A DNA stretch of 64,000 bases. Source: Bacteroidota bacterium. GTDB lineage: Bacteria > Bacteroidota > Bacteroidia > AKYH767-A > JAHEYN01. Shown piece by piece: positions 1 through 64,000 of this stretch. The translations under genes and the position numbers were made by a program. The DNA is taken from positions 1,503 through 65,502 of the forward strand of contig JAHEYN010000011.1 of assembly GCA_023251555.1 (NCBI GenBank), in the 5' to 3' direction. The notes beneath the pieces were generated by a model. That model saw only the letters and a list, made by a program, of their open reading frames with translations, was not told the origin of the DNA and searched no databases. The stretch's first letter is position 1. Each line of letters starts with the position of its first letter.

Positions 1-1915
1 GGTCATAGTAGGAGTATTTTTTTATCTTTCCCCTGCTGTACTCTACCTCCCCGGTGAGGACGCCTTCTTCCGAATAAAATTTAAACACTCCTTCGCTATT
101 CCCGTTTACATAATTTCCTTCCGATTCCACCTGCCCGGTTTCGTAATATTCTTTGTAATACCCGTTTTCCCTTCCGCCTTTGTAAGAAAGTGTTTTGTTT
201 ATTTTTCCGGAATCAAAATACCATTTCCATTCTCCTTCGGCAGCCCCGTCCTTAAGCATTCCCTCAGATTTTAATTTTCCGTTATAGTTATTAAAGCTGC
301 GGTACATGCCGGAAGTCTTATCATCGGTGTAAGTGGTTTCGTATTCGGGGTGCCCGCTGGAGAAGAAACTGAGTACTTTCCCGCTTACCTTATTGTTATC
401 AAAGGAGTAGTCGCTTTGTTTAACGCCGTTATCATGGAAGAAAAGAGCAGGGCCGCTTCTTGCTCCTGCAGCATACTCCATTTTCCCGGAAGGCGCACCC
501 GAAGCGGAGAAGGTCTCAAGCCGGCCTTCGAGATTTCCTTTGAGGTAGGTGCCTTTGTTCTGAATCTGCCCGTTCGCGTAATAGGATTCGTACAGTCCGT
601 TAAGTTCCCCGCCGGAATCGTAAGTTTCAATGGTTTTAATCCCTCCGTCAGGATAATAGAATCTCCACGTGCCTTCTGCAATGCCGGATTCATTGTAGGT
701 TCCTTCGCTTTTTTTGTAACCGCCAGGATGAAAAAATATCCAGGCGCCCTTTTTAAACTTTGTTTTTTCATCATATTCTCCATATGCATTCAGGGCGCCG
801 CCATCGTAATAGAAATGAGAGACAATCTTTTCTTTCCCGTTTATAATTTCCGGTTTCATTGCCCGGTAATTGCCTAAGTATTCTCCCGCCCATGCTATCA
901 TTTTGCTGATATCAGGCTGGCTGCCTTTAATACGTTTCTTCACTATATCATTGTTCATGCATGTGAAGATGTCATAGATGAAGGGGACGAAATAACCGCG
1001 TTTCCACAGTTCGGAATAAAAGGAAGCATAATACTGGTTCCAGAAACCTTTGTCGTCCGGGTTAAAGTTCAGCTTCTCAAGCAGCACCTGCACCTGTTTG
1101 ATGAGATCGGTGTACGGGAGTTTTGCTTTGGTTTTATATTTATCGTTGATGGCGGCTTTTGACCTGATGAGCTGGTCAAGCTCGTCAAAATTATCACCGG
1201 CCGGACTGATATTCATGACAGAGTCAGGGTTCACTTTACTTTCTCCTTTCACAAGAGCTTCCAGTGCAATAAGCACATTCAGCGCACGCTGGGTGTTGTT
1301 TTCAATGAGAAGGAAAGTCTGGTAGGAAAGCATGGCGGCAGCAGTTTTATTGTTCCTTGCGGCGATGTTGCCGAGCTGCAGGTGGGTCCCCGCATGGAAA
1401 GGGTTCATGCGGGCAGACTGCTCGAGGCAGCGCACAGCGGCAGTGTCGTTTTTAGCCCTGCCATAAGTAACCCCCGTTTCGAACCAGTATTTGAAGTAAT
1501 GAGGGAACTTTTCCATGCCGAGCCGGTATGCCATTACAGATGAATCCGGCTTCCCGGCTTCGTCGTAGGCTGTCCCGATATCTTCATAATAATTGATATC
1601 ATACCTGGAATGAAGCGTGAGGCCGCTCCGTGCGGCTGCAATGGCTTTTTCATATTGCTTGTCGGCTATGTATGAGATGGAAAGTTCGTGCAGCAGCCAT
1701 GCATAGTTACTGTCGTTACGGGATACACTGAGGTATTTCTCTATGGCTTCTTTGTATTTTTCATTGTCATAGAGATCAATGCCTTCCTTTATTACATCCC
1801 CGGAAACGATAAACGGTATCGGGGAATGGACCTGCTGTGTGAATCCTTTTGCAAGAGAAAGGAGAAGAAATAAAAGGACAAGGAATTTTGCCCGGGCAGA
1901 ACAGTTGAGTTTCAT
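1..1915 (-). CDS. Secreted TPR + MORN-variant (YwqK-like) repeat protein; the 3' end runs off the window
   Basis: Own translation of the minus strand from ATG at 1915-1913 gives MKLNCSARAKFLVLLFLLLSLAKGFTQ (signal peptide). A TPR-like half follows, then repeated motifs EGTWRFYYPDGG / NGLYESYYANGQ / EGEWKWYFDSGK / NGYYKEYYETGQ. The frame stays open to position 2, so it is absent from the ORF track. Confidence 0.6.
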   Translation of the reverse strand, partial: MKLNCSARAKFLVLLFLLLSLAKGFTQQVHSPIPFIVSGDVIKEGIDLYDNEKYKEAIEKYLSVSRNDSNYAWLLHELSISYIADKQYEKAIAAARSGLTLHSRYDINYYEDIGTAYDEAGKPDSSVMAYRLGMEKFPHYFKYWFETGVTYGRAKNDTAAVRCLEQSARMNPFHAGTHLQLGNIAARNNKTAAAMLSYQTFLLIENNTQRALNVLIALEALVKGESKVNPDSVMNISPAGDNFDELDQLIRSKAAINDKYKTKAKLPYTDLIKQVQVLLEKLNFNPDDKGFWNQYYASFYSELWKRGYFVPFIYDIFTCMNNDIVKKRIKGSQPDISKMIAWAGEYLGNYRAMKPEIINGKEKIVSHFYYDGGALNAYGEYDEKTKFKKGAWIFFHPGGYKKSEGTYNESGIAEGTWRFYYPDGGIKTIETYDSGGELNGLYESYYANGQIQNKGTYLKGNLEGRLETFSASGAPSGKMEYAAGARSGPALFFHDNGVKQSDYSFDNNKVSGKVLSFFSSGHPEYETTYTDDKTSGMYRSFNNYNGKLKSEGMLKDGAAEGEWKWYFDSGKINKTLSYKGGRENGYYKEYYETGQVESEGNYVNGNSEGVFKFYSEEGVLTGEVEYSRGKIKKYSYYD

Positions 1916-1978
1916 GGTAAAGGATTTTAAATGAACAATACAAAAGCCAAGGTAATGATATTAGGGAAATTAATTATT

Positions 1979-1986
1979 TAATTTTG
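1979..1986 (+). promoter_or_regulatory. Candidate Bacteroidota -7 promoter box (TAATTTTG)
   Basis: Matches TAnnTTTG, 15 nt upstream of ATG 2001. Confidence 0.35.
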
Positions 1987-2000
1987 TACTGACTGATTTT

Positions 2001-3410
2001 ATGAAAATGAAGCGGATTGCAATCATCCTTATTGTTTTCTTCGCATGCACCGGCTGGCTTGTTGCCTCCGGCAAAGGCGGCCATCATATAAGGATAAAAA
2101 TAAAGGGACTGAGAGATACAATCTGTTACCTCGGGTGTTATTACGGCGACAAGCAATACCTGAGAGATTCCGCAAGGGTTGATTCGAAAGGCAGCTTTGA
2201 TTTTAAAGGAGATGAGCCCCTGCCCGGCGGGATTTACCTTGTTGTTCTTCCGGGCAGGAAATATTTTGAAATCCTCATTGATAATGAGCAGCATTTCTCC
2301 ATTGAAACCGATACCTCGGAATATTTCGGGCACATGAAGGTCAGAAACTCCGATGATATAAAGCTGTTTGCCTCTTACCAGTTCTTCGTTTCAGAGAAAA
2401 GCAGGGAGGCAGACATTCTCCACAAATCTCTTAAAGAGGCTAAGACAAAGGCTGATTCGGATCTTGTGAGGGTAAAGATGAGCGAAACAGATAAAGAAGT
2501 AAATGCATACAGGAATAAATTTGCCGGAGAATACCCTGGATCTTTTCTTACAAAAATTTTCAGGGCAATGCCCGACCCGGAAATTCCGGCACCCCCGCTG
2601 CTTCCTGACGGAAATCCTGATTCTTCCTTCAGGTTTCATTATTTCAAAACACACTATTTTGACAATATTGATTTTTCGGACGACAGGCTGCTCCGGACCC
2701 CCATTCTTCATAAAAAGCTGAAAAACTATTTTACAAACCTCATTGTTCCTGTTCCGGATTCGGTATGCATGGAGGCCGACAGCCTTGTGGCAAGGGCAAG
2801 AGCAAACAGGGAGGTCTTTAAATTTGTGGTATGGTACATCACCAATACTTATGAACATTCAAATGTGATGGGAATGGACGCTGTTTTTGTTCACATGGCA
2901 AAAAAATATTACATGGCAGAAGGAGAAATCCTTGCAGATTCCGTGGCTCTGTATAAGATATCGCACAGGGCAAAGGTGCTGGAACCCCTTCTTATCGGTA
3001 AGATTGCGCCGGACCTTACAATGACCGACTCTTCAGGGATAAAACATTCCCTGCTTGCTGCAAAAGCGAAATATACCATTTTATGCTTCTGGGACCCCGA
3101 TTGCGGGCATTGCCAGAAAATCATTCCCAAGCTCGACAGCCTTTACCGTGAAATAAAAGCAAACGGTGTTGAGGTTTTTGCAGTGTGCACCGAAGCCGAA
3201 ACGGAGAAATGGAAAAAATATATCAGGGAGCATAATCTCGGGTGGATAAATGTTTCAGACCCTTCATTCAGTACGAATTTCAGAGGTGTTTATGATATCA
3301 GCAGCACTCCTGTGTTTTACCTGCTTGATGAGAAAAAGGAAATTATCGCGAAGAAAATAAGTGTTGAGCAGATAGGAGAGATGCTGGGGAAAACATTCAA
3401 AAGGAAATAG
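2001..3410 (+). CDS. Thioredoxin-fold thiol:disulfide oxidoreductase (TlpA/ResA-like) with a long N-terminal domain
   Basis: Signal peptide. The C-terminal thioredoxin-like region carries CFWDPDCGHCQK (CxxC). Confidence 0.75.
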   Translation: MKMKRIAIILIVFFACTGWLVASGKGGHHIRIKIKGLRDTICYLGCYYGDKQYLRDSARVDSKGSFDFKGDEPLPGGIYLVVLPGRKYFEILIDNEQHFSIETDTSEYFGHMKVRNSDDIKLFASYQFFVSEKSREADILHKSLKEAKTKADSDLVRVKMSETDKEVNAYRNKFAGEYPGSFLTKIFRAMPDPEIPAPPLLPDGNPDSSFRFHYFKTHYFDNIDFSDDRLLRTPILHKKLKNYFTNLIVPVPDSVCMEADSLVARARANREVFKFVVWYITNTYEHSNVMGMDAVFVHMAKKYYMAEGEILADSVALYKISHRAKVLEPLLIGKIAPDLTMTDSSGIKHSLLAAKAKYTILCFWDPDCGHCQKIIPKLDSLYREIKANGVEVFAVCTEAETEKWKKYIREHNLGWINVSDPSFSTNFRGVYDISSTPVFYLLDEKKEIIAKKISVEQIGEMLGKTFKRK

Positions 3411-3413
3411 CCG

Positions 3414-3441
3414 TGCAGGTATGAGCTGCATTCATTTTTTT
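3414..3441 (+). terminator. Candidate intrinsic terminator between convergent genes
   Basis: TGCAG-GTATGAG-CTGCA hairpin followed by TTCATTTTTTT. The stem is short, so this is weak. Confidence 0.3.
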
Positions 3442-4376
3442 CCGCAGTTTTTATCAATGAGTGATTCCACTTCGTTTCCGTATGTTTCACTGAATCCCAG
3501 TTGCCTGGCTTTTTCCAGTTCCCCGCATGCTTTTTCTTTGTTTCCCTCCCCGAGGTAAATAAGTGCCCTGTTGCGGCGGGCATAGGAATTTTTCGGATCA
3601 AGCTTAATGGAAAGATTGATGTCTTTCAGCCCGCCCTTTGTATCATTAAGTTTATACTTTGCAAACCCCCTGTTGTTCAGGGCATAAGCATCTCTCGGGT
3701 TTATTTTCAGCGCCCGGTCAAAATTCTGAACTGAAAGACTGTACTCTCCCTTGTTGAGATAAAGGAATCCGATGTTGGTGTATGAGTATGAAATGCCCGA
3801 ATCCAGTGATAACACTTTTTGCATGTAACGGAGGGCATCATCCGGTTTGCCTGTTTCATCAAGCGCCCGGGCAAGGTTATTGAGTGCTGTAATGTTGTTT
3901 GAATCGCTGCTGAGTACAAGCCTGCAATCCTCGATTGCTCCCTGGAAATTACGCAGGGCAAGCTTGGCGGCCGAACGGTTGCAGTAGCAGCTTTTCTTCA
4001 GGGAGTCTTCCCGGAGGTACTTCAGGGCAATGTTGTAATCGTTGAGTGCGCTGTATATGTTACCGGAATTGTAGTGCATCAGAGCCCTGTCAAGGTATGC
4101 TTTCCCGTTTTCGGGATTAAGGCTTATGGCCTTGTTCAGGTCGGAATAGACATCGCTGTAATGACGAAGCTCCCTGTTGCATACTGAACGCAGGTAGTAA
4201 TACTCGTCATTTTTCCGGTCTATCTCTATAGCCTTTGAAACCAGCTTCAGGGCTTCAGCATATTTTTCCTGCCCTGATTTTTCTTTGGCACGCAGGTAAA
4301 GATCTCCAGCCGATTCCTGGGAGAATGCCGTATAAAAACAGCAGAGAAGAAATGGTATAAAACAGAATTGCTTCAT
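3432..4376 (-). CDS. TPR-repeat protein, secreted
   Basis: Signal peptide MKQFCFIPFLLCCFYTAFSQ, then a series of 34-aa A/Y/L-patterned TPR units (YYLRSV..., AYLDRAL..., ALNNLAR..., AYALNNRG...). Confidence 0.75.
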   Translation of the reverse strand: MKQFCFIPFLLCCFYTAFSQESAGDLYLRAKEKSGQEKYAEALKLVSKAIEIDRKNDEYYYLRSVCNRELRHYSDVYSDLNKAISLNPENGKAYLDRALMHYNSGNIYSALNDYNIALKYLREDSLKKSCYCNRSAAKLALRNFQGAIEDCRLVLSSDSNNITALNNLARALDETGKPDDALRYMQKVLSLDSGISYSYTNIGFLYLNKGEYSLSVQNFDRALKINPRDAYALNNRGFAKYKLNDTKGGLKDINLSIKLDPKNSYARRNRALIYLGEGNKEKACGELEKARQLGFSETYGNEVESLIDKNCGKK

Positions 4377-4414
4377 GCTAAAACAGTGAAGTGTAAAATT
4401 AATAAAAAACCCGG

Positions 4415-5314
4415 TTATGCCCTCGGATGGTGCTGCAGTATGGCAGAGCGCAGGTAGTCGCGGTCAAGATGTGTATAGATTTCGGTAGTGGTTATGGACT
4501 CATGCCCGAGCATTTCCTGCACCGCGCGGAGATCTGCACCCCCCTCCACGAGATGGGTGGCAAAGGAATGCCTGAAAGTATGCGGACTGATTTTCTTTTT
4601 TACGCCTGCTTTGGCTGTAAGCCCTTTGATGATAAGGAAAACCATGACCCTGCTTAGCATGGCCCCCCTGCGGTTCAGGAAAAGAAAATCTTCGTAGCCA
4701 GGTTTGATATTTACATGCGGCCGTATTTTTTTCAGGTAGGTGTTAAGATGTTTAATGGCCACGCTTCCTATCGGCACCAGCCGTTCCTTGGCTCCTTTCC
4801 CCATTACTTTTACAAATCCTATGTCCATGTAGGTGTTGGATATCTTCAGGCTTACCAATTCCGAAACACGAAGCCCCGAACTGTACAAGGTTTCAAGCAT
4901 GGCCCGGTTCCTTTCTCCTTCCGGAGTGCTGAGATCAATGGTTTCAAGGATTTTATTTATTTCAGCTACGGAAAGCACAGAGGGCAGCTTGCGGCCGGTC
5001 CTGGGGCTTTCAAGGAGATAAGCCGGGTTCCTGTCTATAAGGTTTTCAAGAAGAAGGTACTTGTAAAATGCCTTGATACCCGAAATCATCCTCGACTGGG
5101 AAGTGGCGCTCATGCCCAGCTTGTTGACCCACTTTATGAATTCTTTGAGGTGCTTCACCTCAACCTGGTTTGGGGCGAGCTTGTAGCCGGAATGTTCAAA
5201 AAACTCCGTGAGTTTCCTGATGTCACGCTGGTAAGCTTCTACGGAGTTTGACGAAAGAGATCGTTCCAGCTGGAGATAGGACTTAAATCCGGAGAGGTAG
5301 ATGTTCCAGTTCAT
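4415..5314 (-). CDS. xerD: Tyrosine site-specific recombinase XerD (housekeeping type)
   Basis: Has HTFRHSFATHLVEGGADLRAVQEMLGHESITTTEIYTH with the catalytic R..H..R..Y pattern. Divergent from aroQ, as is usual in Bacteroidota. Confidence 0.85.
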   Translation of the reverse strand: MNWNIYLSGFKSYLQLERSLSSNSVEAYQRDIRKLTEFFEHSGYKLAPNQVEVKHLKEFIKWVNKLGMSATSQSRMISGIKAFYKYLLLENLIDRNPAYLLESPRTGRKLPSVLSVAEINKILETIDLSTPEGERNRAMLETLYSSGLRVSELVSLKISNTYMDIGFVKVMGKGAKERLVPIGSVAIKHLNTYLKKIRPHVNIKPGYEDFLFLNRRGAMLSRVMVFLIIKGLTAKAGVKKKISPHTFRHSFATHLVEGGADLRAVQEMLGHESITTTEIYTHLDRDYLRSAILQHHPRA

Positions 5315-5361
5315 TCATCGCAATTTTACTACTTTTATCCCATACAACCCGCAGCGGTACC

Positions 5362-5802
5362 ATGAAAATCCTGATTATCAACGGTCCTAACCTTAATCTT
5401 CTGGGAAGCAGGGAGCCTTCCCTGTACGGCAGCAGCACTTTTGAAGAATATCTCGCAGTGCTTGGAAAGAGATATCCCCGGATTTCGATAGAATATTTTC
5501 AGAGCAATGTGGAGGGCGATCTTATCAACAAGCTGCATGAAAAAGGTTTTTCCTTCGACGGGATCATTCTTAATGCAGGAGGCTACACGCATACCTCCGT
5601 TGCCATAAGAGATGCTGTCGCCGCCATTAAAACGCCGGTAGTGGAAGTTCATGTCTCGAATGTATATGCAAGGGAGGAATACCGCCACATTTCACTGATG
5701 GCCGGAAAGTGCAGGGGTGTTATAACCGGCTTCGGGCTTGACTCCTACCGCCTTGCAGTGGAAAGTTTTATGGGAGATACCAATTGCGCGGATTCCCGGT
5801 AG
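5362..5802 (+). CDS. aroQ: Type II 3-dehydroquinate dehydratase
   Basis: MKILIINGPNLNLLGSREPSLYG ... GIILNAGGYTHTSVAIRDA is diagnostic for AroQ. Confidence 0.92.
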   Translation: MKILIINGPNLNLLGSREPSLYGSSTFEEYLAVLGKRYPRISIEYFQSNVEGDLINKLHEKGFSFDGIILNAGGYTHTSVAIRDAVAAIKTPVVEVHVSNVYAREEYRHISLMAGKCRGVITGFGLDSYRLAVESFMGDTNCADSR

Positions 5803-5813
5803 AGGCAACGCCG

Positions 5814-5885
5814 TAATCCGCCTTCGCGTTCCGCCACGGCGGACAAGAAGGTCAGGGGCTTGCCCCGGGGTTAATACCAATTTAC
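5814..5885 (+). repeat. Intergenic structured repeat, copy 1
   Basis: TAATCCGCCTTCGCGTTCCGCCACGGCGGACAAGAAGGTCAGGGGCTTGCCCCGGGGTTAATACCAATTTAC. Near-identical to the copy at 11797-11869. Confidence 0.85.
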
Positions 5886-5915
5886 TCTGCTCTTTTATAA
5901 ATTGTTTAAGTAAAG

Positions 5916-7787
5916 TCATTTCAAAAGCACCATCCTCTTTGTTTCCCTATAATCTCCTGCCGTCATAGTATAAAAGTAAATACCATGAGAAAGGTTACTT
6001 GCATCAAAGGTAATTTTGTAACTGCCTGCTTCCTGATTTGTATTGACAAGCGTAGCTACTTTTTGACCGAAAGGACTATATACTTCTACTTTCACTTGGC
6101 CTGCTTCTTTTATAGAGTAATTTATATCAGTGAAATCGCTGAAAGGACTAGGAAGCGTAGATAAACTATTTTGAACTATAATATTACTTTGTTTATTTAT
6201 TGTACCATTTTTTGTTGTAGTATTATTTTTTGAATTGTTCCCGGTGCCGTATGCCATTTTTAAACTTGTAACATCACATGGGGCAATGAATGCATGAAAA
6301 TTACAGCCGCTTGTAGAGAAGCCATCTCCTAAAGTAATGGTATTACCTGCACGAAATACTACTGCCGTATTATTCTGACTGCAATCTATATTTACATTAC
6401 TGGCTGTGATATTATTCACTGCCTGATAGGTTATAGTAGGTGTTCTAATAGTAGTATTTTGTAAAACAAGATCATAATCCATTACCGGACCACCTTCATT
6501 TATTCTTCTTAAGAACCAGTAAAATAAACTTGCTGTTGCTCGTATAGAAAAATTAACCATTTCACCTCCCCATGCATCTAAATAAGAATTTGGAAAATGA
6601 TTTCCATCACTATCGGAAGTATTAGGAGAATTTAAGTTAGAATGATTCCACATATTAATATATTCAATTGCTAAATCAGCATTCATATTACATGTACATG
6701 AATTGCCGCTATCATAACCTGAAGTAAACTCTCCATTTGAAGTAAAGGAATCAGCATCGTCAAATCCACTGGGAAAATGAACACTTACTTGATTCATGGT
6801 ATAAAAAATATATCTTACAACAACTTCATCTTTTTCACAATAATTATCACCTTGCAATATACTTCCAGAGGTTGTAGTGTAATTATAATTTTGTGCTGGA
6901 TAGCTCGTTTGTTGTTCATTGCATGTAAAACGGCTATGATCTCTTACCCCACCCATGTGTTGTTCGTAAGCGTCTGGTTGACCTATATCGCAAGGATGCG
7001 TATCAACATGTACATGTGCCGGAACACTCATATCTCCAAGTAAATGGGCTACTCTGCCAAGAATCTGATAGCCATATTTATGGGCAGCGTTAAGATTTAT
7101 AAATTTTTCAATGGGTTCAGGCAGTACACTTTCTGTACCATCATAAGAAAACCCACTATAAATATAGCAATGACCAGTTTTGAAGAATTCTATTAATGAA
7201 GTGTAAGATATTTTAACTGCGGCTATATTGGAGGTTACTCCAAAATCACTAGTTAAACCAACATCGAAATTTGCAAAAGTAATTTTTTCTGTTCCAAAAA
7301 GATAAGCTCTTGCCTTTGTCCATGCATTTTGTGCATTGGCTTTAATTACAGTATTACCAACGCTTATGTTATGGGTTTCATCATCTCCATTATCAGCTTT
7401 CCAAAAATGAGTTATAGATGGAGTTACATCATTTCCTCCTAAAGTTATTACTGTCCCTATTGTTCCCCCATAACCGTAATACCATATTGGATCATCTATA
7501 TCTTCTCTATATGCACCCAAAGCAACATATTTGCCTTCACTATCATCCCATGGATGATGATTACTGCCATGACCGGTATACAATGTCCCATCACTGTAAA
7601 AAATTTGATTTTTCAAATTTGCTAAATCCTGGATATTAATAGCATGTAAAGAACCTGCATTAGCTTCAAGGAATTTAACCCCTTCACCCACTAAATATTG
7701 ATGCACCCACTCCCGATGTGCGGATGTTTTTGTAATGGGAAAAATTATCATTCCAAATATCAAAAAAATAATAGTATTTTTTTTCAT
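5916..7787 (-). CDS. Zinc phospholipase C-like secreted protein with a T9SS (type A) C-terminal sorting domain
   Basis: The signal peptide is followed by HREWVHQ. The motif AHLLGDMSVPAHVHVD resembles the H..GD...P.H zinc motif of bacterial PLC/alpha-toxin. The C-terminus ...VKVEVYSPFGQKVATLV...GIYFYTMTAGDYRETKRMVLLK is a typical Por secretion tail. Confidence 0.6.
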   Translation of the reverse strand: MKKNTIIFLIFGMIIFPITKTSAHREWVHQYLVGEGVKFLEANAGSLHAINIQDLANLKNQIFYSDGTLYTGHGSNHHPWDDSEGKYVALGAYREDIDDPIWYYGYGGTIGTVITLGGNDVTPSITHFWKADNGDDETHNISVGNTVIKANAQNAWTKARAYLFGTEKITFANFDVGLTSDFGVTSNIAAVKISYTSLIEFFKTGHCYIYSGFSYDGTESVLPEPIEKFINLNAAHKYGYQILGRVAHLLGDMSVPAHVHVDTHPCDIGQPDAYEQHMGGVRDHSRFTCNEQQTSYPAQNYNYTTTSGSILQGDNYCEKDEVVVRYIFYTMNQVSVHFPSGFDDADSFTSNGEFTSGYDSGNSCTCNMNADLAIEYINMWNHSNLNSPNTSDSDGNHFPNSYLDAWGGEMVNFSIRATASLFYWFLRRINEGGPVMDYDLVLQNTTIRTPTITYQAVNNITASNVNIDCSQNNTAVVFRAGNTITLGDGFSTSGCNFHAFIAPCDVTSLKMAYGTGNNSKNNTTTKNGTINKQSNIIVQNSLSTLPSPFSDFTDINYSIKEAGQVKVEVYSPFGQKVATLVNTNQEAGSYKITFDASNLSHGIYFYTMTAGDYRETKRMVLLK

Positions 7788-8338
7788 TGTTTCTGTTGTT
7801 GTTTTAATAAATTAAAATTATAACCAATACCTATGTCAGCATATTCAGCTATTCCCCCCGAATCATTAATTCCTCCAAATTGACCACCTATTCCTACACG
7901 TGCATGAAAATTTATTCTATTCCTCGTCATAATGCCAATTGTTGGAAATATATAACTAACATCTTCATAGAGTTTCGGGGTATTTCTGTAGCGATACAAG
8001 TAAATGATACTGAAGACAATTGGTATTTTAGTAAAATGTACATTTATGTCTAAGTTATAATATTGAAGCTGATCCAAAACTCCCCCATAATCCGAATTAT
8101 TATCTACTGCAAAAGATAATTCCGCAGATATATTTTTATTAAATTGATACCTCGTACCCATTGAAAATGCAAGCTGCGTAAGCCCCACAAAAATGTTATA
8201 CCTATACAATGGAGGATCTAACCAATTTTCTTTTTTTGCATTCGAACTTTTACTATAATCAATCACACCTGTATTTTGAGCATAGCTATACACCATAGTA
8301 TAAATAAGAAATGTGATAATTAAAATTATTTTTAACAT
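7784..8338 (-). CDS. Small predicted outer-membrane beta-barrel protein, a distant member of the island-2 barrel family
   Basis: I prefer the internal ATG, which gives the signal peptide MLKIILIITFLIYTMVYSYAQ. It has alternating-hydrophobic strands, and FSMGTRYQFNKNISAELS resembles FTFGYERIINKNISINLL of ORF 54786-55517. Its stop overlaps the start of the PLC-like gene by 4 nt. Confidence 0.5.
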   Translation of the reverse strand: MLKIILIITFLIYTMVYSYAQNTGVIDYSKSSNAKKENWLDPPLYRYNIFVGLTQLAFSMGTRYQFNKNISAELSFAVDNNSDYGGVLDQLQYYNLDINVHFTKIPIVFSIIYLYRYRNTPKLYEDVSYIFPTIGIMTRNRINFHARVGIGGQFGGINDSGGIAEYADIGIGYNFNLLKQQQKQ

Positions 8339-8460
8339 TATATTTTTTACCGATACAGAGTCGGGCGGCTGTGCCATTACCACAAATGGAATGAATAATA
8401 ATAAACAAGAACACTTTGAAATGCTTTTAGACAATATCATGATAAACATTACAATATTTT

Positions 8461-9696
8461 TTATTTTCCTTGAAGTTCCGTTACTTCTTTTTTAAGCATT
8501 TCCATTTCTACTTTCTGTTTCTGAATAAGTTTAGCCTGTTCTTCAACCAATTTTTGCAAGTCAATAATATCTAATGTGTTTTCTTCTATATTTTGCACAA
8601 TGCCTTTCATCGTTTCACTTGTTTTAATTCCGGAAGTTTCTATTTCCTTTGCAGATGCAATAAATGGCAGGTGATGATTATTGTTTAAATAAAGGAGTTT
8701 TTCCTTCCAATGCATACGATTATAATTTTTTTCAAAAACAAAATCAGACCAATTAGAAGCGTCAATTATTATTTCTTTGGATTTTATGGTGCCGTAAACA
8801 GCTAATTTAATTCCGCTTTTTGGTGTAGTTCCTATAGCCATATTCCCATTTTGCTCTATTGTAACAGCGTCTGGAGCGTTGAACACACCTATTCTGACCC
8901 CATCACCAAAAGTGCTGCTTATATAATTATAAGTATCTCCCAAATATAAATAAGATTGTTGTCCATTTGCCATAAAGTTTTGCGGTCCTTTTATTAAAAT
9001 ATTTCCATAATTAACCTGAAATTTTTCATCTGTTGAAGTAGGGGTGCCACCAATTAAAACTTTTCCAAAATATTGGTTAAATATTGTGTTGCCTGTGTAA
9101 CCTATGGGAAAAGGATCAGGAGGTAGTTGATTCTGAATGTTCAAATCAAAATTATTAGAAGGGTTAGGGAACGATGCTTTAGCACTACTCACATACATTG
9201 AATTTCTGTGTCCGTCAATAACTATAGAGCTGTCACCCAAATGAATCAAACTATCTCCTGGAAGAGCGGTGATTCTGCTTACTCTTATTTTAGCTACTTG
9301 CAAACTATCAAAAGTAGTTTTTCCTGAAACATGCAGGCAAGCGGTAGAAATGCAACTGGTGAAAAGATTGCCTGTTACAGTAAGGTCGCTGTCAACAGTG
9401 GCAAATCCCCTGAGATGAGTATTTCCCTGAACATCCAAAGGGACAAGAGGGGAGATTAATCCTATACCTAAATGACCGCCTACAGTGAGGTTGCTGTCTA
9501 TAACAGCACTTCCCTGAAGATTTAACTTACCTAATATCTGCAAAGCATAAGCAGGATTACTCAGACCGATGCCTACCGAACGCATGGTGTATACTTTGTT
9601 ATTTCCATTAGCTTGCCATAAGCTTTGTCCGTAGCTTGATATGTTTAGTAAAAGCATTGTTCCTGATGCTAAAGAGAGCACAATTAGTCTTTTCAT
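8461..9696 (-). CDS. Secreted tail-fibre/beta-helix-like protein with a C-terminal coiled coil
   Basis: Signal peptide. It has repeated DSNLTVGG / DSDLTVTGN units, and the C-terminus reads NWSDFVFEKNYNRMHWKEKLLYLNNNHHLPFIASAKEIE followed by heptad-rich LQKLVEEQAKLIQKQKVEMEMLKKEV. Confidence 0.5.
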   Translation of the reverse strand: MKRLIVLSLASGTMLLLNISSYGQSLWQANGNNKVYTMRSVGIGLSNPAYALQILGKLNLQGSAVIDSNLTVGGHLGIGLISPLVPLDVQGNTHLRGFATVDSDLTVTGNLFTSCISTACLHVSGKTTFDSLQVAKIRVSRITALPGDSLIHLGDSSIVIDGHRNSMYVSSAKASFPNPSNNFDLNIQNQLPPDPFPIGYTGNTIFNQYFGKVLIGGTPTSTDEKFQVNYGNILIKGPQNFMANGQQSYLYLGDTYNYISSTFGDGVRIGVFNAPDAVTIEQNGNMAIGTTPKSGIKLAVYGTIKSKEIIIDASNWSDFVFEKNYNRMHWKEKLLYLNNNHHLPFIASAKEIETSGIKTSETMKGIVQNIEENTLDIIDLQKLVEEQAKLIQKQKVEMEMLKKEVTELQGK

Positions 9697-9789
9697 GTTT
9701 CTGAATTTTTAATGGTTATTTTTTTTAAGTTTTCGTTTGACTTTTTTTCTTTTTCCTCCTTTCCCCTTTGTGGAGAGAAGCGGTGGGGC

Positions 9790-11700
9790 TTATTGACAAT
9801 TTGCAGGCGCACAAAGCGTGTTGAGATTAACAACATTAATTTTGAATGATTGGGTTACAGGACAACCGTTTGCATCGGTAACTCTCACTGTATAATCAGT
9901 TGTAGTGCCAGGACTTGCTATGGGACTTTGACAAAAGAAACAGGAAAGTCCTGTTGCCGGAGTCCACTGATAGGTGTATGTGCCGCTGATGCTCGGTGTG
10001 GCTGTGAGTGTTACCTGCTGAGCTCCGAAACCTGTGTAAATAGTATTCGGGCTTCCGTAAGGTGTGATGGTTGGTGAAGGAGTAACGCTGAGAGCAACAC
10101 TAAAGCACAAATCATTTTTTAGCACCGAAACAGATTGACCGGTCCAGTTGGCGGTAACAATATCCCCGTCCCCGTCATTGTCAACATCTGCTACATATAC
10201 GGCAATGGGCTGGGAGCCATTGGCATTAAAGTCCCTTCTTTCTAAAAATGTCCCATCGCCTGCATTTAATGATACTGACACGGAGCGGAACCCATACACG
10301 GTTCCTCCATAGTGATTGGCAGTGATAACATCGGGTTTCCCATCTCCGTTCACATCGCTTATAAATATTCCCACAGGCAAACCGTTTGTCGGGTAGCTGG
10401 TTTGCTGAGAAAAAATTCCCGTACCGTCATTTTTATATACTGTGAATGTCCCTGAGTTTTGATTGGCAACAACAACATCCCCATCCTCGTCTCCATCCAA
10501 GTCGCTCACAAAAACATCATCTGGATAGTTTCCTGTGGAATAATAGACAGGCGCCTGAAATTCTCCTTCTCCGTTATTGAGGGAGGTAAACATCTGGTTG
10601 TCAAAATTGCTTGCTCCCACGATGTCCATATCGCCATCCCGGTCAATGTCATAGAGATAAAGACCGAATACTCCGCTACCGGTAAAAAAATAACCGGCCG
10701 GTGTGCCGAATGTTCCGTTTCCACTATTAATCAGCACGCTGACAGGTGAAGGAGCCCCATGAAAGCGGGAAACAACAATGTCCCCGAATCCGTCTCCATC
10801 CAGGTCGGCAATTCGTATTCTTGCAAATGCAGTGGCAGGTACTATTCCTCCTGCCTGGTATATAACAGGAGAACCGAAAGTTCCTGTACCATTATTCATA
10901 AGTATAGAGATGGTATTGCTGCATGAGTTGATTACGGCAAGGTCCAGGTCTCCGTCATTATCAACATCATAAGGATAAACATCAAAGGGTGTTATGCAAC
11001 CGGATGTTGCATCGGTAATATAATTTACTTTGGGAGCAAATGTTCCGTTGCCGTTATTCATCAGTACGGAAATCGTATTTGATGTGCCTCCCAATTGTAC
11101 GGAACTGTTAGCGGCAATAATGTCTCCGTATCCGTCTCCGTTCAAATCACTCACCGTTACTCCGATAGGACCAATGCCTGCACTATAATTTACTCCTTTG
11201 TCAAACAAGCCTGGAGAGGGGTCATACAATATGGTGAATTGAGAAGAGAAAGGATGAACAGTATCATTGATCGCATCAATGATACCTTCCGTAACATTCA
11301 CTCTTACCACTTCTCCTTTTTTGAAAGAAACAGCGGGTGTGAAATTCAATTGTGTGTTTCCTCCCGGGAAAGAAAATGTTCCTGTATGTTTTCCGCTTAC
11401 TTCTCCCGTTACGATGAAAGAAGTATTGCTGACAGTTGCTGGGTTAACAGCATGATCAAAGGTTACCGTTATTGTTGTTGCAGGATTTATATTGAGAGCA
11501 CCCTGCGATGGCGAGATGCCTGCCACATGGGTGTTTCCGTATTGATAAGCGGTAACAGGAACTGCATAGTTATTTGAGATGGTAAGGGGAGCAGCCGGAA
11601 TCTTCGTGCTGTCTAATGCCAAAAGTGAATCTTGCGCGAATGAACCCAAACTGATGAAAAGAAAAACAACAATTGTGAAAAGTAGTTTTGGTTGTTTCAT
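9790..11700 (-). CDS. FG-GAP/VCBS (integrin-alpha-like) repeat protein, secreted
   Basis: Signal peptide, with many DLNGDGYGDI / DVDNDGDLDLAV / DIDRDGDMDIV / DVNGDGKPDV calcium-binding repeat cores. Confidence 0.8.
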   Translation of the reverse strand: MKQPKLLFTIVVFLFISLGSFAQDSLLALDSTKIPAAPLTISNNYAVPVTAYQYGNTHVAGISPSQGALNINPATTITVTFDHAVNPATVSNTSFIVTGEVSGKHTGTFSFPGGNTQLNFTPAVSFKKGEVVRVNVTEGIIDAINDTVHPFSSQFTILYDPSPGLFDKGVNYSAGIGPIGVTVSDLNGDGYGDIIAANSSVQLGGTSNTISVLMNNGNGTFAPKVNYITDATSGCITPFDVYPYDVDNDGDLDLAVINSCSNTISILMNNGTGTFGSPVIYQAGGIVPATAFARIRIADLDGDGFGDIVVSRFHGAPSPVSVLINSGNGTFGTPAGYFFTGSGVFGLYLYDIDRDGDMDIVGASNFDNQMFTSLNNGEGEFQAPVYYSTGNYPDDVFVSDLDGDEDGDVVVANQNSGTFTVYKNDGTGIFSQQTSYPTNGLPVGIFISDVNGDGKPDVITANHYGGTVYGFRSVSVSLNAGDGTFLERRDFNANGSQPIAVYVADVDNDGDGDIVTANWTGQSVSVLKNDLCFSVALSVTPSPTITPYGSPNTIYTGFGAQQVTLTATPSISGTYTYQWTPATGLSCFFCQSPIASPGTTTDYTVRVTDANGCPVTQSFKINVVNLNTLCAPANCQ

Positions 11701-11796
11701 GGAACACTTTTAAAAAGTGGAAATGTATGTGTGGGAATTGTTAATGCAAAAGAGAAAACTTATGTTTAATAAAACAAGTGTTGTTGAAAACTTTTT

Positions 11797-11869
11797 TAAT
11801 CCACCTTCGCGTTCCGCTACGGCAGACAAGAACTCCCCGCAACTTGCCCCGGGGTTAATACCAATTTAT
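11797..11869 (+). repeat. Intergenic structured repeat, copy 2
   Basis: TAATCCACCTTCGCGTTCCGCTACGGCAGACAAGAACTCCCCGCAACTTGCCCCGGGGTTAATACCAATTTAT, in the same orientation as copy 1. Confidence 0.85.
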
Positions 11870-11887
11870 TCACCATTTCCTGAAAAT

Positions 11888-13012
11888 TCAGACTTTGGCT
11901 TTTTCCGCGAAAAGGGCTTCCAGTTTTTCCACGCAGTAATCAACTTCTTCCCGGGTATTGAATTTGCTGAAAGAAAAACGGACTGCCGGGCGTTTGGGGT
12001 CTGTGCCGAGTGCTTTCAGGACATGTGAGCCTATTTCGCTTCCGGAAGAGCAGGCGCTTCCGCCCGAAGCGGCAATCCCTGCAATGTCAAGCTTGAAAAG
12101 AAGCATTTCCCCGATGGGAGAAGGAGGGAAAGACACATTAAGTACGGTGTAAAGTCCCCCGCTGTCGCCGTTGTATGAGATGCCCGGGATGGAGGTTTCA
12201 AGCTTTTGTTTCATATAATCTTTCAGGCCCTGTATATATTCATGCTGCTGCGCCATGTCCCGGTGGGCGATTTCAAAAGCTTTCCCGAGGCCTATGATGC
12301 CTGTTACATTCTCGGTGCCACCGCGCATATTGCGCTCCTGTGCACCGCCCGTGATGAAGGGTTTTATCTTAACATTGCTGCTGATATAGAGAAACCCGCA
12401 GCCTTTTGGTCCGTGAAACTTGTGCCCTGAGCAGGAAACAAAATGTACGTTCATCTGTTTCAGGTCAAGGGCGTAGTGGCCCATGGTCTGCACAGTATCG
12501 GAATGGAAAACCGCATTATATTTTGCACAGATCTCCCCGGCTTTTTTGAGGGAGAGGAGGTTTCCTGTTTCATTATTGGCATGCATCAGGGATACAAAAC
12601 TTCTCTCGTTTGACTTCAGCAGTTCTTCAAGGTGTTCCAGATCAACATGCCCTCCGGGATGGAGTTTTACAAAGCTGAGACGGATATTTTTCATAGCTTC
12701 AAGGGTGTGCAGCACTGCATGGTGTTCTATGGGCGAAGTGATGGCATGGGTGATGCCGAGATCCCGTATGCTGCAGCATATTGCAGTGTTATTGGCTTCC
12801 GTTCCGCCTGATGTGAAGAAAATTTCAGAAGGAGAGACATTCAGCAGGCGGGCGATATTCTTTCTTGAATTTTCAAGGGCTGTCCTTACTTCCCTCCCGA
12901 ACGAATGGATGGATGACGGGTTCCCGAAATGTTTCTCCATGAAGGGAAGCATGGCGCTTATCACTTCCTTGTCCATGGGTGTTGTGGCGGCGTTGTCAAG
13001 ATATACCTTCAT
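11888..13012 (-). CDS. Cysteine desulfurase (class V aminotransferase, NifS/IscS family)
   Basis: Has MKVYLDNAATTP, SGHKFHGPKG (the PLP lysine) and GGSACSSG (the active-site Cys loop). Confidence 0.88.
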   Translation of the reverse strand: MKVYLDNAATTPMDKEVISAMLPFMEKHFGNPSSIHSFGREVRTALENSRKNIARLLNVSPSEIFFTSGGTEANNTAICCSIRDLGITHAITSPIEHHAVLHTLEAMKNIRLSFVKLHPGGHVDLEHLEELLKSNERSFVSLMHANNETGNLLSLKKAGEICAKYNAVFHSDTVQTMGHYALDLKQMNVHFVSCSGHKFHGPKGCGFLYISSNVKIKPFITGGAQERNMRGGTENVTGIIGLGKAFEIAHRDMAQQHEYIQGLKDYMKQKLETSIPGISYNGDSGGLYTVLNVSFPPSPIGEMLLFKLDIAGIAASGGSACSSGSEIGSHVLKALGTDPKRPAVRFSFSKFNTREEVDYCVEKLEALFAEKAKV

Positions 13013-13019
13013 GGGATAT

Positions 13020-14429
13020 TTATTTACTGTTCTTCATCATCCCGATCATATCCTTAATGTCGAGGATGATTTTTTCCGCAAGGTTTTCGGCGGTAGTTTC
13101 CGAGCGGCTCTCGGCGTATATGCGGATGATGGGTTCCGTGTTGGATTTCCGGAGATGTACCCATTCCCCTTCAAATTCTATTTTTACACCGTCAATGGTA
13201 TTCACCGGCTGCTTGCGGTACTTATTGTGTATGCCGGACAAAATTTCATCCACATTTATTTCCGGGGTGAGTTCAATTTTGTTTTTGGATATGAAGTAGT
13301 CGGGATATGAAGCTCTCAGCATGGAGCAGCTTTTTCCGAAACGTGCCAGGTGGGAAAGGAATAGTGCAATACCGGCAAGTGCATCCCTTCCATAATGCAG
13401 TTCCGGTAATATCACGCCCCCGTTGCCTTCTCCCCCTATCACTGCATTGTGCGTTTTCATTGCTTCCACAACATTGACTTCTCCCACTGCCGAAGCGAAG
13501 TATTCCCCCCCGGCTTTTTCGGTTATGTCGCGCAAAGCCCTTGTGGAAGAGAGATTTGACACGGTATTCCCTTTCCTGTGTTTCAGCACATAGTCGGCCA
13601 CCGCCACGAGGGTGTATTCCTCCCCGAACATTTCCCCGTCCTCACAAACCAGTGCAAGGCGGTCCACGTCAGGATCCACGGCAATGCCAAGGTGAGCGTT
13701 GCGTTTTACCACTTCCTTCGACAGATCCCTTAAATGTTCCGGCAGGGGCTCTGGATTATGAGGGAAATCCCCGTTGGGTTCGCAGTAGAGTTCAAATACT
13801 TCCTGGACTCCCAGTTCTTTGAGCAGCATGGGTACTGCAATACCCCCGGTGGAGTTAACGGCATCAACTGCTATTTTGAAACGCCTGTTCCTGATGGCTT
13901 TCACGTCAACCAGGTCAAGAGAAAGGATTTTTTCTATATGTTTTGCAATGGCACCGGAATCAGCAGTATATTTCCCGATGGACCCGACTTCCGCGAAGCT
14001 GAAAGATTCCTTTTCTGCAATGTCCAGGACCATTTCCCCGTCGGATGCAGAAATGAACTCTCCCTTTTCGTTGAGCAGCTTGAGGGCGTTCCACTGCTTC
14101 GGGTTATGGCTTGCGGTGATAATAATTCCTCCTCCTGCACGGTAAGAAGTTACAGCCATTTCCACCGTGGGAGTGGTGGAGAGCCCGAGGTAGATGACAT
14201 CAATCCCAAGGCCTTTCAGTGTACCGGCAACAATGTTCTGAACCATCTCCCCGGAGATGCGGGCATCACGCCCTATGACTACTTTGCATTTTTCTTTGGA
14301 AGGCCGGCGGGAGAGAAGCCAGGAACCATATGCCGCAGTATACCTGACGATGTCAACAGGAGAAAGACTGTCACCGGGTTTTCCCCCTACAGTTCCCCTG
14401 ATGCCCGAAATGGATTTGATGAGTGTCAC
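13020..14429 (-). CDS. glmM: Phosphoglucosamine mutase / phosphohexomutase
   Basis: Has GIRGTVGG, the ITASHNP phosphoserine loop and GVAVDPDVDR-like GIAVDPDVDRLAL. Confidence 0.88.
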   Translation of the reverse strand: MTLIKSISGIRGTVGGKPGDSLSPVDIVRYTAAYGSWLLSRRPSKEKCKVVIGRDARISGEMVQNIVAGTLKGLGIDVIYLGLSTTPTVEMAVTSYRAGGGIIITASHNPKQWNALKLLNEKGEFISASDGEMVLDIAEKESFSFAEVGSIGKYTADSGAIAKHIEKILSLDLVDVKAIRNRRFKIAVDAVNSTGGIAVPMLLKELGVQEVFELYCEPNGDFPHNPEPLPEHLRDLSKEVVKRNAHLGIAVDPDVDRLALVCEDGEMFGEEYTLVAVADYVLKHRKGNTVSNLSSTRALRDITEKAGGEYFASAVGEVNVVEAMKTHNAVIGGEGNGGVILPELHYGRDALAGIALFLSHLARFGKSCSMLRASYPDYFISKNKIELTPEINVDEILSGIHNKYRKQPVNTIDGVKIEFEGEWVHLRKSNTEPIIRIYAESRSETTAENLAEKIILDIKDMIGMMKNSK

Positions 14430-14472
14430 TGATGAAGCATTTTTAACGGGAGCAAAGTTATAGTTTAGAATT

Positions 14473-14592
14473 TAATCCACCTTCGCGTTTCGCTGCGGCG
14501 GACAAAAAGGCTTGGTTCCATTCTCCACCTTCGCGTTTCGCTGCGGCGGACAAGAGGATTTGCGGCTTGTCCTGGGATTAATACCATTTTAG
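14473..14592 (+). repeat. Intergenic structured repeat, copy 3, with a tandem duplication of its 5' half
   Basis: TAATCCACCTTCGCGTTTCGCTGCGGCGGACAAAAAGG... is followed by TCCACCTTCGCGTTTCGCTGCGGCGGACAAGAGG...GGGATTAATACCATTTTAG. Confidence 0.85.
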
Positions 14593-14629
14593 TTCTGCCA
14601 CCCCTGGAACGGGAGTGATGAAATGAGCA

Positions 14630-16504
14630 TCAGTTCAAAAGACTGACGTTTCCTTTTCTTATCACCTGCTCCCCGTTTGAGAGAACAGCTTTGAGATAAT
14701 AAACAAATACTGCATTATCCAGTGGTACCCCTCTCACTTTCCCGTCCCATCCCTTGGCGGGAGATTTACTTTCAAAAACTTTTTCACCCCAGCGGTCATA
14801 TACCATGAATTCCATCCCGGTTATGCAACTTCCCCTTACATAAAGGGTATCATTCTGCCCGTCGCTGTTAGGGGAAAAAGCGCTCGGAATAAATACCGAT
14901 CCGCAAACCTCCGGTGTGTCGCAGTCGTTAATTGAAAGGCGAAGGGAGTCGCTGTAGCTCCCGCATGCATTGGAAGCTGTTACCGAATAAATGCCTGCTG
15001 CGGATGCGGTAATATTCCTTGATGTTTCACCCGTTGACCAGAGGTAGGTGTCAAAGATTCCTGCATCAAGAAGAATGTTTTTTCCTGCACATACTGCAGT
15101 GTCTTTCCCAAGCTCAAGAGAATCAGGCAGGGTGATGAGGGTGATGCCATTGGTAACAGTATCGGAAGAAGAGCACCCGTACGTGATGATCAGCTTTACC
15201 GGATATGTCCCGGGGCCGGAAAACAAGTGTGCAGGGTTTTGAATGGAAGAAAAGTTATCTCCCCCTGATGTGGTGTCGCCGAAGTCCCATGACCATGTAT
15301 AGGGGCTAAGCCCGGAAAGGTCGGTGAAGTGAACGCTGTCGCCTGCACAGTAAGCCGGCCCGGAAAAATCCGCAGGATGTGCAAAGGCCGAGTCTGTCCA
15401 GTCAATTGCAAAGTCCGGGAGGCCATTGAGGTTAAATTTGCCGCCGAGATAAAAATCCGTTTTTATATTACATGCTGCCCCCTGCAGGTTGGGATTGTGA
15501 ATCACTGTAAGGCTGTCAAGGAGAAAAAGGTTTATATATATTTTCCCGTCCGGACCGAGTTGCATCTGCTGCGGGAAGGTGGATGGCCCTGCAAGCGTTT
15601 CGGAGGCTTTGACATTGGAAGCGCAGAGGTTGTACTGGTATATCCCGTCAATAAAATCTGCAACATACAGGTAACGGCTGTCGGGCGAAAATTCAAGACC
15701 ATAGCCCGATCCTGCGGTTCCTGTGACACTCAGCGGGTTTGAAAGCATGCCCGAAGAAGGATCAAAGTCAAATAATTCAATAACATTCCCCGGTTTGACT
15801 AAGGCGATTTTCTTCCCGTTAAAGGCAGCTTTCATTTGCCCTGTACCGTCAAGGTTCCCGTGCACCGAACCCGTGCTGGAGATCACCGGCGCAGAAAGGC
15901 CTGTGGAAGAAAGAAGATAAGCGAAAAAATCAGCATTGTTGAGATCGTGCACGATTATCCAGTAGTCGCTCCCGTTGGAATGTTTCAGCGCTGTCATCTT
16001 TTCGGTTACGGCATTCATCAGCAATATATTTTTTTGTGCTGCAGGCACATCTCCGTTCCCGCCTGCAAGGCTCATGTCAATAACCGAATACCTGAAGCCT
16101 TCAGCGTAATTCTGTGGCTGGCAGCCGGTCGTGAACAAATAGAAAAGGTTGCTGTTTCCCGGCATGGGTACGATAAGCGCACCCTGGGTGCTGCTCTGTC
16201 CGCCGGAAAACTGGCAGCCGAGCAGCCCCGTTCCGTTGGGCATAGGCTGGTGATTTTTATTCCATACAGTGAGCCCGTCTGTGTAAAACAATAGCTGCCC
16301 TGAGGTGTCACTCATAACAGCGGACGACTCAAAAGTGCTCATGGCGGAGTTCAGCAGCGGGGCAGGAGGGGAGACATTAAAATCAATGCCGGCATAATCG
16401 CCGAAATACCAAATGTTGTTTCTTTTGTTCTGTGTGTATGCATTGCAGCAGTATGCAAGCAGGAGTATTGGAAGCAAAAGTGATTTATTATTCCACTGGG
16501 ACAT
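14630..16504 (-). CDS. PKD-domain protein with a gliding-motility-associated (T9SS type B) C-terminal domain
   Basis: ATG at 16504 gives the signal peptide MSQWNNKSLLLPILLLAYCCNAYTQ. A PKD-like WSWDFGDTTSG is present. The C-terminus reads FIPSAFSPNSDGQNDTLYV...MVYDRWGEKVFES...GWDGK. Confidence 0.82.
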   Translation of the reverse strand: MSQWNNKSLLLPILLLAYCCNAYTQNKRNNIWYFGDYAGIDFNVSPPAPLLNSAMSTFESSAVMSDTSGQLLFYTDGLTVWNKNHQPMPNGTGLLGCQFSGGQSSTQGALIVPMPGNSNLFYLFTTGCQPQNYAEGFRYSVIDMSLAGGNGDVPAAQKNILLMNAVTEKMTALKHSNGSDYWIIVHDLNNADFFAYLLSSTGLSAPVISSTGSVHGNLDGTGQMKAAFNGKKIALVKPGNVIELFDFDPSSGMLSNPLSVTGTAGSGYGLEFSPDSRYLYVADFIDGIYQYNLCASNVKASETLAGPSTFPQQMQLGPDGKIYINLFLLDSLTVIHNPNLQGAACNIKTDFYLGGKFNLNGLPDFAIDWTDSAFAHPADFSGPAYCAGDSVHFTDLSGLSPYTWSWDFGDTTSGGDNFSSIQNPAHLFSGPGTYPVKLIITYGCSSSDTVTNGITLITLPDSLELGKDTAVCAGKNILLDAGIFDTYLWSTGETSRNITASAAGIYSVTASNACGSYSDSLRLSINDCDTPEVCGSVFIPSAFSPNSDGQNDTLYVRGSCITGMEFMVYDRWGEKVFESKSPAKGWDGKVRGVPLDNAVFVYYLKAVLSNGEQVIRKGNVSLLN

Positions 16505-16634
16505 GATTTTTTTTGAAAACAAAAGTAATATTTGCCGGGAATGTTTGGTAATATGGTGAGGCTGAGCCTGGGAATCCCGGCTACTGTCACAAAAAAAAAG
16601 TCCTGAATGCCCTCCAGCTCCAATCCCCTAATTT

Positions 16635-16648
16635 ATGACACACGTCAT
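16635..16648 (+). promoter_or_regulatory. ATGAC-N4-GTCAT palindrome, a candidate CRP/FNR-family operator upstream of regulator 1
   Basis: ATGACACACGTCAT, with 22 nt to the TTACTTTG -7-like box at 16671-16678. The second copy has the same geometry. Confidence 0.55.
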
Positions 16649-16695
16649 CATTTTGCCCTGCTTCAACCCATTACTTTGTGCTGAAATCACAACCC

Positions 16696-17415
16696 ATGAA
16701 AACACTTTCCAGAAAGCCTGATATTCCCCCATGCGAGGCATGCGACGGGTTGTCAACATCCATCTTTTGTGTTCTTACAAAACCTGAGCTCTCGCATCTT
16801 TCGGAAAATAAAACATTTAATCTGTATAAAAAGGGACAGGTTATTTTCTACGAAGGAAATATGCCCCAGGGTATTTACTGCATCCACTCCGGGAAGGTGA
16901 AGATTCACAAGATGGGAGATGACGGAAAGATGCAGATTGTAAGGCTGGCAAAGAAAAATAATATCATCGGGTACAGGGCCTTGCTGAGCGGGGAGAACTA
17001 TAATGCCACAGCCACTGCTATTGAGGATACCCTCGTATGTTTCTTCCCCAAAAATATTTACCTGAATCTGCTGGCGGGCAATCCCCGTTTCTCCATGAGC
17101 ACCATACAGATGCTTTCAACGGATTTGAAAGTTGCCGAGCATATGATTACCAACATGGCACAGAAGCAGGTTCGCGAAAGAATGGCAGAGGCGCTTTTGC
17201 TGCTGAAAGAGTTTTTCGGGCTCGAAGAAGACGGAGCTACAATAAATACTGTTCTTACGAGAGAGGATATAGGAAACCTGGCTGGAACCACTACGGAAAC
17301 CTCCATACGCGTTTTGTCGGATTTTAACAAGAGCAGGATTGTGAAACTGATGGGGAAGAAGATCAGGATACTGAATCTTAAGGAACTGATAAAAATAGCA
17401 AACCTCTCGGAATAA
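16696..17415 (+). CDS. FNR-type Crp/Fnr family transcriptional regulator (4-Cys)
   Basis: It has cNMP-binding and HTH architecture. The N-terminal C-x2-C-x9-C (PPCEACDGLSTSIFC) plus TLVCFFP parallels E. coli FNR C20/C23/C29/C122 (SMVCEIP). The HTH reads GNLAGTTTETSIRVL. Confidence 0.8.
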   Translation: MKTLSRKPDIPPCEACDGLSTSIFCVLTKPELSHLSENKTFNLYKKGQVIFYEGNMPQGIYCIHSGKVKIHKMGDDGKMQIVRLAKKNNIIGYRALLSGENYNATATAIEDTLVCFFPKNIYLNLLAGNPRFSMSTIQMLSTDLKVAEHMITNMAQKQVRERMAEALLLLKEFFGLEEDGATINTVLTREDIGNLAGTTTETSIRVLSDFNKSRIVKLMGKKIRILNLKELIKIANLSE

Positions 17416-17438
17416 TCAATCCCATGCAGCATGCATGC

Positions 17439-17452
17439 ATGACTCAGGTCAT
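17439..17452 (+). promoter_or_regulatory. ATGAC-N4-GTCAT palindrome, a candidate CRP/FNR-family operator upstream of regulator 2
   Basis: ATGACTCAGGTCAT, with 22 nt to the TACTTTTG box (TAnnTTTG) at 17475-17482, 38 nt upstream of ATG 17520. Confidence 0.55.
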
Positions 17453-17519
17453 TGTTTAAGGTGTGTCATGAAAATACTTTTGCTTCCCCTGTAAATATCA
17501 TTTTACATAAAACCATAAG

Positions 17520-18254
17520 ATGAGTACCATAAGAAATAACGATGAAAAAAGCACCAGGAAAAGTTGCACAGAGTGCAGGTTCCACGATTTCAGTGTTTTT
17601 AAAAACTGCCCGCCCGGAGTTCTTGAAGATGCTTTTTCAAACAGGAGCATGAGAAGTTATGCAAAGGGAGATGTGCTGATGTCACAGGGGGATGCTTTTT
17701 CGGGGGTCTATTGTATCCAGGAGGGTATGGTGAAGGTTACGCGGATTGGGAATAAAAACAAGGAATTCATTCTCTGGTTCGCGCACCCCGGCGATATTAT
17801 CGGCATGGACTCCTTTATGAGCAATGACTCATATTCTTTTTCCTCTACGGCGCTTGAGCCGGTTTCAGCATGCTTCATCCCTGCTTCTGACTTTAAAAAT
17901 CTTCTCACCCGCGATCCCCTTCTCAGCATAGGCCTTATGAAAGATATGTGCGATAAGATTAACTTTATTGAAGAGAGGATTACTAGCATAGCAAGAAAAA
18001 AAATCAAGGAACATTTTGCCGAGATGCTGATATCCCTTGCCGTAAAGAACAAGAAACTGCCGGGAGGAGATATACCGGTTAACTGTTCTGTTAAAGATCT
18101 TGCTGATATTATAGGTACCACCAAGCATTATCTTTATAAGATACTCTCGGATTTTTCCGATAAGAAAGTTATTTCCGTCCGTAACAGGAAGCTTGTTATC
18201 CGCAATATGGACAAGCTTTCAATGATTGCGGTGGGTGATGAACCGCTCGTATGA
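17520..18254 (+). CDS. Second FNR-type Crp/Fnr family regulator (4-Cys, different recognition helix)
   Basis: Has CTECRFHDFSVFKNC (C-x2-C-x11-C) plus VSACFIP. The HTH reads ADIIGTTKHYLYKILSDF. Confidence 0.8.
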   Translation: MSTIRNNDEKSTRKSCTECRFHDFSVFKNCPPGVLEDAFSNRSMRSYAKGDVLMSQGDAFSGVYCIQEGMVKVTRIGNKNKEFILWFAHPGDIIGMDSFMSNDSYSFSSTALEPVSACFIPASDFKNLLTRDPLLSIGLMKDMCDKINFIEERITSIARKKIKEHFAEMLISLAVKNKKLPGGDIPVNCSVKDLADIIGTTKHYLYKILSDFSDKKVISVRNRKLVIRNMDKLSMIAVGDEPLV

Positions 18255-18276
18255 TAACCTCTTAAGTTTTTCCCGT

Positions 18277-18702
18277 ATGCCCCTGTTCCTGAAGCGGTTT
18301 TTGTTCTGGTCTTTGTGTTTGATTTTTCTTGTTTATACCTTTTACCTTTATACTTCTTCAACTTCTGCAGACAGGGGTCTTGCGTTTCTCGATGAAAAGG
18401 CAAAAGCCGGTAAGCTGCTTTTCCAGAAATATAATTGCACTGCGTGCCACCAGGTTTACGGCCTGGGCGGATACATGGGTCCTGACCTTACGAATGTTAT
18501 TTCTGCGAAGGGCAAAGGCCCTGGCTATGCAAAGGCATTTCTGCTGAGCGGAACTGCCCGCATGCCGAATTTTCACCTTTCTTCAGAGGAGATAGATAAT
18601 ATCATCGCATACCTGGGTTATGTGGATAAAACAGGCGTTTCGCCGATCATTGACTTTAAATTAAATGCCGATGGAACAGTCTCGGCAGGAGAGAGGAAAT
18701 GA
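18277..18702 (+). CDS. Membrane-anchored monoheme cytochrome c (NorC-like partner subunit)
   Basis: N-terminal TM helix FLFWSLCLIFLVYTFYLY, a single CTACH heme motif, GPDLTNV, and ARMPNF as the distal Met candidate. The start is uncertain (18226 TTG, 18238 or 18277). The stop overlaps the next ATG (ATGA). Confidence 0.75.
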   Translation: MPLFLKRFLFWSLCLIFLVYTFYLYTSSTSADRGLAFLDEKAKAGKLLFQKYNCTACHQVYGLGGYMGPDLTNVISAKGKGPGYAKAFLLSGTARMPNFHLSSEEIDNIIAYLGYVDKTGVSPIIDFKLNADGTVSAGERK

Positions 18703-20036
18703 AAAAGGATACAGGGATATTGTTTGTATTTCTTGCCCTTCTTGCTTTGGGAAGCGGGATGTTTTTCGGGAGCCTCGCGGCACTGCAGTTTATCATTCCA
18801 GGCTTTTCAGACTGGATTCCTTTTTTTAAAACAAGGCCTCTTCATGTGTCTCTTGTTGTTGCATGGATATTTCTTGCTTCGGTGGGAGGAATTTACCATT
18901 ACCTTCCTGCCTTCTGTAATCTCTCACTCCGGTATCCGTCACTCCCTAAAACCCATTTCCGGATATTTTTTATAACCGGACTGCTGGTTTTGGCATGTTA
19001 TTTTATGGGGTATTTTGGGGGAAGGGAGTATTGGGAGTTTCCTCCACTGCTGGCACTACCCATACTTGCATCATGGATGCTGTTCGGATTTAATTATGCC
19101 GGGACAGTTTTGGAAAAGAAAAATACATGGCCCGTATATCTCTGGATGTGGGGAACAGGAATAATATTTTTCTTCTTTACATTCTCGGAAGCATACCTCT
19201 GGCTGTTTCCTTATTTCAGGAACAGCATAGTGCGTGATCTCAGCATTCAATGGAAAGCATACGGGGCACTGGTAGGTTCATGGAATATGCTGGTATACGG
19301 AACCGCAGTTTTCCTGATGGAAAAGATAAAGGGAGATACAAAGGTGGCTTATTCAACGCAGGCATATCTGATGTACTTTCTGGGATTGTTTAACCTGATG
19401 TTCGGCTGGGCTCATCATATTTATATCCTCCCTGTTGCCCCATGGGTGAGGATATTGTCCTATGCCGTGAGTATGACAGAGCTTATCATTCTTGCTAAAA
19501 TTATCCGTAACTGGAGATCGTCTTTTTCGCGGGGAAGCCGCGTCCGTGATTCACTTTCATACCGCTTTCTTTATGCATCTGATGTGTGGATTTTTCTGAA
19601 TCTCATCCTGGCACTTGCCATATCGGTTCCCGCAGTCAATATATACACCCACGGGACGCATGTTACCGTGGCTCATGCCATGGGAAGTACAATAGGTATT
19701 AATACCATGATACTGCTGGCCTCATGCTTTTTTATCATAGAGAGCATGCCGGAAAAATCAAACAATCGCAGCGCCGGGAAAATAATGAAGGCAGGAGTTG
19801 TTTTATTTAATCTCTCTCTCTTTGTCTTTTGGACATCTCTCATTTTTGCAGGTGTCTCAAAAGGAGTGATGGTCGTGGAGGGAAAGTTGTCTTTCAGGGA
19901 AATGATGGATAAGATTAATCCTTTTCTTATTACATTTGCGGTCTCGGGAATATCAATGTTTGTGTCGGTGCTGATGATAATAATTCCTGTCATTCCTTCA
20001 CTGGGTCGTTACATTGCAAAGCGCACTTCGTTATGA
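18699..20036 (+). CDS. Divergent heme-copper oxidase superfamily subunit I, NorB/cbb3-like, with 12 predicted TM helices
   Basis: KTRPLHVSLVVAW matches the helix II His region. GWAHHIY matches the HH pair. NIYTHGTHVTVAHAMG aligns to P. aeruginosa NorB NYYTHGTQLTAAHGHM. The helix VI His and the second helix X His are absent. Confidence 0.75.
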   Translation: MKKDTGILFVFLALLALGSGMFFGSLAALQFIIPGFSDWIPFFKTRPLHVSLVVAWIFLASVGGIYHYLPAFCNLSLRYPSLPKTHFRIFFITGLLVLACYFMGYFGGREYWEFPPLLALPILASWMLFGFNYAGTVLEKKNTWPVYLWMWGTGIIFFFFTFSEAYLWLFPYFRNSIVRDLSIQWKAYGALVGSWNMLVYGTAVFLMEKIKGDTKVAYSTQAYLMYFLGLFNLMFGWAHHIYILPVAPWVRILSYAVSMTELIILAKIIRNWRSSFSRGSRVRDSLSYRFLYASDVWIFLNLILALAISVPAVNIYTHGTHVTVAHAMGSTIGINTMILLASCFFIIESMPEKSNNRSAGKIMKAGVVLFNLSLFVFWTSLIFAGVSKGVMVVEGKLSFREMMDKINPFLITFAVSGISMFVSVLMIIIPVIPSLGRYIAKRTSL

Positions 20037-20111
20037 GCGAAATCATTTTCTGAAGAAAGGGTTCTTGATAATCTTGCCGGTCAAAGTCAAATTAACCAAA
20101 CCTTTACCATT

Positions 20112-20597
20112 ATGAGAAAACAACACACACACACGCTCCTTGCCATGTCAGCCATGGCTGTTGCCGCCTTCTTCTGCGGATGCGGTGGAAACAGCAACGA
20201 AACTCCTGCCTCTTCCGGGGGAGAGCAGAAAACCGAAGCAGCTCCTTCCGGGACTGCTGCACAGGCTGTTCCTGCAAGCGGAGAAGATGTTTACAAGAAG
20301 ACATGTCAGACCTGCCACCAGGCAAACGGGGAAGGGATGCCGGCCACGTTTCCGCCTCTCGCCAAATCAGATTTCCTGTCCGATAAATCAAAAACTATCC
20401 GGCAGGTGCTGAACGGTTCCAGCGGGGAGATTACGGTTAATGGCCAGAAATTTAACGGTACTATGCCTCCCCAGGGAAGTACCCTTTCCGACAATGATAT
20501 TGCTGCTGTACTCACTTATGTATACAGCTCATGGGGCAACACCGCCGCCACTGTCACTGCGGAAGAGGTTAAGGCCGAACGCGAAAAAACAAAATAA
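20112..20597 (+). CDS. Class I c-type cytochrome, probable lipoprotein
   Basis: The AAFFCGCGG segment looks like a lipobox. It has the CQTCH heme motif and NGTMPP as the Met ligand region. Confidence 0.85.
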   Translation: MRKQHTHTLLAMSAMAVAAFFCGCGGNSNETPASSGGEQKTEAAPSGTAAQAVPASGEDVYKKTCQTCHQANGEGMPATFPPLAKSDFLSDKSKTIRQVLNGSSGEITVNGQKFNGTMPPQGSTLSDNDIAAVLTYVYSSWGNTAATVTAEEVKAEREKTK

Positions 20598-20607
20598 CAG
20601 CAGGCGC

Positions 20608-21810
20608 ATGAAAGAGGAAAAAGTTTTTTTTGGCGATACGCTGAAGGCTTTTGCCTCCAGAAACGATAAAGAGCTGAAGCACCTGCTTTGGCTCTTTAAG
20701 CTCATGGGCAACCCATCCCTGGTGAAACTTTTATCCAGACTTGCGGTTTTTTCGATTAAAGCGGGTCTCCCCGTTTCTGCTCCAATCAAAGCTACGATCT
20801 TCAGGCAGTTCTGCGGGGGGGAATCCATTGAAGAAAGTGTCCCGGTAGTGAAAAAACTCGGTAGCAGGAAGGTCGGGTCTATCCTCGATTATTCCGTGGA
20901 GGGAAAAGAAAGAGAAGAGGATTTTGAGAGAACTAAAGATGAGGTGATAAAGATTATTCATCTTGCAAAGAACAATCCCGCAATTCCATATACCAGTCTT
21001 AAGCTTACAGGGATTGCTCCGTTCTCACTTCTTGAAAAGATAAGCGCGCATGCAGAACTTTCCGAAGCGGAAGATACGGCATTTTCAAAGCTGAAGCACC
21101 GGCTTGCCGACGTATGCTATAATGCTTATGTAAATAATGTCCCCGTTTATTTTGATGCTGAAGAGAGCTGGATACAGCCTGCAATTGACCGCCTTGCCGA
21201 GGAGATGATGGCGGAGTATAACCAGAAAAAATCCATTGTCCTTACTACGCTCCAGATGTACCGCCGGGACAGGCTTTCGTATCTTAAAGAACTTATTGTG
21301 AAGGGCAGGGAGAAGAAATTTTTTGTCGGGATAAAATTAGTGCGGGGAGCATACTGGGAAAAAGAGAATGAAAGATCTGCCCGTATGGGGCTTCCCTCTC
21401 CCGTGCATGAGCGTAAGGAAGATACCGACAGGGATTTTAATGAAGCACTTGATACCTGTCTGCGTAATATTGATCTTATTACACTGTGCGCCGGTACTCA
21501 CAATGAGGCCAGCACTATGCACCTCCTGGATAAAATGAAGGAGATGGGAATTGCCAACGATCACCCGCACGTATACTTTTCACAGCTTTACGGTATGAGC
21601 GATCATATTACATTTAACCTTGCAGATGCAGGATACAATGTTACCAAGTATCTCCCTTACGGCCCCGTGAAATCAGTGGTGCCTTACCTGATAAGGAGAG
21701 CTGAAGAAAACACCGCCATAGCAGGCCAGATGGGAAGGGAACTTTCGCTTATACTGGCAGAGAAAAAAAGACGGCAGCATGAAAAGCTGCTCCCGCCAGG
21801 GGTTGCCTGA
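20608..21810 (+). CDS. Proline dehydrogenase (monofunctional)
   Basis: Taken from the internal ATG, MKEEKVFFGDTLKAFA. Has LKLTGI..., VYFDAEESW, KLVRGAYWEKE and YLIRRAEENT, which are typical ProDH motifs. The track's upstream extension overlaps the cytochrome gene. Confidence 0.85.
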   Translation: MKEEKVFFGDTLKAFASRNDKELKHLLWLFKLMGNPSLVKLLSRLAVFSIKAGLPVSAPIKATIFRQFCGGESIEESVPVVKKLGSRKVGSILDYSVEGKEREEDFERTKDEVIKIIHLAKNNPAIPYTSLKLTGIAPFSLLEKISAHAELSEAEDTAFSKLKHRLADVCYNAYVNNVPVYFDAEESWIQPAIDRLAEEMMAEYNQKKSIVLTTLQMYRRDRLSYLKELIVKGREKKFFVGIKLVRGAYWEKENERSARMGLPSPVHERKEDTDRDFNEALDTCLRNIDLITLCAGTHNEASTMHLLDKMKEMGIANDHPHVYFSQLYGMSDHITFNLADAGYNVTKYLPYGPVKSVVPYLIRRAEENTAIAGQMGRELSLILAEKKRRQHEKLLPPGVA

Positions 21811-21890
21811 GAACATACTCTTTTTTATCTGAACTTTACGGCTGTTTTTTTGGCCTCCCCCGATTTTTTTCAAAAAATACCTGTCTGTAA

Positions 21891-21910
21891 AATATGATAA
21901 TCATCATAAT
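21891..21910 (+). promoter_or_regulatory. Fur-box-like AT palindrome upstream of nrdJ
   Basis: AATATGATAATCATCATAAT contains ATGATAATCAT, the core of the GATAATGATAATCATTATC consensus. The AT-rich context makes chance similarity possible. Confidence 0.25.
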
Positions 21911-22055
21911 AAAACATGATAAAGGTTGAGTTGTTGAAAACTAAAATCAAATGTTAAAAAAAATCAGATCCGGGAAAAAGATCTCTCGCTAAATTGCAGC
22001 ACAATTTTTCTTTCAGGGTACAATCATTGAAAAATAATCATTAAATTTATAATAA

Positions 22056-24644
22056 ATGCTGACTGCTGAGATGACGAAGAAGGCCGTAAAAGCTGCAAAG
22101 CCGGCGGGTACATCACCCCGAACTTATTCTTATAAGGAAGTTTACGACGAGTCTGTTTCCTACTTTCAGGGCGATGAACTTGCCGCATCCACCTGGATGA
22201 ACAAGTATGCCATGAAGGATAAAAACGGAAAATTTCTGGAACTTTCACCCGATGACATGCATATGCGTATGGCTGCCGAATTTGGAAGGAAAGAAATGGA
22301 ATACCGGGATATGGCCGTGGCCCCGAACCGGAAACTTCTTTCAAAATACGGGCAGAAAAGAGATTTTCTCACCGAAGAAAAGATTTATGACCTGTTCAGG
22401 GATTTCGCCCGTGTAATTCCTCAGGGAAGTGTGATGTCTTCCCTCGGAAACCCTTATGTTATCGCTTCTTTGTCCAACTGCATTGTGCTTCCTGAGATTT
22501 ATGATTCATACGGCGGGATATTTTACACCGACCAGCAAATGGCGCAGCTCTTTAAGCGCAGGTGCGGGGTGGGAGTGGATATCTCTTCCCTGCGCCCTTC
22601 GGGTACTTTTGTGTCCAATGCCGCCGGCTCTACCACGGGTGCAGTTTCTTTTATGGAACGATTCTCGAATACCACCCGGGAGGTGGCTCAGAACGGTAGA
22701 AGAGGCGCCCTGATGATTACTATGGATGTAGCCCATCCTGATATAGAATCCTTTGTAACCATTAAGCAGGACCTCTCCCGCATTACGGGAGCCAATATTT
22801 CCGTAAGAATTTCTGATGAATTCATGAATGCCGTCGCAGCCGACCAGGATTTTACGCATCGTTTTCCCATAAATTCTCCCAATCCTTCCTTTACCAGAAA
22901 AGTAAAAGCAAGGGAGCTGTGGAACACTATTATAAAATGTGCCCACCATACCGCTGAGCCGGGGATTATTTTCTGGGACAGGCAACATCATTATTCTACA
23001 TCCTCTGTATATCCCGGCTTCAGAAATGTTTCCACCAACCCATGCTCTGAAATTGCGATGCAGGGAGGCGACAGTTGCAGGCTTATTGCCCTGAATCTCT
23101 TTGGCTTCGTCGACAACCCATTTACTCCCAGGGCTAAATTCAACTACAGGAAGTTTTATGAAACCACTTACGAATCCCAGCGCCTGATGGACGATCTTGT
23201 GGACCTCGAACTGGAGGCCATAGAACGTATTCTTGCCAAGGTGGCAAAAGATCCCGAACCGGATTATATTAAGGAAGTTGAAGTGAATACATGGAAGCTG
23301 CTTTATGAAGCGGGAAAAAAGGGCAGGAGGACAGGCCTCGGATTCACAGCTCTCGGCGATGCCCTGGCTGCTCTTGGCTTTGGGTTTGATTCCCCTGAGG
23401 CCCTCGCTGAAGTGGGAAAAATAATGAAGTCAAAATGTGAGGCTGAGTTTGACAGTTCCGTGGATATGGCTGTAGAAAGAGGAAAGTTTGAAGCCTTCGA
23501 CCCGGCTGTGGAAAATACTTCCGAATTTGTGAAGATGATGAAAGAAGAATTCCCCCAGCTGTACCAGCGCATGATGAAAAACGGCAGGAGAAATATTTCT
23601 GTCAGTACGGTGGCTCCTACAGGTACACTGAGTCTCCTTGCGCGTTCTTCCTCCGGGATAGAGCCGGTATTTATGCTCTCATATAAAAGAAGAAGAAAGG
23701 TGAATCCGAACGATAAAAACGTCAAGATTGATTTTGTTGACCACATGGGCGACTCATGGCAGGAATTTACGGTTTATCATCCCAGGGTGAAGATGTGGAT
23801 GGATATTACCGGGGAAAGTGATATTACAAGATCCCCCTACCACGGTTCTACAGCCTCGGAGATTGACTGGAAAAAAAGAGTGGAGATGCAGTCGGTGGTG
23901 CAGAAGTACACTACCCACTCCATCAGTTCAACTATTAATCTCCCTGCAGAAGCTACACCTGAAAACGTGGCAGGTATTTACCTTGAAGCGTGGAAGAAAG
24001 GCCTGAAAGGAATAACGGTTTACCGCGATGGTTCCAGAACAGGCGTTCTTGTTTCAACGGATAATAAGGGAAAGAAATCGGATGAGATTGTGGAAACTAC
24101 CGCGCCAAAACGTCCCAAAGTTCTTGAAGCAGAGATCGTTCGCTTTATGAACCACAATGAAAAGTGGATTGCAGTTGTCGGACTGCTCAACGGAAAGCCC
24201 TATGAGGTTTTCACAGGTAAGGCGGAAGATGCATTCATCATCCCCGGCTGGGCTGAAAAGGGATGGGTCATCAAAAGTTCGAGGGAAGACGGAGCCAAGC
24301 GTTATGACTTTCAATACATGGATAAAGAAGGTTACCGTATTACCATCGAAGGTCTTTCAAGATCATTCAATAAGGAATACTGGAACTATGCCAAGCTTAT
24401 TTCAGGGGTGCTTCGCCATGGAATGCCCCTGCCCCACGTTGTGAACCTGATATCAGACCTTCATCTTTATAATGATAACATTAACACATGGAAAGTGGGC
24501 GTAGAGAGGGCTTTGAAAAAATTCATTCCCGACGGGACTCATGCTGTTGACCGGAAATGTTCAGGCTGCGGAGACCCGCAGGGCCTGATTTACGAAGAAG
24601 GATGCCTCAAATGTAAAAGCTGCGGGCACTCAAAATGCGGTTGA
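22056..24644 (+). CDS. nrdJ: Adenosylcobalamin-dependent (class II) ribonucleotide reductase
   Basis: 862 aa. Has STNPCSEI (the active-site Cys), GGIGVDIS-like CGVGVDISSLRP, and a C-terminal Cys-rich tail CSGCGDPQGLIYEEGCLKCKSCGHSKCG. Confidence 0.88.
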   Translation: MLTAEMTKKAVKAAKPAGTSPRTYSYKEVYDESVSYFQGDELAASTWMNKYAMKDKNGKFLELSPDDMHMRMAAEFGRKEMEYRDMAVAPNRKLLSKYGQKRDFLTEEKIYDLFRDFARVIPQGSVMSSLGNPYVIASLSNCIVLPEIYDSYGGIFYTDQQMAQLFKRRCGVGVDISSLRPSGTFVSNAAGSTTGAVSFMERFSNTTREVAQNGRRGALMITMDVAHPDIESFVTIKQDLSRITGANISVRISDEFMNAVAADQDFTHRFPINSPNPSFTRKVKARELWNTIIKCAHHTAEPGIIFWDRQHHYSTSSVYPGFRNVSTNPCSEIAMQGGDSCRLIALNLFGFVDNPFTPRAKFNYRKFYETTYESQRLMDDLVDLELEAIERILAKVAKDPEPDYIKEVEVNTWKLLYEAGKKGRRTGLGFTALGDALAALGFGFDSPEALAEVGKIMKSKCEAEFDSSVDMAVERGKFEAFDPAVENTSEFVKMMKEEFPQLYQRMMKNGRRNISVSTVAPTGTLSLLARSSSGIEPVFMLSYKRRRKVNPNDKNVKIDFVDHMGDSWQEFTVYHPRVKMWMDITGESDITRSPYHGSTASEIDWKKRVEMQSVVQKYTTHSISSTINLPAEATPENVAGIYLEAWKKGLKGITVYRDGSRTGVLVSTDNKGKKSDEIVETTAPKRPKVLEAEIVRFMNHNEKWIAVVGLLNGKPYEVFTGKAEDAFIIPGWAEKGWVIKSSREDGAKRYDFQYMDKEGYRITIEGLSRSFNKEYWNYAKLISGVLRHGMPLPHVVNLISDLHLYNDNINTWKVGVERALKKFIPDGTHAVDRKCSGCGDPQGLIYEEGCLKCKSCGHSKCG

Positions 24645-24768
24645 GCATTTACCGTATATTAAATTGATTTTGCCCCCGGAGCAGGTTCCGGACTCAGATG
24701 TTCGCATCAAACTGCAGGGAATTAAATCAGGTTTTTCTCGTCCGGCATAGCGGAACGCGATGGCTGAT

Positions 24769-26040
24769 TCAGGCCGGAATGGCCGGCTTGCCGCCCTGTT
24801 TTTCTGCCAGGTAGTATAACGTGGAAGAATTGGATTCGTTAAAAATTCCTGAAGCTCTTTCCCGGATCTGTTCACGGGTAACACTCCTGTAAAAATCTAT
24901 TTCTTTATTGGCAAGCGATGCACCCCCAAGCAGTTCCCAGAATGCCAGGTTCATGGCTTTGTTCAGCACATTTACTTCAGAGAACAGAAGGGCAGCCTCC
25001 ATTTTATTTTTTACTTTCTCTATCTCTTCTTCGGTGACATATTCTTTGCATACCCTGTTTAATTCCTCCTGCAGCGCCGCCTCGGCTTGTTCCATGGGGA
25101 TACCCTTGTGCAGCTTCCCTTCGGCCACAACCAGCCCGGGTTCCACATCCCCGCTCAGGTACAGGTCTATTTCGCTGAAGAGTTTTTTGTCTTTTACAAG
25201 GGAGTTATACAGGCGGGATGATTTTCCTTCAGCGAGAATGTCAGTCAGGAGATCTTCGGCATAAAAAAGACTTGCGGTTCTTGGGCCGGTGTGGTATGCC
25301 TTATACAGGGCGTTTGCCGGAACATCCCGGGATACGCTCATAATTCTTTTTTCTTTTTGCTCCGGTTCTGAAGGGAGTATGCGTTTCTCCTTACTGCCTG
25401 AGGGAATAGGCCCGAACCATTTCTCAGCAAGCTTTTTTATTTCGGCAGTCCTGACATTCCCTGCAACTACCATGATTGCGTTGGCAGGAAAGTAGAATCG
25501 GGCGAAAAAATCTTTCACATCCTGTAGTTTTGCTTCGGCAATATGTGATATTTCTTTCCCGATGGTGTTCCAACGGTAGGGATGCACCTTGTACGCAAGA
25601 GGGCGTAGGAGGAGCCACACATCGCCATAGGGCTGGTTGAGGTAGCGCTCGTTGAATTCTTCAATGACCACGTGTCTCTGGACTTCGAGGCTTTTTTCGG
25701 AAAATGCGAGGCTGAGCATACGGTCCGACTCAAGCCAGAATCCCGTTTCAATATTTCCTGCAGGAAGAGTGAGATAATAATTGGTGATGTCGTTGTTCGT
25801 AAAAGCGTTGTTTTCCCCGCCCGCTTTTTCAAGAGCTTCATCGTACCTGGGTATGTTTACGGATCCCCCGAACATGAGGTGTTCAAAGAGATGCGCGAAG
25901 CCCGTTCTTCCGGGGTCTTCATCTTTTGCACCCACATCGTACAGGATGTTAATGGCCGCAAGTGGTGTGCTTTTGTCTTCATGGACGATCACGGTGAGCC
26001 CGTTATCTAATTTGAATTTTTCGAAATGAATCATAATCAA
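24769..26040 (-). CDS. M16 family zinc peptidase (insulinase/pitrilysin-like)
   Basis: Inverted zinc motif HLFEH in GFAHLFEHLMFGGS. Confidence 0.85.
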   Translation of the reverse strand: MIMIHFEKFKLDNGLTVIVHEDKSTPLAAINILYDVGAKDEDPGRTGFAHLFEHLMFGGSVNIPRYDEALEKAGGENNAFTNNDITNYYLTLPAGNIETGFWLESDRMLSLAFSEKSLEVQRHVVIEEFNERYLNQPYGDVWLLLRPLAYKVHPYRWNTIGKEISHIAEAKLQDVKDFFARFYFPANAIMVVAGNVRTAEIKKLAEKWFGPIPSGSKEKRILPSEPEQKEKRIMSVSRDVPANALYKAYHTGPRTASLFYAEDLLTDILAEGKSSRLYNSLVKDKKLFSEIDLYLSGDVEPGLVVAEGKLHKGIPMEQAEAALQEELNRVCKEYVTEEEIEKVKNKMEAALLFSEVNVLNKAMNLAFWELLGGASLANKEIDFYRSVTREQIRERASGIFNESNSSTLYYLAEKQGGKPAIPA

Positions 26041-26978
26041 AGGTCAGTGAGTTCCTGTTTTGCTTTAATGTATTCCCCTGTTAGTTCCTTCACGATATCG
26101 GCCACCGGCATTATTTTTTTTATCAGCGAGGATACCTGCCCGATTTCCAGTTCTCCTTCTTCGAGGTTTCCTTCGAACATGCCGATCTTTGCGCGGGCGC
26201 GGCCAAGGATAGCTTTCAGCTCTTCTTCCCCGGCACCGCGGTTTTCGGCTTCTTCAACCTTTTTAAAGAAGGTGTTTTTTATGAGCCGCACAGGCACCAG
26301 TTTTTTCAGGGAAAGCATGGTGCCGCCTTCTTCCGTCTCGGTGATTCTCTGTTTGAATGCCGGGTGAAGTGAGGCCTCTTCTGAGGCGGCAAACCGGCTG
26401 CCGATCTGGACACCCTCTGCCCCCAGTGCCATGGCGGCAAGTATTCCCCTCCCTGTACCGATTCCTCCTGCCGCAATCACGGGAATCTTTACCGTTTCTG
26501 CTACCATAGGAACAAGGCACATGGTGGTGGTTTCCTCCCTCCCGTTATGCCCTCCTGCTTCAAAGCCTTCGGCTACCACGGCATCAACCCCTGCTTCTTC
26601 TGCTTTCTTTGCAAACCGGGTGCTTGCTACCACGTGTACCACTGTAACACCCTTCTCTTTAAGGAAAGATGTCCAGGTTTTAGGATTTCCCGCTGAAGTG
26701 AATACAATCCGTATCCCTTCATCGGCGATAATACCCATGATCTTTTCTATGTCAGGGTACAGAAGAGGCACATTCACCCCGAAAGATTTTCCGGTGGCAG
26801 CCCTGCATTTCCTGATATGTTCCCTCAGTACCTCAGGATACATGGATCCGGCACCCAGCAAACCCAGGCAGCCTGCGTTTGCTGCCGCAGAGGCAAGCCT
26901 CCAGCCGCTGGTCCATATCATGCCGGCCTGTATGATCGGATATTGTATGCCGAAGAGTTTAGTGATCCTGTTTTCCAT
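26037..26978 (-). CDS. NAD(P)H-dependent flavin oxidoreductase, nitronate monooxygenase / FabK-like family
   Basis: MENRITKLFGIQYPIIQAGM ... AAGGIGTGRGILAAMALGAEGVQIGSRF. The internal ATG is preferred. Confidence 0.8.
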   Translation of the reverse strand: MENRITKLFGIQYPIIQAGMIWTSGWRLASAAANAGCLGLLGAGSMYPEVLREHIRKCRAATGKSFGVNVPLLYPDIEKIMGIIADEGIRIVFTSAGNPKTWTSFLKEKGVTVVHVVASTRFAKKAEEAGVDAVVAEGFEAGGHNGREETTTMCLVPMVAETVKIPVIAAGGIGTGRGILAAMALGAEGVQIGSRFAASEEASLHPAFKQRITETEEGGTMLSLKKLVPVRLIKNTFFKKVEEAENRGAGEEELKAILGRARAKIGMFEGNLEEGELEIGQVSSLIKKIMPVADIVKELTGEYIKAKQELTDL

Positions 26979-27741
26979 AAAACTTAGGATAATTCTTTTT
27001 GAAGAACTGGCCAATCTTTGAAACAGGCTTATAAAGCAGAGTGAAAAAGCCCGGGTTCATCCCGTTGAGCATCCATGCCTTCCTGTCCTCAAGGTTGGCT
27101 TGTATTTTAGCCCGTATGCTTTCGTTCCCGAAACCGCCCATACGCATTTTGATGGTGATCTCGGGAAGGTAGGCAGTGCTTATCCTGTAACGGTGAATAA
27201 AGCGCAGCATCAGCTCGTAGTCTGCGGAATACTGGAGTGACTCATTATAAAACCCGTAGCGGTTATATAATTCTCTTTTCACGAAAAAGGTTGGGTGGGG
27301 CGGCATCCATCCTTTCAGGAACATGCCATGTTGGTATTCTTTGGCTTTCCAGTACCGTATAATTTTTGACGGATTGCTTTTGGAAATGAAAAGTATATCG
27401 GAATAGAGGCAGTCGCAGCCGCTGGTTTTGAATTTTTCAGCTACGGAAGAAAGTACTTTGCTGCTGGCATAGAAGTCATCGGAATTCAGGATTCCCACCA
27501 CATCCCCGCTTGCCATCCGTATTCCCTTGTTAAAGGCAAAATAGATCCCGTAATCTTTTTCGGATATGATCTTATGAATTTTAGCCCTGTATTTTTCAAT
27601 GATGCGCATAGTTCGATCCGTGGAAGCTCCGTCTATAATGATAAACTCCAAATTTTCGTAATCCTGGCTGATTACCGAGCGGATGGTGTCTTCGATCGTA
27701 GCCTCGCTGTTATAACAGGCGGTAATGATGGAGATCTTCAT
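26959..27741 (-). CDS. Family 2 glycosyltransferase
   Basis: MKISIITACYNSEATIEDTIRSV..IIIDGASTD..NSDD has the GT-A DxD architecture. Confidence 0.82.
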   Translation of the reverse strand: MKISIITACYNSEATIEDTIRSVISQDYENLEFIIIDGASTDRTMRIIEKYRAKIHKIISEKDYGIYFAFNKGIRMASGDVVGILNSDDFYASSKVLSSVAEKFKTSGCDCLYSDILFISKSNPSKIIRYWKAKEYQHGMFLKGWMPPHPTFFVKRELYNRYGFYNESLQYSADYELMLRFIHRYRISTAYLPEITIKMRMGGFGNESIRAKIQANLEDRKAWMLNGMNPGFFTLLYKPVSKIGQFFKKNYPKFYGKQDH

Positions 27742-28295
27742 GAGATAACCCGCTCCTTTATTTTTACTGCAGGGCACCCCTGGTAAACAGCATAAGGCTC
27801 AAGATCTGAGGTGGCCGTTGAACCCGCAGTGAGTACCGAATGCGATTTGCATATAATACCGGGGCATACAACAGCCCTGGCGCCAATCCAGGCTCCATCC
27901 TCAATTACAATCTCTCCGGTCATCAGCCCGAAAGAGACCTCTCTGTAATTATGATTTCCCGTAAGCAATAAGGCTCCCTGCGAGATACAGGCATTATTTC
28001 CTATAATTACGTTCACCAGATTGTCTATCCATACATTTTCCCCTATCCATGTATAATCGCCAATCTCAAGAAGCCATGGATATTTGATATTCACTCCCGG
28101 TTTTATGTTGATGCCTTTTCCCAGGCGTGCACCGAAGATGCGAAGCAGGGTGAGTTTGAGAAAGCGTGAGTGAAAAAGGCGGGGAGTAAAGAAAACTGCG
28201 CTTACAAGGTACCAGGCCGCTCTTACAGTTACCGGCCTGCCTGTTTTGTACCATCTGTTATCGTATGAAGAAAGATCCGTTTTTTTATTTTCCAT
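27738..28295 (-). CDS. Hexapeptide-repeat O-acetyltransferase (WcaF-like)
   Basis: Left-handed beta-helix hexapeptide repeats (IGDYTWIGENVWIDN..., IEDGAWIGARAVVCPG). The start is taken at MENKKTDLSSYDNRWY. Confidence 0.78.
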   Translation of the reverse strand: MENKKTDLSSYDNRWYKTGRPVTVRAAWYLVSAVFFTPRLFHSRFLKLTLLRIFGARLGKGINIKPGVNIKYPWLLEIGDYTWIGENVWIDNLVNVIIGNNACISQGALLLTGNHNYREVSFGLMTGEIVIEDGAWIGARAVVCPGIICKSHSVLTAGSTATSDLEPYAVYQGCPAVKIKERVIS

Positions 28296-28296
28296 G

Positions 28297-28722
28297 TTAT
28301 TCTCGGGCGTGGCGCATTCTTTCCATATAGGATTGCAGTATGAGCACTGCACTTACCATATCCAGGAGTGCTTTGTTTTCCCTGTCTTTCTTTTTATATC
28401 CCCCTGCCACGAGGCTTTGCCTGGCAATTTTAGAGGTGAAGCGCTCGTCATGCCGCTCAATGGGAACAGAGGGAAATTTTTTACGCAGTTCACGTACAAA
28501 TATTTCTGTTTCAGCTGCAACAGAGGAAGGCTGGTTATTCAGCGTTTTCGGGTCTCCGACTACAAAACAGGCCACATCTTCTCTTGAAAGATAATTCCCG
28601 AGGTATTGCAGGAGGTCTTTCGGGTGAACGGTATCCAGCGGGCCGGCAATCGTTTGCAGAGGATCGGTGACAGCGAGCCCTGCCCGCCTGGTTCCGTAGT
28701 CAATGGCTAATATCCTTGGCAT
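28297..28722 (-). CDS. ruvX: Holliday junction resolvase-like nuclease RuvX/YqgF
   Basis: Starts MPRILAIDYGTRRAGLAVTD. Size and motifs are typical of YqgF. Confidence 0.85.
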   Translation of the reverse strand: MPRILAIDYGTRRAGLAVTDPLQTIAGPLDTVHPKDLLQYLGNYLSREDVACFVVGDPKTLNNQPSSVAAETEIFVRELRKKFPSVPIERHDERFTSKIARQSLVAGGYKKKDRENKALLDMVSAVLILQSYMERMRHARE

Positions 28723-28863
28723 TTCTGCAAATGTAGTGATTTTGAAAAGAAGGCTGTGAGGCTTTGCCTGTGGCCCCCGGCAGGCCTGGACCGGGAGAAA
28801 GTGTAAAATTCCCGATGCCGGCTTGGAATAAACCATTTATATTTGCTGCATAATAAAACTGAT

Positions 28864-29670
28864 ATGCAAGAACTTATCGAAACAGCCTGGGAAAACAGGT
28901 CGATGCTGCAGGAGCAAAAAGTCCGCGATGCGATCACGCAGATTATTGATTCCCTTGACAAGGGAAAGCTTCGTGTGGCCGAACCCGTGGGGGAAAAATG
29001 GCAGGTGAATGAGTGGATAAAGAAAGCCGTGATCCTTTATTTCCCATGGAGGAAGATGGAAACCATGCATGCCGGCCCTATGGAATTTTATGATAAGATG
29101 AGCCTGAAAAAAGATTATGCACAGCTTGGCGTCCGGGTAGTTCCTCATGCCGTTGCGCGTTACGGTGCATACATAGCCAAAGGCGTGATTCTGATGCCTT
29201 CATACGTGAATATTGGAGCATACGTGGATGAGGGCACAATGGTAGATACCTGGGCTACTGTGGGTTCCTGTGCACAGATAGGAAAGAATGTCCACCTGAG
29301 CGGGGGCGTGGGAATAGGAGGCGTGCTGGAGCCCGTCCAGGCGGCTCCTGTGATTATTGAAGACGGCTGTTTTATCGGTTCCCGGTGTATAGTTGTGGAA
29401 GGCGTGAGAGTGGGAAAAGAAGCTGTGCTTGGCGCCAATGTAGTGCTTACCATGTCCACAAAAATTATTGATGTGACAGGACCCGCCCCGGTGGAGCATA
29501 AAGGTATGGTGCCACCGAGATCAGTCGTGATACCAGGCTCCTGTATCAAAAGATTTCCCGCCGGGGATTATAACGTGCCCTGTGCGCTCATTATCGGGAA
29601 AAGAAAAGAAAGCACTGACCTTAAAACTTCCCTGAACAGTGCACTGAGAGAGCACGATGTGGCAGTATGA
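28864..29670 (+). CDS. dapD: 2,3,4,5-tetrahydropyridine-2,6-dicarboxylate N-succinyltransferase
   Basis: MQELIETAWENR...GKLRVAEP...WQVNEWIKKAVILYF plus hexapeptide repeats. Confidence 0.85.
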   Translation: MQELIETAWENRSMLQEQKVRDAITQIIDSLDKGKLRVAEPVGEKWQVNEWIKKAVILYFPWRKMETMHAGPMEFYDKMSLKKDYAQLGVRVVPHAVARYGAYIAKGVILMPSYVNIGAYVDEGTMVDTWATVGSCAQIGKNVHLSGGVGIGGVLEPVQAAPVIIEDGCFIGSRCIVVEGVRVGKEAVLGANVVLTMSTKIIDVTGPAPVEHKGMVPPRSVVIPGSCIKRFPAGDYNVPCALIIGKRKESTDLKTSLNSALREHDVAV

Positions 29671-29696
29671 ATAATAAGGGGACTTCCCTTAACTGT

Positions 29697-30068
29697 TTAC
29701 CTTTTCCAGTACCATCCCTCTTTCCCGGGCTCCTGGTTCCAGTACTCTGTAGTCATCACATCACCTTCGGGCGTCTTCAGTCTTCGCTCGTAGATTGCGA
29801 GCATGGGATGGAAGAGGACATCGGTTACGCCGATAATAAGTTTTTCGGGAGCCGCAGGAGATGAAGTCTGGACGGGAGTTTCCGCATCTGGTTTGGGTAC
29901 CGCGGCTTTGGGAGGAGGCATGGGTGCCGATTGCACCTTGTAACCGTTGTGTTCCAGTACTTTTTTCAGAAATTCAGCCCGCTCAGGGGATGCATCTTTT
30001 TCTGCAATGGCACACCGTACCCCGTTTATTTCTTCTATGGCATGCGCTTCTTTGTTCAGGCGGTTCAT
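29697..30068 (-). CDS. Hypothetical 123-aa protein with a Pro-rich linker, immediately downstream of nuoN
   Basis: An ORF with ATG at 30068 (MNRLNKEAHAIEE...) and no recognisable motif. Its start region overlaps the 3' end of nuoN (30065) by 4 nt. Confidence 0.45.
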   Translation of the reverse strand: MNRLNKEAHAIEEINGVRCAIAEKDASPERAEFLKKVLEHNGYKVQSAPMPPPKAAVPKPDAETPVQTSSPAAPEKLIIGVTDVLFHPMLAIYERRLKTPEGDVMTTEYWNQEPGKEGWYWKR

Positions 30069-31480
30069 ATTCCGGAGCTTAAGGATAAGATATAATGATA
30101 GATTGCGCTGTAAAACCCTGTGGCAAGAACGCCTGCTGCACAAATGGTCATCACCAGCCCTGCACTCAGGGAATATTCGATTTTTTCCGAAGAGTCTCCC
30201 TTGTCAACAAACATTGCCTTTACAATACGGAGATAGTAAAAGAGAGAGAAGATCATGTTTAAGCAGGCAATAACAACCAGGCTTGTCATCCCCGTGGCAG
30301 AGGCAGAAGCAAGAAGGAAAAATTTTCCGAAAAAGCCAGCCGTTGGCGGTATTCCTGCCAGCGAAAAAACGCCTAACAGCATAACAAGGCCCAGCAGGGG
30401 ATTGCTGTGATAAAGGCCTTTGTAGCCGTCAATATTTTCTTTTCCTGTTTTTTCAGAAACGACCGATACAACCGTGAAGGCTGCGATGTTGGAAAAAATA
30501 TAAACCAGTATAAAATAAATAACGGAAGCCATAGACTGTTGTGTGCCTGCAGCAACACCGGCCAGGAGGTACCCGGCCTGGGTGATGGAGGAGAATGCAA
30601 GAAAGCGCTTGATGTTCTGCTGCCGCATGGCAAAGAAGTTACCGAGTGTCATGGTAGCAGCAGAAAGAACCGACAGAAGTACCTTCCAGTGTTCATGAAT
30701 ACCCCCGAACACCTTATAAAGGACAGTCACGAAAATAAATACTGCAGCTCCTTTTGAAACAACCGACATGAATGTTGTTACAGGCACAGGCGCTCCTTCA
30801 TAAACATCGGCGGTCCAGAAATGAAAAGGAACAACGGATATTTTAAATGCAAACCCGGCTATGAGAAAAGCAAACCCCAGCAGCGGAAGCGGCGCCGGGT
30901 TGAAGGAAGCGGCCATCTCACTGAACCTCAGGGAACCGCATGCCCCGTAAAGTAAGGAAAGGCCGAAGAGCAGTATAGCCGAGGAAAAAGCAGACGACAG
31001 GATCATTTTGACTGCCGCTTCCCCTGAACGGCCTTTCTCAAAGTCAAACCCTGCGAGGGCCGCAAGGGGGATTGTGGCCATCTCCAGCCCGAGGTAGAAC
31101 ATGAGAAAATGCCCGGAAGAGATCATCAGCTGCATCCCGATCAGAACCGAGAGAAGCAGGAAATAAAACTCGTGGTAATTATTGCTGTCCCTTTTCAGCC
31201 GGTCGTTTGCCTGCATTGAAATCAGGAGGGTTGCGAAGGCAAGCAGTGATTTTTCGAATAAGATAACCTTTCCTGAAATAAACATATCTCCGAATAAGCT
31301 TCCTTCCGAAGGCATCACTAAGCCGGAAACAGCGATGATGAAAAGAGTGGCATTGACCAGGAAGATTATTCCGGAAGGTCTTTTGTTCCCATAAAATATT
31401 CTTGCGGTAAAAAGTGATACCAGCAGCAGCAGGGTGAGCAGCTCGAAGCGCATCATAAGTATATAGTCTGCGATTCTCAT
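30065..31480 (-). CDS. nuoN: NADH-quinone oxidoreductase subunit N
   Basis: Polytopic antiporter-like subunit with FYLGLEMATIPL. It takes the last position in the operon order. Confidence 0.88.
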   Translation of the reverse strand: MRIADYILMMRFELLTLLLLVSLFTARIFYGNKRPSGIIFLVNATLFIIAVSGLVMPSEGSLFGDMFISGKVILFEKSLLAFATLLISMQANDRLKRDSNNYHEFYFLLLSVLIGMQLMISSGHFLMFYLGLEMATIPLAALAGFDFEKGRSGEAAVKMILSSAFSSAILLFGLSLLYGACGSLRFSEMAASFNPAPLPLLGFAFLIAGFAFKISVVPFHFWTADVYEGAPVPVTTFMSVVSKGAAVFIFVTVLYKVFGGIHEHWKVLLSVLSAATMTLGNFFAMRQQNIKRFLAFSSITQAGYLLAGVAAGTQQSMASVIYFILVYIFSNIAAFTVVSVVSEKTGKENIDGYKGLYHSNPLLGLVMLLGVFSLAGIPPTAGFFGKFFLLASASATGMTSLVVIACLNMIFSLFYYLRIVKAMFVDKGDSSEKIEYSLSAGLVMTICAAGVLATGFYSAIYHYILSLSSGI

Positions 31481-31482
31481 GG

Positions 31483-32970
31483 TTATTTCAGGGGGTTGCT
31501 TGTGAATAAAACACTGACCGTGTTACTGATTATGTCCGACATCCAGAATGGATAAATGCCGATAGAGATTATGGAAGCGATGAGAATGACTGATGCCGCC
31601 CTTTCGTACCATGTGGCATCGCCGGACTCTCTGAATTTTTCATTCTTCAGGGGACCCCAGAGGCTGATTCCAATGGCTCTGAGGATGTACACAGCTGTAA
31701 CCACTATTGACATTGCAGCGCTGACAGTTGCTATGCGGTGAAACACATCCCCGATCTGAAAAGCTCCTACAAATATGGTCATTTCAGCAACGAAGCCGCT
31801 TAGTCCCGGAAGCCCAAGGGAAGTGAGTCCCGCGATAATGAAACAGCTGCCTATAAATGGCATCACTTTGAGTAATCCGCCAAGTTCTTCTCCTATGCGC
31901 GTGTGTGTGCGCCCGTATATCATGCCGATGACACCGAAAAAGAGTGCCGTCATGATTCCGTGGGAAACCATTTGGAGTACAGCTCCCGTCATAGCAGTAT
32001 TAGTGAGCATCCCGGCTCCAAGCAGGACAAAGCCGCAGTGACTTACTGATGAGTAGGCATTCATCAGTTTGATGTCTTTTTGTCTTAATGTAACAAAGGC
32101 TCCGTATAGAATTCCAATGCAAGCGAGAATGATGATGTAGGGTGAATAAAATGCCGCCGCCGCCGGGAACAGGTATATGGCAATACGGATGCATCCGTAT
32201 CCGCCCAGCTTCATGGAAATTCCGGCCAGGAACATGGATGCTGCTGTAGGAGCGGAGGAGTGACCGTCTGGCGCCCAGGTGTGCAGCGGGAAGAGTGCGC
32301 TCAGTACTGCAAATCCCGTAAACAGCAGCGGGAAGATATACAACTGAGCCTGCTCCGGAACAGGGGTGGTGTAAAGTTGCTGAAGATCAAAGGAAGGATT
32401 GCCTGCCGCACATGAGTAATAATAGAGTGAAAGAATCCCGGCGAGTACCAGCGCAGATCCTCCCATCAGCATCAGCGCCAGTTTCATGGCGCTGTATTCT
32501 TTTCTTCCGCTTCCCCAGATAGCAATGAGCAGGTATTTGGGTATTACTGCCAGCTCAAAAAAGAAGAACAGGGAAAAAAGGTCCGATGAAAGAAAGAAAC
32601 CGTAAGCGCCTGTGCCGAGCAGGAGAAGAAGGATAAAAAATTCTTTCTTCATGTATTCTGTTTTCCAGGATACAAGAACCCCTGAAACCAGCACTACGGA
32701 TGTGAGGAGTATCATTGAAAGGGAGATGCCGTCAATCCCGCTGTGAAAAGTGATGTTCCAGTCAGGATACCATACATAGGTATGCTCAAAGAGAAGCAGG
32801 GATGCGTTGCCGGCATTACGCTCAGCCATGTATAAAAAGAGCAGGCCTGCAGAAAAAACAAGCTGCACCACTGTTCCCGCAAGCGCAAGGAGTCCTGCTA
32901 TCCTGCTTCCGGACGCAAGAATGGCAATGATCGTAACAAGTGAGATTATCAGCAGATATTCCGGATTCAT
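31483..32970 (-). CDS. nuoM: NADH-quinone oxidoreductase subunit M
   Basis: Antiporter-like subunit with FFFFELAVIPKYLLI, positioned between L and N. Confidence 0.88.
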   Translation of the reverse strand: MNPEYLLIISLVTIIAILASGSRIAGLLALAGTVVQLVFSAGLLFLYMAERNAGNASLLLFEHTYVWYPDWNITFHSGIDGISLSMILLTSVVLVSGVLVSWKTEYMKKEFFILLLLLGTGAYGFFLSSDLFSLFFFFELAVIPKYLLIAIWGSGRKEYSAMKLALMLMGGSALVLAGILSLYYYSCAAGNPSFDLQQLYTTPVPEQAQLYIFPLLFTGFAVLSALFPLHTWAPDGHSSAPTAASMFLAGISMKLGGYGCIRIAIYLFPAAAAFYSPYIIILACIGILYGAFVTLRQKDIKLMNAYSSVSHCGFVLLGAGMLTNTAMTGAVLQMVSHGIMTALFFGVIGMIYGRTHTRIGEELGGLLKVMPFIGSCFIIAGLTSLGLPGLSGFVAEMTIFVGAFQIGDVFHRIATVSAAMSIVVTAVYILRAIGISLWGPLKNEKFRESGDATWYERAASVILIASIISIGIYPFWMSDIISNTVSVLFTSNPLK

Positions 32971-32972
32971 GA

Positions 32973-34919
32973 TTACCTGATTACATATATGAGAAACAGC
33001 GAAATAAGGATCGTTCCGGCCAGGAACCAGAGGGCGTAATTCCTGATTTTACCTGATTGTACCGGGCGTATGGTTTCAGAAACATTTTCTGCTGCTGCGC
33101 CAAGAAGATTCATGCCACCGTCCACGATGTTCCTGTCAACCCATGCCGCCGGAGCTGATATCAGGTTGAAGACAACTTTTTTTGTAATGAGGAGGTAAAG
33201 CTCGTCAATGTATAATTTTCCTGCAATGAAGCGGTATACGATACCTGCTTTTGCGGAAATCCTACCCGGAAGGGTGCGCTCTTTCAGATAGAGAAAAGCA
33301 GCGGTGAGAATACCTATTCCGCTGATTATTATCGCCGCAGCCGAGAGGCGTATGTCGGTATCAGAATGGAGGGGCAGGCCGTCAGAGGAAACATATTTTC
33401 CAAAGGGAATATGTCCGGCCTCAATGGTGGCAACGGTAAGTATGAACAGGGGGATTGTGATACTCGCAGCCATGTGGGTTTTGATCCCGGATTTGTTTTT
33501 GTTGTTCCAGAAGATGGAGAAGTAAAGCCTGAACATATAAAAAGAGGTTATGCCTGCGGTTAACAAGCCTGTGCAGAAAATAATTTTATTGCGGTGGAAG
33601 GCGGCAGTGAGAATTTCTTCTTTGCTGTAAAAGCCTGAGAGGGAAGGAATCCCGCTGATGGCTAAACAGGCGAAAAAGAATGCAATGCTGGTGAAGGGCA
33701 TCGGCTTTTTCAGTCCGCCCATATCTTTGATTTCATTGCTGTGTACGGCATGAATAACCGCCCCGGCACACAGGAACAGGAGCGCCTTGAACATGGCATG
33801 GGTAAAAAGGTGGAAGAGGGCGGCAGAGTATCCCAGCCCCTTTTCACCCCCGTATCCCGAGATGCCCAGTGAAAACATCATGTATCCTATCTGCGACATG
33901 GTGGAGTATGCAAGCACCCGCTTGATGTCCGTCTGGGTACAGGCAATAAGTGCGGCTATCAGTGCAGAGGCAGCTCCGGTATATGCAACCACATCCATGG
34001 CTGCGTGCGACATGCAGAAGACCGGGAACAGGCGCGCTACCAGGAAAACTCCGGCCACAACCATGGTGGCTGCATGAATGAGAGCCGATACAGGTGTGGG
34101 GCCCTCCATGGCATCAGGAAGCCAGATGTGCAAAGGAAACATTGCCGACTTTCCCGCACCACCCGCAAAGATCAGTACCAGCGCCCATGTGAGTGCCGAC
34201 ACGCCGAGGAAAGAAGCTCCTGCAGCAAAGGAATAAAATGCAGAGGAGCTGCTGCTCATCCTTTCGATGATAACCCTGAAATCAAGGGATCCGCTGTAGA
34301 AGGAAAGAATAAGAATCCCGCAGAGAAATCCCAGGTCGGCAAAACGTGTTACAATGAAAGCCTTCTTGGCGGCAGCCACTGCGGAAGGTTTGTCAAAATA
34401 GAAGCCGATAAGCAGGAATGATGAAACCCCTACCAGTTCCCAGAAGATATATATCTGAAAAATGTTTGATGCAACCACCAGCCCCAGCATGGAAAATGTA
34501 AACAGCGAAAGGAAAGAGAAGTAGGTTGAGTAGCGCTCTTCTCCTTTCATATAGCCCGTGCTGTACAGATGAACCATAAGCGAAACGGTGGAAACCACTA
34601 CCAGCATCATCACCGAGAGAGGGTCGAGTGCAATGCCCATATCAAGCGAAAGGGCGGCGTTGAACCTGAGCCAGGTGAATTTTGCAAGAACGAGGTATGG
34701 CCACCGGCTGCCGTAAGGCCAGTAATAGCCTTCTGCCGGGGCATCCGTGATAAAGTAATGGTATGCCGTGAGGTATGCAAGTACAGTCACAATAAGCATT
34801 GAGGTTGTACCCAGTATGCCGGAAATACGGGGAAACTTTTTTCCGAAAAGACCCGGTAAAAGGAACGTCAGCAGCGGGAGCAGCAGGATGAAGCAGGTGT
34901 AGTCGTATATGTTTGACAT
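32973..34919 (-). CDS. nuoL: NADH-quinone oxidoreductase subunit L
   Basis: 648 aa, with FWELVGVSSFLLIGFYF and a C-terminal lateral-helix extension. Confidence 0.9.
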   Translation of the reverse strand: MSNIYDYTCFILLLPLLTFLLPGLFGKKFPRISGILGTTSMLIVTVLAYLTAYHYFITDAPAEGYYWPYGSRWPYLVLAKFTWLRFNAALSLDMGIALDPLSVMMLVVVSTVSLMVHLYSTGYMKGEERYSTYFSFLSLFTFSMLGLVVASNIFQIYIFWELVGVSSFLLIGFYFDKPSAVAAAKKAFIVTRFADLGFLCGILILSFYSGSLDFRVIIERMSSSSSAFYSFAAGASFLGVSALTWALVLIFAGGAGKSAMFPLHIWLPDAMEGPTPVSALIHAATMVVAGVFLVARLFPVFCMSHAAMDVVAYTGAASALIAALIACTQTDIKRVLAYSTMSQIGYMMFSLGISGYGGEKGLGYSAALFHLFTHAMFKALLFLCAGAVIHAVHSNEIKDMGGLKKPMPFTSIAFFFACLAISGIPSLSGFYSKEEILTAAFHRNKIIFCTGLLTAGITSFYMFRLYFSIFWNNKNKSGIKTHMAASITIPLFILTVATIEAGHIPFGKYVSSDGLPLHSDTDIRLSAAAIIISGIGILTAAFLYLKERTLPGRISAKAGIVYRFIAGKLYIDELYLLITKKVVFNLISAPAAWVDRNIVDGGMNLLGAAAENVSETIRPVQSGKIRNYALWFLAGTILISLFLIYVIR

Positions 34920-34920
34920 C

Positions 34921-35235
34921 TCAGAATTTCAATGAGTCAGTGTTCTCGGCATCTATGGTCCTGAACTTACGGTAAAGGTTGATGATGATGGCTATGGCTA
35001 CCGAAGCTTCTGCAGCAGCAATGGTGATGATAAAGATCGTGAAGAAAACCCCTTCCGCCTTCCCCGGGAAGAGATATTTGTTGAAAGCCAGAAAGTTGAT
35101 GTTTACACTGTTTAGCATCAGCTCTATGGCCATCAGCATGGTAATCATATTCCTCCTTGTGAGGAACCCGTAAGCTCCGGTGAAAAAAAGTGTTGTGCTT
35201 ACGAAGAGAACCAGGTGCAGCGGTATTTCATTCAT
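34921..35235 (-). CDS. nuoK: NADH-quinone oxidoreductase subunit K
   Basis: About 104 aa with 3 TM helices and MLMAIELMLNSVNINF. The start is taken at MNEIPLH. Confidence 0.88.
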   Translation of the reverse strand: MNEIPLHLVLFVSTTLFFTGAYGFLTRRNMITMLMAIELMLNSVNINFLAFNKYLFPGKAEGVFFTIFIITIAAAEASVAIAIIINLYRKFRTIDAENTDSLKF

Positions 35236-35755
35236 TCTTTTTTGTTTTAAATGCGATGGATATTGAACCTGTAAGTGCTGCAAGCAGCAGGATGCTTACC
35301 GCTTCAAAGGGGAGAATGTAGCCCCCCTCCCCGTAACTGAGCATCTTTGACCCTATGGTTTTCATAGTCAGGATCTTCGCTTCCTGACCCGACGGCAGCA
35401 GGTCGGATGCAAGGATAATGGTATAGATAATCCCGAATCCGGCTATGCATGCGATATACGAAACAAGCGCCTGCCTGTATGGAATTTCCGGCAGCCTTGT
35501 GCCTGACTGCTCGGTAAGAAAGAGTGAAAAAAGGATCAGCACCACAATGCCTCCCACGTAAACCACTACCTGCACTGCGGCAATGAATTCATAGCCCAGG
35601 CAGAAGTAAAGGGCTGCCACATTGATAAGGGTGAACAACAGGTAGATGGCGGCCCGGAATATCCTCGATGTCCTGACTGTAAGAATGCCAAACACGATGA
35701 TCATGAGAGAAATGAAGCAGAATACCGCAGCGCTGAGACTCATTTTATTCAACAC
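35228..35755 (-). CDS. nuoJ: NADH-quinone oxidoreductase subunit J
   Basis: 175 aa, about 5 TM helices, positioned between nuoI and nuoK. Confidence 0.85.
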   Translation of the reverse strand: MLNKMSLSAAVFCFISLMIIVFGILTVRTSRIFRAAIYLLFTLINVAALYFCLGYEFIAAVQVVVYVGGIVVLILFSLFLTEQSGTRLPEIPYRQALVSYIACIAGFGIIYTIILASDLLPSGQEAKILTMKTIGSKMLSYGEGGYILPFEAVSILLLAALTGSISIAFKTKKNE

Positions 35756-36227
35756 CCTCCTGCAGTTTTGATCCCGGCTTGTTCAGGATTTTGGTGAGTG
35801 ATTTTCTGTCGTAAGTGCTGTGCTCAAAATCATGCGACATTTTGATGGCATCTGTGGGGCATGCGATGATACAGAGATTGCAGAAGGTGCACATGCCGAG
35901 GTGGTAAACAAAGGTGTCAATGGCTTTTTTCTTTTTCCCTTTTTCATCCACAACGAATTTGGTGAGGATTTTAATGGTGCCGTTGGGACAGGCAAGTTCG
36001 CAGGATGTACAGCCCGTACAGCGATGCTCATTGTTTTCGTTATGAGGCATCACTACTTCTCCCCGGAAGCGCTCTCCCAGCGCAAGTGTTTCCCGGTTGT
36101 CGGGATATTGCTGGGTAACGATTTCCTTGTGGTGGGAGAAGTAATATCCTGTGAGTCTCATCCCCTTCAGGAGAGAACGGACCGAACGGAGAATGGTTCC
36201 AATGTATATGGCCAGATGGCGCTTCAC
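35745..36227 (-). CDS. nuoI: NADH-quinone oxidoreductase subunit I (2x[4Fe-4S])
   Basis: Ferredoxin motifs CTGCTSCELACP and CTFCNLCIIACP. GTG start. Confidence 0.88.
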   Translation of the reverse strand: MKRHLAIYIGTILRSVRSLLKGMRLTGYYFSHHKEIVTQQYPDNRETLALGERFRGEVVMPHNENNEHRCTGCTSCELACPNGTIKILTKFVVDEKGKKKKAIDTFVYHLGMCTFCNLCIIACPTDAIKMSHDFEHSTYDRKSLTKILNKPGSKLQEGVE

Positions 36228-36278
36228 TTTTATGCCCGTTTTTTCAGAGGACGAAGGTACTGCTTATCGTGAACAAGA

Positions 36279-36286
36279 CAAATATA
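36279..36286 (-). promoter_or_regulatory. Candidate -7 box (TATATTTG on the minus strand) upstream of nuoI
   Basis: Matches TAnnTTTG about 52 nt upstream of the nuoI start. No clear -33 element. Confidence 0.3.
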
Positions 36287-36305
36287 TTCAAAGGAACCCC
36301 GGGGG

Positions 36306-36326
36306 TGCAGATATTTAAAATCTGCA
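36306..36326 (-). terminator. Perfect 7-bp hairpin between the TonB-dependent receptor and nuoI
   Basis: TGCAGAT-ATTTAAA-ATCTGCA. It lacks a U-tract, so function as a terminator is uncertain. Confidence 0.25.
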
Positions 36327-36386
36327 AAGCGCTCAGTTAAAAAATTAAAAAATGGAATGAATCATTTTCCGCTTGCCAGACAGCAA

Positions 36387-38933
36387 TCAGAATCTTGCGG
36401 TCATCCTGATGTTAAGCTGGCGTTTCGTAAGATAATTGGGTACTGCGTATTGTCTTCCTGTTACATCCGCCACCCATATATAAGAAACTGTATTGCTTAC
36501 CCCCAGCAGGTTAAAGATTTCTGCACTTATCCACAGGGAGTTCAGATTTTTGAGCAGACCGCTGGCCGGCTTGATTTTTACATGTTCCCCTATGATCTCC
36601 TTCGAGAAGCCGATGTCCGCGCGGCGGTATGGAGGGATGCGCAGGACATCCCTGTATTTTTCATAGCCGGGAGGCCCGAAGGGAAGCCCGCTGCCGAACA
36701 GCAGGTTGAGGTGCATTTTATAGGTGGGGTATTTCGGAAGATAGTCCTGGAAGAAGAGTCCGAAGTTGATACGCTGGTCGGTAGGGCGGGGGATATACCC
36801 CGGCTCGTGCCGCACACTGTCCGTTGGAATATTGTCCAGTGTGTATCCTTTGATAATTTGCTCTCCTGATTTGTTGTAGTAATCATAATAGTAATCTCCT
36901 TCAATGTCTTCCTGCGTCTGCATCACCGAGAGACTTGCCCATGACTCAAGGCCGGTAACAAACTCCCCGTTTATGCGCATGTCAATGCCCGCAGCATAGC
37001 CATGTGCATTGTTGTTGGCCAGGTAGCGGATCCTGACATTGTCAATTTTGTAAGGGATGATGTTGTCAAGGTGTTTGTAATAGATTTCAGTAACATACTT
37101 GAAAGGCCTTCCCCATGCCCTGAAACTGTAATCTCCTCCCGTTACAAAGTGTATGGAACGCTGTGCCCGGATATCCTTATGAATGTTTCCTTCGAGGTCG
37201 CGCAATTCCCGGTAGAAGGGTGGCTGGTAGTAGTATCCGGAAGAAAGCCTGAACACAAAATCTTTTTTCCATTTCGGCCTGAAAGAGTATGCCGCCCTCG
37301 GGCTGATGATAAACTGGTTGTTAAGATCCCAGTAGTTGATGCGTATGCCGGTCGTGAGCGACATATTGCTGCTGTCGCTCAGCGTCGAGGTGTTCTGGAT
37401 ATATGCGCTGTAACGGTCAGAGGAAAGGTCTGTGGAATTCTTCACCACATCCTGAAGCAATATATCCTGCACGGGACGTGACGATGGGAATGCATATCCT
37501 ATGGAATCATCGGGATGGGGAAGGTTATATCCCGAGGAGTCAATCATTTTCCATTCGGTGAGCCTGTCATGTATAATCTCATTCTGCAGCCGCCCTCCCC
37601 ACTGCAGGTAGTTTTTCCCACGGGTGTAATAGCCTTTGTGTTCGATGTTGTTTACAAAAGCATCCAGGTAATTTCTTGCATGGTTGAGGTAGGTACCCAC
37701 CCCCAGGTTAAATGCCACATCCCCGAAGTTGGATTTACCGATATCTCTCTCCAGTTCATCAATATAGTATTGTCCTTCGGTATCAAATGTTTCACTTTCA
37801 TAGGTCTTATAGCTTGAAGCAATGAATTTCATGCGGAGGTTGTTGTCCGGCTTGTAGGTAGTACTGAAAGCGCCCATATAGGTTTCGTACCTGTCTGCCT
37901 CCCTGCCGTCAAAATAAACGGTAAGCCTGAGTGCTTCATTAATGGTTCCGAAGTCGGTCTCCCTCGTCTGGGGAATAAGCAGGAAGCTGTTACGTGAGAT
38001 GTTGCCCAGAAAAGCGAATTCGAATTTTTCATCGGGGTTGTATGTGACGTAGGACTGGATATCCGTAAATGACGGTCTGTAATCGCCTTTTGTCGGAAGC
38101 CCGCTGAGCACATACTGGTTTGATTTCTGCCTGATGCCTGCGAGGTATGTCCATATGTGATTCCTGCTGCTGCCTTCAAGGTGTGCAGATCCGCCCAGCA
38201 GGCTGAGGCTTCCGGAGCCATGCATCTTCTCCGGTTTTTTATACCGTATGTCAAGCACGGAAGACATTTTGTCGCCATATCTTGCATCGAAGCCCCCCGC
38301 TGAGAATAATATGGATGACACCAGGTCGGAGTTGACAAAGCTCAGTCCTTCCTGCTGGCTGGAGTGGATAAGGAAGGGGCGGTAAACTTCAATGTCATTC
38401 ACATAGACTAAATTTTCGTCGTAGTTACCTCCTCTTACATTGTACTGGGAACTAAGTTCGTTGTTGGATGAAACACCCGGCAGGGTTTTAAGCACCGCCT
38501 CGAAACTTCCTGCAGGATTGGGAAGGAGTTCAATTGTTTTCGGATCTATCCGGGTGATATTGCTGAGGCGGTCCTGCCGGTCTTCAATGGTTACTCCTCC
38601 GAATTCCCGCGTCGCCTCTTTCATGACTTTATTTATTTCTCTGCTCTGGCCGGAAAAAAAGCGTGTCGTATATTTTTCTTTCCGGAAACCAATGCATGAG
38701 TATATTATAGTAACGCTCTTATTCACGGGTACCTTAAGTCTGTATTTTCCGTTCGCATCGCTGACTGTTCCGGTACTGTCGCCTTCTGCCTGTATGTTTA
38801 TTCCCGGTAAAGGGTTTCCAAGAGAATCTTTCATCATACCATAGATCGTTGCCTTCTCCTGTGCAAAAGAGAAAAAGGTAGAAAAAAGAAAAAACAGCAG
38901 GGAGGGAAAGAAATATATCGGCAGGCGTTTCAT
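36387..38933 (-). CDS. TonB-dependent outer-membrane receptor with an N-terminal carboxypeptidase-regulatory-like domain
   Basis: Signal peptide MKRLPIYFFPSLLFFLFSTFFSFAQ. The plug region reads VTIEDR...LKTLPGVSS...YNVRGGNYDENLVYVNDIEV. The C-terminal residue is Phe (...NIRMTARF). Confidence 0.85.
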   Translation of the reverse strand: MKRLPIYFFPSLLFFLFSTFFSFAQEKATIYGMMKDSLGNPLPGINIQAEGDSTGTVSDANGKYRLKVPVNKSVTIIYSCIGFRKEKYTTRFFSGQSREINKVMKEATREFGGVTIEDRQDRLSNITRIDPKTIELLPNPAGSFEAVLKTLPGVSSNNELSSQYNVRGGNYDENLVYVNDIEVYRPFLIHSSQQEGLSFVNSDLVSSILFSAGGFDARYGDKMSSVLDIRYKKPEKMHGSGSLSLLGGSAHLEGSSRNHIWTYLAGIRQKSNQYVLSGLPTKGDYRPSFTDIQSYVTYNPDEKFEFAFLGNISRNSFLLIPQTRETDFGTINEALRLTVYFDGREADRYETYMGAFSTTYKPDNNLRMKFIASSYKTYESETFDTEGQYYIDELERDIGKSNFGDVAFNLGVGTYLNHARNYLDAFVNNIEHKGYYTRGKNYLQWGGRLQNEIIHDRLTEWKMIDSSGYNLPHPDDSIGYAFPSSRPVQDILLQDVVKNSTDLSSDRYSAYIQNTSTLSDSSNMSLTTGIRINYWDLNNQFIISPRAAYSFRPKWKKDFVFRLSSGYYYQPPFYRELRDLEGNIHKDIRAQRSIHFVTGGDYSFRAWGRPFKYVTEIYYKHLDNIIPYKIDNVRIRYLANNNAHGYAAGIDMRINGEFVTGLESWASLSVMQTQEDIEGDYYYDYYNKSGEQIIKGYTLDNIPTDSVRHEPGYIPRPTDQRINFGLFFQDYLPKYPTYKMHLNLLFGSGLPFGPPGYEKYRDVLRIPPYRRADIGFSKEIIGEHVKIKPASGLLKNLNSLWISAEIFNLLGVSNTVSYIWVADVTGRQYAVPNYLTKRQLNIRMTARF

Positions 38934-38937
38934 GCGG

Positions 38938-39564
38938 CTATTTTTCTTTAAACTCCCCGTTCTGCCATGCTTGTATAAACTTCGCCCATGCAAACGGATT
39001 GAAGATGTTCATGGGTGGATATTGCCCTGCATAATAAAGCTGGCTCTGTTTCTGCTGCATGGCATATTTGTAATTCAGGCTGCCGTCCATGGGCATCTCT
39101 TTCATTCGTTCTTTCATCTCAGCCCTGGCCAGATTTTTCTTCGAACGTTCCAGGTCGTCATCGGGTATGTTGAGTTTCAGGAAAGCTTCTTTGAACTGTT
39201 CCTGTGTGGGCCATGGATAGATAATGGTTTCCTTAAAGTAAACAGTATCCCCGTGGAGAATCTGTATCAGGGAATAACGGTTCTCTGTGATGGTGTCCGG
39301 GATAACGAAATGAGCCTTCTTAAATCCCAGCGAAGAAAATTCTATAGTATCATTCTTCTTTGCCACGAACGAGAAAAATCCAAAATAGTCGCTGATGGTG
39401 CCGCGGTATGTTCCCCTGATGATCACGTTGGTGAAAGGAACCGGCTTCAGGCTGTCGCCTGTTATCACTACGCCTGAAAACTGTACCAGGTCATGACTTC
39501 CGTTCTGGGCGAAGGAGTACAATAAGAAGCCTGAAAAAACAGGGAGGAGAATGAGTTTCTTCAT
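38938..39564 (-). CDS. Carboxypeptidase-regulatory-like domain protein
   Basis: Signal peptide MKKLILLPVFSGFLLYSFAQ, then FSGVVITGDSLKPVPFTNVIIRGTYRGTISDYFGFFSF. It lies 4 nt upstream of the TBDR start. Confidence 0.7.
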   Translation of the reverse strand: MKKLILLPVFSGFLLYSFAQNGSHDLVQFSGVVITGDSLKPVPFTNVIIRGTYRGTISDYFGFFSFVAKKNDTIEFSSLGFKKAHFVIPDTITENRYSLIQILHGDTVYFKETIIYPWPTQEQFKEAFLKLNIPDDDLERSKKNLARAEMKERMKEMPMDGSLNYKYAMQQKQSQLYYAGQYPPMNIFNPFAWAKFIQAWQNGEFKEK

Positions 39565-39737
39565 ATGAAGGTGATGCTGGCTGTCACCGGGTGGCGTGTA
39601 TACCCGCGGCGGCGGCAAAAATACATTATCACAGTGATTATACCAATATCTGCAGCCTGTGCATGATGTTTTACTGTCGCATAACGGATATTCCCGGTTT
39701 TTATTACCTTTACAACTGTCAAAAACGAAACACTACT

Positions 39738-40838
39738 ATGAAAAAAGCAGCTTTAACTCTTTGCGCAGTACTCTCCGCAGGAATGCTGCTTGCCCAGGTC
39801 ACTATCACTAAAACCGATATGCCCGCTGCCGGAGATACCTTCCGTATCAGTACCGGCCTTGATACCCTTATTACCGACCCTACGCTTACGGGAGCAGGTT
39901 ATTCATGGGACTACTCATCCCTTGTTGCCCTTTCCCAAAAGGTGGATACTTTTGTAAGCGCCTCATCCACCCCGATTACGTATTATCTTTCTTTTAATAA
40001 TATGTTTGACACTACGCACAAAGCCAATCTCGCTGCACGTGTTGCCGTTCCTGACTCAATCGGATCCCTTCAGCCCACCAACGTGTATAATTATTTTAAG
40101 GTGAAGAACTGGGGATATGAGCAGGTGGGCTTTGCACAAACAATCAATGGTCTTCCCCTTCCCGTTACCTTTGATACAACCGATATGATTTACCGGTTTC
40201 CCATGAACTACGGTAACGCTGACTCGTGCACCTCTTTTTATAAGATAGATGTACCCTCCCTTATCTACTATTCCCAGAAAAAGCACAGGGTGAATGAAGT
40301 GGACGGGTGGGGAACCCTCGTTACCCCTTTCGGTTCTTTCTCCGTACTCAGGGTGAAATCCACCATCATGGCCCATGACAGCATGTTTTACTATTCACTC
40401 AGCACCGGCTATGGCTTTGACCACCCTCTTGAAATTGACTACAAATGGCTCGGACAGGGAGAAGGGGTGCCACTCCTTCAGATCAATACCGTTGACCAGT
40501 TGGGCTTTCCGTTTGTAACATCCATCACATACCGTGATAGTGCAAGGAGCACGATTTTGGGTACAGGAAAAATAAATGGACAGCTTTCCCATGTTAATGT
40601 TTTCCCTAATCCTGCCGCTTCTTTATTTAATGTATATATTCCTTCAGCAGAGATTAATGCCCTTCCCGGAACTTATGTTTTCTCGATGAATGATGTGCTT
40701 GGAAGGGAAGTTATGTCTGCAAATCTTTCCGGTAGGATTTCAAGGATTGACGGGGGAAATCTGCTTTCAGGAATTTATTTTTACCGTGTTACTGTTTCCG
40801 GCAAAACCATTGCTTCAGGAAAAGTTGTGATGGAATAG
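39738..40838 (+). CDS. Secreted protein with a T9SS type A C-terminal sorting domain
   Basis: ATG at 39738 gives MKKAALTLCAVLSAGMLLAQ. The C-terminus reads VNVFPNPAASLFNVYIP...GIYFYRVTVSGKTIASGKVVME. Confidence 0.8.
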   Translation: MKKAALTLCAVLSAGMLLAQVTITKTDMPAAGDTFRISTGLDTLITDPTLTGAGYSWDYSSLVALSQKVDTFVSASSTPITYYLSFNNMFDTTHKANLAARVAVPDSIGSLQPTNVYNYFKVKNWGYEQVGFAQTINGLPLPVTFDTTDMIYRFPMNYGNADSCTSFYKIDVPSLIYYSQKKHRVNEVDGWGTLVTPFGSFSVLRVKSTIMAHDSMFYYSLSTGYGFDHPLEIDYKWLGQGEGVPLLQINTVDQLGFPFVTSITYRDSARSTILGTGKINGQLSHVNVFPNPAASLFNVYIPSAEINALPGTYVFSMNDVLGREVMSANLSGRISRIDGGNLLSGIYFYRVTVSGKTIASGKVVME

Positions 40839-40850
40839 GAGGGGCTTTTT

Positions 40851-41915
40851 ATGGATGTGCTGCCTGTAACTGAACCTTTACGCCTTACAAAATTCAGTCA
40901 TGGAGGCGGCTGTGGATGTAAAATCTCCCCGTCCGTACTCGAGGAAATTCTGAAGAATCACAAGACCGGTGAGGCATACAAACACCTCATCGTTGGAAAC
41001 AGCAGCAACGACGATGCCGCTGTATATGATATAGGCGGGGGCCGGGCACTGATAAGCACCACCGATTTTTTTATGCCTATCGTGGATGACCCCTTCGACT
41101 TTGGACGTATTGCTTCCGCCAATGCCATCAGCGATGTATATGCTATGGGAGGGACACCCCTCCTGGCAATTGCCATACTCGGATGGCCTGTAAATAAAAT
41201 TCCTCCGGTGCATGCGGCAAAAGTTATAGAAGGAGGCCGCAGCATTTGCGCTGATGCAGGCATTCCTCTTGCCGGAGGACACAGTATTGACAGTCCTGAA
41301 CCTGTCTTCGGTCTTGCGGTGACCGGCATGGCAGATATCCGCCATATTAAGAGAAATGATACTGCAAGAGAAGGCGATCTGTTGTTTCTTACGAAACCCC
41401 TTGGTACCGGTATTCTCGGTACAGCGGTGAAAAAAGGCATTATCAGCGGGGAGGATTACCAGGCCCTTATCTCAGGCATGTGTAGCCTGAACAAGGTAGG
41501 AGAGCAGCTTGGAAAAATTGAGGGCGTTCATGCGCTCACGGATGTAACAGGCTTTGGCCTGCTGGGACACCTGCTTGAAATGTGCCGGGGCAGCAGGCTT
41601 TCCGCGGAAGTCAGCAAAAAGGCAGTCCCCCTTTACCCGGATCTGCAAAAATATATCGCTGCGAAATGCTTTCCTGATAACACTTATCGTAACTGGAGCA
41701 GCTATGGAGCTTCTGTGAAAGGAGTGGAAGACGACACTTTTATTACTCTTTCTGACCCCCAGACCAGTGGCGGCCTTCTCGCCGCTGTCGCTCCTTCTGC
41801 AGTTGATGAATACAGGAAAACGCTTCTCACTGCCGGACTTCCTTCTTATGCGGCTTTACCGATAGGAAAAATGAAAGCCTCTACTGGCGATTTTCATATT
41901 GATATTTTAGGGTAA
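40851..41915 (+). CDS. selD: Selenide, water dikinase (Cys form)
   Basis: SHGGGCGCKISP matches the E. coli SelD GCGCK (Cys17/Lys20) loop, with the AIR-synthase-like fold motifs DDAAVY and GGHSID. Confidence 0.88.
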   Translation: MDVLPVTEPLRLTKFSHGGGCGCKISPSVLEEILKNHKTGEAYKHLIVGNSSNDDAAVYDIGGGRALISTTDFFMPIVDDPFDFGRIASANAISDVYAMGGTPLLAIAILGWPVNKIPPVHAAKVIEGGRSICADAGIPLAGGHSIDSPEPVFGLAVTGMADIRHIKRNDTAREGDLLFLTKPLGTGILGTAVKKGIISGEDYQALISGMCSLNKVGEQLGKIEGVHALTDVTGFGLLGHLLEMCRGSRLSAEVSKKAVPLYPDLQKYIAAKCFPDNTYRNWSSYGASVKGVEDDTFITLSDPQTSGGLLAAVAPSAVDEYRKTLLTAGLPSYAALPIGKMKASTGDFHIDILG

Positions 41916-41965
41916 AACAGGCTTTTCTTCCCCCCTGAAATATTTTGTAAAATCATAAGTTTAAT

Positions 41966-41973
41966 TAAATTTG
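41966..41973 (+). promoter_or_regulatory. Candidate -7 promoter box (TAAATTTG)
   Basis: Matches TAnnTTTG, 27 nt upstream of ATG 42000. Confidence 0.35.
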
Positions 41974-41999
41974 CAGCCTGATTTAAAAATTATTATAAC

Positions 42000-43958
42000 A
42001 TGAAAAAAATAATTGCAAGTCTTTTTTGTTGCACCCTCCTTTTGGGATATGCACCAGCTCAGGATAAAAAAGACCCGGTATTATTAAATTTTGCCGGTAA
42101 GGATGTCTCTAAATCAGAGTTTGAAAAGATATACAGGAAGAACAATACCAAGGATGCCGCTTTTGATAAAAAAACTATTGAAGATTATCTTGAACTTTTC
42201 ATCAATTACAAGCTGAAAGTCAGGGAGGCAGAGGAGATGGGCATAGATACCACAGCTTCTTTTAAAAATGAACTCGCAGGGTATAAAAAACAGCTTTCGC
42301 AGCCTTACCTTGCAGACAAGGACATAACTGATAAAATTCTTCGCGAAGCGTATGAACGCATGAAAACAGATGTGAAAGCAAGTCACATTCTCGTAAAACT
42401 CAGCCCGGATGCCCTTCCGCGTGATACGGTAAAAGCCTATAACAGGATTATGAAGATGAGGGAGATGATCGTGAAGGGTGCAGATTTTGCAAAGCTTGCA
42501 AAAGACAGTTCCGAAGATCTTTCGGCAAAGGAAAACGGCGGGGACCTTGGTTATTTTACTGCACTTCAGATGGTTTACCCTTTTGAATCCGCAGCTTTCA
42601 ATGCAAAGAAAGGGGAGCTCAGCATGCCCGTTCGTACCCGCTTTGGATACCATATTATTAAAGTATCGGATAGCCGCCAGGCTCAGGGAGAAATCCATGT
42701 GGCGCATATCATGGTTAAAACTCCTGCCAATGCCCCTGATTCCGTTGCTTCGAAAGCAAAAAGCAGGATAGATGATATCTATAAACAACTGCAGGGTGGG
42801 GGTAATTTTGAAGAACTTGCCAAGCAGCTCTCCGATGACCAGAATACATCCAGGAACGGCGGAGCCCTTCCCTGGTTCGGCACAGGCAGAATGGTGCCGG
42901 AATTCGAAAAGGCAGCCTTCGCACTTCAGAAAGACGGGGATATTTCTGCGCCGGTAAAATCAGCCTATGGGTGGCACATCATCAAAAGGCTTGAGAAAAA
43001 AGGGCTCGCTTCATTTGAAGACCTCCAGAGTGATCTGAAAGCTAAAATCGCCAAAGATTCAAGATCTGAAATCAGCAGATCTTCCATGGTCTCAAGAATT
43101 AAAAATGATTATAAGTTTAAGGAATTCCCCAAGTCAAAAGAAGAGTTTTACAAAGTTGTTGACTCTACCCTCGCGATGGGTACATGGGATAAAGAGAAAG
43201 CAAAAAGCCTTAACAAGGACATGTTTACCCTCCTTGACAAAAACTTTACCCAGGAAGATTTTGCGAAGTTCATGGCAGATCACCAAATCAGGAAAAAAAA
43301 TGCTTCCCCTGTTGCTGTGGTAAACTCCCTTTACGAACAGTTTGTTTCTGAAAGTTGTATCTCCTTCAAGGAATCAAGGCTTTATACCGAAAACCCTGAT
43401 TTCAAAGCGCTTATGGATGAATATCGTGACGGTATACTTCTTTTCGAGCTTACCGACAGGAAAGTGTGGTCCAGGGCTGTGAAAGATACCATGGGTCTGA
43501 AAGATTATTATGAGAAAAATAAAAACAATTATATGTGGAACCAGCGCCTTGATGCTGCCATTTACACATGCGCCAATGCCGATGTTGCAAAAGAGGTGAG
43601 GAAGTATATCAAGAAGGGGCTGCCGGGGGATACCATAGTCTCAAAAATCAACGGCAAAGATTCCCTCAGCAAGTCTAACCTCATTCTCAATGAAGGCAGG
43701 TTTTCTTTCGGTGATAACAGCGTTGTGGATTCCGTGAAATGGGAGCCTGGAGTATCTCCCGATATGCCGATGGGCAAATCTGTGGCTATTGTGAATGTAA
43801 AAAGCGTAATGCAGCCACAGCCTAAAACGCTTGAAGAATCGAGAGGCCTTGTCACCGCTGACTACCAGGCATTTCTTGAGAAAGACTGGATTGAAACGCT
43901 CCGGAAAAAATATCCTGTTACCGTTAACAAAGAGGTTCTTTCCACTATTTCCCGCTGA
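42000..43958 (+). CDS. Periplasmic parvulin-type peptidyl-prolyl isomerase (PpiD/SurA-like, two PPIase domains)
   Basis: Parvulin motifs VKASHILVKL...GGDLGYF...FGYHIIKV and IHVAHIMVKT...GGALPWFG...YGWHIIKR. Confidence 0.82.
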   Translation: MKKIIASLFCCTLLLGYAPAQDKKDPVLLNFAGKDVSKSEFEKIYRKNNTKDAAFDKKTIEDYLELFINYKLKVREAEEMGIDTTASFKNELAGYKKQLSQPYLADKDITDKILREAYERMKTDVKASHILVKLSPDALPRDTVKAYNRIMKMREMIVKGADFAKLAKDSSEDLSAKENGGDLGYFTALQMVYPFESAAFNAKKGELSMPVRTRFGYHIIKVSDSRQAQGEIHVAHIMVKTPANAPDSVASKAKSRIDDIYKQLQGGGNFEELAKQLSDDQNTSRNGGALPWFGTGRMVPEFEKAAFALQKDGDISAPVKSAYGWHIIKRLEKKGLASFEDLQSDLKAKIAKDSRSEISRSSMVSRIKNDYKFKEFPKSKEEFYKVVDSTLAMGTWDKEKAKSLNKDMFTLLDKNFTQEDFAKFMADHQIRKKNASPVAVVNSLYEQFVSESCISFKESRLYTENPDFKALMDEYRDGILLFELTDRKVWSRAVKDTMGLKDYYEKNKNNYMWNQRLDAAIYTCANADVAKEVRKYIKKGLPGDTIVSKINGKDSLSKSNLILNEGRFSFGDNSVVDSVKWEPGVSPDMPMGKSVAIVNVKSVMQPQPKTLEESRGLVTADYQAFLEKDWIETLRKKYPVTVNKEVLSTISR

Positions 43959-43978
43959 GAAGACAACCCTTCTGCCCC

Positions 43979-44854
43979 GTGCCAAAGCTATTTTTTTATA
44001 AGCAGATCCTGGCATGTGCTGGAATCATTTTACTGTTATCGTCCTGCAACTATTTCAGGAGAAATAACACCAAAGAAGAAGTTGCGGTTGCCAGGGTATT
44101 CGATGCCTTTTTGTATCATTCCGATCTTAAAGAAGTGATCCCTGCGGGCATTCCTCCCAGGGATAGTATCAAAATTGCCAGAAATTATATTGAAGAATGG
44201 ATCCGCCAGCAGGTTGTGCTGAAAAAAGCTGAAGATAACCTTGACAAGGATAAAGTGGATGTTGAAAAGCAGCTCAGGGACTACAGGAATTCGCTTATTA
44301 CATTTGAATATAAGAAAGAACTGACGGAGCAACGCCTTGACACCGTCGTAGGCGACGGGGAAATAAACAGTTATTATGAGAAGCACAAGGGTGATTTTGA
44401 ATTGAAATTTAATATCGTTAAGGTTCTGTACCTGAAGCTGGAAAAGCATTCTCCCCATCTTGACAAGGTGAAAAGATGGTATAAGTCTGAGCTGCCGAAA
44501 GACCGCCAGTCTCTTGAGGATTACAGCCGGCAGTATGCGCTGAATTTTTTCCTGGACGATAATACCTGGCTGCTGTTTGATGATATATTGAAGGAGGTCC
44601 CCATCAAAACATATGACCAGGAACAGTTCCTGAAGAACAACCGGTTTATTGAGATAGAAGATTCGGTAAATGTGTATCTTGTGAATATAAAAGGATTCAG
44701 GATTAAAGACAGCGTATCTCCTCTCAGTTTTGAAAAAGAAAATATCAGGAATTATATCCTGAACCAGAGGAAGCTTGACCTGATAGAGGAAATGGAAAAG
44801 AAAGCCTATGAGGATGCCCTCAAAAATCATGACTTTGAAATATTTGTAAGGTGA
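43979..44854 (+). CDS. Lipoprotein, SurA-N/chaperone-like, conserved between the two PPIase genes
   Basis: Lipobox LLLSSC. There is no PPIase motif. GTG start. Confidence 0.55.
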   Translation: MPKLFFYKQILACAGIILLLSSCNYFRRNNTKEEVAVARVFDAFLYHSDLKEVIPAGIPPRDSIKIARNYIEEWIRQQVVLKKAEDNLDKDKVDVEKQLRDYRNSLITFEYKKELTEQRLDTVVGDGEINSYYEKHKGDFELKFNIVKVLYLKLEKHSPHLDKVKRWYKSELPKDRQSLEDYSRQYALNFFLDDNTWLLFDDILKEVPIKTYDQEQFLKNNRFIEIEDSVNVYLVNIKGFRIKDSVSPLSFEKENIRNYILNQRKLDLIEEMEKKAYEDALKNHDFEIFVR

Positions 44855-46185
44855 AAAAAAAATCTCTTTGTTTGTTTTCGGTATTCCTGCTGCTTCCGTT
44901 TATGAACCCTGCACAGGTCATAGATAAGATTATTGCCACGGTGGGCTCAAACATTGTTCTGCAGTCGGATATAGAGTTCCAGTATGCCCAGTTCCTGTCA
45001 ATGGGGAATACTCCCGACGAGAGCATCAGGTGCGAGATCCTTGACCAGCTGCTGCTGAATAAATTGCTAATCAACCAGGCTCAGGTGGATAGCGTGGAGG
45101 TGGGCGACAGTCAGGTTGAGTCGGAGCTCGACAGGAGGATCCGTTATTTTGTGGCCCAGGTCGGATCGGAGAAAAAACTCGAGGAGTATTATAAAAAATC
45201 CATTAACGAAATCAAGGCGGAGTTCAGGGATGATGTGAAGAAGCAGCTCCTTGCCCAGACTATGCAGTCAAAAATCACCAAGGACATTACGGCAAGCCCT
45301 TCGGATGTCAAGAACTATTATACATCCATTCCGCCGGATTCGCTTCCCTATATCAATTCGGAAATGGAAGTGGCGCGTATCGTAAGGAAAACGCCTGTCA
45401 GTACAAGGGCAAAAGATTCGGCGAGAGCGGAACTTGAGAGGATCAGGGAGCGCGTTGCCGGCGGGGCCGACTTTGCGGCTATGGCCGCACTTTATTCCGA
45501 AGACCCCGGATCTGCAAAAAAAGGAGGCGAACTGGGTTTTGTCAACAGGGGTGACCTCGTTCCTGAATTCGAGGCAGCAGCTTTCCGGCTTAAGGATAAG
45601 GAGGTTTCTCCCATTATTGAAACTAAATTCGGATTTCATATTATACAGTTAATTGAGCGGAGAGGTGACCAGATAAACGTAAGACATGTCCTTGTTAAAC
45701 CAGAGATTTCACCGGCTGATCTTGATTCGGCAAAAGTTTTTCTTGACAGCATTGCCATCCTCATCCGGAATGGTAAAATGACATTCAGCGAGGCCGCAGT
45801 GAAATATTCCGATGAAGCTGAAACTAAAAATAACGGGGGGGTGATGAGCAACCCGCAAACAGGAACTACAAAGTTTGAAGCCTCCCAGCTTGATCCCAAT
45901 ATTTTTTTTCAGGTAGACAAGATTAAGACGGGCGAACTGACCGGTGCTGTACTGATTCCGGGCTATGAAGGCCAGAGTGTTTACCAGCTCCTCACGCTGA
46001 GATCCAAAACAGATCCCCACCGTGCCAATCTCAGGGATGATTACCAGCGGATACAGAATGCCGCCCTCTCTGAAAAGCAGGGAAAAGCAATATCCGCCTG
46101 GGTGAAACATAAAAAAGAGAACACATATATTAATATTGCAGATGAGTATAAGAGTTGTGCTCTTATGAAAAGCTGGATAAACTGA
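44851..46185 (+). CDS. surA: Peptidyl-prolyl isomerase SurA-like chaperone
   Basis: Signal peptide and a SurA N-domain (IIATVGSNIVLQSDIE). Parvulin motifs GGELGFV...FGFHIIQL are present. Confidence 0.8.
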   Translation: MKKKSLCLFSVFLLLPFMNPAQVIDKIIATVGSNIVLQSDIEFQYAQFLSMGNTPDESIRCEILDQLLLNKLLINQAQVDSVEVGDSQVESELDRRIRYFVAQVGSEKKLEEYYKKSINEIKAEFRDDVKKQLLAQTMQSKITKDITASPSDVKNYYTSIPPDSLPYINSEMEVARIVRKTPVSTRAKDSARAELERIRERVAGGADFAAMAALYSEDPGSAKKGGELGFVNRGDLVPEFEAAAFRLKDKEVSPIIETKFGFHIIQLIERRGDQINVRHVLVKPEISPADLDSAKVFLDSIAILIRNGKMTFSEAAVKYSDEAETKNNGGVMSNPQTGTTKFEASQLDPNIFFQVDKIKTGELTGAVLIPGYEGQSVYQLLTLRSKTDPHRANLRDDYQRIQNAALSEKQGKAISAWVKHKKENTYINIADEYKSCALMKSWIN

Positions 46186-46194
46186 TAACCGGAT

Positions 46195-47163
46195 ATGAAT
46201 ACCACAAATACTTCTGACGTACAGGCTGTTGAACAGCTTGCCGTTTCAGGCAACAGGCTGAAGGGCGAGATTGCGAAAGTTATCGTAGGCCAGGATGAGG
46301 TTGTCATGGATGTGCTGATATCTGTGTTCAGCCGCGGGCATTGCCTGCTGGTTGGTGTTCCCGGGCTTGCAAAAACGCTCCTTGTAAATACAATTGCACA
46401 GGTGCTCGGCCTTAGCTACAACCGCATTCAATTTACACCCGACCTGATGCCGTCAGATATTACCGGTACCGAAATACTTGATGAAACAAGGCAGTTCCGC
46501 TTTATAAAAGGGCCTCTCTTTGCCAACATTATTCTTGCTGACGAAATTAACAGGACTCCTCCTAAAACACAGTCAGCACTCCTTGAGGCTATGCAGGAAT
46601 ATGCAGTTACTGCTTCCGGAAAACGTTACCCGCTGGAGAAACCTTTTTTCGTGCTTGCCACACAGAACCCCATAGAGCAGGAGGGAACCTATCCTCTTCC
46701 TGAAGCTCAGCTCGACAGGTTTATGTTCAATGTACTCCTTGACTATCCGTCTTTTGAAGAAGAGGTTGAAGTTGTAAAAAATACAACCTCCGGAAGAGAA
46801 CCGGTACCCGGAAAAATTCTTGAGGCAGGGCAGATAATTGCTTTCCAGGAGCTTGTGAGGCGTGTACCTGTGGCCGACAACGTGATGGAATATGCAGTCA
46901 GGCTTGCAGGTTCTACCCGTCCGCATTCAGGACTTGCCACGGAAACTGTCAATAAATATGTTTCATGGGGTGCAGGTCCGCGTGCTTCCCAGTATCTCAC
47001 GGTTGGCGCCAAATGTCATGCAGCACTGAAAGGAAAATATTCTCCGGATATTGAAGATGTGCAATATGTCGCGCCCGGGATACTCCGTCACCGCATAGTG
47101 AGGAATTATAAAGCTGAAGCTGAAGGCGTTTCCGTTGAACAGATTATAAAGAATCTTCTCTAA
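46195..47163 (+). CDS. moxR: MoxR-family AAA+ ATPase
   Basis: Walker A GVPGLAKT, Walker B ILADEINR, and ATQNPIEQEGTYPLPEAQLDRF. Confidence 0.9.
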   Translation: MNTTNTSDVQAVEQLAVSGNRLKGEIAKVIVGQDEVVMDVLISVFSRGHCLLVGVPGLAKTLLVNTIAQVLGLSYNRIQFTPDLMPSDITGTEILDETRQFRFIKGPLFANIILADEINRTPPKTQSALLEAMQEYAVTASGKRYPLEKPFFVLATQNPIEQEGTYPLPEAQLDRFMFNVLLDYPSFEEEVEVVKNTTSGREPVPGKILEAGQIIAFQELVRRVPVADNVMEYAVRLAGSTRPHSGLATETVNKYVSWGAGPRASQYLTVGAKCHAALKGKYSPDIEDVQYVAPGILRHRIVRNYKAEAEGVSVEQIIKNLL

Positions 47164-47806
47164 ACTTCCCTGAGGCCTCAAGGCTTTTAAGCGTATTATT
47201 CCCTTTGTTAAATAAGAGGTCAACGATGCTCAGGTTGGGAATGAACCCGCTGCTGCCCCCGAACACCTGCCGGTAAGGAACAGGAGAGAAAAAAATATTT
47301 TCTTTCGGATTTTCTTTTTTGGGGTGCATTCCCTCCCTCCAGTCCGCTGTGGTCTCATCGTATGAAGCTACATAAGAATCCGTAAACGTTATTTCAGCGG
47401 GGATACCTGAAAACTTCAGGATAAGAAAAAGCAAATCAGTATTAAAGTCAAGGAGAAAATCATATTTTTTCCGGTAGTGTATCGCGAAATCATCTTCATA
47501 ATATTCGAAAAAAGGAGATGACCTGTAGGCGGCCTCCAGGGATTTCCAGTGAATTTTCTGCCATTGAGAATCATTTGCAATTCTTAGATCTTTTATCGGC
47601 TGTTTTTGTTTTCTTCCATGCTTTACCGGAATAACGAGGGGAAGAACCCTGTTGGGAGATGCGATATAGCACCGGTTACGGTACGTCTGTTTCCGGAAAT
47701 GCTCATGCTTCTCAATAAGAATTTTTTTGTGCTGAATCCACTTGCAGAAATATTCGACGGGCGGGAGATAAAAGGACGGAAGCAAAGCAGTGCCGGCCGG
47801 TTCCAT
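47144..47806 (-). CDS. WbqC-family protein
   Basis: LLPSFYLPPVEYFCKW...YRNRCYI is typical of WbqC. It sits downstream of lepB, as in many Bacteroidota. Confidence 0.75.
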   Translation of the reverse strand: MEPAGTALLPSFYLPPVEYFCKWIQHKKILIEKHEHFRKQTYRNRCYIASPNRVLPLVIPVKHGRKQKQPIKDLRIANDSQWQKIHWKSLEAAYRSSPFFEYYEDDFAIHYRKKYDFLLDFNTDLLFLILKFSGIPAEITFTDSYVASYDETTADWREGMHPKKENPKENIFFSPVPYRQVFGGSSGFIPNLSIVDLLFNKGNNTLKSLEASGKFREDSL

Positions 47807-47824
47807 TTACGGCAGTATAATAGC

Positions 47825-49069
47825 TTAATGGATAAACCGGAACAAGCGGTTCCACCTGATTTTGTTCAGGAGGTTTGCGTTACCATCCCACGACATCCAT
47901 ATAAAGACTGCTTTTCCGACAATATGATCTTCCGGGACAAAGCCCCAGTAGCGGGAATCAGCAGAGTTATGCCTGTTGTCGCCCATCATCCAGTAATAGT
48001 TCATTTTAAAAGTATAGGACGTTGATTCCTTCCCATTGATGAAAATCTTCCCGTCTTTTTCTTCTAAGCTGTTGTGTTCGTATGTGTTGATAGCCCTCCG
48101 GTAAATGGAGATGTTGCTGCTGTCAAGGGGCATGTTCATCCCTGCCCGGGGAATCACAACAGGTCCGTAATTATCAAGGTTCCACCTGTTTTTAGGATCC
48201 TGGGGAAAAAGGTTGTTGTCGTAAAAGTCTGAAGGGCGGCACATGAGCTGCACCTCGCTGACGTTATTGAAGGACTTCATTTTTTCAGCATTCTCCTTCG
48301 TAAGAAAAAAGCCGAACTGTCCGGGCACTCCGGCGGCTCCTCCTTCGGTGATACCCATACCCTGAAGTATCACAGGGTTCAGGCTGCTGCCGTCGGTTTT
48401 AACTCCATAGAAGAATTCGGATTTTTCAGGTGTAGGCTGTGTCTTGCCATTGATATATACCTGTGTGTTTCTTATAATCAGCGTGTCGCCCGGGATCCCT
48501 ATACAGCGCTTGATGTAATTTTCCTGTTTATCCACCGGGCGGAAATCTTCCATGGGATAGTTGAAAACAACCACGTCCCTGTTCTTGATTTTGTCAAAGC
48601 CGGGCAGGCGGAAATAGGGGAGCTTAATCCACTCAAGGTAGGACTTCGTGTCCTTGGTAAGCGGAAGGGTGTGGTGTGCAAAAGGAAATGCGAGGGGTGT
48701 AATAGGAGTGCGCGGGCCGTAATTGACCTTGCTGACAAAAAGAAAATCTCCCACGAGAAGTGATTTTTCCATGGAAGATGTGGGTATTGTGAAAGCCTCT
48801 ATGATGAAAGTCCGGATGATGGTGGCAGCCACTACGGCAAAGACAATGGCATCAACCCACTCTCTGTTCTTTGACTTCTTTTTTGAGTTGTCAACAGTGA
48901 GGTAATAAACAACGATCAGTGTTTGCCCTATGAGGAAAAGGGATGCGGTAGGGATGATTCCTCCGCCGGCCGGAACAAGCATCATAAGGAAAAAGATAAT
49001 GTTCATCCCGGAAAGGATAAAAAACCATGTCTTTTGCCGTTTGTTCAGTTTGCCAAGAAGTTTTTTCAT
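47825..49069 (-). CDS. lepB: Signal peptidase I
   Basis: S26 motifs IPTSSMEKSLLVGD (catalytic Ser), KRCIGIPGD (Lys) and GDNRHNSADSRYWGFVP. Confidence 0.9.
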   Translation of the reverse strand: MKKLLGKLNKRQKTWFFILSGMNIIFFLMMLVPAGGGIIPTASLFLIGQTLIVVYYLTVDNSKKKSKNREWVDAIVFAVVAATIIRTFIIEAFTIPTSSMEKSLLVGDFLFVSKVNYGPRTPITPLAFPFAHHTLPLTKDTKSYLEWIKLPYFRLPGFDKIKNRDVVVFNYPMEDFRPVDKQENYIKRCIGIPGDTLIIRNTQVYINGKTQPTPEKSEFFYGVKTDGSSLNPVILQGMGITEGGAAGVPGQFGFFLTKENAEKMKSFNNVSEVQLMCRPSDFYDNNLFPQDPKNRWNLDNYGPVVIPRAGMNMPLDSSNISIYRRAINTYEHNSLEEKDGKIFINGKESTSYTFKMNYYWMMGDNRHNSADSRYWGFVPEDHIVGKAVFIWMSWDGNANLLNKIRWNRLFRFIH

Positions 49070-49400
49070 ATAGTAGAGTTTATACCGAGTAAGTCATTAA
49101 TAAAGGTGTTAAGAAATAGAATTCATCCTGTTGTATGATTCATTGGCTAATGTGGTTTAATATATTCAAATATACAGAAACGTACGTGGTTATTCAAGAC
49201 GTTAACCGGTCTTGGGTAACAAGAGTTTTTGCCAGTCTTTTCAAAGGTATTGGAAGCGCGCAACCGCAGGCAGATATACACGGAAAGCAATCCGCGGAAG
49301 CGACTTGCCAAATCCAAGAGAAGATAATAGACCTCTTGCGTAAAAGCATTTTATCAACGCAACCCATTTAATCAATATTTTTTTGAATTATGTAAGAGGT

Positions 49401-51695
49401 CTAATGTTCCCTCTCCTGATATTTTATAATCACCAGCTTACCTTCTGTTATTCTCTGGTTACCCGCAACCACCTGGTAAAGATAAACACCATTTTCAATG
49501 TTTGATTCTGAAATTGTTAATATATTCTTTCCTTCTTTCATGGGATAACTCAACACTTTCCTTCCGGTAATATCATAGACTTCAAATGTTGCTTTCTGAT
49601 TATCAGCAAGCGAATAATCCACCTGCATTGCACCGTTATTCGGGTTCGGATAAACTTTTACATTGTTTTCCCTTGCAGTTGTTTCTTGCGGTGCTTGCTT
49701 CTGTTTCGGATTCCCTAATCTCAAGTCATTTGCAGTTACAGTGCATTGAGCGTATTTGACAGTGGAAATATCATATTCATTTTGAGTAATTCCCCCTCCA
49801 AAACTTGCCCCCGATACATATACATTTCCACTGGGACTAATAGCGATCGAGGTAGATTCATCATATCCATTCAATGAATCATTATATTGCATTACCCACT
49901 CTTGACCACCCATGTTGTTATATTTGATAGTAGTGTAATCAAAATTATCACCGTTTACCTGGCTTGCACCTGTAACGTAAATATTTCCTGAAGTATCTAT
50001 GCCTATGGCATTTGCCCAGTCTTCTCCATTGGAAGCCCCATTGAATCTGACCACCCATCGCTCTGTTCCTGTTCCATCATAGCTGATAGTAATAATATCC
50101 TGATTCTGCACCCCTTCACTATATCCTGTCACATAGATATTACCCGTTTTGTCTGCCACTAATGAAGTTGCCCAGTCTGTTGAATTTCCGGTTCCGTTAT
50201 AGGTATTAACCCATTGCAGAATTCCCTGAGCATTATATTTTATGGTGATATAATCATAGCTGCCCGCTGAACTCCACGCTGAACCGCATACAAAAATATC
50301 CATTGATCCGTCAATAATCATATCTGTTGCAAGAAACTGACTATGGTTATTATCCTTGTATCTTAGTGTCCTTACTGTATTTCCCAGAGAGTCGTACTTG
50401 ACAGTCACAATTTCACTATTAGCCGAAGCTCCATTATAATCACTTATTCCGGTTACATAGATATATCCCAGTGTATCCGTTGCAATGGAAATACCCGTAT
50501 CGTCACGATGTAAGGAGTCATCATAATTTGCCGCCCATTGCAATACGCCTTGTGAATTATACTTCAGGGTAGTAAGATCATAATTGAACTGAGGAGTACC
50601 GTTAGCAGAAAAACCGGTAACATATACATTTCCTTTGTTATCAGTAATAACAGACCTCCCTCCATTGATATTTCCATTTCCAGGATACCCTCTCTGGTAA
50701 TTTACAACCCAATTTATATTTCCTGAGGAATCGAGTTTTATGGTTGTAAGGTCCATTTCCAGCATTGAAGGAGTATAGATTACGGATGCATTCCCTGTTA
50801 CATACACATTGCCTTGTGTGTCAACGATAATTGCATAAGGAATATCCATAAAATGTCCGGGACCATCATATTGCCGGGACCATTTTAAGATACCGTCACG
50901 GTTATATTTTAATATTATATAATCAGTAAATCCGCTTACCGCATCTCGTATATAACCGGCTACATATACATTTCCATATATGTCAATGGCTGTTACGCCT
51001 GCATCTAATGAATCTGTGTTGTTAAATTTTTGAGCCCATTGTTGGGTTACATTGACAAGTGTCAGAGAAAGAGGACTTTGATTTATCCAGTTGTCAATGG
51101 TTTGTGTAGTGGTATCCTCCAAAGCAAAACCACTTTTAGTTGCAAAACCAAATCGGGCATTAGTATCCAATGCTAAAACCTGATTGTCCATAAATTTAAA
51201 CGAACCATCCGAAGCAGTCACAGCCGGACTTATACTATTTAGTATATTCATATTCACATCTACTATCACAATAGTATCGCCTTCAACCGGGCTGCCTCCG
51301 CATTGAAAATTATCGTAAAGGAATCCACGTATTCTTGAACAGGAATCAACTGTAACAGTAACACATCTTGTCACTCTGCATCCTTTACCGCAAGTTACGG
51401 TTACACAGTAACTGCCGGAAGTTTTCACCTTTAAACATGAGGAAAACGCAATGACTGTTGTATCCGTATCTTTTTTCCAATTGAACGTATACGGTGCTGT
51501 ACAACCAGAACAAACATCTGCACACAAGGTTACCGAATCTCCCAAACAAAAATTCAAAGGTCCGCCCGGACTTATCTGAACAATTGGATTTGCTGTCGCA
51601 TTAATATTAAAGAAAATAACAGCAAAAAATAATTCCGAAAATCCTCTACAAACATTTTGAATATTATTTAAAACAAAGTGTTGAATTGTTTTCAT
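49401..51695 (-). CDS. SBBP/beta-propeller repeat protein with a T9SS type A C-terminal sorting domain
   Basis: More than 8 repeats of G..YVTG.s......DY.T.KY...G...W. The C-terminus reads VKVYPNPNNGAMQVDY...FEVYDITGRKV...GVYLYQVVAGNQRITEGKLVIIK. Confidence 0.8.
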   Translation of the reverse strand: MKTIQHFVLNNIQNVCRGFSELFFAVIFFNINATANPIVQISPGGPLNFCLGDSVTLCADVCSGCTAPYTFNWKKDTDTTVIAFSSCLKVKTSGSYCVTVTCGKGCRVTRCVTVTVDSCSRIRGFLYDNFQCGGSPVEGDTIVIVDVNMNILNSISPAVTASDGSFKFMDNQVLALDTNARFGFATKSGFALEDTTTQTIDNWINQSPLSLTLVNVTQQWAQKFNNTDSLDAGVTAIDIYGNVYVAGYIRDAVSGFTDYIILKYNRDGILKWSRQYDGPGHFMDIPYAIIVDTQGNVYVTGNASVIYTPSMLEMDLTTIKLDSSGNINWVVNYQRGYPGNGNINGGRSVITDNKGNVYVTGFSANGTPQFNYDLTTLKYNSQGVLQWAANYDDSLHRDDTGISIATDTLGYIYVTGISDYNGASANSEIVTVKYDSLGNTVRTLRYKDNNHSQFLATDMIIDGSMDIFVCGSAWSSAGSYDYITIKYNAQGILQWVNTYNGTGNSTDWATSLVADKTGNIYVTGYSEGVQNQDIITISYDGTGTERWVVRFNGASNGEDWANAIGIDTSGNIYVTGASQVNGDNFDYTTIKYNNMGGQEWVMQYNDSLNGYDESTSIAISPSGNVYVSGASFGGGITQNEYDISTVKYAQCTVTANDLRLGNPKQKQAPQETTARENNVKVYPNPNNGAMQVDYSLADNQKATFEVYDITGRKVLSYPMKEGKNILTISESNIENGVYLYQVVAGNQRITEGKLVIIKYQEREH

Positions 51696-51741
51696 TTTTT
51701 CGTAGCTTTTTTATTCTGCAATAAGATGTACATGTTTTTTC

Positions 51742-52464
51742 TTAAAATGCATACCCAATTGTCATTCCAACCCTAAAGCCGAATACTGTTCCGTTTTGCA
51801 TTACATCGTAGCTATTGTTATACGGGCTTTCTTTTGGACTTGCAAATTTTTTTATAAAAAGATTTTCATTAAGATTACTATCAAAATAATTTCTATGGAT
51901 AACAGTATTTTTAATTTGAGGTCCCATAAACCATTCAAAAGAAAACCCATCTTTACTAACAGCTTGATATCCAAAAAGTAATCCCGTACTAAGTTCTTGC
52001 GAAATTCCGGTATGAGAAAAATCGGGCCCCCAAATAAGGTCTTTAAAATTATGGTGTAGATACTTATATCTGACAAATGAAGACATGTAATACCCTCTAT
52101 AAATTTTATCTTTATAAATATTTTTTTTTAAATTATAACGCATTTCGGGAATAACAAGAAACCCTTTTAATTCATCTCTAATATCAGGATAACCGCCACC
52201 GGAAATAGAAAGAGATTGTTCGAATCGAGAAGGAACTTCGTGTATGATATTAACATACCCTGCTATAAAATTTATAGAGAAATGTTTGCTAAGTATTCTT
52301 TCATATCCAAAAGTAAAATTGGCTCCGAAAAATCCCAGTACATTATTTTTTATAATATTTCGTTTCATATTAAATGAATCTGTTTGTGCTTCTTGAGCAT
52401 TTACAGACAAACACATGAAACAAATAATTAATATTAGATTTATTTTTATTAAAAAAATTTTCAT
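51742..52464 (-). CDS. Predicted outer-membrane beta-barrel protein (island family, single domain)
   Basis: Signal peptide MKIFLIKINLILIICFMCLSVNAQ. Has FTFGYERILSKHFSINF and the terminal GMTIGYAF aromatic OMP signature. Confidence 0.6.
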   Translation of the reverse strand: MKIFLIKINLILIICFMCLSVNAQEAQTDSFNMKRNIIKNNVLGFFGANFTFGYERILSKHFSINFIAGYVNIIHEVPSRFEQSLSISGGGYPDIRDELKGFLVIPEMRYNLKKNIYKDKIYRGYYMSSFVRYKYLHHNFKDLIWGPDFSHTGISQELSTGLLFGYQAVSKDGFSFEWFMGPQIKNTVIHRNYFDSNLNENLFIKKFASPKESPYNNSYDVMQNGTVFGFRVGMTIGYAF

Positions 52465-52530
52465 GTCCTGTAAGCTTCCCTATTCATAGTGCCAATGGTT
52501 CAAAAGTATTTAATTGTTTTGCATAAATCA

Positions 52531-53844
52531 TTAAAAGGCATATCCAATGTTTAATCCCGAAATCAGCCAATACTTATAAAATTTTTCTCCTCTATTTGAT
52601 ACACTGAATTTATTATTCAATCCATTATCATCAGCCAATGGGCTCTTATACATTCGTGTTAGGGTATTATCATTATAGATCGGACCAATATAGAAATCTA
52701 TTAAAAAATTGTTTTTTATTAATGACTGATAACCTATTGCAAACCCAATACTTTTCTGATGAACTTTTTCTTCATAATCATATTTAATATTACTTGGAAT
52801 AGTGTCTATATCTGTGAAAACATAATCAATATAACGATAACGATAAATCGGACTCAAATAAATTCCTATAGGAAATGGCTTGTGTGAAAGGGTTAAATAC
52901 CAACGCAAAGAAGGGGAAACATTATATCCTTTTTTAAATCCGCTACTTTCACTCGTTATACTGTCAGGATGGCTACCACTAAATTCTTGGTTAATAAATT
53001 TATTCATTAGAAAAAAGTAGAAATAACCAGCAGATAATTGAATTGAAAATCTATTTCCTAAAAACTGCTCATAGCTTAATCTCATATTTCCAATAGGAAA
53101 TCCAATCCCGGTTTTTAATAAATATTTTTTTTCTGAAGGTAAGATTGTTTTACAAACATCTCTCCAGTTAAAAGCATATCCGATAGTTATGCCCGCTCTA
53201 AAAGCAGTTGATGCTTTGTTTGTCAATACAGCATTACCATATTTCTGAATTAACAACGATTCAGTTGCATGTGAATCTATAAATTTTCTGTCTATATTAT
53301 TTTCTCTAAAAAAAACACCACCATATAAATCAAAAGTAAAACCATGTTCCATAATTATTTGATAACCTAAAGTCATTCCGCCACCTATTTCTGTTGAGGT
53401 GGCTATGTTAGAACAATCAATGGAATCTTGTACATAGGCATAATTTAAAGCACTAACCTTGAAATCCTGTTTAACTTTCTTATACTTGAAAAATGGAGCT
53501 AAGTATAATCCTGACGGTATTCTATTCTTATGTGGAAAAGGATAATATCGCAACTCTGATACAAAAGCATATCCATTTACTCTTCTATAAGAAATAATAT
53601 TGGGAAAAAATTCTCCGCCCCTCCAAGAAAAATCATAATAAGGCTCAGTACGCACGTACTTTGCATTATAAGTTAAAGAAAAATGTTCATTAATAACTCT
53701 CTCATAAGTTAACCCCGGTCCATTTGACTTAAAGACATCTCTTATAATAATCGAAGAATCAGTTTGAGCAAATATTTTTTTATACCCCAAAGAGAAGAAA
53801 ATTAATATTGAAATTTTAAATATGAAAGCTATTTTTAGGTGCAT
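52531..53844 (-). CDS. Tandem fusion of two barrel-family domains
   Basis: It contains two complete units. The first ends ...RAGITIGYAF at mid-protein and the second ends ...GLNIGYAF at the C-terminus. Each begins with an xTYER/SYEQ motif. Confidence 0.6.
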   Translation of the reverse strand: MHLKIAFIFKISILIFFSLGYKKIFAQTDSSIIIRDVFKSNGPGLTYERVINEHFSLTYNAKYVRTEPYYDFSWRGGEFFPNIISYRRVNGYAFVSELRYYPFPHKNRIPSGLYLAPFFKYKKVKQDFKVSALNYAYVQDSIDCSNIATSTEIGGGMTLGYQIIMEHGFTFDLYGGVFFRENNIDRKFIDSHATESLLIQKYGNAVLTNKASTAFRAGITIGYAFNWRDVCKTILPSEKKYLLKTGIGFPIGNMRLSYEQFLGNRFSIQLSAGYFYFFLMNKFINQEFSGSHPDSITSESSGFKKGYNVSPSLRWYLTLSHKPFPIGIYLSPIYRYRYIDYVFTDIDTIPSNIKYDYEEKVHQKSIGFAIGYQSLIKNNFLIDFYIGPIYNDNTLTRMYKSPLADDNGLNNKFSVSNRGEKFYKYWLISGLNIGYAF

Positions 53845-53851
53845 GATAAAA

Positions 53852-54208
53852 TTATTTCAAAAGATATTTATACACATAATCTTCTTCTCCCATTGTATCA
53901 AAATCCTTCAGGCGGTGATAGGTTCTTTTCCATACCCCAAAAGTATATGCTTCTTTCTTTTTAAGTGGCCAAAAGCGAAAGGTTATAGTAATAGGAATTC
54001 CTTCAATATCTTCTTTCATTAAATTTTTCATCTTATTATTTACAAGTCCTTTTGCATAAACATCCGTATTTGTAATTACCCTTTCTTCTTCCATATTGTC
54101 TTCAAAAGAGCCATTTTGATCAGATGTTGGCTTGTAATTACTTGGAAAAAGTGGGTCGTTATACGGTCCTGTAGCTGTGTGGAATAAATCATTTCTCCAA
54201 CTAAGCAT
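53852..54208 (-). CDS. Standalone homologue of the last ~115 aa of the 955-aa protein (intact ORF, possibly a gene remnant)
   Basis: EEERVITNTDVYAKGLVNNKMKNLMKEDIEGIPITITFRFWPLKKKEAYTFGVWKRTYHRLKDFDTMGEEDYVYKYLLK aligns colinearly to the C-terminus of ORF 55527-58394. Confidence 0.55.
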   Translation of the reverse strand: MLSWRNDLFHTATGPYNDPLFPSNYKPTSDQNGSFEDNMEEERVITNTDVYAKGLVNNKMKNLMKEDIEGIPITITFRFWPLKKKEAYTFGVWKRTYHRLKDFDTMGEEDYVYKYLLK

Positions 54209-54238
54209 GTCTTTAAAATTTTCGGAGAAATATTTTTA

Positions 54239-54682
54239 TTAGCAGTGATGTATATCTCCTAATGCCGGTCCGTATATTTTAAGCAACCAAATAAAGAATA
54301 TTAAAGCACTATTGGATAAACAACCCCAACCTGCATATTGAGTTTCTTTTTTGTCATTAGTTACAATAGCCGCAATAATTAATCCAGGCACACTCAAACA
54401 TGCTCCCCAAAAAAATGATGGAATGCCTAATGGAGGTGTATTTACAGAATCTAAATTCTGAAAATTATTTGTATCTATATTTATCAGAAGTTCTTTGTCA
54501 TTTTTCTGTATTTGAGATAGAGCGACATCTCCGTATTGATTCACAAAATTTTCCAATTGATTTAATTTTTCAATTTTTTTTAGAATTACATTTTCATCCA
54601 ACTGAAATAACTGAGCATTCCCAGCCATTAATAAATGGCAACTAAAAACGCCAGTAAAAAAAACAAATAATAAATTTTTCAT
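54239..54682 (-). CDS. Small membrane protein (signal peptide plus two C-terminal TM helices)
   Basis: MKNLLFVFFTGVFSCHLLMA..., with hydrophobic segments IPSFFWGACLSVPGLIIAAIV and LSNSALIFFIWLL. No recognisable family. Confidence 0.5.
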   Translation of the reverse strand: MKNLLFVFFTGVFSCHLLMAGNAQLFQLDENVILKKIEKLNQLENFVNQYGDVALSQIQKNDKELLINIDTNNFQNLDSVNTPPLGIPSFFWGACLSVPGLIIAAIVTNDKKETQYAGWGCLSNSALIFFIWLLKIYGPALGDIHHC

Positions 54683-54785
54683 TTTAATATATATTTATAA
54701 ACATAATCTTCTTCGCCCATAGTGTCAAAACCCTTGAGGCGGTGATAAGTTCTTTTCCATATCCAGTAGGTGTATGTTTTTTTTC
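54679..54785 (-). pseudogene. Start-less relic of the 955-aa gene's 3' end
   Basis: The minus strand reads KKTYTYWIWKRTYHRLKGFDTMGEEDYVYKYILK then TGA. It is wedged directly after the stop of barrel gene 54786-55517 in another frame, and no start codon precedes it. Confidence 0.7.
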
Positions 54786-55517
54786 TTAAAATGCATATCC
54801 AATTGTCATACCTGCTCTGATTCCAAATTGCTTTACGTTTTGCATAATATATTCACTTCTATATTCAAATTTTCCTATTAAAAGTGTATCGTTGGCGTCA
54901 CTGTTAAGATATGTTCTATTAATAACAATTTGTTTAAGTTGAGGTCCAATAAACCACTCAAAAGCAAATCCTTTTTTACTTATAGATTGAAATCCGAAAG
55001 TAAGCCCTGTGCTAAGTTCTGATGAAATGCCATTATAAGAACAATTGACGGTATCTCCAGACGGAGGACCTAAAAAGTTATTTTTTTGATATAAAATTTT
55101 ATCTTCAAAATCGTGTTTAAGATTTTTATATCTAATATGTGAAGCAATGTAATATCCGCGAGGAAGTTTGTTCTTATTACTTTTAAAGTAAAAGCGAACT
55201 TCGGGAATAATGACATAACCTTGTAAATAATCAGTAAAACCAACCCCTGCATGCAGGATTAGTATTGACTGAGCAAATCTTGATGGCGCCCAATGTGTAA
55301 AGTTGATATACCCTGCTAATAAATTTATTGAAATATTTTTATTGATTATTCTTTCATATCCAAATGTAAAATTTCCTTCTGCTAATCCTAATATATTGGA
55401 TTTTATGATATTTTGTTTTGGACTTAATGAATCTGTTTGTGCTTCCTGAGCATTTATATGCAGACACATGAAACAAATAATTAATATCAAATTTATTTTT
55501 ATAAAAAATGTTTTCAT
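54786..55517 (-). CDS. Predicted outer-membrane beta-barrel protein (island family, single domain)
   Basis: The signal peptide MKTFFIKINLILIICFMCLHINAQEAQTDS is nearly identical to that of ORF 51742-52464. Terminal GMTIGYAF. Confidence 0.6.
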   Translation of the reverse strand: MKTFFIKINLILIICFMCLHINAQEAQTDSLSPKQNIIKSNILGLAEGNFTFGYERIINKNISINLLAGYINFTHWAPSRFAQSILILHAGVGFTDYLQGYVIIPEVRFYFKSNKNKLPRGYYIASHIRYKNLKHDFEDKILYQKNNFLGPPSGDTVNCSYNGISSELSTGLTFGFQSISKKGFAFEWFIGPQLKQIVINRTYLNSDANDTLLIGKFEYRSEYIMQNVKQFGIRAGMTIGYAF

Positions 55518-55526
55518 CTTGACTAT

Positions 55527-58394
55527 TTATTTTAGAATGTATTTATACACATAATCCTCTTCTCCCATTGTATCAAAATCTTTCAAGCGATGATAAGTGC
55601 GCTTCCATATCCAGTAAGTATATGTTTTCTTCTTTTTAAAGGGCCATAGGCGAAGAGTTACAGTTATAGGTTTTCCCAGAATACCTTCTCGCATTATATT
55701 TTTCATGTCATTGCTTACAAGCCCTTTAGTATAAACATCTTTATTTGTTACTACCCGTTCCTCTTCTGAATTAGCGGCTGAGTTTGGAAAAGTTGGCAAG
55801 TAGTTAAAAGGAGAATTATAGTAAGATATTCCAGACTCTTGAAACTTTTCCGAACTTCCTAAAGGGCCATAAGAATGGTCTGAAGAACTTTGAATAAAAG
55901 AATAATGATTAGGATAACGATTCATAGAGTTGATGAAGTAATTATTAAGAAGAATGGGCTGCACCATGCCTGTCGGCGATAGATAGGGCGTACAGGCTGC
56001 CGACACACTAAAAGGAAATTCCTCCTCTGATTTTTGATCTATATAGTAACCAATAGCTCTAAATGGAGAAATTCCCATATCAAAAACATTGCCGTGAGGA
56101 AATTGAGGCATGAAATAAGGAACAGGGAAATAACCACTTGGCCATAAAAGGGAGGGGTTAAAATTTCCACATTGGCAATCCATAGTAAGGACTCCATCAT
56201 CAAAGCCATGATGAAATATATGTTTTACTAAAAGAGAGAAGTTGTCAGGGTGCCCGCCTGCAACAGTTAAAACAGGGACAGGTGTAAACTGACCAAATTT
56301 GTTCATCCAAAATAGCTGGGATACTTCCGGTACAAGGTCTCTCAACACACTGGTTTGAACAGCATATGCAGCACCTGCTGCATTATATACTGATGAATTG
56401 CTGATGTGCAGAACAGTGTTTAGCAGTGCAGCCAATCCTGCAAGTGCAGGGGTGGTAAACACAGCTACTACTCCCGTTGCCATACTGCTTCCTGAAAAAG
56501 CTCCATGAAGAGAAATGTGTGCTCTTGCTTTATCGGCTATGTATCCAATAGAACCAATTTTACTTTTGAGCGAGTCAACTGTTTTTGTTTTATTGGCAAG
56601 GGACATTGCCACATCCACGAGTAACGCTCCCGTAGAATGAGTGATGATAACATATCCATCTTTCCCAAAGTCACTTGTGCCTCTGGGGTCATTTGGGTCT
56701 AATAATTCCACATCTGTTCCATTGATCATTGCTTCGCTGATTTGAGTTAATACTGCATGTACACCGTAATCGAGAGTTTGGGTGGATGCCCATGAGACTA
56801 TAAGCAATCTATTCTTGTATCCTTTGTTTCTTAAAAAATGTTGAATATGGTCTGACCAGTATTTATCTGCTCTTTTTTTCCAATACCCGTAATAATTGTT
56901 ACCTTGATAATTTCTATAAAACTCTTTTATGTCTTTTGGCCATCTTGTATTAGCCGGATCTTTAGTATCTAAAATTTTATCCCTTATTGGAGTGGGATCT
57001 AAACCTAGAGAAAAAACAATATCTCTTCCTCCAAAAGGGCTGTTGGGGTCAGCTACAAAATTATTTGCGGTATCACAGTAGCATAAAGTATCCAGCTTAC
57101 CTAAGTTAAGAAAAGCCAAAGGAGAATCTAATACTGCATTGTAAATGCTGTCGCCTATAAATTTTAAAAGATTAGTCAGAGAATCAGCAGTTATATTAAT
57201 GCCAAGATTGCTTAAGCTGTCATCAAAATTTATATTCAACGCTTCGGGCGGTACGGCTCCTCCGATAGTAGCACAATGAAAAAGGTCAGGACAATTTGCA
57301 TAAAAAGTATCTATATCGGTATTACAAAACCCGCCATACAAATCATGAACACTGCCCATAAACATGCTCACTGAATCGGTTATAAGAGGGGTATTGGGGT
57401 CAAGGTATGCTGCAAGATTGGGAGGAATGACAGGGTTGCCAAGAGAGTCAATAGCAATGGAATCACATACAATGGAATCAAGAGTTGCATGCATGCAAAT
57501 ACCGTCAATATAGCCGGCCGAGTTCAGCGTGCTGTCATTATTAAAAATATTAATGGCAACTTTATCAAAGTTCTTATTGGCTATCCATGTTTGAAACTGA
57601 TAGCTTGTCCAGTCTTTAGAATTTATTTTTCCTGTAAATCCTATGATTGCAATATTAGAATCAGGTGCAGGGTGATTATTCCCGGTGGGTAATGAACCAT
57701 TAAAAGCAATTGCTCTGATTTTAAGATACGGCAAACTGCTCGCAGCAGAATCTAATTTTATACAACAACTTAAAATATATTTATTTCCCTGAACAATTTT
57801 GTTAGATGAAGCAAGTGTTTGTTTAACTGCATCTCCGCTTACTTTATTTCCCTGCAATTTAATATACCCGTTATCATCGCATCCTTCAGTATTAAATACG
57901 GAAGGGGTGCCATACCCTGCACCCCAATTTGAAACGCTTCCTCCGCTGGCCATAGAACCGGGAACATTCGAAACAAGAAATGTTCCGTTCTGTAACAAAT
58001 TACTATCACACACATTTACAGCACAGCTCGGTAATAAGAAACAAGATTGCAAATAACAGGTGCCTTTACCGTCAGGAAAAACAACTTTTATATTAAAGCA
58101 GGAGATGTTATTTCCGGCTGATTTGGTAGTGAAAGTTCCCGTTATAGCTTTTGTTCCTTTTTTTACAAGGGTTGTTGAAATACCTGTTATTGTTCCATTT
58201 GTCAAAGTAATGGAATCTATCTTTCCAACAACATTCATTGCATTATTTATAAAAAGAGAGTACGAATATTTGTGGTTGCCTGAAGGATTCGTTTTACAAA
58301 TAATGGTATCAATTGTTGCCGTAATGTTACAAGTCTGAGATTTTACATTATAGCCCAATAATAAAACAAAAAGAATCGGGAATATTTTTTTCAT
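55527..58394 (-). CDS. Large secreted protein with a predicted alpha/beta-hydrolase (lipase-like) domain and a family-specific C-terminal domain
   Basis: Signal peptide MKKIFPILFVLLLGYNVKSQ. The nucleophile-elbow-like segment is VIITHSTGALLV, followed in Ser-Asp-His order by HGFDDGVLTMD and SSSDHSYG. There is no T9SS tail. Confidence 0.55.
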   Translation of the reverse strand: MKKIFPILFVLLLGYNVKSQTCNITATIDTIICKTNPSGNHKYSYSLFINNAMNVVGKIDSITLTNGTITGISTTLVKKGTKAITGTFTTKSAGNNISCFNIKVVFPDGKGTCYLQSCFLLPSCAVNVCDSNLLQNGTFLVSNVPGSMASGGSVSNWGAGYGTPSVFNTEGCDDNGYIKLQGNKVSGDAVKQTLASSNKIVQGNKYILSCCIKLDSAASSLPYLKIRAIAFNGSLPTGNNHPAPDSNIAIIGFTGKINSKDWTSYQFQTWIANKNFDKVAINIFNNDSTLNSAGYIDGICMHATLDSIVCDSIAIDSLGNPVIPPNLAAYLDPNTPLITDSVSMFMGSVHDLYGGFCNTDIDTFYANCPDLFHCATIGGAVPPEALNINFDDSLSNLGINITADSLTNLLKFIGDSIYNAVLDSPLAFLNLGKLDTLCYCDTANNFVADPNSPFGGRDIVFSLGLDPTPIRDKILDTKDPANTRWPKDIKEFYRNYQGNNYYGYWKKRADKYWSDHIQHFLRNKGYKNRLLIVSWASTQTLDYGVHAVLTQISEAMINGTDVELLDPNDPRGTSDFGKDGYVIITHSTGALLVDVAMSLANKTKTVDSLKSKIGSIGYIADKARAHISLHGAFSGSSMATGVVAVFTTPALAGLAALLNTVLHISNSSVYNAAGAAYAVQTSVLRDLVPEVSQLFWMNKFGQFTPVPVLTVAGGHPDNFSLLVKHIFHHGFDDGVLTMDCQCGNFNPSLLWPSGYFPVPYFMPQFPHGNVFDMGISPFRAIGYYIDQKSEEEFPFSVSAACTPYLSPTGMVQPILLNNYFINSMNRYPNHYSFIQSSSDHSYGPLGSSEKFQESGISYYNSPFNYLPTFPNSAANSEEERVVTNKDVYTKGLVSNDMKNIMREGILGKPITVTLRLWPFKKKKTYTYWIWKRTYHRLKDFDTMGEEDYVYKYILK

Positions 58395-58476
58395 TTATGT
58401 TATGATTAAAAGTGAAAAAATAGTTTGCAACATTAAAGACACTGGTTGGTTTGAATATACCCTTGCATTAATAATT

Positions 58477-58529
58477 TAATCCAGCTTCGCGTTCCGCTAT
58501 GGCGGACGGGAAAGTCTTGGGTTAATTCC
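58477..58529 (+). repeat. Intergenic structured repeat, copy 4 (divergent 3' half)
   Basis: TAATCCAGCTTCGCGTTCCGCTATGGCGGACGGGAAAGTCTTGGGTTAATTCC. Confidence 0.75.
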
Positions 58530-58571
58530 CCGCAGCTTGCTGCGCAATGATGATCAACTTTCCTTAAGATA

Positions 58572-58591
58572 CCTCGCTGCTTGCAGCGAGG
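58572..58591 (-). terminator. GC-rich hairpin downstream of dapB
   Basis: CCTCGCTGC-TT-GCAGCGAGG is a 9-bp stem. A related palindrome CGCAGCTTGCTGCG lies at 58531-58544. The U-tract is weak. Confidence 0.4.
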
Positions 58592-58624
58592 TGGTTCATT
58601 CGGCATAAACTCTAGTAGTTATAA

Positions 58625-59359
58625 TTAAATCCTGATCATGTCCTGCATTCCAAAGGTGCCTTTTTTCCCCTGAATCCATTCGGCGGCAAGGACTGCGCCG
58701 AGAGCAAATCCTTTCCTGCTGAAGGCAGCGTGGGTTAATTCAATGCTATCAACGCCTGATACGTATTTTATTGTATGGATTCCGGGCACATTCTGAACCC
58801 GGAAGGAAGTAATCGGCAGCTCGCCGGTGTGTTCGCCACCGGTGGGTTGGGCATCCCTCAAATTTATCCAGTTCTTCTTTCTTTTTACACGGGAGAGAAT
58901 ATCTTCTGCAAGAGTGATGGCTGTTCCGCTGGGTGCGTCAAGTTTCTGGGTGTGGTGCGTCTCGGTGATGGAGATATCGTAATCCGGGCGGGTATTCATG
59001 ATTTCTGCAAGTCTCCTGTTGATTTCAAAAAGGATATTTACCCCTATGCTGTAGTTGGATGAGTAGAAGAAAGCCTGGTTTTTCTCAAGGCATATTTTTT
59101 TTATCTCATCGATCTTCTCAATCCATCCTGTTGTTCCGCAAACCACCGGTACACCTGCCCGGAAGCAATTAAGGATGTTGGAGGGAGCGGCGGCAGGAGT
59201 TGAGAATTCAATCGCCACATCTGCTTTTGAGAGCTCAGGTATAGTGAATCCTTCTGCGTTGTTAATGTCTATGCACAGGATAATCTCATGCTTTCTTTCA
59301 AGGGCGGTTTTTTCAATCTCTTTCCCCATTTTTCCGTACCCGATGAGTGCTATTTTCAT
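58625..59359 (-). CDS. dapB: 4-hydroxy-tetrahydrodipicolinate reductase
   Basis: From the internal ATG: MKIALIGYGKMGKEIE ... ETHHTQKLDAPSGTA (the DapB signature). Confidence 0.9.
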   Translation of the reverse strand: MKIALIGYGKMGKEIEKTALERKHEIILCIDINNAEGFTIPELSKADVAIEFSTPAAAPSNILNCFRAGVPVVCGTTGWIEKIDEIKKICLEKNQAFFYSSNYSIGVNILFEINRRLAEIMNTRPDYDISITETHHTQKLDAPSGTAITLAEDILSRVKRKKNWINLRDAQPTGGEHTGELPITSFRVQNVPGIHTIKYVSGVDSIELTHAAFSRKGFALGAVLAAEWIQGKKGTFGMQDMIRI

Positions 59360-59366
59360 GTGATGG

Positions 59367-59996
59367 TTATTTTTTTGTAAAGTGAAGGCTGAGGGAAGGG
59401 GAGAGGCCGGATCCGTTTGGAAAACACAGGCCGGGTATAATCCTGATGGAAAGGTTGTCGCTGACATCAAACCTGAACAGGTGCGCATCAACTGCGGCGT
59501 CAATGATGTTCATAATATACAGTCCTGTGGCAAGTATCACGGAGAGGTCCCTGTCGCGGTGATAAGCATTACTCAGCGTAAGGAGGTCGTCCGTGGAATA
59601 TTTTGACATGTACGGATAGTTTTTAGGATCGGATATGCCTGCAGCATAAGCATCCGTATACTTCCTGTATTTTGAATGGTTATAATTGATGAGGTAAGCG
59701 GTCCCTGCAAACCCTGCGTACAAAACCGGCAGCTTCCAGTATTTCCGGTTGTAGATCTGTCCCGCCCCGGGTATTACGGCAGAGAGTATCGTTGCCTTTC
59801 GCGGAGAATGCATATGGGGTGGCGGGGTTTTCGGTGAATGGGAGAATGCATTCACAGGAATTATTGCCAGGAACAGAAGGGTGAAGAAAAGAGACTTACG
59901 CGCCTTCACAGAAAACAGGATCTCTTTAACTGCGGATAAATGCGGCACAGGGCGGGTTCCGATGCGAATCAGGCTGAGAGAGAGGGATGTAGTCAC
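59367..59996 (-). CDS. DUF5683-like membrane protein
   Basis: SAVIPGAGQIYNRKYWKLPVLYAGF is characteristic. It sits between parB and dapB. The start is uncertain. Confidence 0.7.
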   Translation of the reverse strand: MTTSLSLSLIRIGTRPVPHLSAVKEILFSVKARKSLFFTLLFLAIIPVNAFSHSPKTPPPHMHSPRKATILSAVIPGAGQIYNRKYWKLPVLYAGFAGTAYLINYNHSKYRKYTDAYAAGISDPKNYPYMSKYSTDDLLTLSNAYHRDRDLSVILATGLYIMNIIDAAVDAHLFRFDVSDNLSIRIIPGLCFPNGSGLSPSLSLHFTKK

Positions 59997-60012
59997 TTTA
60001 AAGGCGGGACAA

Positions 60013-60903
60013 TCAGCGGTCCAGGGTACTCAAAATTCTTGCCAGTTCTGCAGGTGAAGAATACCTGATAACAATTTTGCCTTGCCCGCCGGCTTTCTGG
60101 ACAATCTCTGCTTCTGCCCCCAATGCTTTGTTAATTCTGTCTTCCGCTTCTTTCACGGAGGCTGTTTTCCCGGCCTGCAGTTCTTTCCCTTGCCTGGAGC
60201 GGGAAGAGGAACTGCGTGCAAGTTCTTCAACATCTCTTACGGAGAGCGCATCCAGGATGATTTTCCTGTAAAGAGCAAGCTGCTCGGCAGGATTCTCTAT
60301 GCCAATGATACTTCTTGCATGACTCATAGAGAGTTTGTTATCCCTTATTCCCGCCTGTATTTCGGGAGGTAGTTTAAGGAGGCGGAGGTAGTTGGTCACG
60401 GTGGACCTGTTCTTCCCGACTTTTTTGCTCAGTTCTTCCTGTGTGAGTGAGCATTCCTCAATAAGCCGCTGGTAGCTGATGGCTATCTCTATGGCATTGA
60501 GATTTTCCCGCTGGATATTTTCCACCAGCGCCATTTCCAGCATGGCCTGGTCATTGGCGATCCTGATATAGGCGGGGATGTTTTCCAGTCCGGCAATCAT
60601 TGCTGCCCTGAAGCGTCTTTCTCCGGAAATGATTTGGTATTTGTCATAGCCTAATTTCCTGACGGTGATTGGCTGAATAATCCCCTGTTCCCTGAGCGAT
60701 GCAGCAAGTTCGAGGAGTGCATCTTCTTCAAAAGTGCTTCTTGGCTGGAAGGGATTGGTTTCAATCTGGTTCAGCAGGATATTGGCAACGGATCCGGCAA
60801 TGGCAGGGGGGGCCGACAGACCGGCCCTGGAGGTAATGTCAGTGCCGGCATCTTCAAGGAGGGCGGCAAGGCCTTTTCCCAGTGCGTTTCGCTTAGTGCT
60901 CAT
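60013..60903 (-). CDS. parB: Chromosome partitioning protein ParB
   Basis: Has LGKGLAALL, NPFQPR, IISGERRFRAA and an HTH segment. Confidence 0.92.
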   Translation of the reverse strand: MSTKRNALGKGLAALLEDAGTDITSRAGLSAPPAIAGSVANILLNQIETNPFQPRSTFEEDALLELAASLREQGIIQPITVRKLGYDKYQIISGERRFRAAMIAGLENIPAYIRIANDQAMLEMALVENIQRENLNAIEIAISYQRLIEECSLTQEELSKKVGKNRSTVTNYLRLLKLPPEIQAGIRDNKLSMSHARSIIGIENPAEQLALYRKIILDALSVRDVEELARSSSSRSRQGKELQAGKTASVKEAEDRINKALGAEAEIVQKAGGQGKIVIRYSSPAELARILSTLDR

Positions 60904-61708
60904 CGGGTATAGGAATAGTTCTTTCCGAGACAGGAATCCTGGTCATGTTGTTTTTCTGCAATATCTCCCTTGCAAGATTAAGATAATTGACGGATCCTTT
61001 ACAGTTGGCATCAAACATCACAATGGTTTTTCCGAAGCTGGGAGCCTCTCCAAGCCTCGTATTCCTTTGTATGATAGTGTCGAAAACCATTTGCTGGAAA
61101 TGTGTTTTCACCTCTTCAACAACCTGGTTGGACAGCCTCAGCCGCACGTCATACATGGTAAGAAGTATACCTTCTATCTCCAGGTCCGGGTTATGCCTGG
61201 ATTGCACAATTTTGATAGTGTTCAGCAGCTTGCCCAGTCCTTCGAGGGCGAAATATTCACACTGCACAGGTATGATGACAGAGTCAGAAGCAGTGAGGGC
61301 ATTCAGCGTTATAAGGCCGAGGGACGGAGAGCAGTCAATGATGATAAAGTCATAATCGTTTTTCACTTTGGCAAGCGAAGACTTCATCATTTTTTCCCTG
61401 CCTGGCAGGTTTACGAGTTCTATTTCAGCGCCCACAAGGTCAATGTGTGCGGGGATAAGGTGCAGGTTGGGAGTATCAGTGGTAAGTATGATGTCCTGTG
61501 ATTTGGCTTCATTTACGAGGCACTCATAGATGCTGGTCTTTATGTTCTTCGGATCAAAGCCTGTTCCCGATGTGGCATTAGCCTGGGGATCGGCGTCAAT
61601 CAGCAGTGTTTTGTATTCAAGTACAGCGAGGCTGGCAGCGAGATTCATCGCTGTGGTGGTTTTTCCCACGCCTCCTTTCTGGTTTGCTATGCAGATTATT
61701 TTACCCAT
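60893..61708 (-). CDS. parA: Chromosome partitioning ATPase ParA/Soj
   Basis: Deviant Walker A NQKGGVGKTTTAMNLA. Confidence 0.92.
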   Translation of the reverse strand: MGKIICIANQKGGVGKTTTAMNLAASLAVLEYKTLLIDADPQANATSGTGFDPKNIKTSIYECLVNEAKSQDIILTTDTPNLHLIPAHIDLVGAEIELVNLPGREKMMKSSLAKVKNDYDFIIIDCSPSLGLITLNALTASDSVIIPVQCEYFALEGLGKLLNTIKIVQSRHNPDLEIEGILLTMYDVRLRLSNQVVEEVKTHFQQMVFDTIIQRNTRLGEAPSFGKTIVMFDANCKGSVNYLNLAREILQKNNMTRIPVSERTIPIPDEH

Positions 61709-61723
61709 TGTTCTTGTCTTGAT

Positions 61724-62404
61724 TTAAATGTTAATACTTTCGCCGATCTTCAGCAGGATGAGCTCTTTTCCATCCCTGCTGAACTTCTCTTTTGCCTCAG
61801 CGTGGTTGATGGTGATGTATCCGAAAGTGTCAAAATGCAAACCGACGATTTTGTCGCACCCTATAAAGCCTGCTGCAATCAGGGCGTTATCTGCATTCAT
61901 GGTAAAGTTACCTCCTACAGGCAGGAGGGCAAAGTTTATTTTTTTGTATTCCCCTATGAGTTTCATGTCATAAGTCAGCGCGGTGTCTCCTGAATAATAA
62001 AAATTACCTTCAAGGGTTTCAATGAGAAACCCGCAGGGGTTGCCGGCATAGCTGCCGTCAGGGAAGCTGCTTGAATGAATGGCATTCATCATCTTTACCT
62101 TGCCGAAATCAAAAGACCAAGAGCCCCCGTGGTTCATGGGATGGCCTTTGGAAATACCCTGCCTGCTCAGCCATGTTACGATCTCGAAGTTTGAAATGAT
62201 TGTGGCCCCGCTTTCCTTTGCCAGCGCTGCTGCGTCGGCGATATGGTCTTCATGCCCGTGCGAAATAAGAATATAATCAGCTTTTATTTTTGACTTGTCA
62301 ATATGGCCGGCAAGGGGATTTCCGGAGATAAAAGGATCAAACAGCAACGTCTTACCGTTTACTGCTGCTGTAAAGCATGAGTGTCCGTAATAGGTAATTT
62401 TCAT
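61724..62404 (-). CDS. Metallo-beta-lactamase-fold hydrolase (UPF0173-like)
   Basis: MKITYYGHSCF ... ILISHGHEDHI. Confidence 0.8.
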   Translation of the reverse strand: MKITYYGHSCFTAAVNGKTLLFDPFISGNPLAGHIDKSKIKADYILISHGHEDHIADAAALAKESGATIISNFEIVTWLSRQGISKGHPMNHGGSWSFDFGKVKMMNAIHSSSFPDGSYAGNPCGFLIETLEGNFYYSGDTALTYDMKLIGEYKKINFALLPVGGNFTMNADNALIAAGFIGCDKIVGLHFDTFGYITINHAEAKEKFSRDGKELILLKIGESINI

Positions 62405-62520
62405 TAAAAAATTCTTTAATTTGCAGGAAATTAAGGATAGGATTCAAAGGTAGCGTTAAATCAAAAAACATCACAGCCGGAAATTATTTTTTTTGCACAT
62501 TTTTTTGTTAATAACAGGAG

Positions 62521-63045
62521 ATGATAACAATCATTTGCGGAACGAACAGGAAGAACAGCAAAACGCTTGCTGTGTCGGGTATTTATAAAAATATCCTTGC
62601 CGCAAAAAATACGGAGAGCTGTATTTTTTCCATGGAACAGCTTCCCGGAACTTTTTCTGCGTCCCACCTCGACAAAGAAAAGAGCCATGCATTCCGTGAA
62701 CTTCTTGAAAAATACATCCTGCCTTCCCGCAAGATGATTTTTGTGATTCCGGAATACAACGGCAGTTTTCCCGGCATCCTGAAGACCTTCATAGACGGCT
62801 GCCCCCCTTCTGCTTTTCATTATAAAAAAGCAGCACTTACAGGCATATCCGACGGACGTGCGGGGAACCTGAGGGGACTCGACCATCTTACATCCATCCT
62901 GAATCATCTCCGCGTGGAGGTTTTGTCCGCGAAACCAAAGATATCTGATATTGAAAAGGAGCTGAATGAAGCCGGGAACGGCTTTCATAATCCTGAAATA
63001 ACGAAAACAATTGAAAGGCAGATAGACTCCTTCCTTACATTCTGA
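62521..63045 (+). CDS. NADPH-dependent FMN reductase family protein
   Basis: MITIICGTNRKNSKT ... FVIPEYNGSFPGILKTFIDG. Confidence 0.8.
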   Translation: MITIICGTNRKNSKTLAVSGIYKNILAAKNTESCIFSMEQLPGTFSASHLDKEKSHAFRELLEKYILPSRKMIFVIPEYNGSFPGILKTFIDGCPPSAFHYKKAALTGISDGRAGNLRGLDHLTSILNHLRVEVLSAKPKISDIEKELNEAGNGFHNPEITKTIERQIDSFLTF

Positions 63046-63082
63046 ACTGTTGATAAACTACAACCCCAAAGATTAATAAAAA

Positions 63083-64000
63083 ATGAAAAAAATATTTTTG
63101 TCGGCTAATGCCATCCTCCTCTCCTTTGCTTCCTTTGCGGGCAGCGGGGGGCCCGATGCTTACGGCTACACCTGGAAAGACAGCAACGAGCCCGGGGGGC
63201 CCGCATACCAGTGGATTGATATCCTCCCGCTGAGCGGCACAACCCAGGTGAAACTGCTGAGCGATGACAACGTACGCGGACCATTTCCGGCAGGTTTTAA
63301 TTTTCATTTCTACTGGTATGATGTGGATCTGTTCTGGGTGGGGTCCAACGGATATATCGGTTTTTCAGGGTTTACCTCAGCCCAGCTTGCACAGCCTTTT
63401 CCGTACATCCCTTCCTCTACGGCCCCTCAGGATTTTATCGCAGCCCTCACTTCCGACCTTGTATTCGGTGCTCCGGGTGACAGTGCCACATGCTGGTACT
63501 GGACCAATGCCGCCAAAGACACACTCGTGGTATCATACCTTGATGTCCCCTTCTGGAATGCCGCATACCCGGGCTTTACCGGAAGCAACACTTTCCAGAT
63601 TATTTTAAGTGCAGCCGACAGTTCAGTCACCTTCCAGTATAAGTACCAGTCAGGTTATCCTTCTTCCAGCCCGGTTCCTTATATGGTTATCGGCATTGAG
63701 AATAATTCCGGGCTGGTGGGGCTCCAGCATTCGTCAGATTTTATCCCTGCCGCATCCTATGCCGTAAAGTTTTATAATCCGCCCTCCAGCTCATACGTGG
63801 CCCAGGATGTGGGAGTAACATGGAATGACAACCCTGAAACAGGTGCAGGCTTTCTGCCTGCAGGAGGACCTTCATTCAACATGACTTCCGAAGTGAAAAA
63901 TTTCGGGAACCAGTATCTTGTTTCCTATAATGTGTGGTCAAGGGTTACTGACATCAGCAGTAATATACTGGCGCAGGACTGGGCTACCACGGGCCTTATG
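63083..64000 (+). CDS. Secreted hypothetical protein, 3' end outside the window
   Basis: Own translation from ATG 63083: MKKIFLSANAILLSFASFAGSGGPDAYGYTWKDSNEPGGPAYQWIDI... It is open to the window end and absent from the ORF track. Confidence 0.6.
   Translation, partial: MKKIFLSANAILLSFASFAGSGGPDAYGYTWKDSNEPGGPAYQWIDILPLSGTTQVKLLSDDNVRGPFPAGFNFHFYWYDVDLFWVGSNGYIGFSGFTSAQLAQPFPYIPSSTAPQDFIAALTSDLVFGAPGDSATCWYWTNAAKDTLVVSYLDVPFWNAAYPGFTGSNTFQIILSAADSSVTFQYKYQSGYPSSSPVPYMVIGIENNSGLVGLQHSSDFIPAASYAVKFYNPPSSSYVAQDVGVTWNDNPETGAGFLPAGGPSFNMTSEVKNFGNQYLVSYNVWSRVTDISSNILAQDWATTGLM

What the first reader, a model, noticed from the sequence alone, without database searches (positions are those of the whole stretch)
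18699..20036. The NorB-like heme-copper-oxidase subunit lacks two of the six canonical histidine ligands
Aligned by eye to P. aeruginosa NorB and to cbb3 CcoN, four ligand positions match.
- Helix II His is present (TRPLHVSLVV).
- The HH pair is present (GWAHHIY).
- The helix X proximal His is present, where NIYTHGTHVTVAHAMG aligns with NYYTHGTQLTAAHGHM.

Two positions do not match.
- The helix VI ligand region reads IQWKAYGALVGSWNML and has no His. The equivalents are NorB WWVVHLWVEG and CcoN WWYGHNAVGF. The region also lacks the NorB glutamates.
- The second helix X His, which ligates the low-spin heme, is Met (H-A-M instead of H-x-H).

The protein has only 8 His in total. It is translationally coupled to a NorC-like membrane-anchored monoheme cytochrome c and is followed by a lipoprotein cytochrome c.

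Inference: this is a divergent HCO/NOR-superfamily enzyme with a two-His non-heme site and possibly His/Met low-spin heme ligation. Its substrate (NO, O2 or something else) cannot be assigned from sequence.
Basis: partly seen in the sequence, partly recalled or inferred. Interest (0 to 1): 0.7.

Follow-up and report, generated by a model that had tools for sequence, protein, structure and literature searches.

The report
NorB-like reductase with remodelled active site
This gene encodes the catalytic subunit of a membrane respiratory enzyme related to bacterial nitric oxide reductase, in which two of the six normally invariant histidines are replaced in a fixed way across a large, never-characterised family; databases label that family as ordinary NO reductase or oxidase, so its real chemistry, possibly relevant to N2O budgets, is open.

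Summary
Profile alignments to solved NorB and CcoN put an invariant Gly (G189) at the helix VI His ligand. They put Met (M328) at the second helix X His, the low-spin heme ligand. The other four His are kept, and there is no cross-link Tyr.

An invariant Lys (K186) lies three residues before G189. The cNOR Glu280 equivalent (E261) is also invariant. Among 417 distinct relatives, 393 carry K/G/E/M. A sister clade carries H/D/A/M in strict covariation.

The cNOR Ca2+-site residues, most periplasmic proton-path residues and a true NorC partner are retained. The operon follows two FNR-type regulators, each preceded by a conserved palindrome. In related Bacteroidota the same operon abuts a nos cluster or Nar-like and molybdenum-cofactor genes.

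The family (at least 576 species genomes, in Bacteroidota and Woeseiaceae) forms its own lineage beside cNOR and cbb3. It is probably the cNOR-related family that Murali et al. 2024 list as a putative "N2O red". I could not prove that identity.

Most likely function: a low-oxygen-induced, cytochrome-c-dependent N-oxide reductase. NO is favoured as substrate and N2O remains possible.

The parts
16635..16648 (.). Palindrome ATGACACACGTCAT, about 30 bp upstream of the first Crp/Fnr gene. Candidate regulator box.
   Evidence: Only two matches in the 64 kb window, both exact and both in regulator promoters. The same box (up to 1 mismatch) is about 5-fold enriched in the 2.6 kb upstream of the HCO gene in the related loci with a usable HCO ORF, at conserved offsets.
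16678..17415 (+). Crp/Fnr-family regulator 1, with an FNR-like Cys pattern (C19, C22, C31, C121).
   Evidence: Pfam cNMP_binding plus HTH_Crp_2. Best NCBIfam hit is Fnr PRK11161 at 100 bits, below its cut-off. Cys positions.
17439..17452 (.). Second palindrome ATGACTCAGGTCAT, upstream of the second Crp/Fnr gene.
17520..18254 (+). Crp/Fnr-family regulator 2 (C16, C19, C30, C118). It abuts the cytochrome c gene.
   Evidence: A Crp/Fnr gene lies near the HCO gene in 27 of the 80 related loci, and in the window.
18238..18702 (+). NorC-like subunit: N-terminal TM helix, CTACH heme c motif (C71, C74, H75) and Met113 ligand. An alternative start is TTG at 18226.
   Evidence: phmmer to P. aeruginosa NorC 3o0r_C gives E = 9.8e-12 and covers the TM helix, CxxCH and the MPxFHLS Met motif. 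CxxCH and Met are invariant in 56 homologues. The gene lies directly upstream of the HCO gene in 55 of the 80 related loci, and in the window.
18699..20036 (+). HCO subunit I (NorB-like), 445 aa, 12 TM helices.
   Evidence: Pfam COX1, E = 6.5e-30. AF2 model with pLDDT 93.6 and pTM 0.93. Foldseek TM 0.85-0.87 to NorB and 0.85 to CcoN.
18843..18845 (+). H49 codon: low-spin heme b ligand (NorB H60).
   Evidence: Present in 416 of 417 sequences.
19023..19031 (+). R109-E110-Y111, equivalent to NorB R134-E135-F136. E135 is the cNOR Ca2+ ligand.
   Evidence: E110 in 409 of 417 and Y111 in 416 of 417. The role of E135 is from my knowledge of the cNOR structure (Hino et al. 2010).
19254..19256 (+). K186 codon: invariant Lys three residues before the lost His. 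Proposed replacement ligand or proton donor.
   Evidence: 58 of 58. K in 400 of 417 and H in 15, the latter in the sister clade. NorB and CcoN have Trp here.
19263..19265 (+). G189 codon: occupies the column of the helix VI FeB/CuB His (NorB/CcoN H207).
   Evidence: G in 400 of 417, D in 16, never His.
19284..19286 (+). N196 codon: replaces NorB E215.
   Evidence: 58 of 58 and 414 of 417.
19413..19418 (+). H239-H240 codons: the retained His pair (NorB H258/H259).
19479..19481 (+). E261 codon: equivalent to NorB E280. Invariant, and covaries with K186 and G189.
   Evidence: 58 of 58. E in 399 of 417; Ala in the H/D clade.
19674..19676 (+). H326 codon: proximal ligand of the high-spin heme b3 (NorB H347).
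19680..19682 (+). M328 codon: replaces the second low-spin heme ligand (NorB H349, CcoN H347).
   Evidence: M in 411 of 417, never His.
20112..20597 (+). Monoheme cytochrome c with a signal peptide and Cys (probable lipoprotein). Candidate electron donor.
   Evidence: Pfam Cytochrome_CBB3 and Cytochrom_C. N-terminus ...AAFFCGCGG. Same gene, in the same position, in L007, L011 and L020.
20608..21810 (+). Proline dehydrogenase, co-directional neighbour. Its link to the enzyme is unproven.
   Evidence: Pfam Pro_dh, E = 4e-75. The start follows the called gene in L081. Follows the HCO operon in 20 of the 80 related loci, and in the window.
22071..24644 (+). Ribonucleotide reductase large-subunit homologue, read as the O2-independent class II type. 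Co-directional neighbour.
   Evidence: Pfam Ribonuc_red_lgC. Present in 14 of the 80 related loci, and in the window. The class II assignment is my reading and was not tested.

Best explanation
The gene encodes the catalytic subunit of a two-subunit, NorCB-type membrane reductase. It belongs to a large, biochemically uncharacterised lineage beside cNOR and cbb3.

Shown:
- HCO fold.
- A genuine NorC partner that is translationally coupled.
- Retention of the His ligands for heme b (H49) and heme b3 (H326), and of the His pair H239/H240.
- Retention of the cNOR Ca2+-site residues (R109, E110) and of most cNOR periplasmic proton-path positions (D/E180, S258, E261, S309, N314, H318).
- Fixed replacement of H207 by Gly, loss of E211, E215 by Asn, and H349 by Met, plus a new invariant Lys186.

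Inferred mechanism:
- Electrons pass from periplasmic cytochrome c, perhaps the downstream lipoprotein cytochrome c, to the NorC-like heme c.
- They then pass to a His49/Met328 heme b of raised potential, and on to heme b3.
- The distal site is rebuilt from H239, H240 and E261 (a 2-His-1-carboxylate arrangement), with K186 as third-shell ligand or proton donor. K186 would reach into the space freed by G189.
- Protons come from the periplasm, so the enzyme is probably non-electrogenic like cNOR.

Expression is driven by the two adjacent FNR-type regulators under low O2, as part of a nitrate-respiration/denitrification regulon.

The substrate is a small N-oxide. I favour NO reduction to N2O (about 0.4 of the total probability), with N2O reduction as the main alternative.
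For: - Fold and homology.
- NorC partner. It is present in 55 of the 80 related loci and in the window.
- Ligand map and conserved cNOR infrastructure.
- Family-wide fixation and K/G/E versus H/D/A covariation in 417 sequences.
- No cross-link Tyr; Leu233 stands at the CcoN Y251 column.
- Separate lineage.
- Regulation: FNR-like Cys patterns and a conserved palindrome upstream of the regulator or HCO genes.
- Context in relatives: a complete nosZLDFY cluster directly upstream and co-directional in L019; Tat-type NarG-like genes in 6 loci, with NarH and NarI found in three of them; modABC in one; MoeA, MobA, ModE or MoeB in 12 more; Rrf2 regulators in 7; HemN in Woeseiaceae.
- A canonical NosZ next door (L019) makes a NOR role more economical than a second N2O reductase.
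- His/Met low-spin heme has a precedent in nNOR (PMC11214002).
Against: - No biochemical data exist for any member.
- I could not read coordinates of the AF2 model. The placement of K186 and E261 at the metal site rests only on helix geometry and covariation.
- Whether any non-heme metal binds is unknown.
- No nir, nor or nos gene lies in this 64 kb window.
- nos adjacency was seen in only one of 80 loci. The ProDH, RNR and NadB neighbours do not speak for N-oxide chemistry.
- The only published suggestion for the probable family is N2O reduction, not NO reduction.
- cNOR needs E211 and H207 for FeB, and both are gone.
Confidence: 0.55

Rival explanations
1. It is a heme-copper-type nitrous oxide reductase that reduces N2O to N2. 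This is the role Murali et al. 2024 propose for a cNOR-related HCO family, to explain the membrane-bound, sulfide- and acetylene-insensitive N2O reductase of Flexibacter (Solitalea) canadensis.
For: - PMC11214002 describes one new family 'closely related to cNOR' that lacks the active-site Tyr and has novel active-site features. It counts 293 GTDB genomes, and its rationale rests on a Bacteroidetes organism.
- The present family fits each of those descriptors.
- An invariant Lys and Glu in the pocket could polarise or protonate N2O.
- The carriers include Bacteroidota, a phylum rich in non-denitrifying N2O consumers (PMC11879220).
Against: - The proposal is untested.
- Identity of this family with theirs could not be verified: no supplement is held and no Solitalea homologue was retrieved.
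- L019 carries a full NosZ cluster immediately upstream of the same operon, which would make a second N2O reductase redundant there.
- The paper also states that the active-site His are conserved in all families except gNOR. That would not fit this family.
Confidence: 0.2
2. The distal site holds no metal. The enzyme uses heme b3 alone, with His239, His240, Lys186 and Glu261 as an acid-base pocket, for a different reaction such as NO dismutation, nitrite reduction or peroxide reduction.
For: - One His and both helix VI carboxylates of the cNOR metal site are lost.
- Gly at the ligand position creates a cavity.
- Two distal His plus a cationic residue resemble proton-donating pockets of heme nitrite reductases (my knowledge).
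- There is a precedent for ligand loss in NOD (PMC11214002).
Against: - The His pair and E261 are invariant and would make a classical 2-His-1-carboxylate site.
- The sister clade restores a third ligand (Asp) at exactly the lost position, and adds His at -3. That argues a metal is still bound in the lineage.
Confidence: 0.13
3. It is a cbb3-like high-affinity oxygen reductase, as the NCBI annotation of its relatives says.
For: - The NCBI name of many relatives is 'cbb3-type cytochrome c oxidase subunit I'.
- Control by FNR-type regulators is typical of cbb3 oxidases.
- Some relatives are fused to FixO-like plus dihaem cytochrome c domains.
Against: - TIGR00780 ccoN scores 40.6 bits against a cut-off of 583.
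- One CuB His ligand is absent, and Leu replaces the cross-link Tyr251.
- The partner subunit here is NorC, not CcoO/CcoP.
Confidence: 0.05
4. It is a decayed or non-catalytic homologue, a pseudo-enzyme or a purely structural or sensor protein.
For: Two canonical ligands are missing.
Against: - There is an intact ORF, translational coupling, and a high-confidence 12-TM model.
- The replacement residues and about 20 other pocket and channel residues are strictly conserved across 417 sequences, down to 26% identity, in several phyla.
Confidence: 0.03

Closest known systems
cNOR (NorCB), e.g. P. aeruginosa 3O0R and Roseobacter denitrificans 4XYD
   Same: - Best sequence and fold match: profile E = 5e-29, TM 0.85-0.87.
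- Two-subunit architecture with a true NorC homologue.
- Conserved equivalents of H60, H258, H259, H347, the Ca2+-site R134/E135, E280, T330 (as Ser), N335 and H339.
- D198 is kept as Asp or Glu; E138 is kept only in part (34 of 58).
- No cross-link Tyr.
   Different: - H207 becomes Gly, E211 is deleted, E215 becomes Asn and H349 becomes Met. W204 becomes an invariant Lys.
- About 19% identity, as far from cNOR as cNOR is from cbb3.
- A separate clade in 100/100 NJ replicates.
C-family (cbb3) oxygen reductase CcoN, e.g. 3MK7
   Same: - Fold TM 0.85.
- A shared helix VI 'VQW...VG' frame.
- FNR-type regulation.
- Some relatives carry FixO-like and dihaem cytochrome c modules.
   Different: - No CuB His207 and no Tyr251.
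- His/Met instead of bis-His heme b.
- A NorC partner instead of CcoO/CcoP in this window.
- The score is far below the ccoN model cut-off.
Putative 'N2O red' HCO family of Murali et al. 2024 (PMC11214002)
   Same: The paper describes it as a new family in the C/cNOR branch, lacking the Tyr, with unprecedented active-site features. It is rare in isolates, commoner in metagenomes, and linked to a Bacteroidetes organism. All of this is consistent with the present family.
   Different: Identity is unverified. The authors' alignment, HMM and leaf list are not available here, and the main text does not state the family's ligand set.
gNOR (B-family-derived)
   Same: One active-site His is replaced (by Asp). 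The sister clade found here also has Asp at the helix VI His position.
   Different: gNOR is related to the B family and has a cupredoxin-type subunit II. The present family is in the C/cNOR branch, has a NorC partner, and has Gly rather than Asp.
nNOR (B-family-derived)
   Same: The low-spin heme is predicted to be His/Met ligated.
   Different: nNOR keeps the cNOR-like FeB ligand set and has a CuA-type subunit II. It is an unrelated branch.
NOD (putative NO dismutase, qNOR-derived)
   Same: An NOR-derived enzyme with an altered non-heme site and a proposed new N-oxide chemistry.
   Different: NOD is a fused qNOR-type protein of about 800 aa, with no cytochrome c subunit and different substitutions.

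Membership tests
Heme-copper oxidoreductase superfamily (subunit I) | 12-TM COX1 fold | tested here: met
   Pfam PF00115, E = 6.5e-30, above the gathering score. AF2 pTM 0.93. Foldseek TM at or above 0.85 to NorB and CcoN.
Heme-copper oxidoreductase superfamily (subunit I) | Six canonical His: two for the low-spin heme, one for the high-spin heme and three for the CuB/FeB site | tested here: not met
   Four of the six are present. Gly189 and Met328 occupy the other two columns.
cNOR (NorCB) | Membrane-anchored monoheme NorC partner encoded upstream | tested here: met
   3o0r_C E = 9.8e-12, with the TM helix, CxxCH and Met motif aligned. ATGA overlap with the HCO gene.
cNOR (NorCB) | FeB ligands H207, H258, H259 and E211, with E215 nearby | tested here: not met
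   H207 is Gly, E211 is a gap and E215 is Asn. All three changes are invariant in 58 sequences.
cNOR (NorCB) | Ca2+ site and periplasmic proton-path residues (E135, E138, D198, S277, E280, T330) | tested here: met
   E110, S258, E261 and S309 are near-invariant. Position 180 is Asp or Glu (D 233, E 179 of 417). E113 is kept in 34 of 58. The roles of these residues are from the cNOR literature, not tested here.
cNOR (NorCB) | Groups phylogenetically within cNOR | tested here: not met
   The NJ tree separates the family plus sister clade from PaNorB and RdNorB in 100/100 replicates. Mean identity to cNOR is 19%. This is a crude test with only three outgroup sequences.
C-family cbb3 oxidase (CcoN) | Reaches the curated ccoN model score | tested here: not met
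   TIGR00780 scores 40.6 bits against a cut-off of 583.15.
C-family cbb3 oxidase (CcoN) | His207-Tyr251 cross-link pair | tested here: not met
   Gly189 and Leu233 occupy these columns.
'N2O red' HCO family (Murali et al. 2024) | Branch closely related to cNOR, within the C-family side of the tree | tested here: met
   The best PDB profile hits are cNOR, then cbb3, then qNOR. The family forms its own clade.
'N2O red' HCO family (Murali et al. 2024) | Lacks the active-site Tyr | tested here: met
   Leu233 stands at the Tyr251 column. No conserved alternative Tyr was seen near the His pair.
'N2O red' HCO family (Murali et al. 2024) | Match to the authors' family HMM or leaf set, and presence in Solitalea (Flexibacter) canadensis | not testable with these tools
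   No supplements are held. The single genome-contig scan returned only the 80 best loci, all of them MAGs. No isolate is named among the listed relatives.
gNOR / nNOR / eNOR / sNOR / bNOR | B-family relationship and a cupredoxin (CuA-type) subunit II | tested here: not met
   The partner is NorC-like cytochrome c. The nearest structures are cNOR and cbb3. ba3-type oxidases score far lower.

The most novel reading that the evidence does not exclude
The K186/G189/E261/M328 family is a heme-copper-superfamily enzyme whose non-heme site is built from two His, a Glu and a Lys, or holds no metal at all. It would catalyse something cNOR does not. The most attractive possibility is NosZ-independent, copper-independent reduction of N2O. 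If so, genes now counted as norB or ccoN in hundreds of Bacteroidota and Woeseiaceae genomes would be N2O sinks rather than sources.
Probability: 0.2. Interest if true: 0.85.

Novelty: new member of a known kind. Interest (0 to 1): 0.55.

Why it matters
Annotation pipelines call this family 'nitric oxide reductase subunit B' (JGI/KEGG style) or 'cbb3-type cytochrome c oxidase subunit I' (NCBI). Metagenomic inventories therefore count it either as an N2O source or as an oxidase.

It is abundant:
- more than 3,400 90%-identity clusters at E below 1e-5 in one search;
- at least 576 species-level genomes;
- large clades in sediment Woeseiaceae and in freshwater, soil and groundwater Bacteroidota.

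Its metal site differs from every characterised HCO. If it reduces NO, it shows that NO reduction tolerates loss of a 'universal' His and of the FeB glutamate. If it reduces N2O or does something else, N-cycle gene budgets need correction.

The strict K/G/E versus H/D/A covariation gives a ready-made mutagenesis design. The His/Met heme b gives a spectroscopic handle.

Tried and rejected
1. Alternative alignment registers that would put a His, or K186 itself, at the H207 column. Rejected: the ungapped anchors RD(-9), W(-4) and VG(+3/+4) agree between NorB, CcoN and the family.
2. A canonical FNR box, TTGAT-N4-ATCAA. No relevant match. An ATGAC-N4-GTCAT palindrome was found instead.
3. Tying the family to Solitalea canadensis or any cultured organism. 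All three homology searches (one a first survey, two aimed at isolates), one cluster look-up and one literature search found only MAG or metagenome sequences.
4. Supplementary data of Murali et al. 2024. Not held. The 2021 preprint and the FIND preprint add nothing on this family.
5. A link to the ODZ 'nod-like' genes of Alphaproteobacteria. Those are qNOR-type and unrelated.
6. Denitrification genes in the rest of the window. None were found. It is ordinary Bacteroidota chromosome with T9SS cargo, a TonB receptor, nuoLMN and PPIases.
7. The first AF2 model, from a shallow 23-sequence alignment, had low confidence exactly at the ligand helices. It was replaced by a 58-sequence model. Neither model's coordinates can be read, so no distances were measured.
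8. Regex scans for NosZ and NirK signatures in the 80 loci found a single NosZ, in L019.
Full report
**What is there**

The window carries a co-directional block:
- Crp/Fnr regulator, 16678-17415
- Crp/Fnr regulator, 17520-18254
- a 154-158 aa membrane-anchored monoheme cytochrome c, 18238-18702
- a 445-aa COX1-family protein, 18699-20036
- a 161-aa cytochrome c with a signal peptide and Cys, 20112-20597
- proline dehydrogenase, 20608-21810
- a ribonucleotide reductase homologue, read as class II, 22071-24644

The cytochrome c and COX1 genes overlap by ATGA. The rest of the window is ordinary Bacteroidota chromosome and holds no nir, nor or nos gene. It carries T9SS cargo, a TonB receptor and complex I subunits.

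**Checking the observation**

The protein has exactly 8 His. I aligned it to solved structures with phmmer and with a 58-sequence family profile. I also mapped it explicitly onto P. aeruginosa NorB numbering. That numbering was verified, because the rebuilt sequence gives H60, H207, H258, H259, H347 and H349. All three approaches agree:

| NorB residue | Window residue |
|---|---|
| H60 | H49 |
| H258/H259 | H239/H240 |
| H347 | H326 |
| H207 | G189 |
| E211 | gap |
| E215 | N196 |
| H349 | M328 |

The helix VI register is fixed by ungapped anchors shared with both NorB and CcoN: R-D nine residues upstream, W four residues upstream, and V-G three and four residues downstream. CcoN reads VQWWYGHNAVG where the family reads VQWKSYGALVG. 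Leu233 stands at the CcoN Tyr251 column. The first refutation condition, that a proper alignment restores the His, is not met.

**It is a family trait**

- One word-indexed search found 3,404 clusters at E below 1e-5.
- An exhaustive search of 50%-identity representatives found 447 hits, 272 of them at E below 1e-10. All full-length hits carry the same motifs.
- A scan of species-representative genomes found at least 576 carriers. The best 80 are Bacteroidota, Woeseiaceae and other Gammaproteobacteria, and a few Alphaproteobacteria.
- In 417 distinct full-length sequences, no sequence has His at position 189 or 328.
- Residues invariant down to 26% identity include H49, Y111, E164, K186, G189, N196, H239, H240, E261, S309, N314, H318 and H326.

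Lys186, three residues before the lost His, is invariant. NorB and CcoN have Trp there. Glu261, the equivalent of NorB Glu280, is invariant too.

A sister clade at 24-29% identity has His at the Lys position, Asp at the Gly position and Ala at the Glu position, and still has Met328. The two states covary almost perfectly: K/G/E/M in 393 sequences and H/D/A/M in 13.

I read this as two alternative solutions for a rebuilt distal site. The sister clade would use 2 His plus Asp (plus His), reminiscent of gNOR. The main family would use 2 His plus Glu261, with Lys186 reaching into the space freed by Gly189. This is inference from helix periodicity and covariation. I could not read model coordinates.

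**What is kept from cNOR**

- The small subunit is a true NorC homologue (E = 1e-11). The TM helix, CxxCH and the Met-ligand motif align, and they are invariant in 56 homologues.
- In the large subunit, the Ca2+-site residues R134/E135 and several cNOR periplasmic proton-path positions (S277, E280, T330 as Ser, N335, H339) are conserved. D198 is kept as Asp or Glu, and E138 in 34 of 58.
- The AF2 model from the 58-sequence alignment is confident (pLDDT 93.6, pTM 0.93). It superposes on NorB at TM 0.85-0.87 and on CcoN at 0.85.

The wiring for electrons and protons is thus cNOR-like. Only the first shell of the non-heme site and one heme b ligand were changed.

**Placement**

- NCBIfam's ccoN model scores 40.6 bits against a cut-off of 583.
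- Profile scores rank cNOR above cbb3 above qNOR.
- In a crude NJ tree with 100 bootstraps, the family (94) and its sister clade (100) are each monophyletic. Together they split from two NorB and one CcoN in 100/100 replicates.
- Mean identity is 19% to cNOR and 17% to CcoN. That is the same distance as between cNOR and CcoN (18%).

It is a separate family-level lineage in the C/NOR branch. The tree has few outgroups and cannot be rooted.

**Regulation and context**

- Both regulators have an FNR-like Cys pattern.
- Each is preceded by an exact ATGAC-N4-GTCAT palindrome. These are the only two matches in the window.
- In the related loci with a usable HCO ORF, the same box is about 5-fold enriched upstream of the enzyme gene, at conserved offsets. 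It also occurs as CTGACnnnnGTCAT about 200 bp upstream in Woeseiaceae.
- Across the 80 related loci, the only near-constant partner is the NorC-like gene, present in 55.
- Informative variable neighbours:
  - a complete nosZ-nosL-nosD-nosF-nosY cluster directly upstream and co-directional in L019;
  - Tat-type NarG-like genes in six loci, with NarH and NarI found in three of them, and modABC in one;
  - MoeA, MobA, ModE or MoeB in twelve more loci;
  - Rrf2 regulators in seven;
  - HemN and heme A synthase in Woeseiaceae;
  - FixO plus dihaem cytochrome c, either fused to the enzyme or encoded downstream of it, in other lineages.
- This places the operon in a low-oxygen, nitrate-respiration setting.
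- The neighbours ProDH, RNR, NadB and a tryptophanase-like lyase recur but are unexplained.

**Function**

Without the Tyr and one CuB His, an oxygen reductase is unlikely. With cNOR-type wiring, FNR-type control and nos/Nar neighbours, an N-oxide reductase is the best reading. I favour NO reduction, because a canonical NosZ cluster sits next to the same operon in L019 and nor-nos adjacency is common.

The only published idea for what is probably this family is N2O reduction. Murali et al. [quoted passage not shown] A metal-free pocket with other chemistry cannot be excluded. No member has been studied biochemically in any paper I could find.

**Known or new**

Murali et al. give no ligand set for their 'N2O red' family in the main text, and the supplements are not available here. 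I could not retrieve a Solitalea homologue, or any cultured carrier.

The descriptors match: the C/cNOR branch, no Tyr, novel active site, a Bacteroidetes link, and a few hundred genomes. I therefore put the probability of identity at about 0.7 and classify the window's gene as a new member of a known but uncharacterised kind. If the families differ, it would be a new variant.

His/Met ligation of the low-spin heme has a precedent in nNOR, and replacement of an active-site His has one in gNOR. Both of those are B-family derivatives. The combination found here in a cNOR-type scaffold, together with the Lys/Gly/Glu versus His/Asp/Ala covariation, is not described in the text I could read.

Noticed in passing
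window 16635-16648 and 17439-17452; related loci L004-L080 upstream of the enzyme gene: An exact ATGAC-N4-GTCAT palindrome sits in front of each of the two Crp/Fnr genes. It is conserved at the same offsets in Bacteroidota relatives, and occurs as CTGACnnnnGTCAT about 200 bp upstream in Woeseiaceae. It is a candidate operator for this regulon and differs from the classical FNR box.
   Followed up: partly
proteins P0225-P0270 (for example P0242; locus L082 513-1901): A sister clade of the family has His at the Lys186 column, Asp at the Gly189 (lost His) column and Ala at the Glu261 column. It keeps Met328 and an upstream cytochrome c gene. Its taxonomy and context are unknown, because only a 2.6 kb contig was seen.
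   Followed up: partly
P0136, P0144, P0157 (L083 906-3308); L059, L060, L067, L078 downstream ORFs of about 330 aa: In some lineages the enzyme is fused to a TM helix plus FixO-like and dihaem cytochrome c domains (three CxxCH motifs). In others it is followed by a separate ORF of about 330 aa that clusters with those fusion proteins; I did not annotate that ORF separately. An upstream NorC-like gene is seen in most of these loci.
   Followed up: partly
window 20608-21810 and 22071-24644; related loci: Several genes recur next to the operon in different lineages without an obvious mechanistic link: proline dehydrogenase (20 related loci plus the window), an RNR homologue read as class II (14 plus the window), L-aspartate oxidase (9), a tryptophanase/tyrosine phenol-lyase-like gene (5), and a 600-aa protein with no NCBIfam match (13).
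   Followed up: partly
L019 97-5868: A complete clade-II-style nos cluster (nosZ, nosL, nosD, nosF, nosY) lies immediately upstream of the fnr-fnr-norC-like-HCO operon, on the same strand, in a groundwater Bacteroidetes MAG.
   Followed up: yes
L005, L006, L007, L010 (for example L005 13942-15390): A 482-aa lipoprotein-like beta-propeller protein lies downstream of the RNR gene. It has weak similarity (33-39 bits, far below the cut-offs) to the hydrazine synthase beta subunit and to lactonase-type (clade III) NosZ models. It is absent from the window.
   Followed up: no
window 6001-10000 and 50001-56000: Two low-GC stretches (0.30-0.37, against about 0.46 elsewhere). They encode T9SS-sorted proteins, a DUF3575 protein and several proteins with no family match, including a 955-aa ORF at 55527-58394. 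They may be acquired surface or fimbrial gene islands.
   Followed up: no
window 20440-21810: The mechanical ORF for proline dehydrogenase starts at 20440, inside the preceding cytochrome c gene. The gene called on an identical public contig starts at 20608 (MKEEKV...), which removes the overlap.
   Followed up: yes
window 30065-34919 (- strand): Three consecutive large membrane proteins of 471, 495 and 648 aa. The first and third match Proton_antipo_M. They are most likely NuoN, NuoM and NuoL of complex I.
   Followed up: partly

Follow-up and report, generated by a model that had tools for sequence, protein, structure and literature searches.

Why does the 3' end of a secreted lipase-like gene occur three times on one strand of a Bacteroidota contig, each time with a different small gene close behind it? 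The array lay in a stretch of 64 kb (hereafter the window), where a scan of the neighbouring genes placed parA-parB-DUF5683-dapB on one side of the locus and lepB-WbqC on the other. According to the ORF list, all features were on the minus strand, in the order 955-aa gene (L1), barrel A, relic 2, 147-aa gene, relic 3, barrels B-C, barrel D and 764-aa gene (Table 1). The initial annotation had reported that the 3' end of L1 recurs twice downstream on the same strand; the three copies were confirmed here at about 80% nucleotide identity. The reported spacings were exact: 9 nt from L1 to barrel A, 7 nt from relic 3 to double barrel B-C, and a TGA of relic 2 overlapping the ATG of the 147-aa gene. 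Barrel D (240 aa) and the 764-aa gene did not figure in that annotation.

Table 1. Features of the array in the 64-kb window and the analyses on which their description rests.
Feature	Coordinates	Strand	Basis
L1, full-length 955-aa secreted lipase-like gene	55527..58394	(-)	ORF, family alignment, AF2, Foldseek
Tail copy 1 (L1 residues 878-955)	55530..55763	(-)	repeat search, family alignment, AF2
Barrel A, 243 aa, predicted DUF3575 outer-membrane barrel	54786..55517	(-)	Pfam PF12099, AF2, Foldseek
Barrel A end / relic 2 junction	54774..54794	(-)	sequence inspection
Relic 2, start-less; putative last 34 codons and stop of a second lipase-like gene	54679..54785	(-)	repeat search, family profile
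147-aa membrane-protein gene	54239..54682	(-)	ORF
Relic 3, 118-aa ORF; putative 3' end of a third lipase-like gene	53852..54208	(-)	ORF, family profile, dN/dS
Double barrel B-C, 437-aa fusion of two predicted DUF3575 barrels	52531..53844	(-)	Pfam, sequence
Barrel D, 240 aa, barrel A paralogue	51742..52464	(-)	BLASTP, repeat search
764-aa SBBP beta-propeller protein with T9SS type A sorting tail	49401..51695	(-)	Pfam and NCBIfam matches

In the repeat search, positions 53852-54091 matched 55527-55766 with 80% identity over 240 nt, and a three-way repeat of 106 nt displayed 81% identity. A profile of the tail matched exactly three places in the window (E 1e-46, 1e-46 and 1e-15). The repeat far exceeds AT-rich chance, which the initial annotation had named as a possible source of the alignment. 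The longest exact match between copies was 23 nt. The tails were 69-97% identical to each other in amino acids and at most 45% identical to any other protein, and are thus each other's closest relatives.

The two downstream segments had been described as decayed copies of the gene's own 3' end, and neither part of this description held. Relic 2, which reads KKTYTYWIWKRTYHRLKGFDTMGEEDYVYKYILK up to its stop, differed from the live copy at 19 of 102 nucleotides and at one of 34 amino acids, 15 of the 19 differences falling on third codon positions (P=6e-5). The dN/dS of relic 3 against the live copy was 0.16, with a dS of about 1 between tail copies. Random substitution at the divergence of relics 2 and 3 would be expected to change ~14 and ~35 amino acids, and 73% and 92% of the respective trials acquired a stop codon. 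Family-invariant residues were kept in the relics, and their fit to family profiles was close to that of the live gene (relic 2, 49.1 bits against 47.9 for the live copy with an independent profile; relic 3, 108.5 against 121.8). Relic 3 extended from about the position of the catalytic histidine to the stop and lacked a signal peptide; at the protein level it was homologous to L1 over nearly its full 118 aa, so that the repeat is not limited to the ~80 aa first reported. Relic 2 lacked a start codon, and its first residues corresponded to the turn of a beta-hairpin. As the differences were mostly synonymous, each copy would have evolved within a functional full-length gene and been cut off recently. 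By their substitution pattern, the relics appear to be well-preserved 3' ends of different, formerly functional genes.

The nature of the repeated tail follows from the enzyme that carries it. L1 was composed of a signal peptide (the start of the protein, MKKIFPILFVLLLGYNVKSQ, resembles one), a small N-terminal beta domain, a CBM4/16/22-like beta-sandwich (~residues 130-320), an alpha/beta-hydrolase domain with HG463-464, S587, D733 and H840 as key residues, and a C-terminal subdomain. Its AF2 model (pLDDT 86, pTM 0.84) was matched in Foldseek by CBM4/16/22 structures and by bacterial family I lipases, the latter with E-values of 1e-5 to 1e-4 and probability 1.0. At the sequence level, L1 matched no Pfam family, NCBIfam family or PDB chain. 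S587, D733, G464 and G589 were invariant among 50 sequences, and H840, H463 and H586 were at least 90% conserved. Family I lipases (Geobacillus T1/L1, Acinetobacter LipA, Bacillus BlEst2) have in common with the 955-aa enzyme the fold of its residues ~450-845, the HG oxyanion motif, the S-H-S-T-G nucleophile elbow and the Ser-Asp-His order. Unlike them, it has a CBM-like domain in addition and ends in a conserved beta-hairpin tail, and no family matches it at the sequence level. As modelled, it has the residue order, nucleophile elbow, oxyanion motif and fold of an alpha/beta-hydrolase lipase, and lipolytic activity is predicted.

In the model, the tail formed a long beta-hairpin (901-916 / 921-937) and a terminal helix, with E878, W930 and R932 invariant in the family. 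Throughout ~200 protein clusters it stood directly behind the same ~400-aa Ser-Asp-His lipase-fold domain. It followed this domain in 146 of 157 proteins, the 11 exceptions being all of 233 aa or less, and on no other passenger domain was it found in full-length homologues. In P0054, P0077, P0085, P0095 and P0140 it was internal rather than terminal. Its carriers included Ilumatobacter (Actinomycetota), Pyrinomonadaceae (Acidobacteriota) and Binatia, and hence members of phyla, that of Ilumatobacter for one, that have neither T9SS nor an outer membrane of the Bacteroidota type. The tail is a constant structural subdomain of an uncharacterised secreted lipase-fold family, neither a sorting signal nor a partner-binding module. 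A mobile-module reading of this "CTD" was rejected, since the tail always stands behind one catalytic domain and is sometimes internal.

A sorting role would have had a model in Bacteroidota, where T9SS type B CTD proteins are encoded with adjacent PorP/SprF-family barrel genes, as with SprB/SprF of Flavobacterium johnsoniae. Here too, a Bacteroidota secreted protein displays a C-terminal segment of ~100 aa, with an outer-membrane barrel gene immediately next. Neither the 955-aa protein nor the 118-aa ORF matched the type A (TIGR04183/PF18962) or type B (TIGR04131/PF13585) models, and Pfam and NCBIfam detected no PorP/SprF at the locus. A T9SS sorting domain occupies the extreme C-terminus of diverse passengers in T9SS lineages only; the tail was borne by one passenger type, was sometimes internal and reached Ilumatobacter, Pyrinomonadaceae and Binatia.

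The initial annotation had recognised no named family for the tail or the barrel. This stood for the tail, which matched nothing in Pfam or NCBIfam; the barrels belong to DUF3575 (PF12099), a named yet uncharacterised family. Barrel A scored 29.8 bits, B-C 21.9 bits and D 18.4 bits, the last falling just below the cut-off of 21.1 bits. All barrels ended in GYAF, which in barrel A forms a C-terminal beta-signal accompanied by a signal peptide. The AF2 model of barrel A was an 8-stranded beta-barrel of moderate confidence (pLDDT 72.8), with matches in Foldseek to CarO, TtoA, OmpW and OprF-N, the first three being the nearest. From its score, signal peptide, aromatic beta-signal and modelled fold, it is predicted to be a DUF3575 outer-membrane barrel. 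Barrel D displayed 52% amino acid identity to barrel A (BLASTP; dS 1.09, dN 0.27) and barrel B 31%. Barrel C lacked a signal peptide and represents a third 5'-truncated gene, also adjoining the end of its predecessor; the B/C junction GCTTTTAACTGG resembles the usual GCxTTTTAA stop minus one T. The sole close homologue of barrel A, P0159, was 90% identical over the C-terminal 142 residues and ~54% over the N-terminal 100, a mosaic indicating that the locus recombines between lineages; this homologue sits 12 nt behind another gene. The follower of relic 2 was not a barrel: the 147-aa protein displayed a signal peptide, a strong hydrophobic segment at ~residues 85-109 and then a second, weaker one, and had no family match in Pfam or NCBIfam.

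Comparison with related loci placed these followers in a single block. Some 45 distinct homologous loci from genomes and metagenomes harbored one tail copy each, and among them no relic, no DUF3575-family barrel and, beside the lipase homologues, no 147-aa protein was found. In the three closest relatives, the gene next after the lipase gene was a homologue of the 764-aa gene, with about -1 to 35 nt between the two; the product of this homologue was 47-52% identical to the N-terminal 116 aa of the 764-aa protein. Judged by this synteny, the 764-aa gene appears to be the ancestral downstream neighbour, and the AT-rich block of barrel A, relic 2, 147-aa gene, relic 3, B-C and D would accordingly be a lineage-specific insertion between the two. 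The block had a GC content of ~30%, against 38-40% for the two genes that flank it and ~46% genome-wide.

The extra copies are probably the surviving 3' ends of two once full-length lipase-like genes that were truncated by illegitimate recombination, and by-products without a role of their own. The truncated genes would have been sister alleles or paralogues of the 955-aa gene. Microhomology-mediated illegitimate recombination may have joined the end of the preceding gene to the lipase coding interior, deleting the 5' parts. At one junction, that of barrel A and relic 2 (GCATTTTAAGAAAAAAAACAT), an A-rich microhomology was observed with the 3' flank of barrel D (GCATTTTAAGAAAAAACAT) and with the tail interior (CCCTTTAAAAAGAAGAAAACAT). 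With each fragment, the junction of the original gene pair would have been retained, hence the spacing of 0-9 nt; spacing so inherited is no evidence that tail and downstream gene cooperate. A history of duplication followed by partial deletion, as first suggested, fits the data, and so does one that starts with acquisition.

Sequential displacement is the favoured route, reached by inference. Incoming DNA would have carried a diverged lipase allele with a new downstream gene; homologous recombination inside the lipase gene and an illegitimate join at the far end would then have pushed the resident 3' end and its neighbour downstream, in at least two such events. Rhs C-terminal displacement arrays (PMC2935791) and the T6SS effector-immunity arrays of V. 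cholerae, built by homology-facilitated illegitimate recombination (PMC5361080), are precedents. In the latter, too, a homologous anchor lies upstream and an illegitimate join downstream, each event moves the effector 3' end back together with the gene behind it, and the array grows by repetition. A point against this view is that homology-facilitated recombination at ~80% identity would be inefficient.

Tandem paralogues losing their 5' parts by deletion could lead to the same end state. The lipase gene and its downstream gene would have been duplicated as a unit and have diverged in situ under purifying selection to a dS of ~1, and two paralogues would recently have lost their 5' ~835-920 codons by deletions ending at the stop of the preceding gene. 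The remnants are the same and the history another, this route being a possible but lesser part of the truncation reading. The dS of barrels A and D is close to that of the tail copies, as from one duplication burst, the three tails are nearest to each other, and an outside donor was searched for and not found. It requires, however, two or three independent recent deletions, each ending within 30 nt of the previous stop; the downstream partners, namely barrel A, barrel B and the 147-aa protein, have diverged strongly or are not related at all, unlike what simple unit duplication would leave, and the GC of the block is distinct from that of the lipase gene. Displacement and paralogue deletion are not separable, because no donor or sister genome displayed a full-length version of relic 2 or 3, the nearest full-length homologue being 45% identical.

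The open frame and ATG of relic 3 are expected from recent truncation, yet they also fit a functional small gene. The 118-aa ORF might encode a stand-alone protein, for instance a tail-derived regulator or decoy, perhaps with translational coupling to the double-barrel gene that starts 7 nt further on; this is unlikely. A run of 118 stop-free codons has a chance of ~2e-4 at the local base composition, but recent truncation predicts the open frame equally. Tail-only ORFs do occur in other metagenomes (P0071, with its own signal peptide, P0151 and P0029), on contigs of 0.6-1.2 kb where they may be fragments or relics themselves. The profile score of the 118-aa ORF lay 13 bits under that of the live copy, and a signal peptide is missing from it, whereas its parent domain lies outside the cytoplasm.

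The initial annotation had suggested that the ~80-aa tail and the barrel behind it work as cognate partners in export, anchoring or neutralisation; in its full form, this reading extends to any gene behind a tail, places the anchoring at the outer membrane and takes the array for spare or orphan modules that selection maintains. The coupling within 0-9 nt in all three units and the preservation of the relics at the protein level speak for it, as do the 12 nt that separate the close homologue of barrel A from the gene before it, and the distant homologue P0085, whose C-terminal PagL-type outer-membrane barrel hints weakly at a possible tie between enzymes of this family and small barrels. The proposal nevertheless seems quite improbable. 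None of the ~45 single-tail loci displayed a DUF3575-family barrel, and such a lack of conserved linkage is the outcome that the initial annotation had itself named as refuting the idea; the tail was never apart from the catalytic domain in full-length proteins, and it occurred in Actinomycetota, Acidobacteriota and Binatia. Barrels were far more diverged from each other (25-52% amino acid identity) than tails, and only two of the three partners are barrels. Relic 2 is start-less and lies in another frame than barrel A, whose end is fixed by the GYAF beta-signal; the 118-aa ORF, having no signal peptide, would not encounter a barrel in the envelope.

Resemblance to the orphan CT/immunity arrays of polymorphic toxins, also noted initially, was supported for the layout of displaced fragments. 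As in Rhs/CdiA arrays (PMC2935791, PMC3150448), a full-length gene is followed by same-strand, 5'-truncated fragments retaining a piece of the parent, a different small gene stands tightly behind each, the displaced pieces stay conserved, and acquisition and recombination are the likely origin. There, a conserved piece precedes a variable toxin tip, and the gene behind it encodes the cognate immunity protein; at this locus, what is repeated is the extreme C-terminus of an enzyme, invariant and with no variable part (relic 2 differs by one amino acid), and behind the copies come genes for outer-membrane barrels and a membrane protein, which homologues elsewhere lack as neighbours. No Rhs/YD, CdiA, PAAR or toxin domain was matched in Pfam or NCBIfam, no conserved core with a variable toxin C-terminus after VENN/PxxxxDPxGL was present, and no conserved immunity gene followed the modules of the ~45 loci. 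T6SS arrays differ as well: no vgrG, hcp, PAAR or other T6SS genes were found among the neighbouring genes, dapB and lepB flank the locus, the enzyme displays a Sec signal peptide, as T6SS effectors do not, and nothing points to an immunity function of the followers. A true displacement array whose incoming lipase alleles were each accompanied by a cognate envelope partner (DUF3575 barrel or 147-aa protein), acting as anchor, export helper or self-protection factor, is very doubtful, a slight chance being left to it by the PagL-type fusion and the tight operon around the close homologue of barrel A.

An assembly artefact, with strain variants of one locus strung in series, is hardly credible: the source looks metagenome-assembled, the 955-aa protein was seen on one 329-kb contig and the B/C fusion could be a homopolymer error, but an exact match of 23 nt is too short to mislead a modern assembler, the junctions fall outside shared sequence, and the copies are ~20% diverged with a different gene downstream of each.

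The array is best read as ordinary DNA-rearrangement debris and is not evidence for a functional module of tail and barrel. It offers a clean small example of a locus history recorded in gene remnants: their mainly synonymous divergence marks the fragments as working genes until recently, the microhomology junction points to how one of them was cut, and the inherited tight spacing warns against reading function from it. If the cognate-partner reading were true, Bacteroidota would have here a polymorphic system of enzymes and partners, where outer-membrane barrels take the place of the immunity proteins of Rhs/CDI/T6SS loci, and displacement-type polymorphic systems would extend to enzyme-barrel pairs. 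Perhaps more useful than the array itself are the CarO/OmpW-like 8-stranded fold predicted for DUF3575 barrels and the widespread secreted lipase-fold family (~200 clusters at 50% identity), so far without a family model, with its CBM-like domain, Ser-Asp-His domain and invariant beta-hairpin tail.

The genes of the array all lay on the minus strand, head to tail, with the coordinates and gap sizes of the initial annotation proving correct (see table). The repeated tail it had reported was recovered by self-comparison: the repeat finder aligned the end of the 955-aa lipase-like gene with that of the 118-aa ORF at 80% identity over 240 nt, and all three copies at 81% identity over 106 nt. A profile of the tail (residues 878-955 of the live gene) matched exactly three places in the 64-kb window, which corresponded to these copies. 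The start-less fragment (relic 2) and the 118-aa ORF (relic 3) are the ends of once-functional genes, illegitimately recombined onto the preceding gene inside a lineage-specific insertion.

Genes and fragments of the array in order of transcription, with the junction following each
Feature	Coordinates	Strand	Following junction or remark
955-aa lipase-like gene	58394..55527	-	9-nt gap
barrel A, 243 aa	55517..54786	-	stop directly abuts relic 2
start-less fragment (relic 2)	54785..54679	-	reads KKTYTYWIWKRTYHRLKGFDTMGEEDYVYKYILK, then stop
147-aa gene	54682..54239	-	ATG overlaps relic 2 TGA; 30-nt gap
118-aa ORF (relic 3)	54208..53852	-	7-nt gap
double barrel B-C, 437 aa	53844..52531	-	66-nt gap
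barrel D, 240 aa	52464..51742	-	46-nt gap
764-aa SBBP beta-propeller protein, T9SS type A tail	51695..49401	-	

The tail and the barrel encoded downstream of it had been proposed to form a cognate unit for export, anchoring or neutralisation. Homologous loci were collected by exact look-up (five loci), from genomes representing species of Saprospiraceae, other Bacteroidota, Ignavibacteria, Chitinophagales, Ilumatobacter, Pyrinomonadaceae and Binatia (24 loci) and from JGI metagenomes (27 loci), giving ~45 distinct loci once duplicates were removed. Six-frame HMM scans of these loci detected a single tail copy in each, no relics and no barrels related to the four barrel domains of the window. 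The downstream neighbour of the lipase gene was variable, often being a large T9SS-tailed protein, and none of the neighbours at the homologous loci displayed an outer-membrane beta-signal ending. An absence of conserved linkage between tail and barrel, as encountered at these ~45 loci, had been named beforehand as the outcome that would refute the cognate unit, which is thus not supported.

The 955-aa protein is a member of a fairly large family (database proteins P0002-P0157) that had no sequence match in Pfam, NCBIfam or PDB, its profile likewise matching no PDB chain in a sequence search. A word-indexed search returned only seven relatives, all displaying the tail and one originating from Ilumatobacter (Actinomycetota), and an exhaustive search with the tail profile gathered 199 clusters at 50% identity. 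Its members, found in Bacteroidota (with Saprospiraceae most prominent), Ignavibacteria, Actinomycetota, Acidobacteriota and Binatia, had N-terminal regions that varied and carried a CBM4/16/22-like domain, a lipase-fold domain of Ser-Asp-His type and an invariant tail in the form of a beta-hairpin. A catalytic domain of ~400 aa was found directly upstream of the tail in 146 of the 157 sequences examined, the 11 others being at most 233 aa long. In several homologues the tail was internal and followed by Ig, Laminin_G_3 or, once, a PagL-type barrel. As indicated by this constant catalytic partner and internal position, the tail is a constant subdomain within a single enzyme family; it is no mobile module for sorting or docking.

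An alignment of 50 family members displayed invariant S587 and D733, while H840 and H463 were conserved in at least 90% of sequences; the tail residues E878, W930 and R932 were as invariant as the catalytic residues. AlphaFold2 gave a confident single-body model of the 955-aa protein (pLDDT 86, pTM 0.84), in which the tail folds into a long beta-hairpin (901-916 / 921-937) and a helix. With Foldseek, residues ~130-320 matched CBM4/16/22 modules and the catalytic domain matched bacterial family I lipases. The designation lipase-like is supported at the level of predicted fold and motifs.

The sole link of this enzyme family to a barrel outside the window was P0085 (1626 aa), a distant member whose C-terminal part (residues 1527-1612), behind Ig and He_PIG domains, is an outer-membrane barrel of PagL type (lipid A deacylase family). 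Short ORFs consisting of the tail only were found in other metagenomes: P0071 (contig L033, 503-1204), which has a signal peptide of its own and a dockerin-like terminus, P0151 (L034, 270-644), located between unrelated genes of a high-GC organism, and P0029 (L008, 218-574). Their contigs were only 0.6-1.2 kb long, and these ORFs may themselves be fragments or relics.

The two downstream copies had been described as decayed, which was not confirmed here. Over the last 34 codons, relic 2 differed from the live gene at 19 of 102 nt, of which 15 were third codon positions (P=6e-5), with a single amino acid change. The 118-aa ORF displayed 52 nt and 21 aa differences over 80 codons (dN/dS 0.16). 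Random substitution to the same extent would have changed ~14 and ~35 residues, respectively, and a stop codon would have arisen in 73% and 92% of trials. Against a family profile from which the window's own sequences were left out, relic 2 scored 49.1 bits and the live copy 47.9 over 34 aa; the 118-aa ORF scored slightly lower than the live copy (108.5 vs 121.8 bits). Given this mostly synonymous divergence and good profile fit, each copy diverged to dS ~1 inside a working gene, and its truncation is too recent for damage to have built up. A function as silent cassettes for variation was rejected because relic 2 and the live gene encode nearly the same peptide. As query, the 118-aa ORF retrieved only itself in a word-indexed protein search and no relatives in a metagenome scan.

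The barrels belonged to DUF3575, with an eight-stranded, CarO/OmpW-like fold predicted. Barrels A and D (dS 1.09, dN 0.27) were of about the same age as the tail copies; B and C (25-31% aa identity) were much older. Barrel C, the third 5'-truncated gene of the array, lacked a signal peptide and started six residues past the GYAF of barrel B; the 437-aa protein consisted of two DUF3575 barrels fused in frame with the GYAF end of B kept. The junction near 53170-53185, GCTTTTAACTGG, resembled the usual GCxTTTTAA stop minus one T, and one additional T would restore a stop; the fusion may have arisen by a recent frameshift or reflect a sequencing error in the homopolymer. Barrel A had a single close homologue, P0159 (SRR14366772), at 74% identity overall but 90% in the last 142 residues and ~54% in the first 100; this mosaic identity indicates that the locus swapped segments between lineages. 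On the 1,114-nt contig that carries P0159, a partial gene of 49 aa ends 12 nt upstream of it. The first 40 codons of barrel A were nearest to barrel D (dS 0.47 vs 1.1-2.1 elsewhere), which suggests within-barrel gene conversion or recombination.

In the three closest relatives, the lipase was 42-45% identical and the next gene started approximately -1 to 35 nt past its stop; the N-terminal Cys-rich domain of this next gene shared 47-52% identity with residues 1-116 of the 764-aa protein. These ancestral neighbours were 3.8 kb apart in the window. GC content was ~30% in the barrel block, 38-40% in the two flanking genes and ~46% in the surrounding housekeeping genes. The barrel block is a lineage-specific insertion between the lipase gene and its ancestral neighbour. 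The large downstream secreted proteins of this conserved pair (the 764-aa protein of the window and those starting at 11311 in L001, 9261 in L002 and about 6234 in L011, all homologous loci) shared the Cys-rich domain of ~115 aa and differed beyond it (SBBP propeller, NHL, Laminin_G_3).

The whole 9-kb segment, from lipase to 764-aa gene, was located between parA-parB-DUF5683-dapB and lepB-WbqC. Because dapB generally neighbours lepB in Bacteroidota, the segment would represent a nested island. This low-GC segment broke a housekeeping run (47144-49069 and 58625-61708), and the barrel block formed within it an island of still higher AT. A second low-GC stretch (5916-9696, ~34-35%) encoded a T9SS-tailed 623-aa protein and two ORFs of 221 and 411 aa without Pfam match. 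Searches against PHROGs returned nothing meaningful, and sigma-70 promoter and terminator scans, whose models lacked Bacteroidota promoters, remained at background level.

Compared with the 3' flank of barrel D (GCATTTTAAGAAAAAACAT) and the matching interior of the live tail (CCCTTTAAAAAGAAGAAAACAT), the barrel A / relic 2 junction (GCATTTTAAGAAAAAAAACAT) bears the hallmark of an illegitimate join through microhomology, made at the hairpin turn between the 3' flank of a barrel gene and lipase coding sequence. Tail vestiges did not exceed shuffled controls in spacers C-D, D-764 and 147-118 (z -0.7 to 0.1); the likeness downstream of barrel D is therefore A-rich microhomology only. A frameshift fusion of barrel A and relic 2 was rejected: the relic lies in frame -1 relative to the barrel, no slippery heptamer was present and the barrel requires its GYAF end.

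Sequential displacement is the favoured route of fragment formation. An incoming lipase allele, together with a new downstream gene, would recombine homologously within the resident lipase gene, the far end of the incoming DNA would join by illegitimate recombination, and the resident 3' end with its neighbour would be pushed downstream; models of this kind have been put forward for the tips of Rhs proteins (PMC2935791) and for the effector-immunity arrays of the V. cholerae T6SS (PMC5361080). Displacement would account for the separate follower that each fragment retains at its original distance, and for the greater amino acid change observed in the 118-aa ORF, farther from the live gene, than in the nearer fragment. 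The GC profile along the lipase gene revealed no clear recombination breakpoint. Alternatively, tandem lipase paralogues may have lost their 5' parts later, a route with which the similar dS values and the failure to find an outside donor are consistent.

The likeness to orphan-module arrays of polymorphic toxins held for the layout of displaced fragments; in contrast to such arrays, the locus lacked the features that define them, namely a variable tip, a toxin or delivery domain and a conserved partner of immunity type. Nor did it pass the tests that apply to T9SS sorting-domain/PorP pairs. A functional connection between enzyme and barrel retains a small probability, hinted at by the fusion of P0085 to a PagL-type barrel, the tightly spaced operon in which P0159 lies and the stand-alone tail ORFs elsewhere. 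The array itself is genuine, and genome rearrangement of a fairly ordinary kind explains it well.
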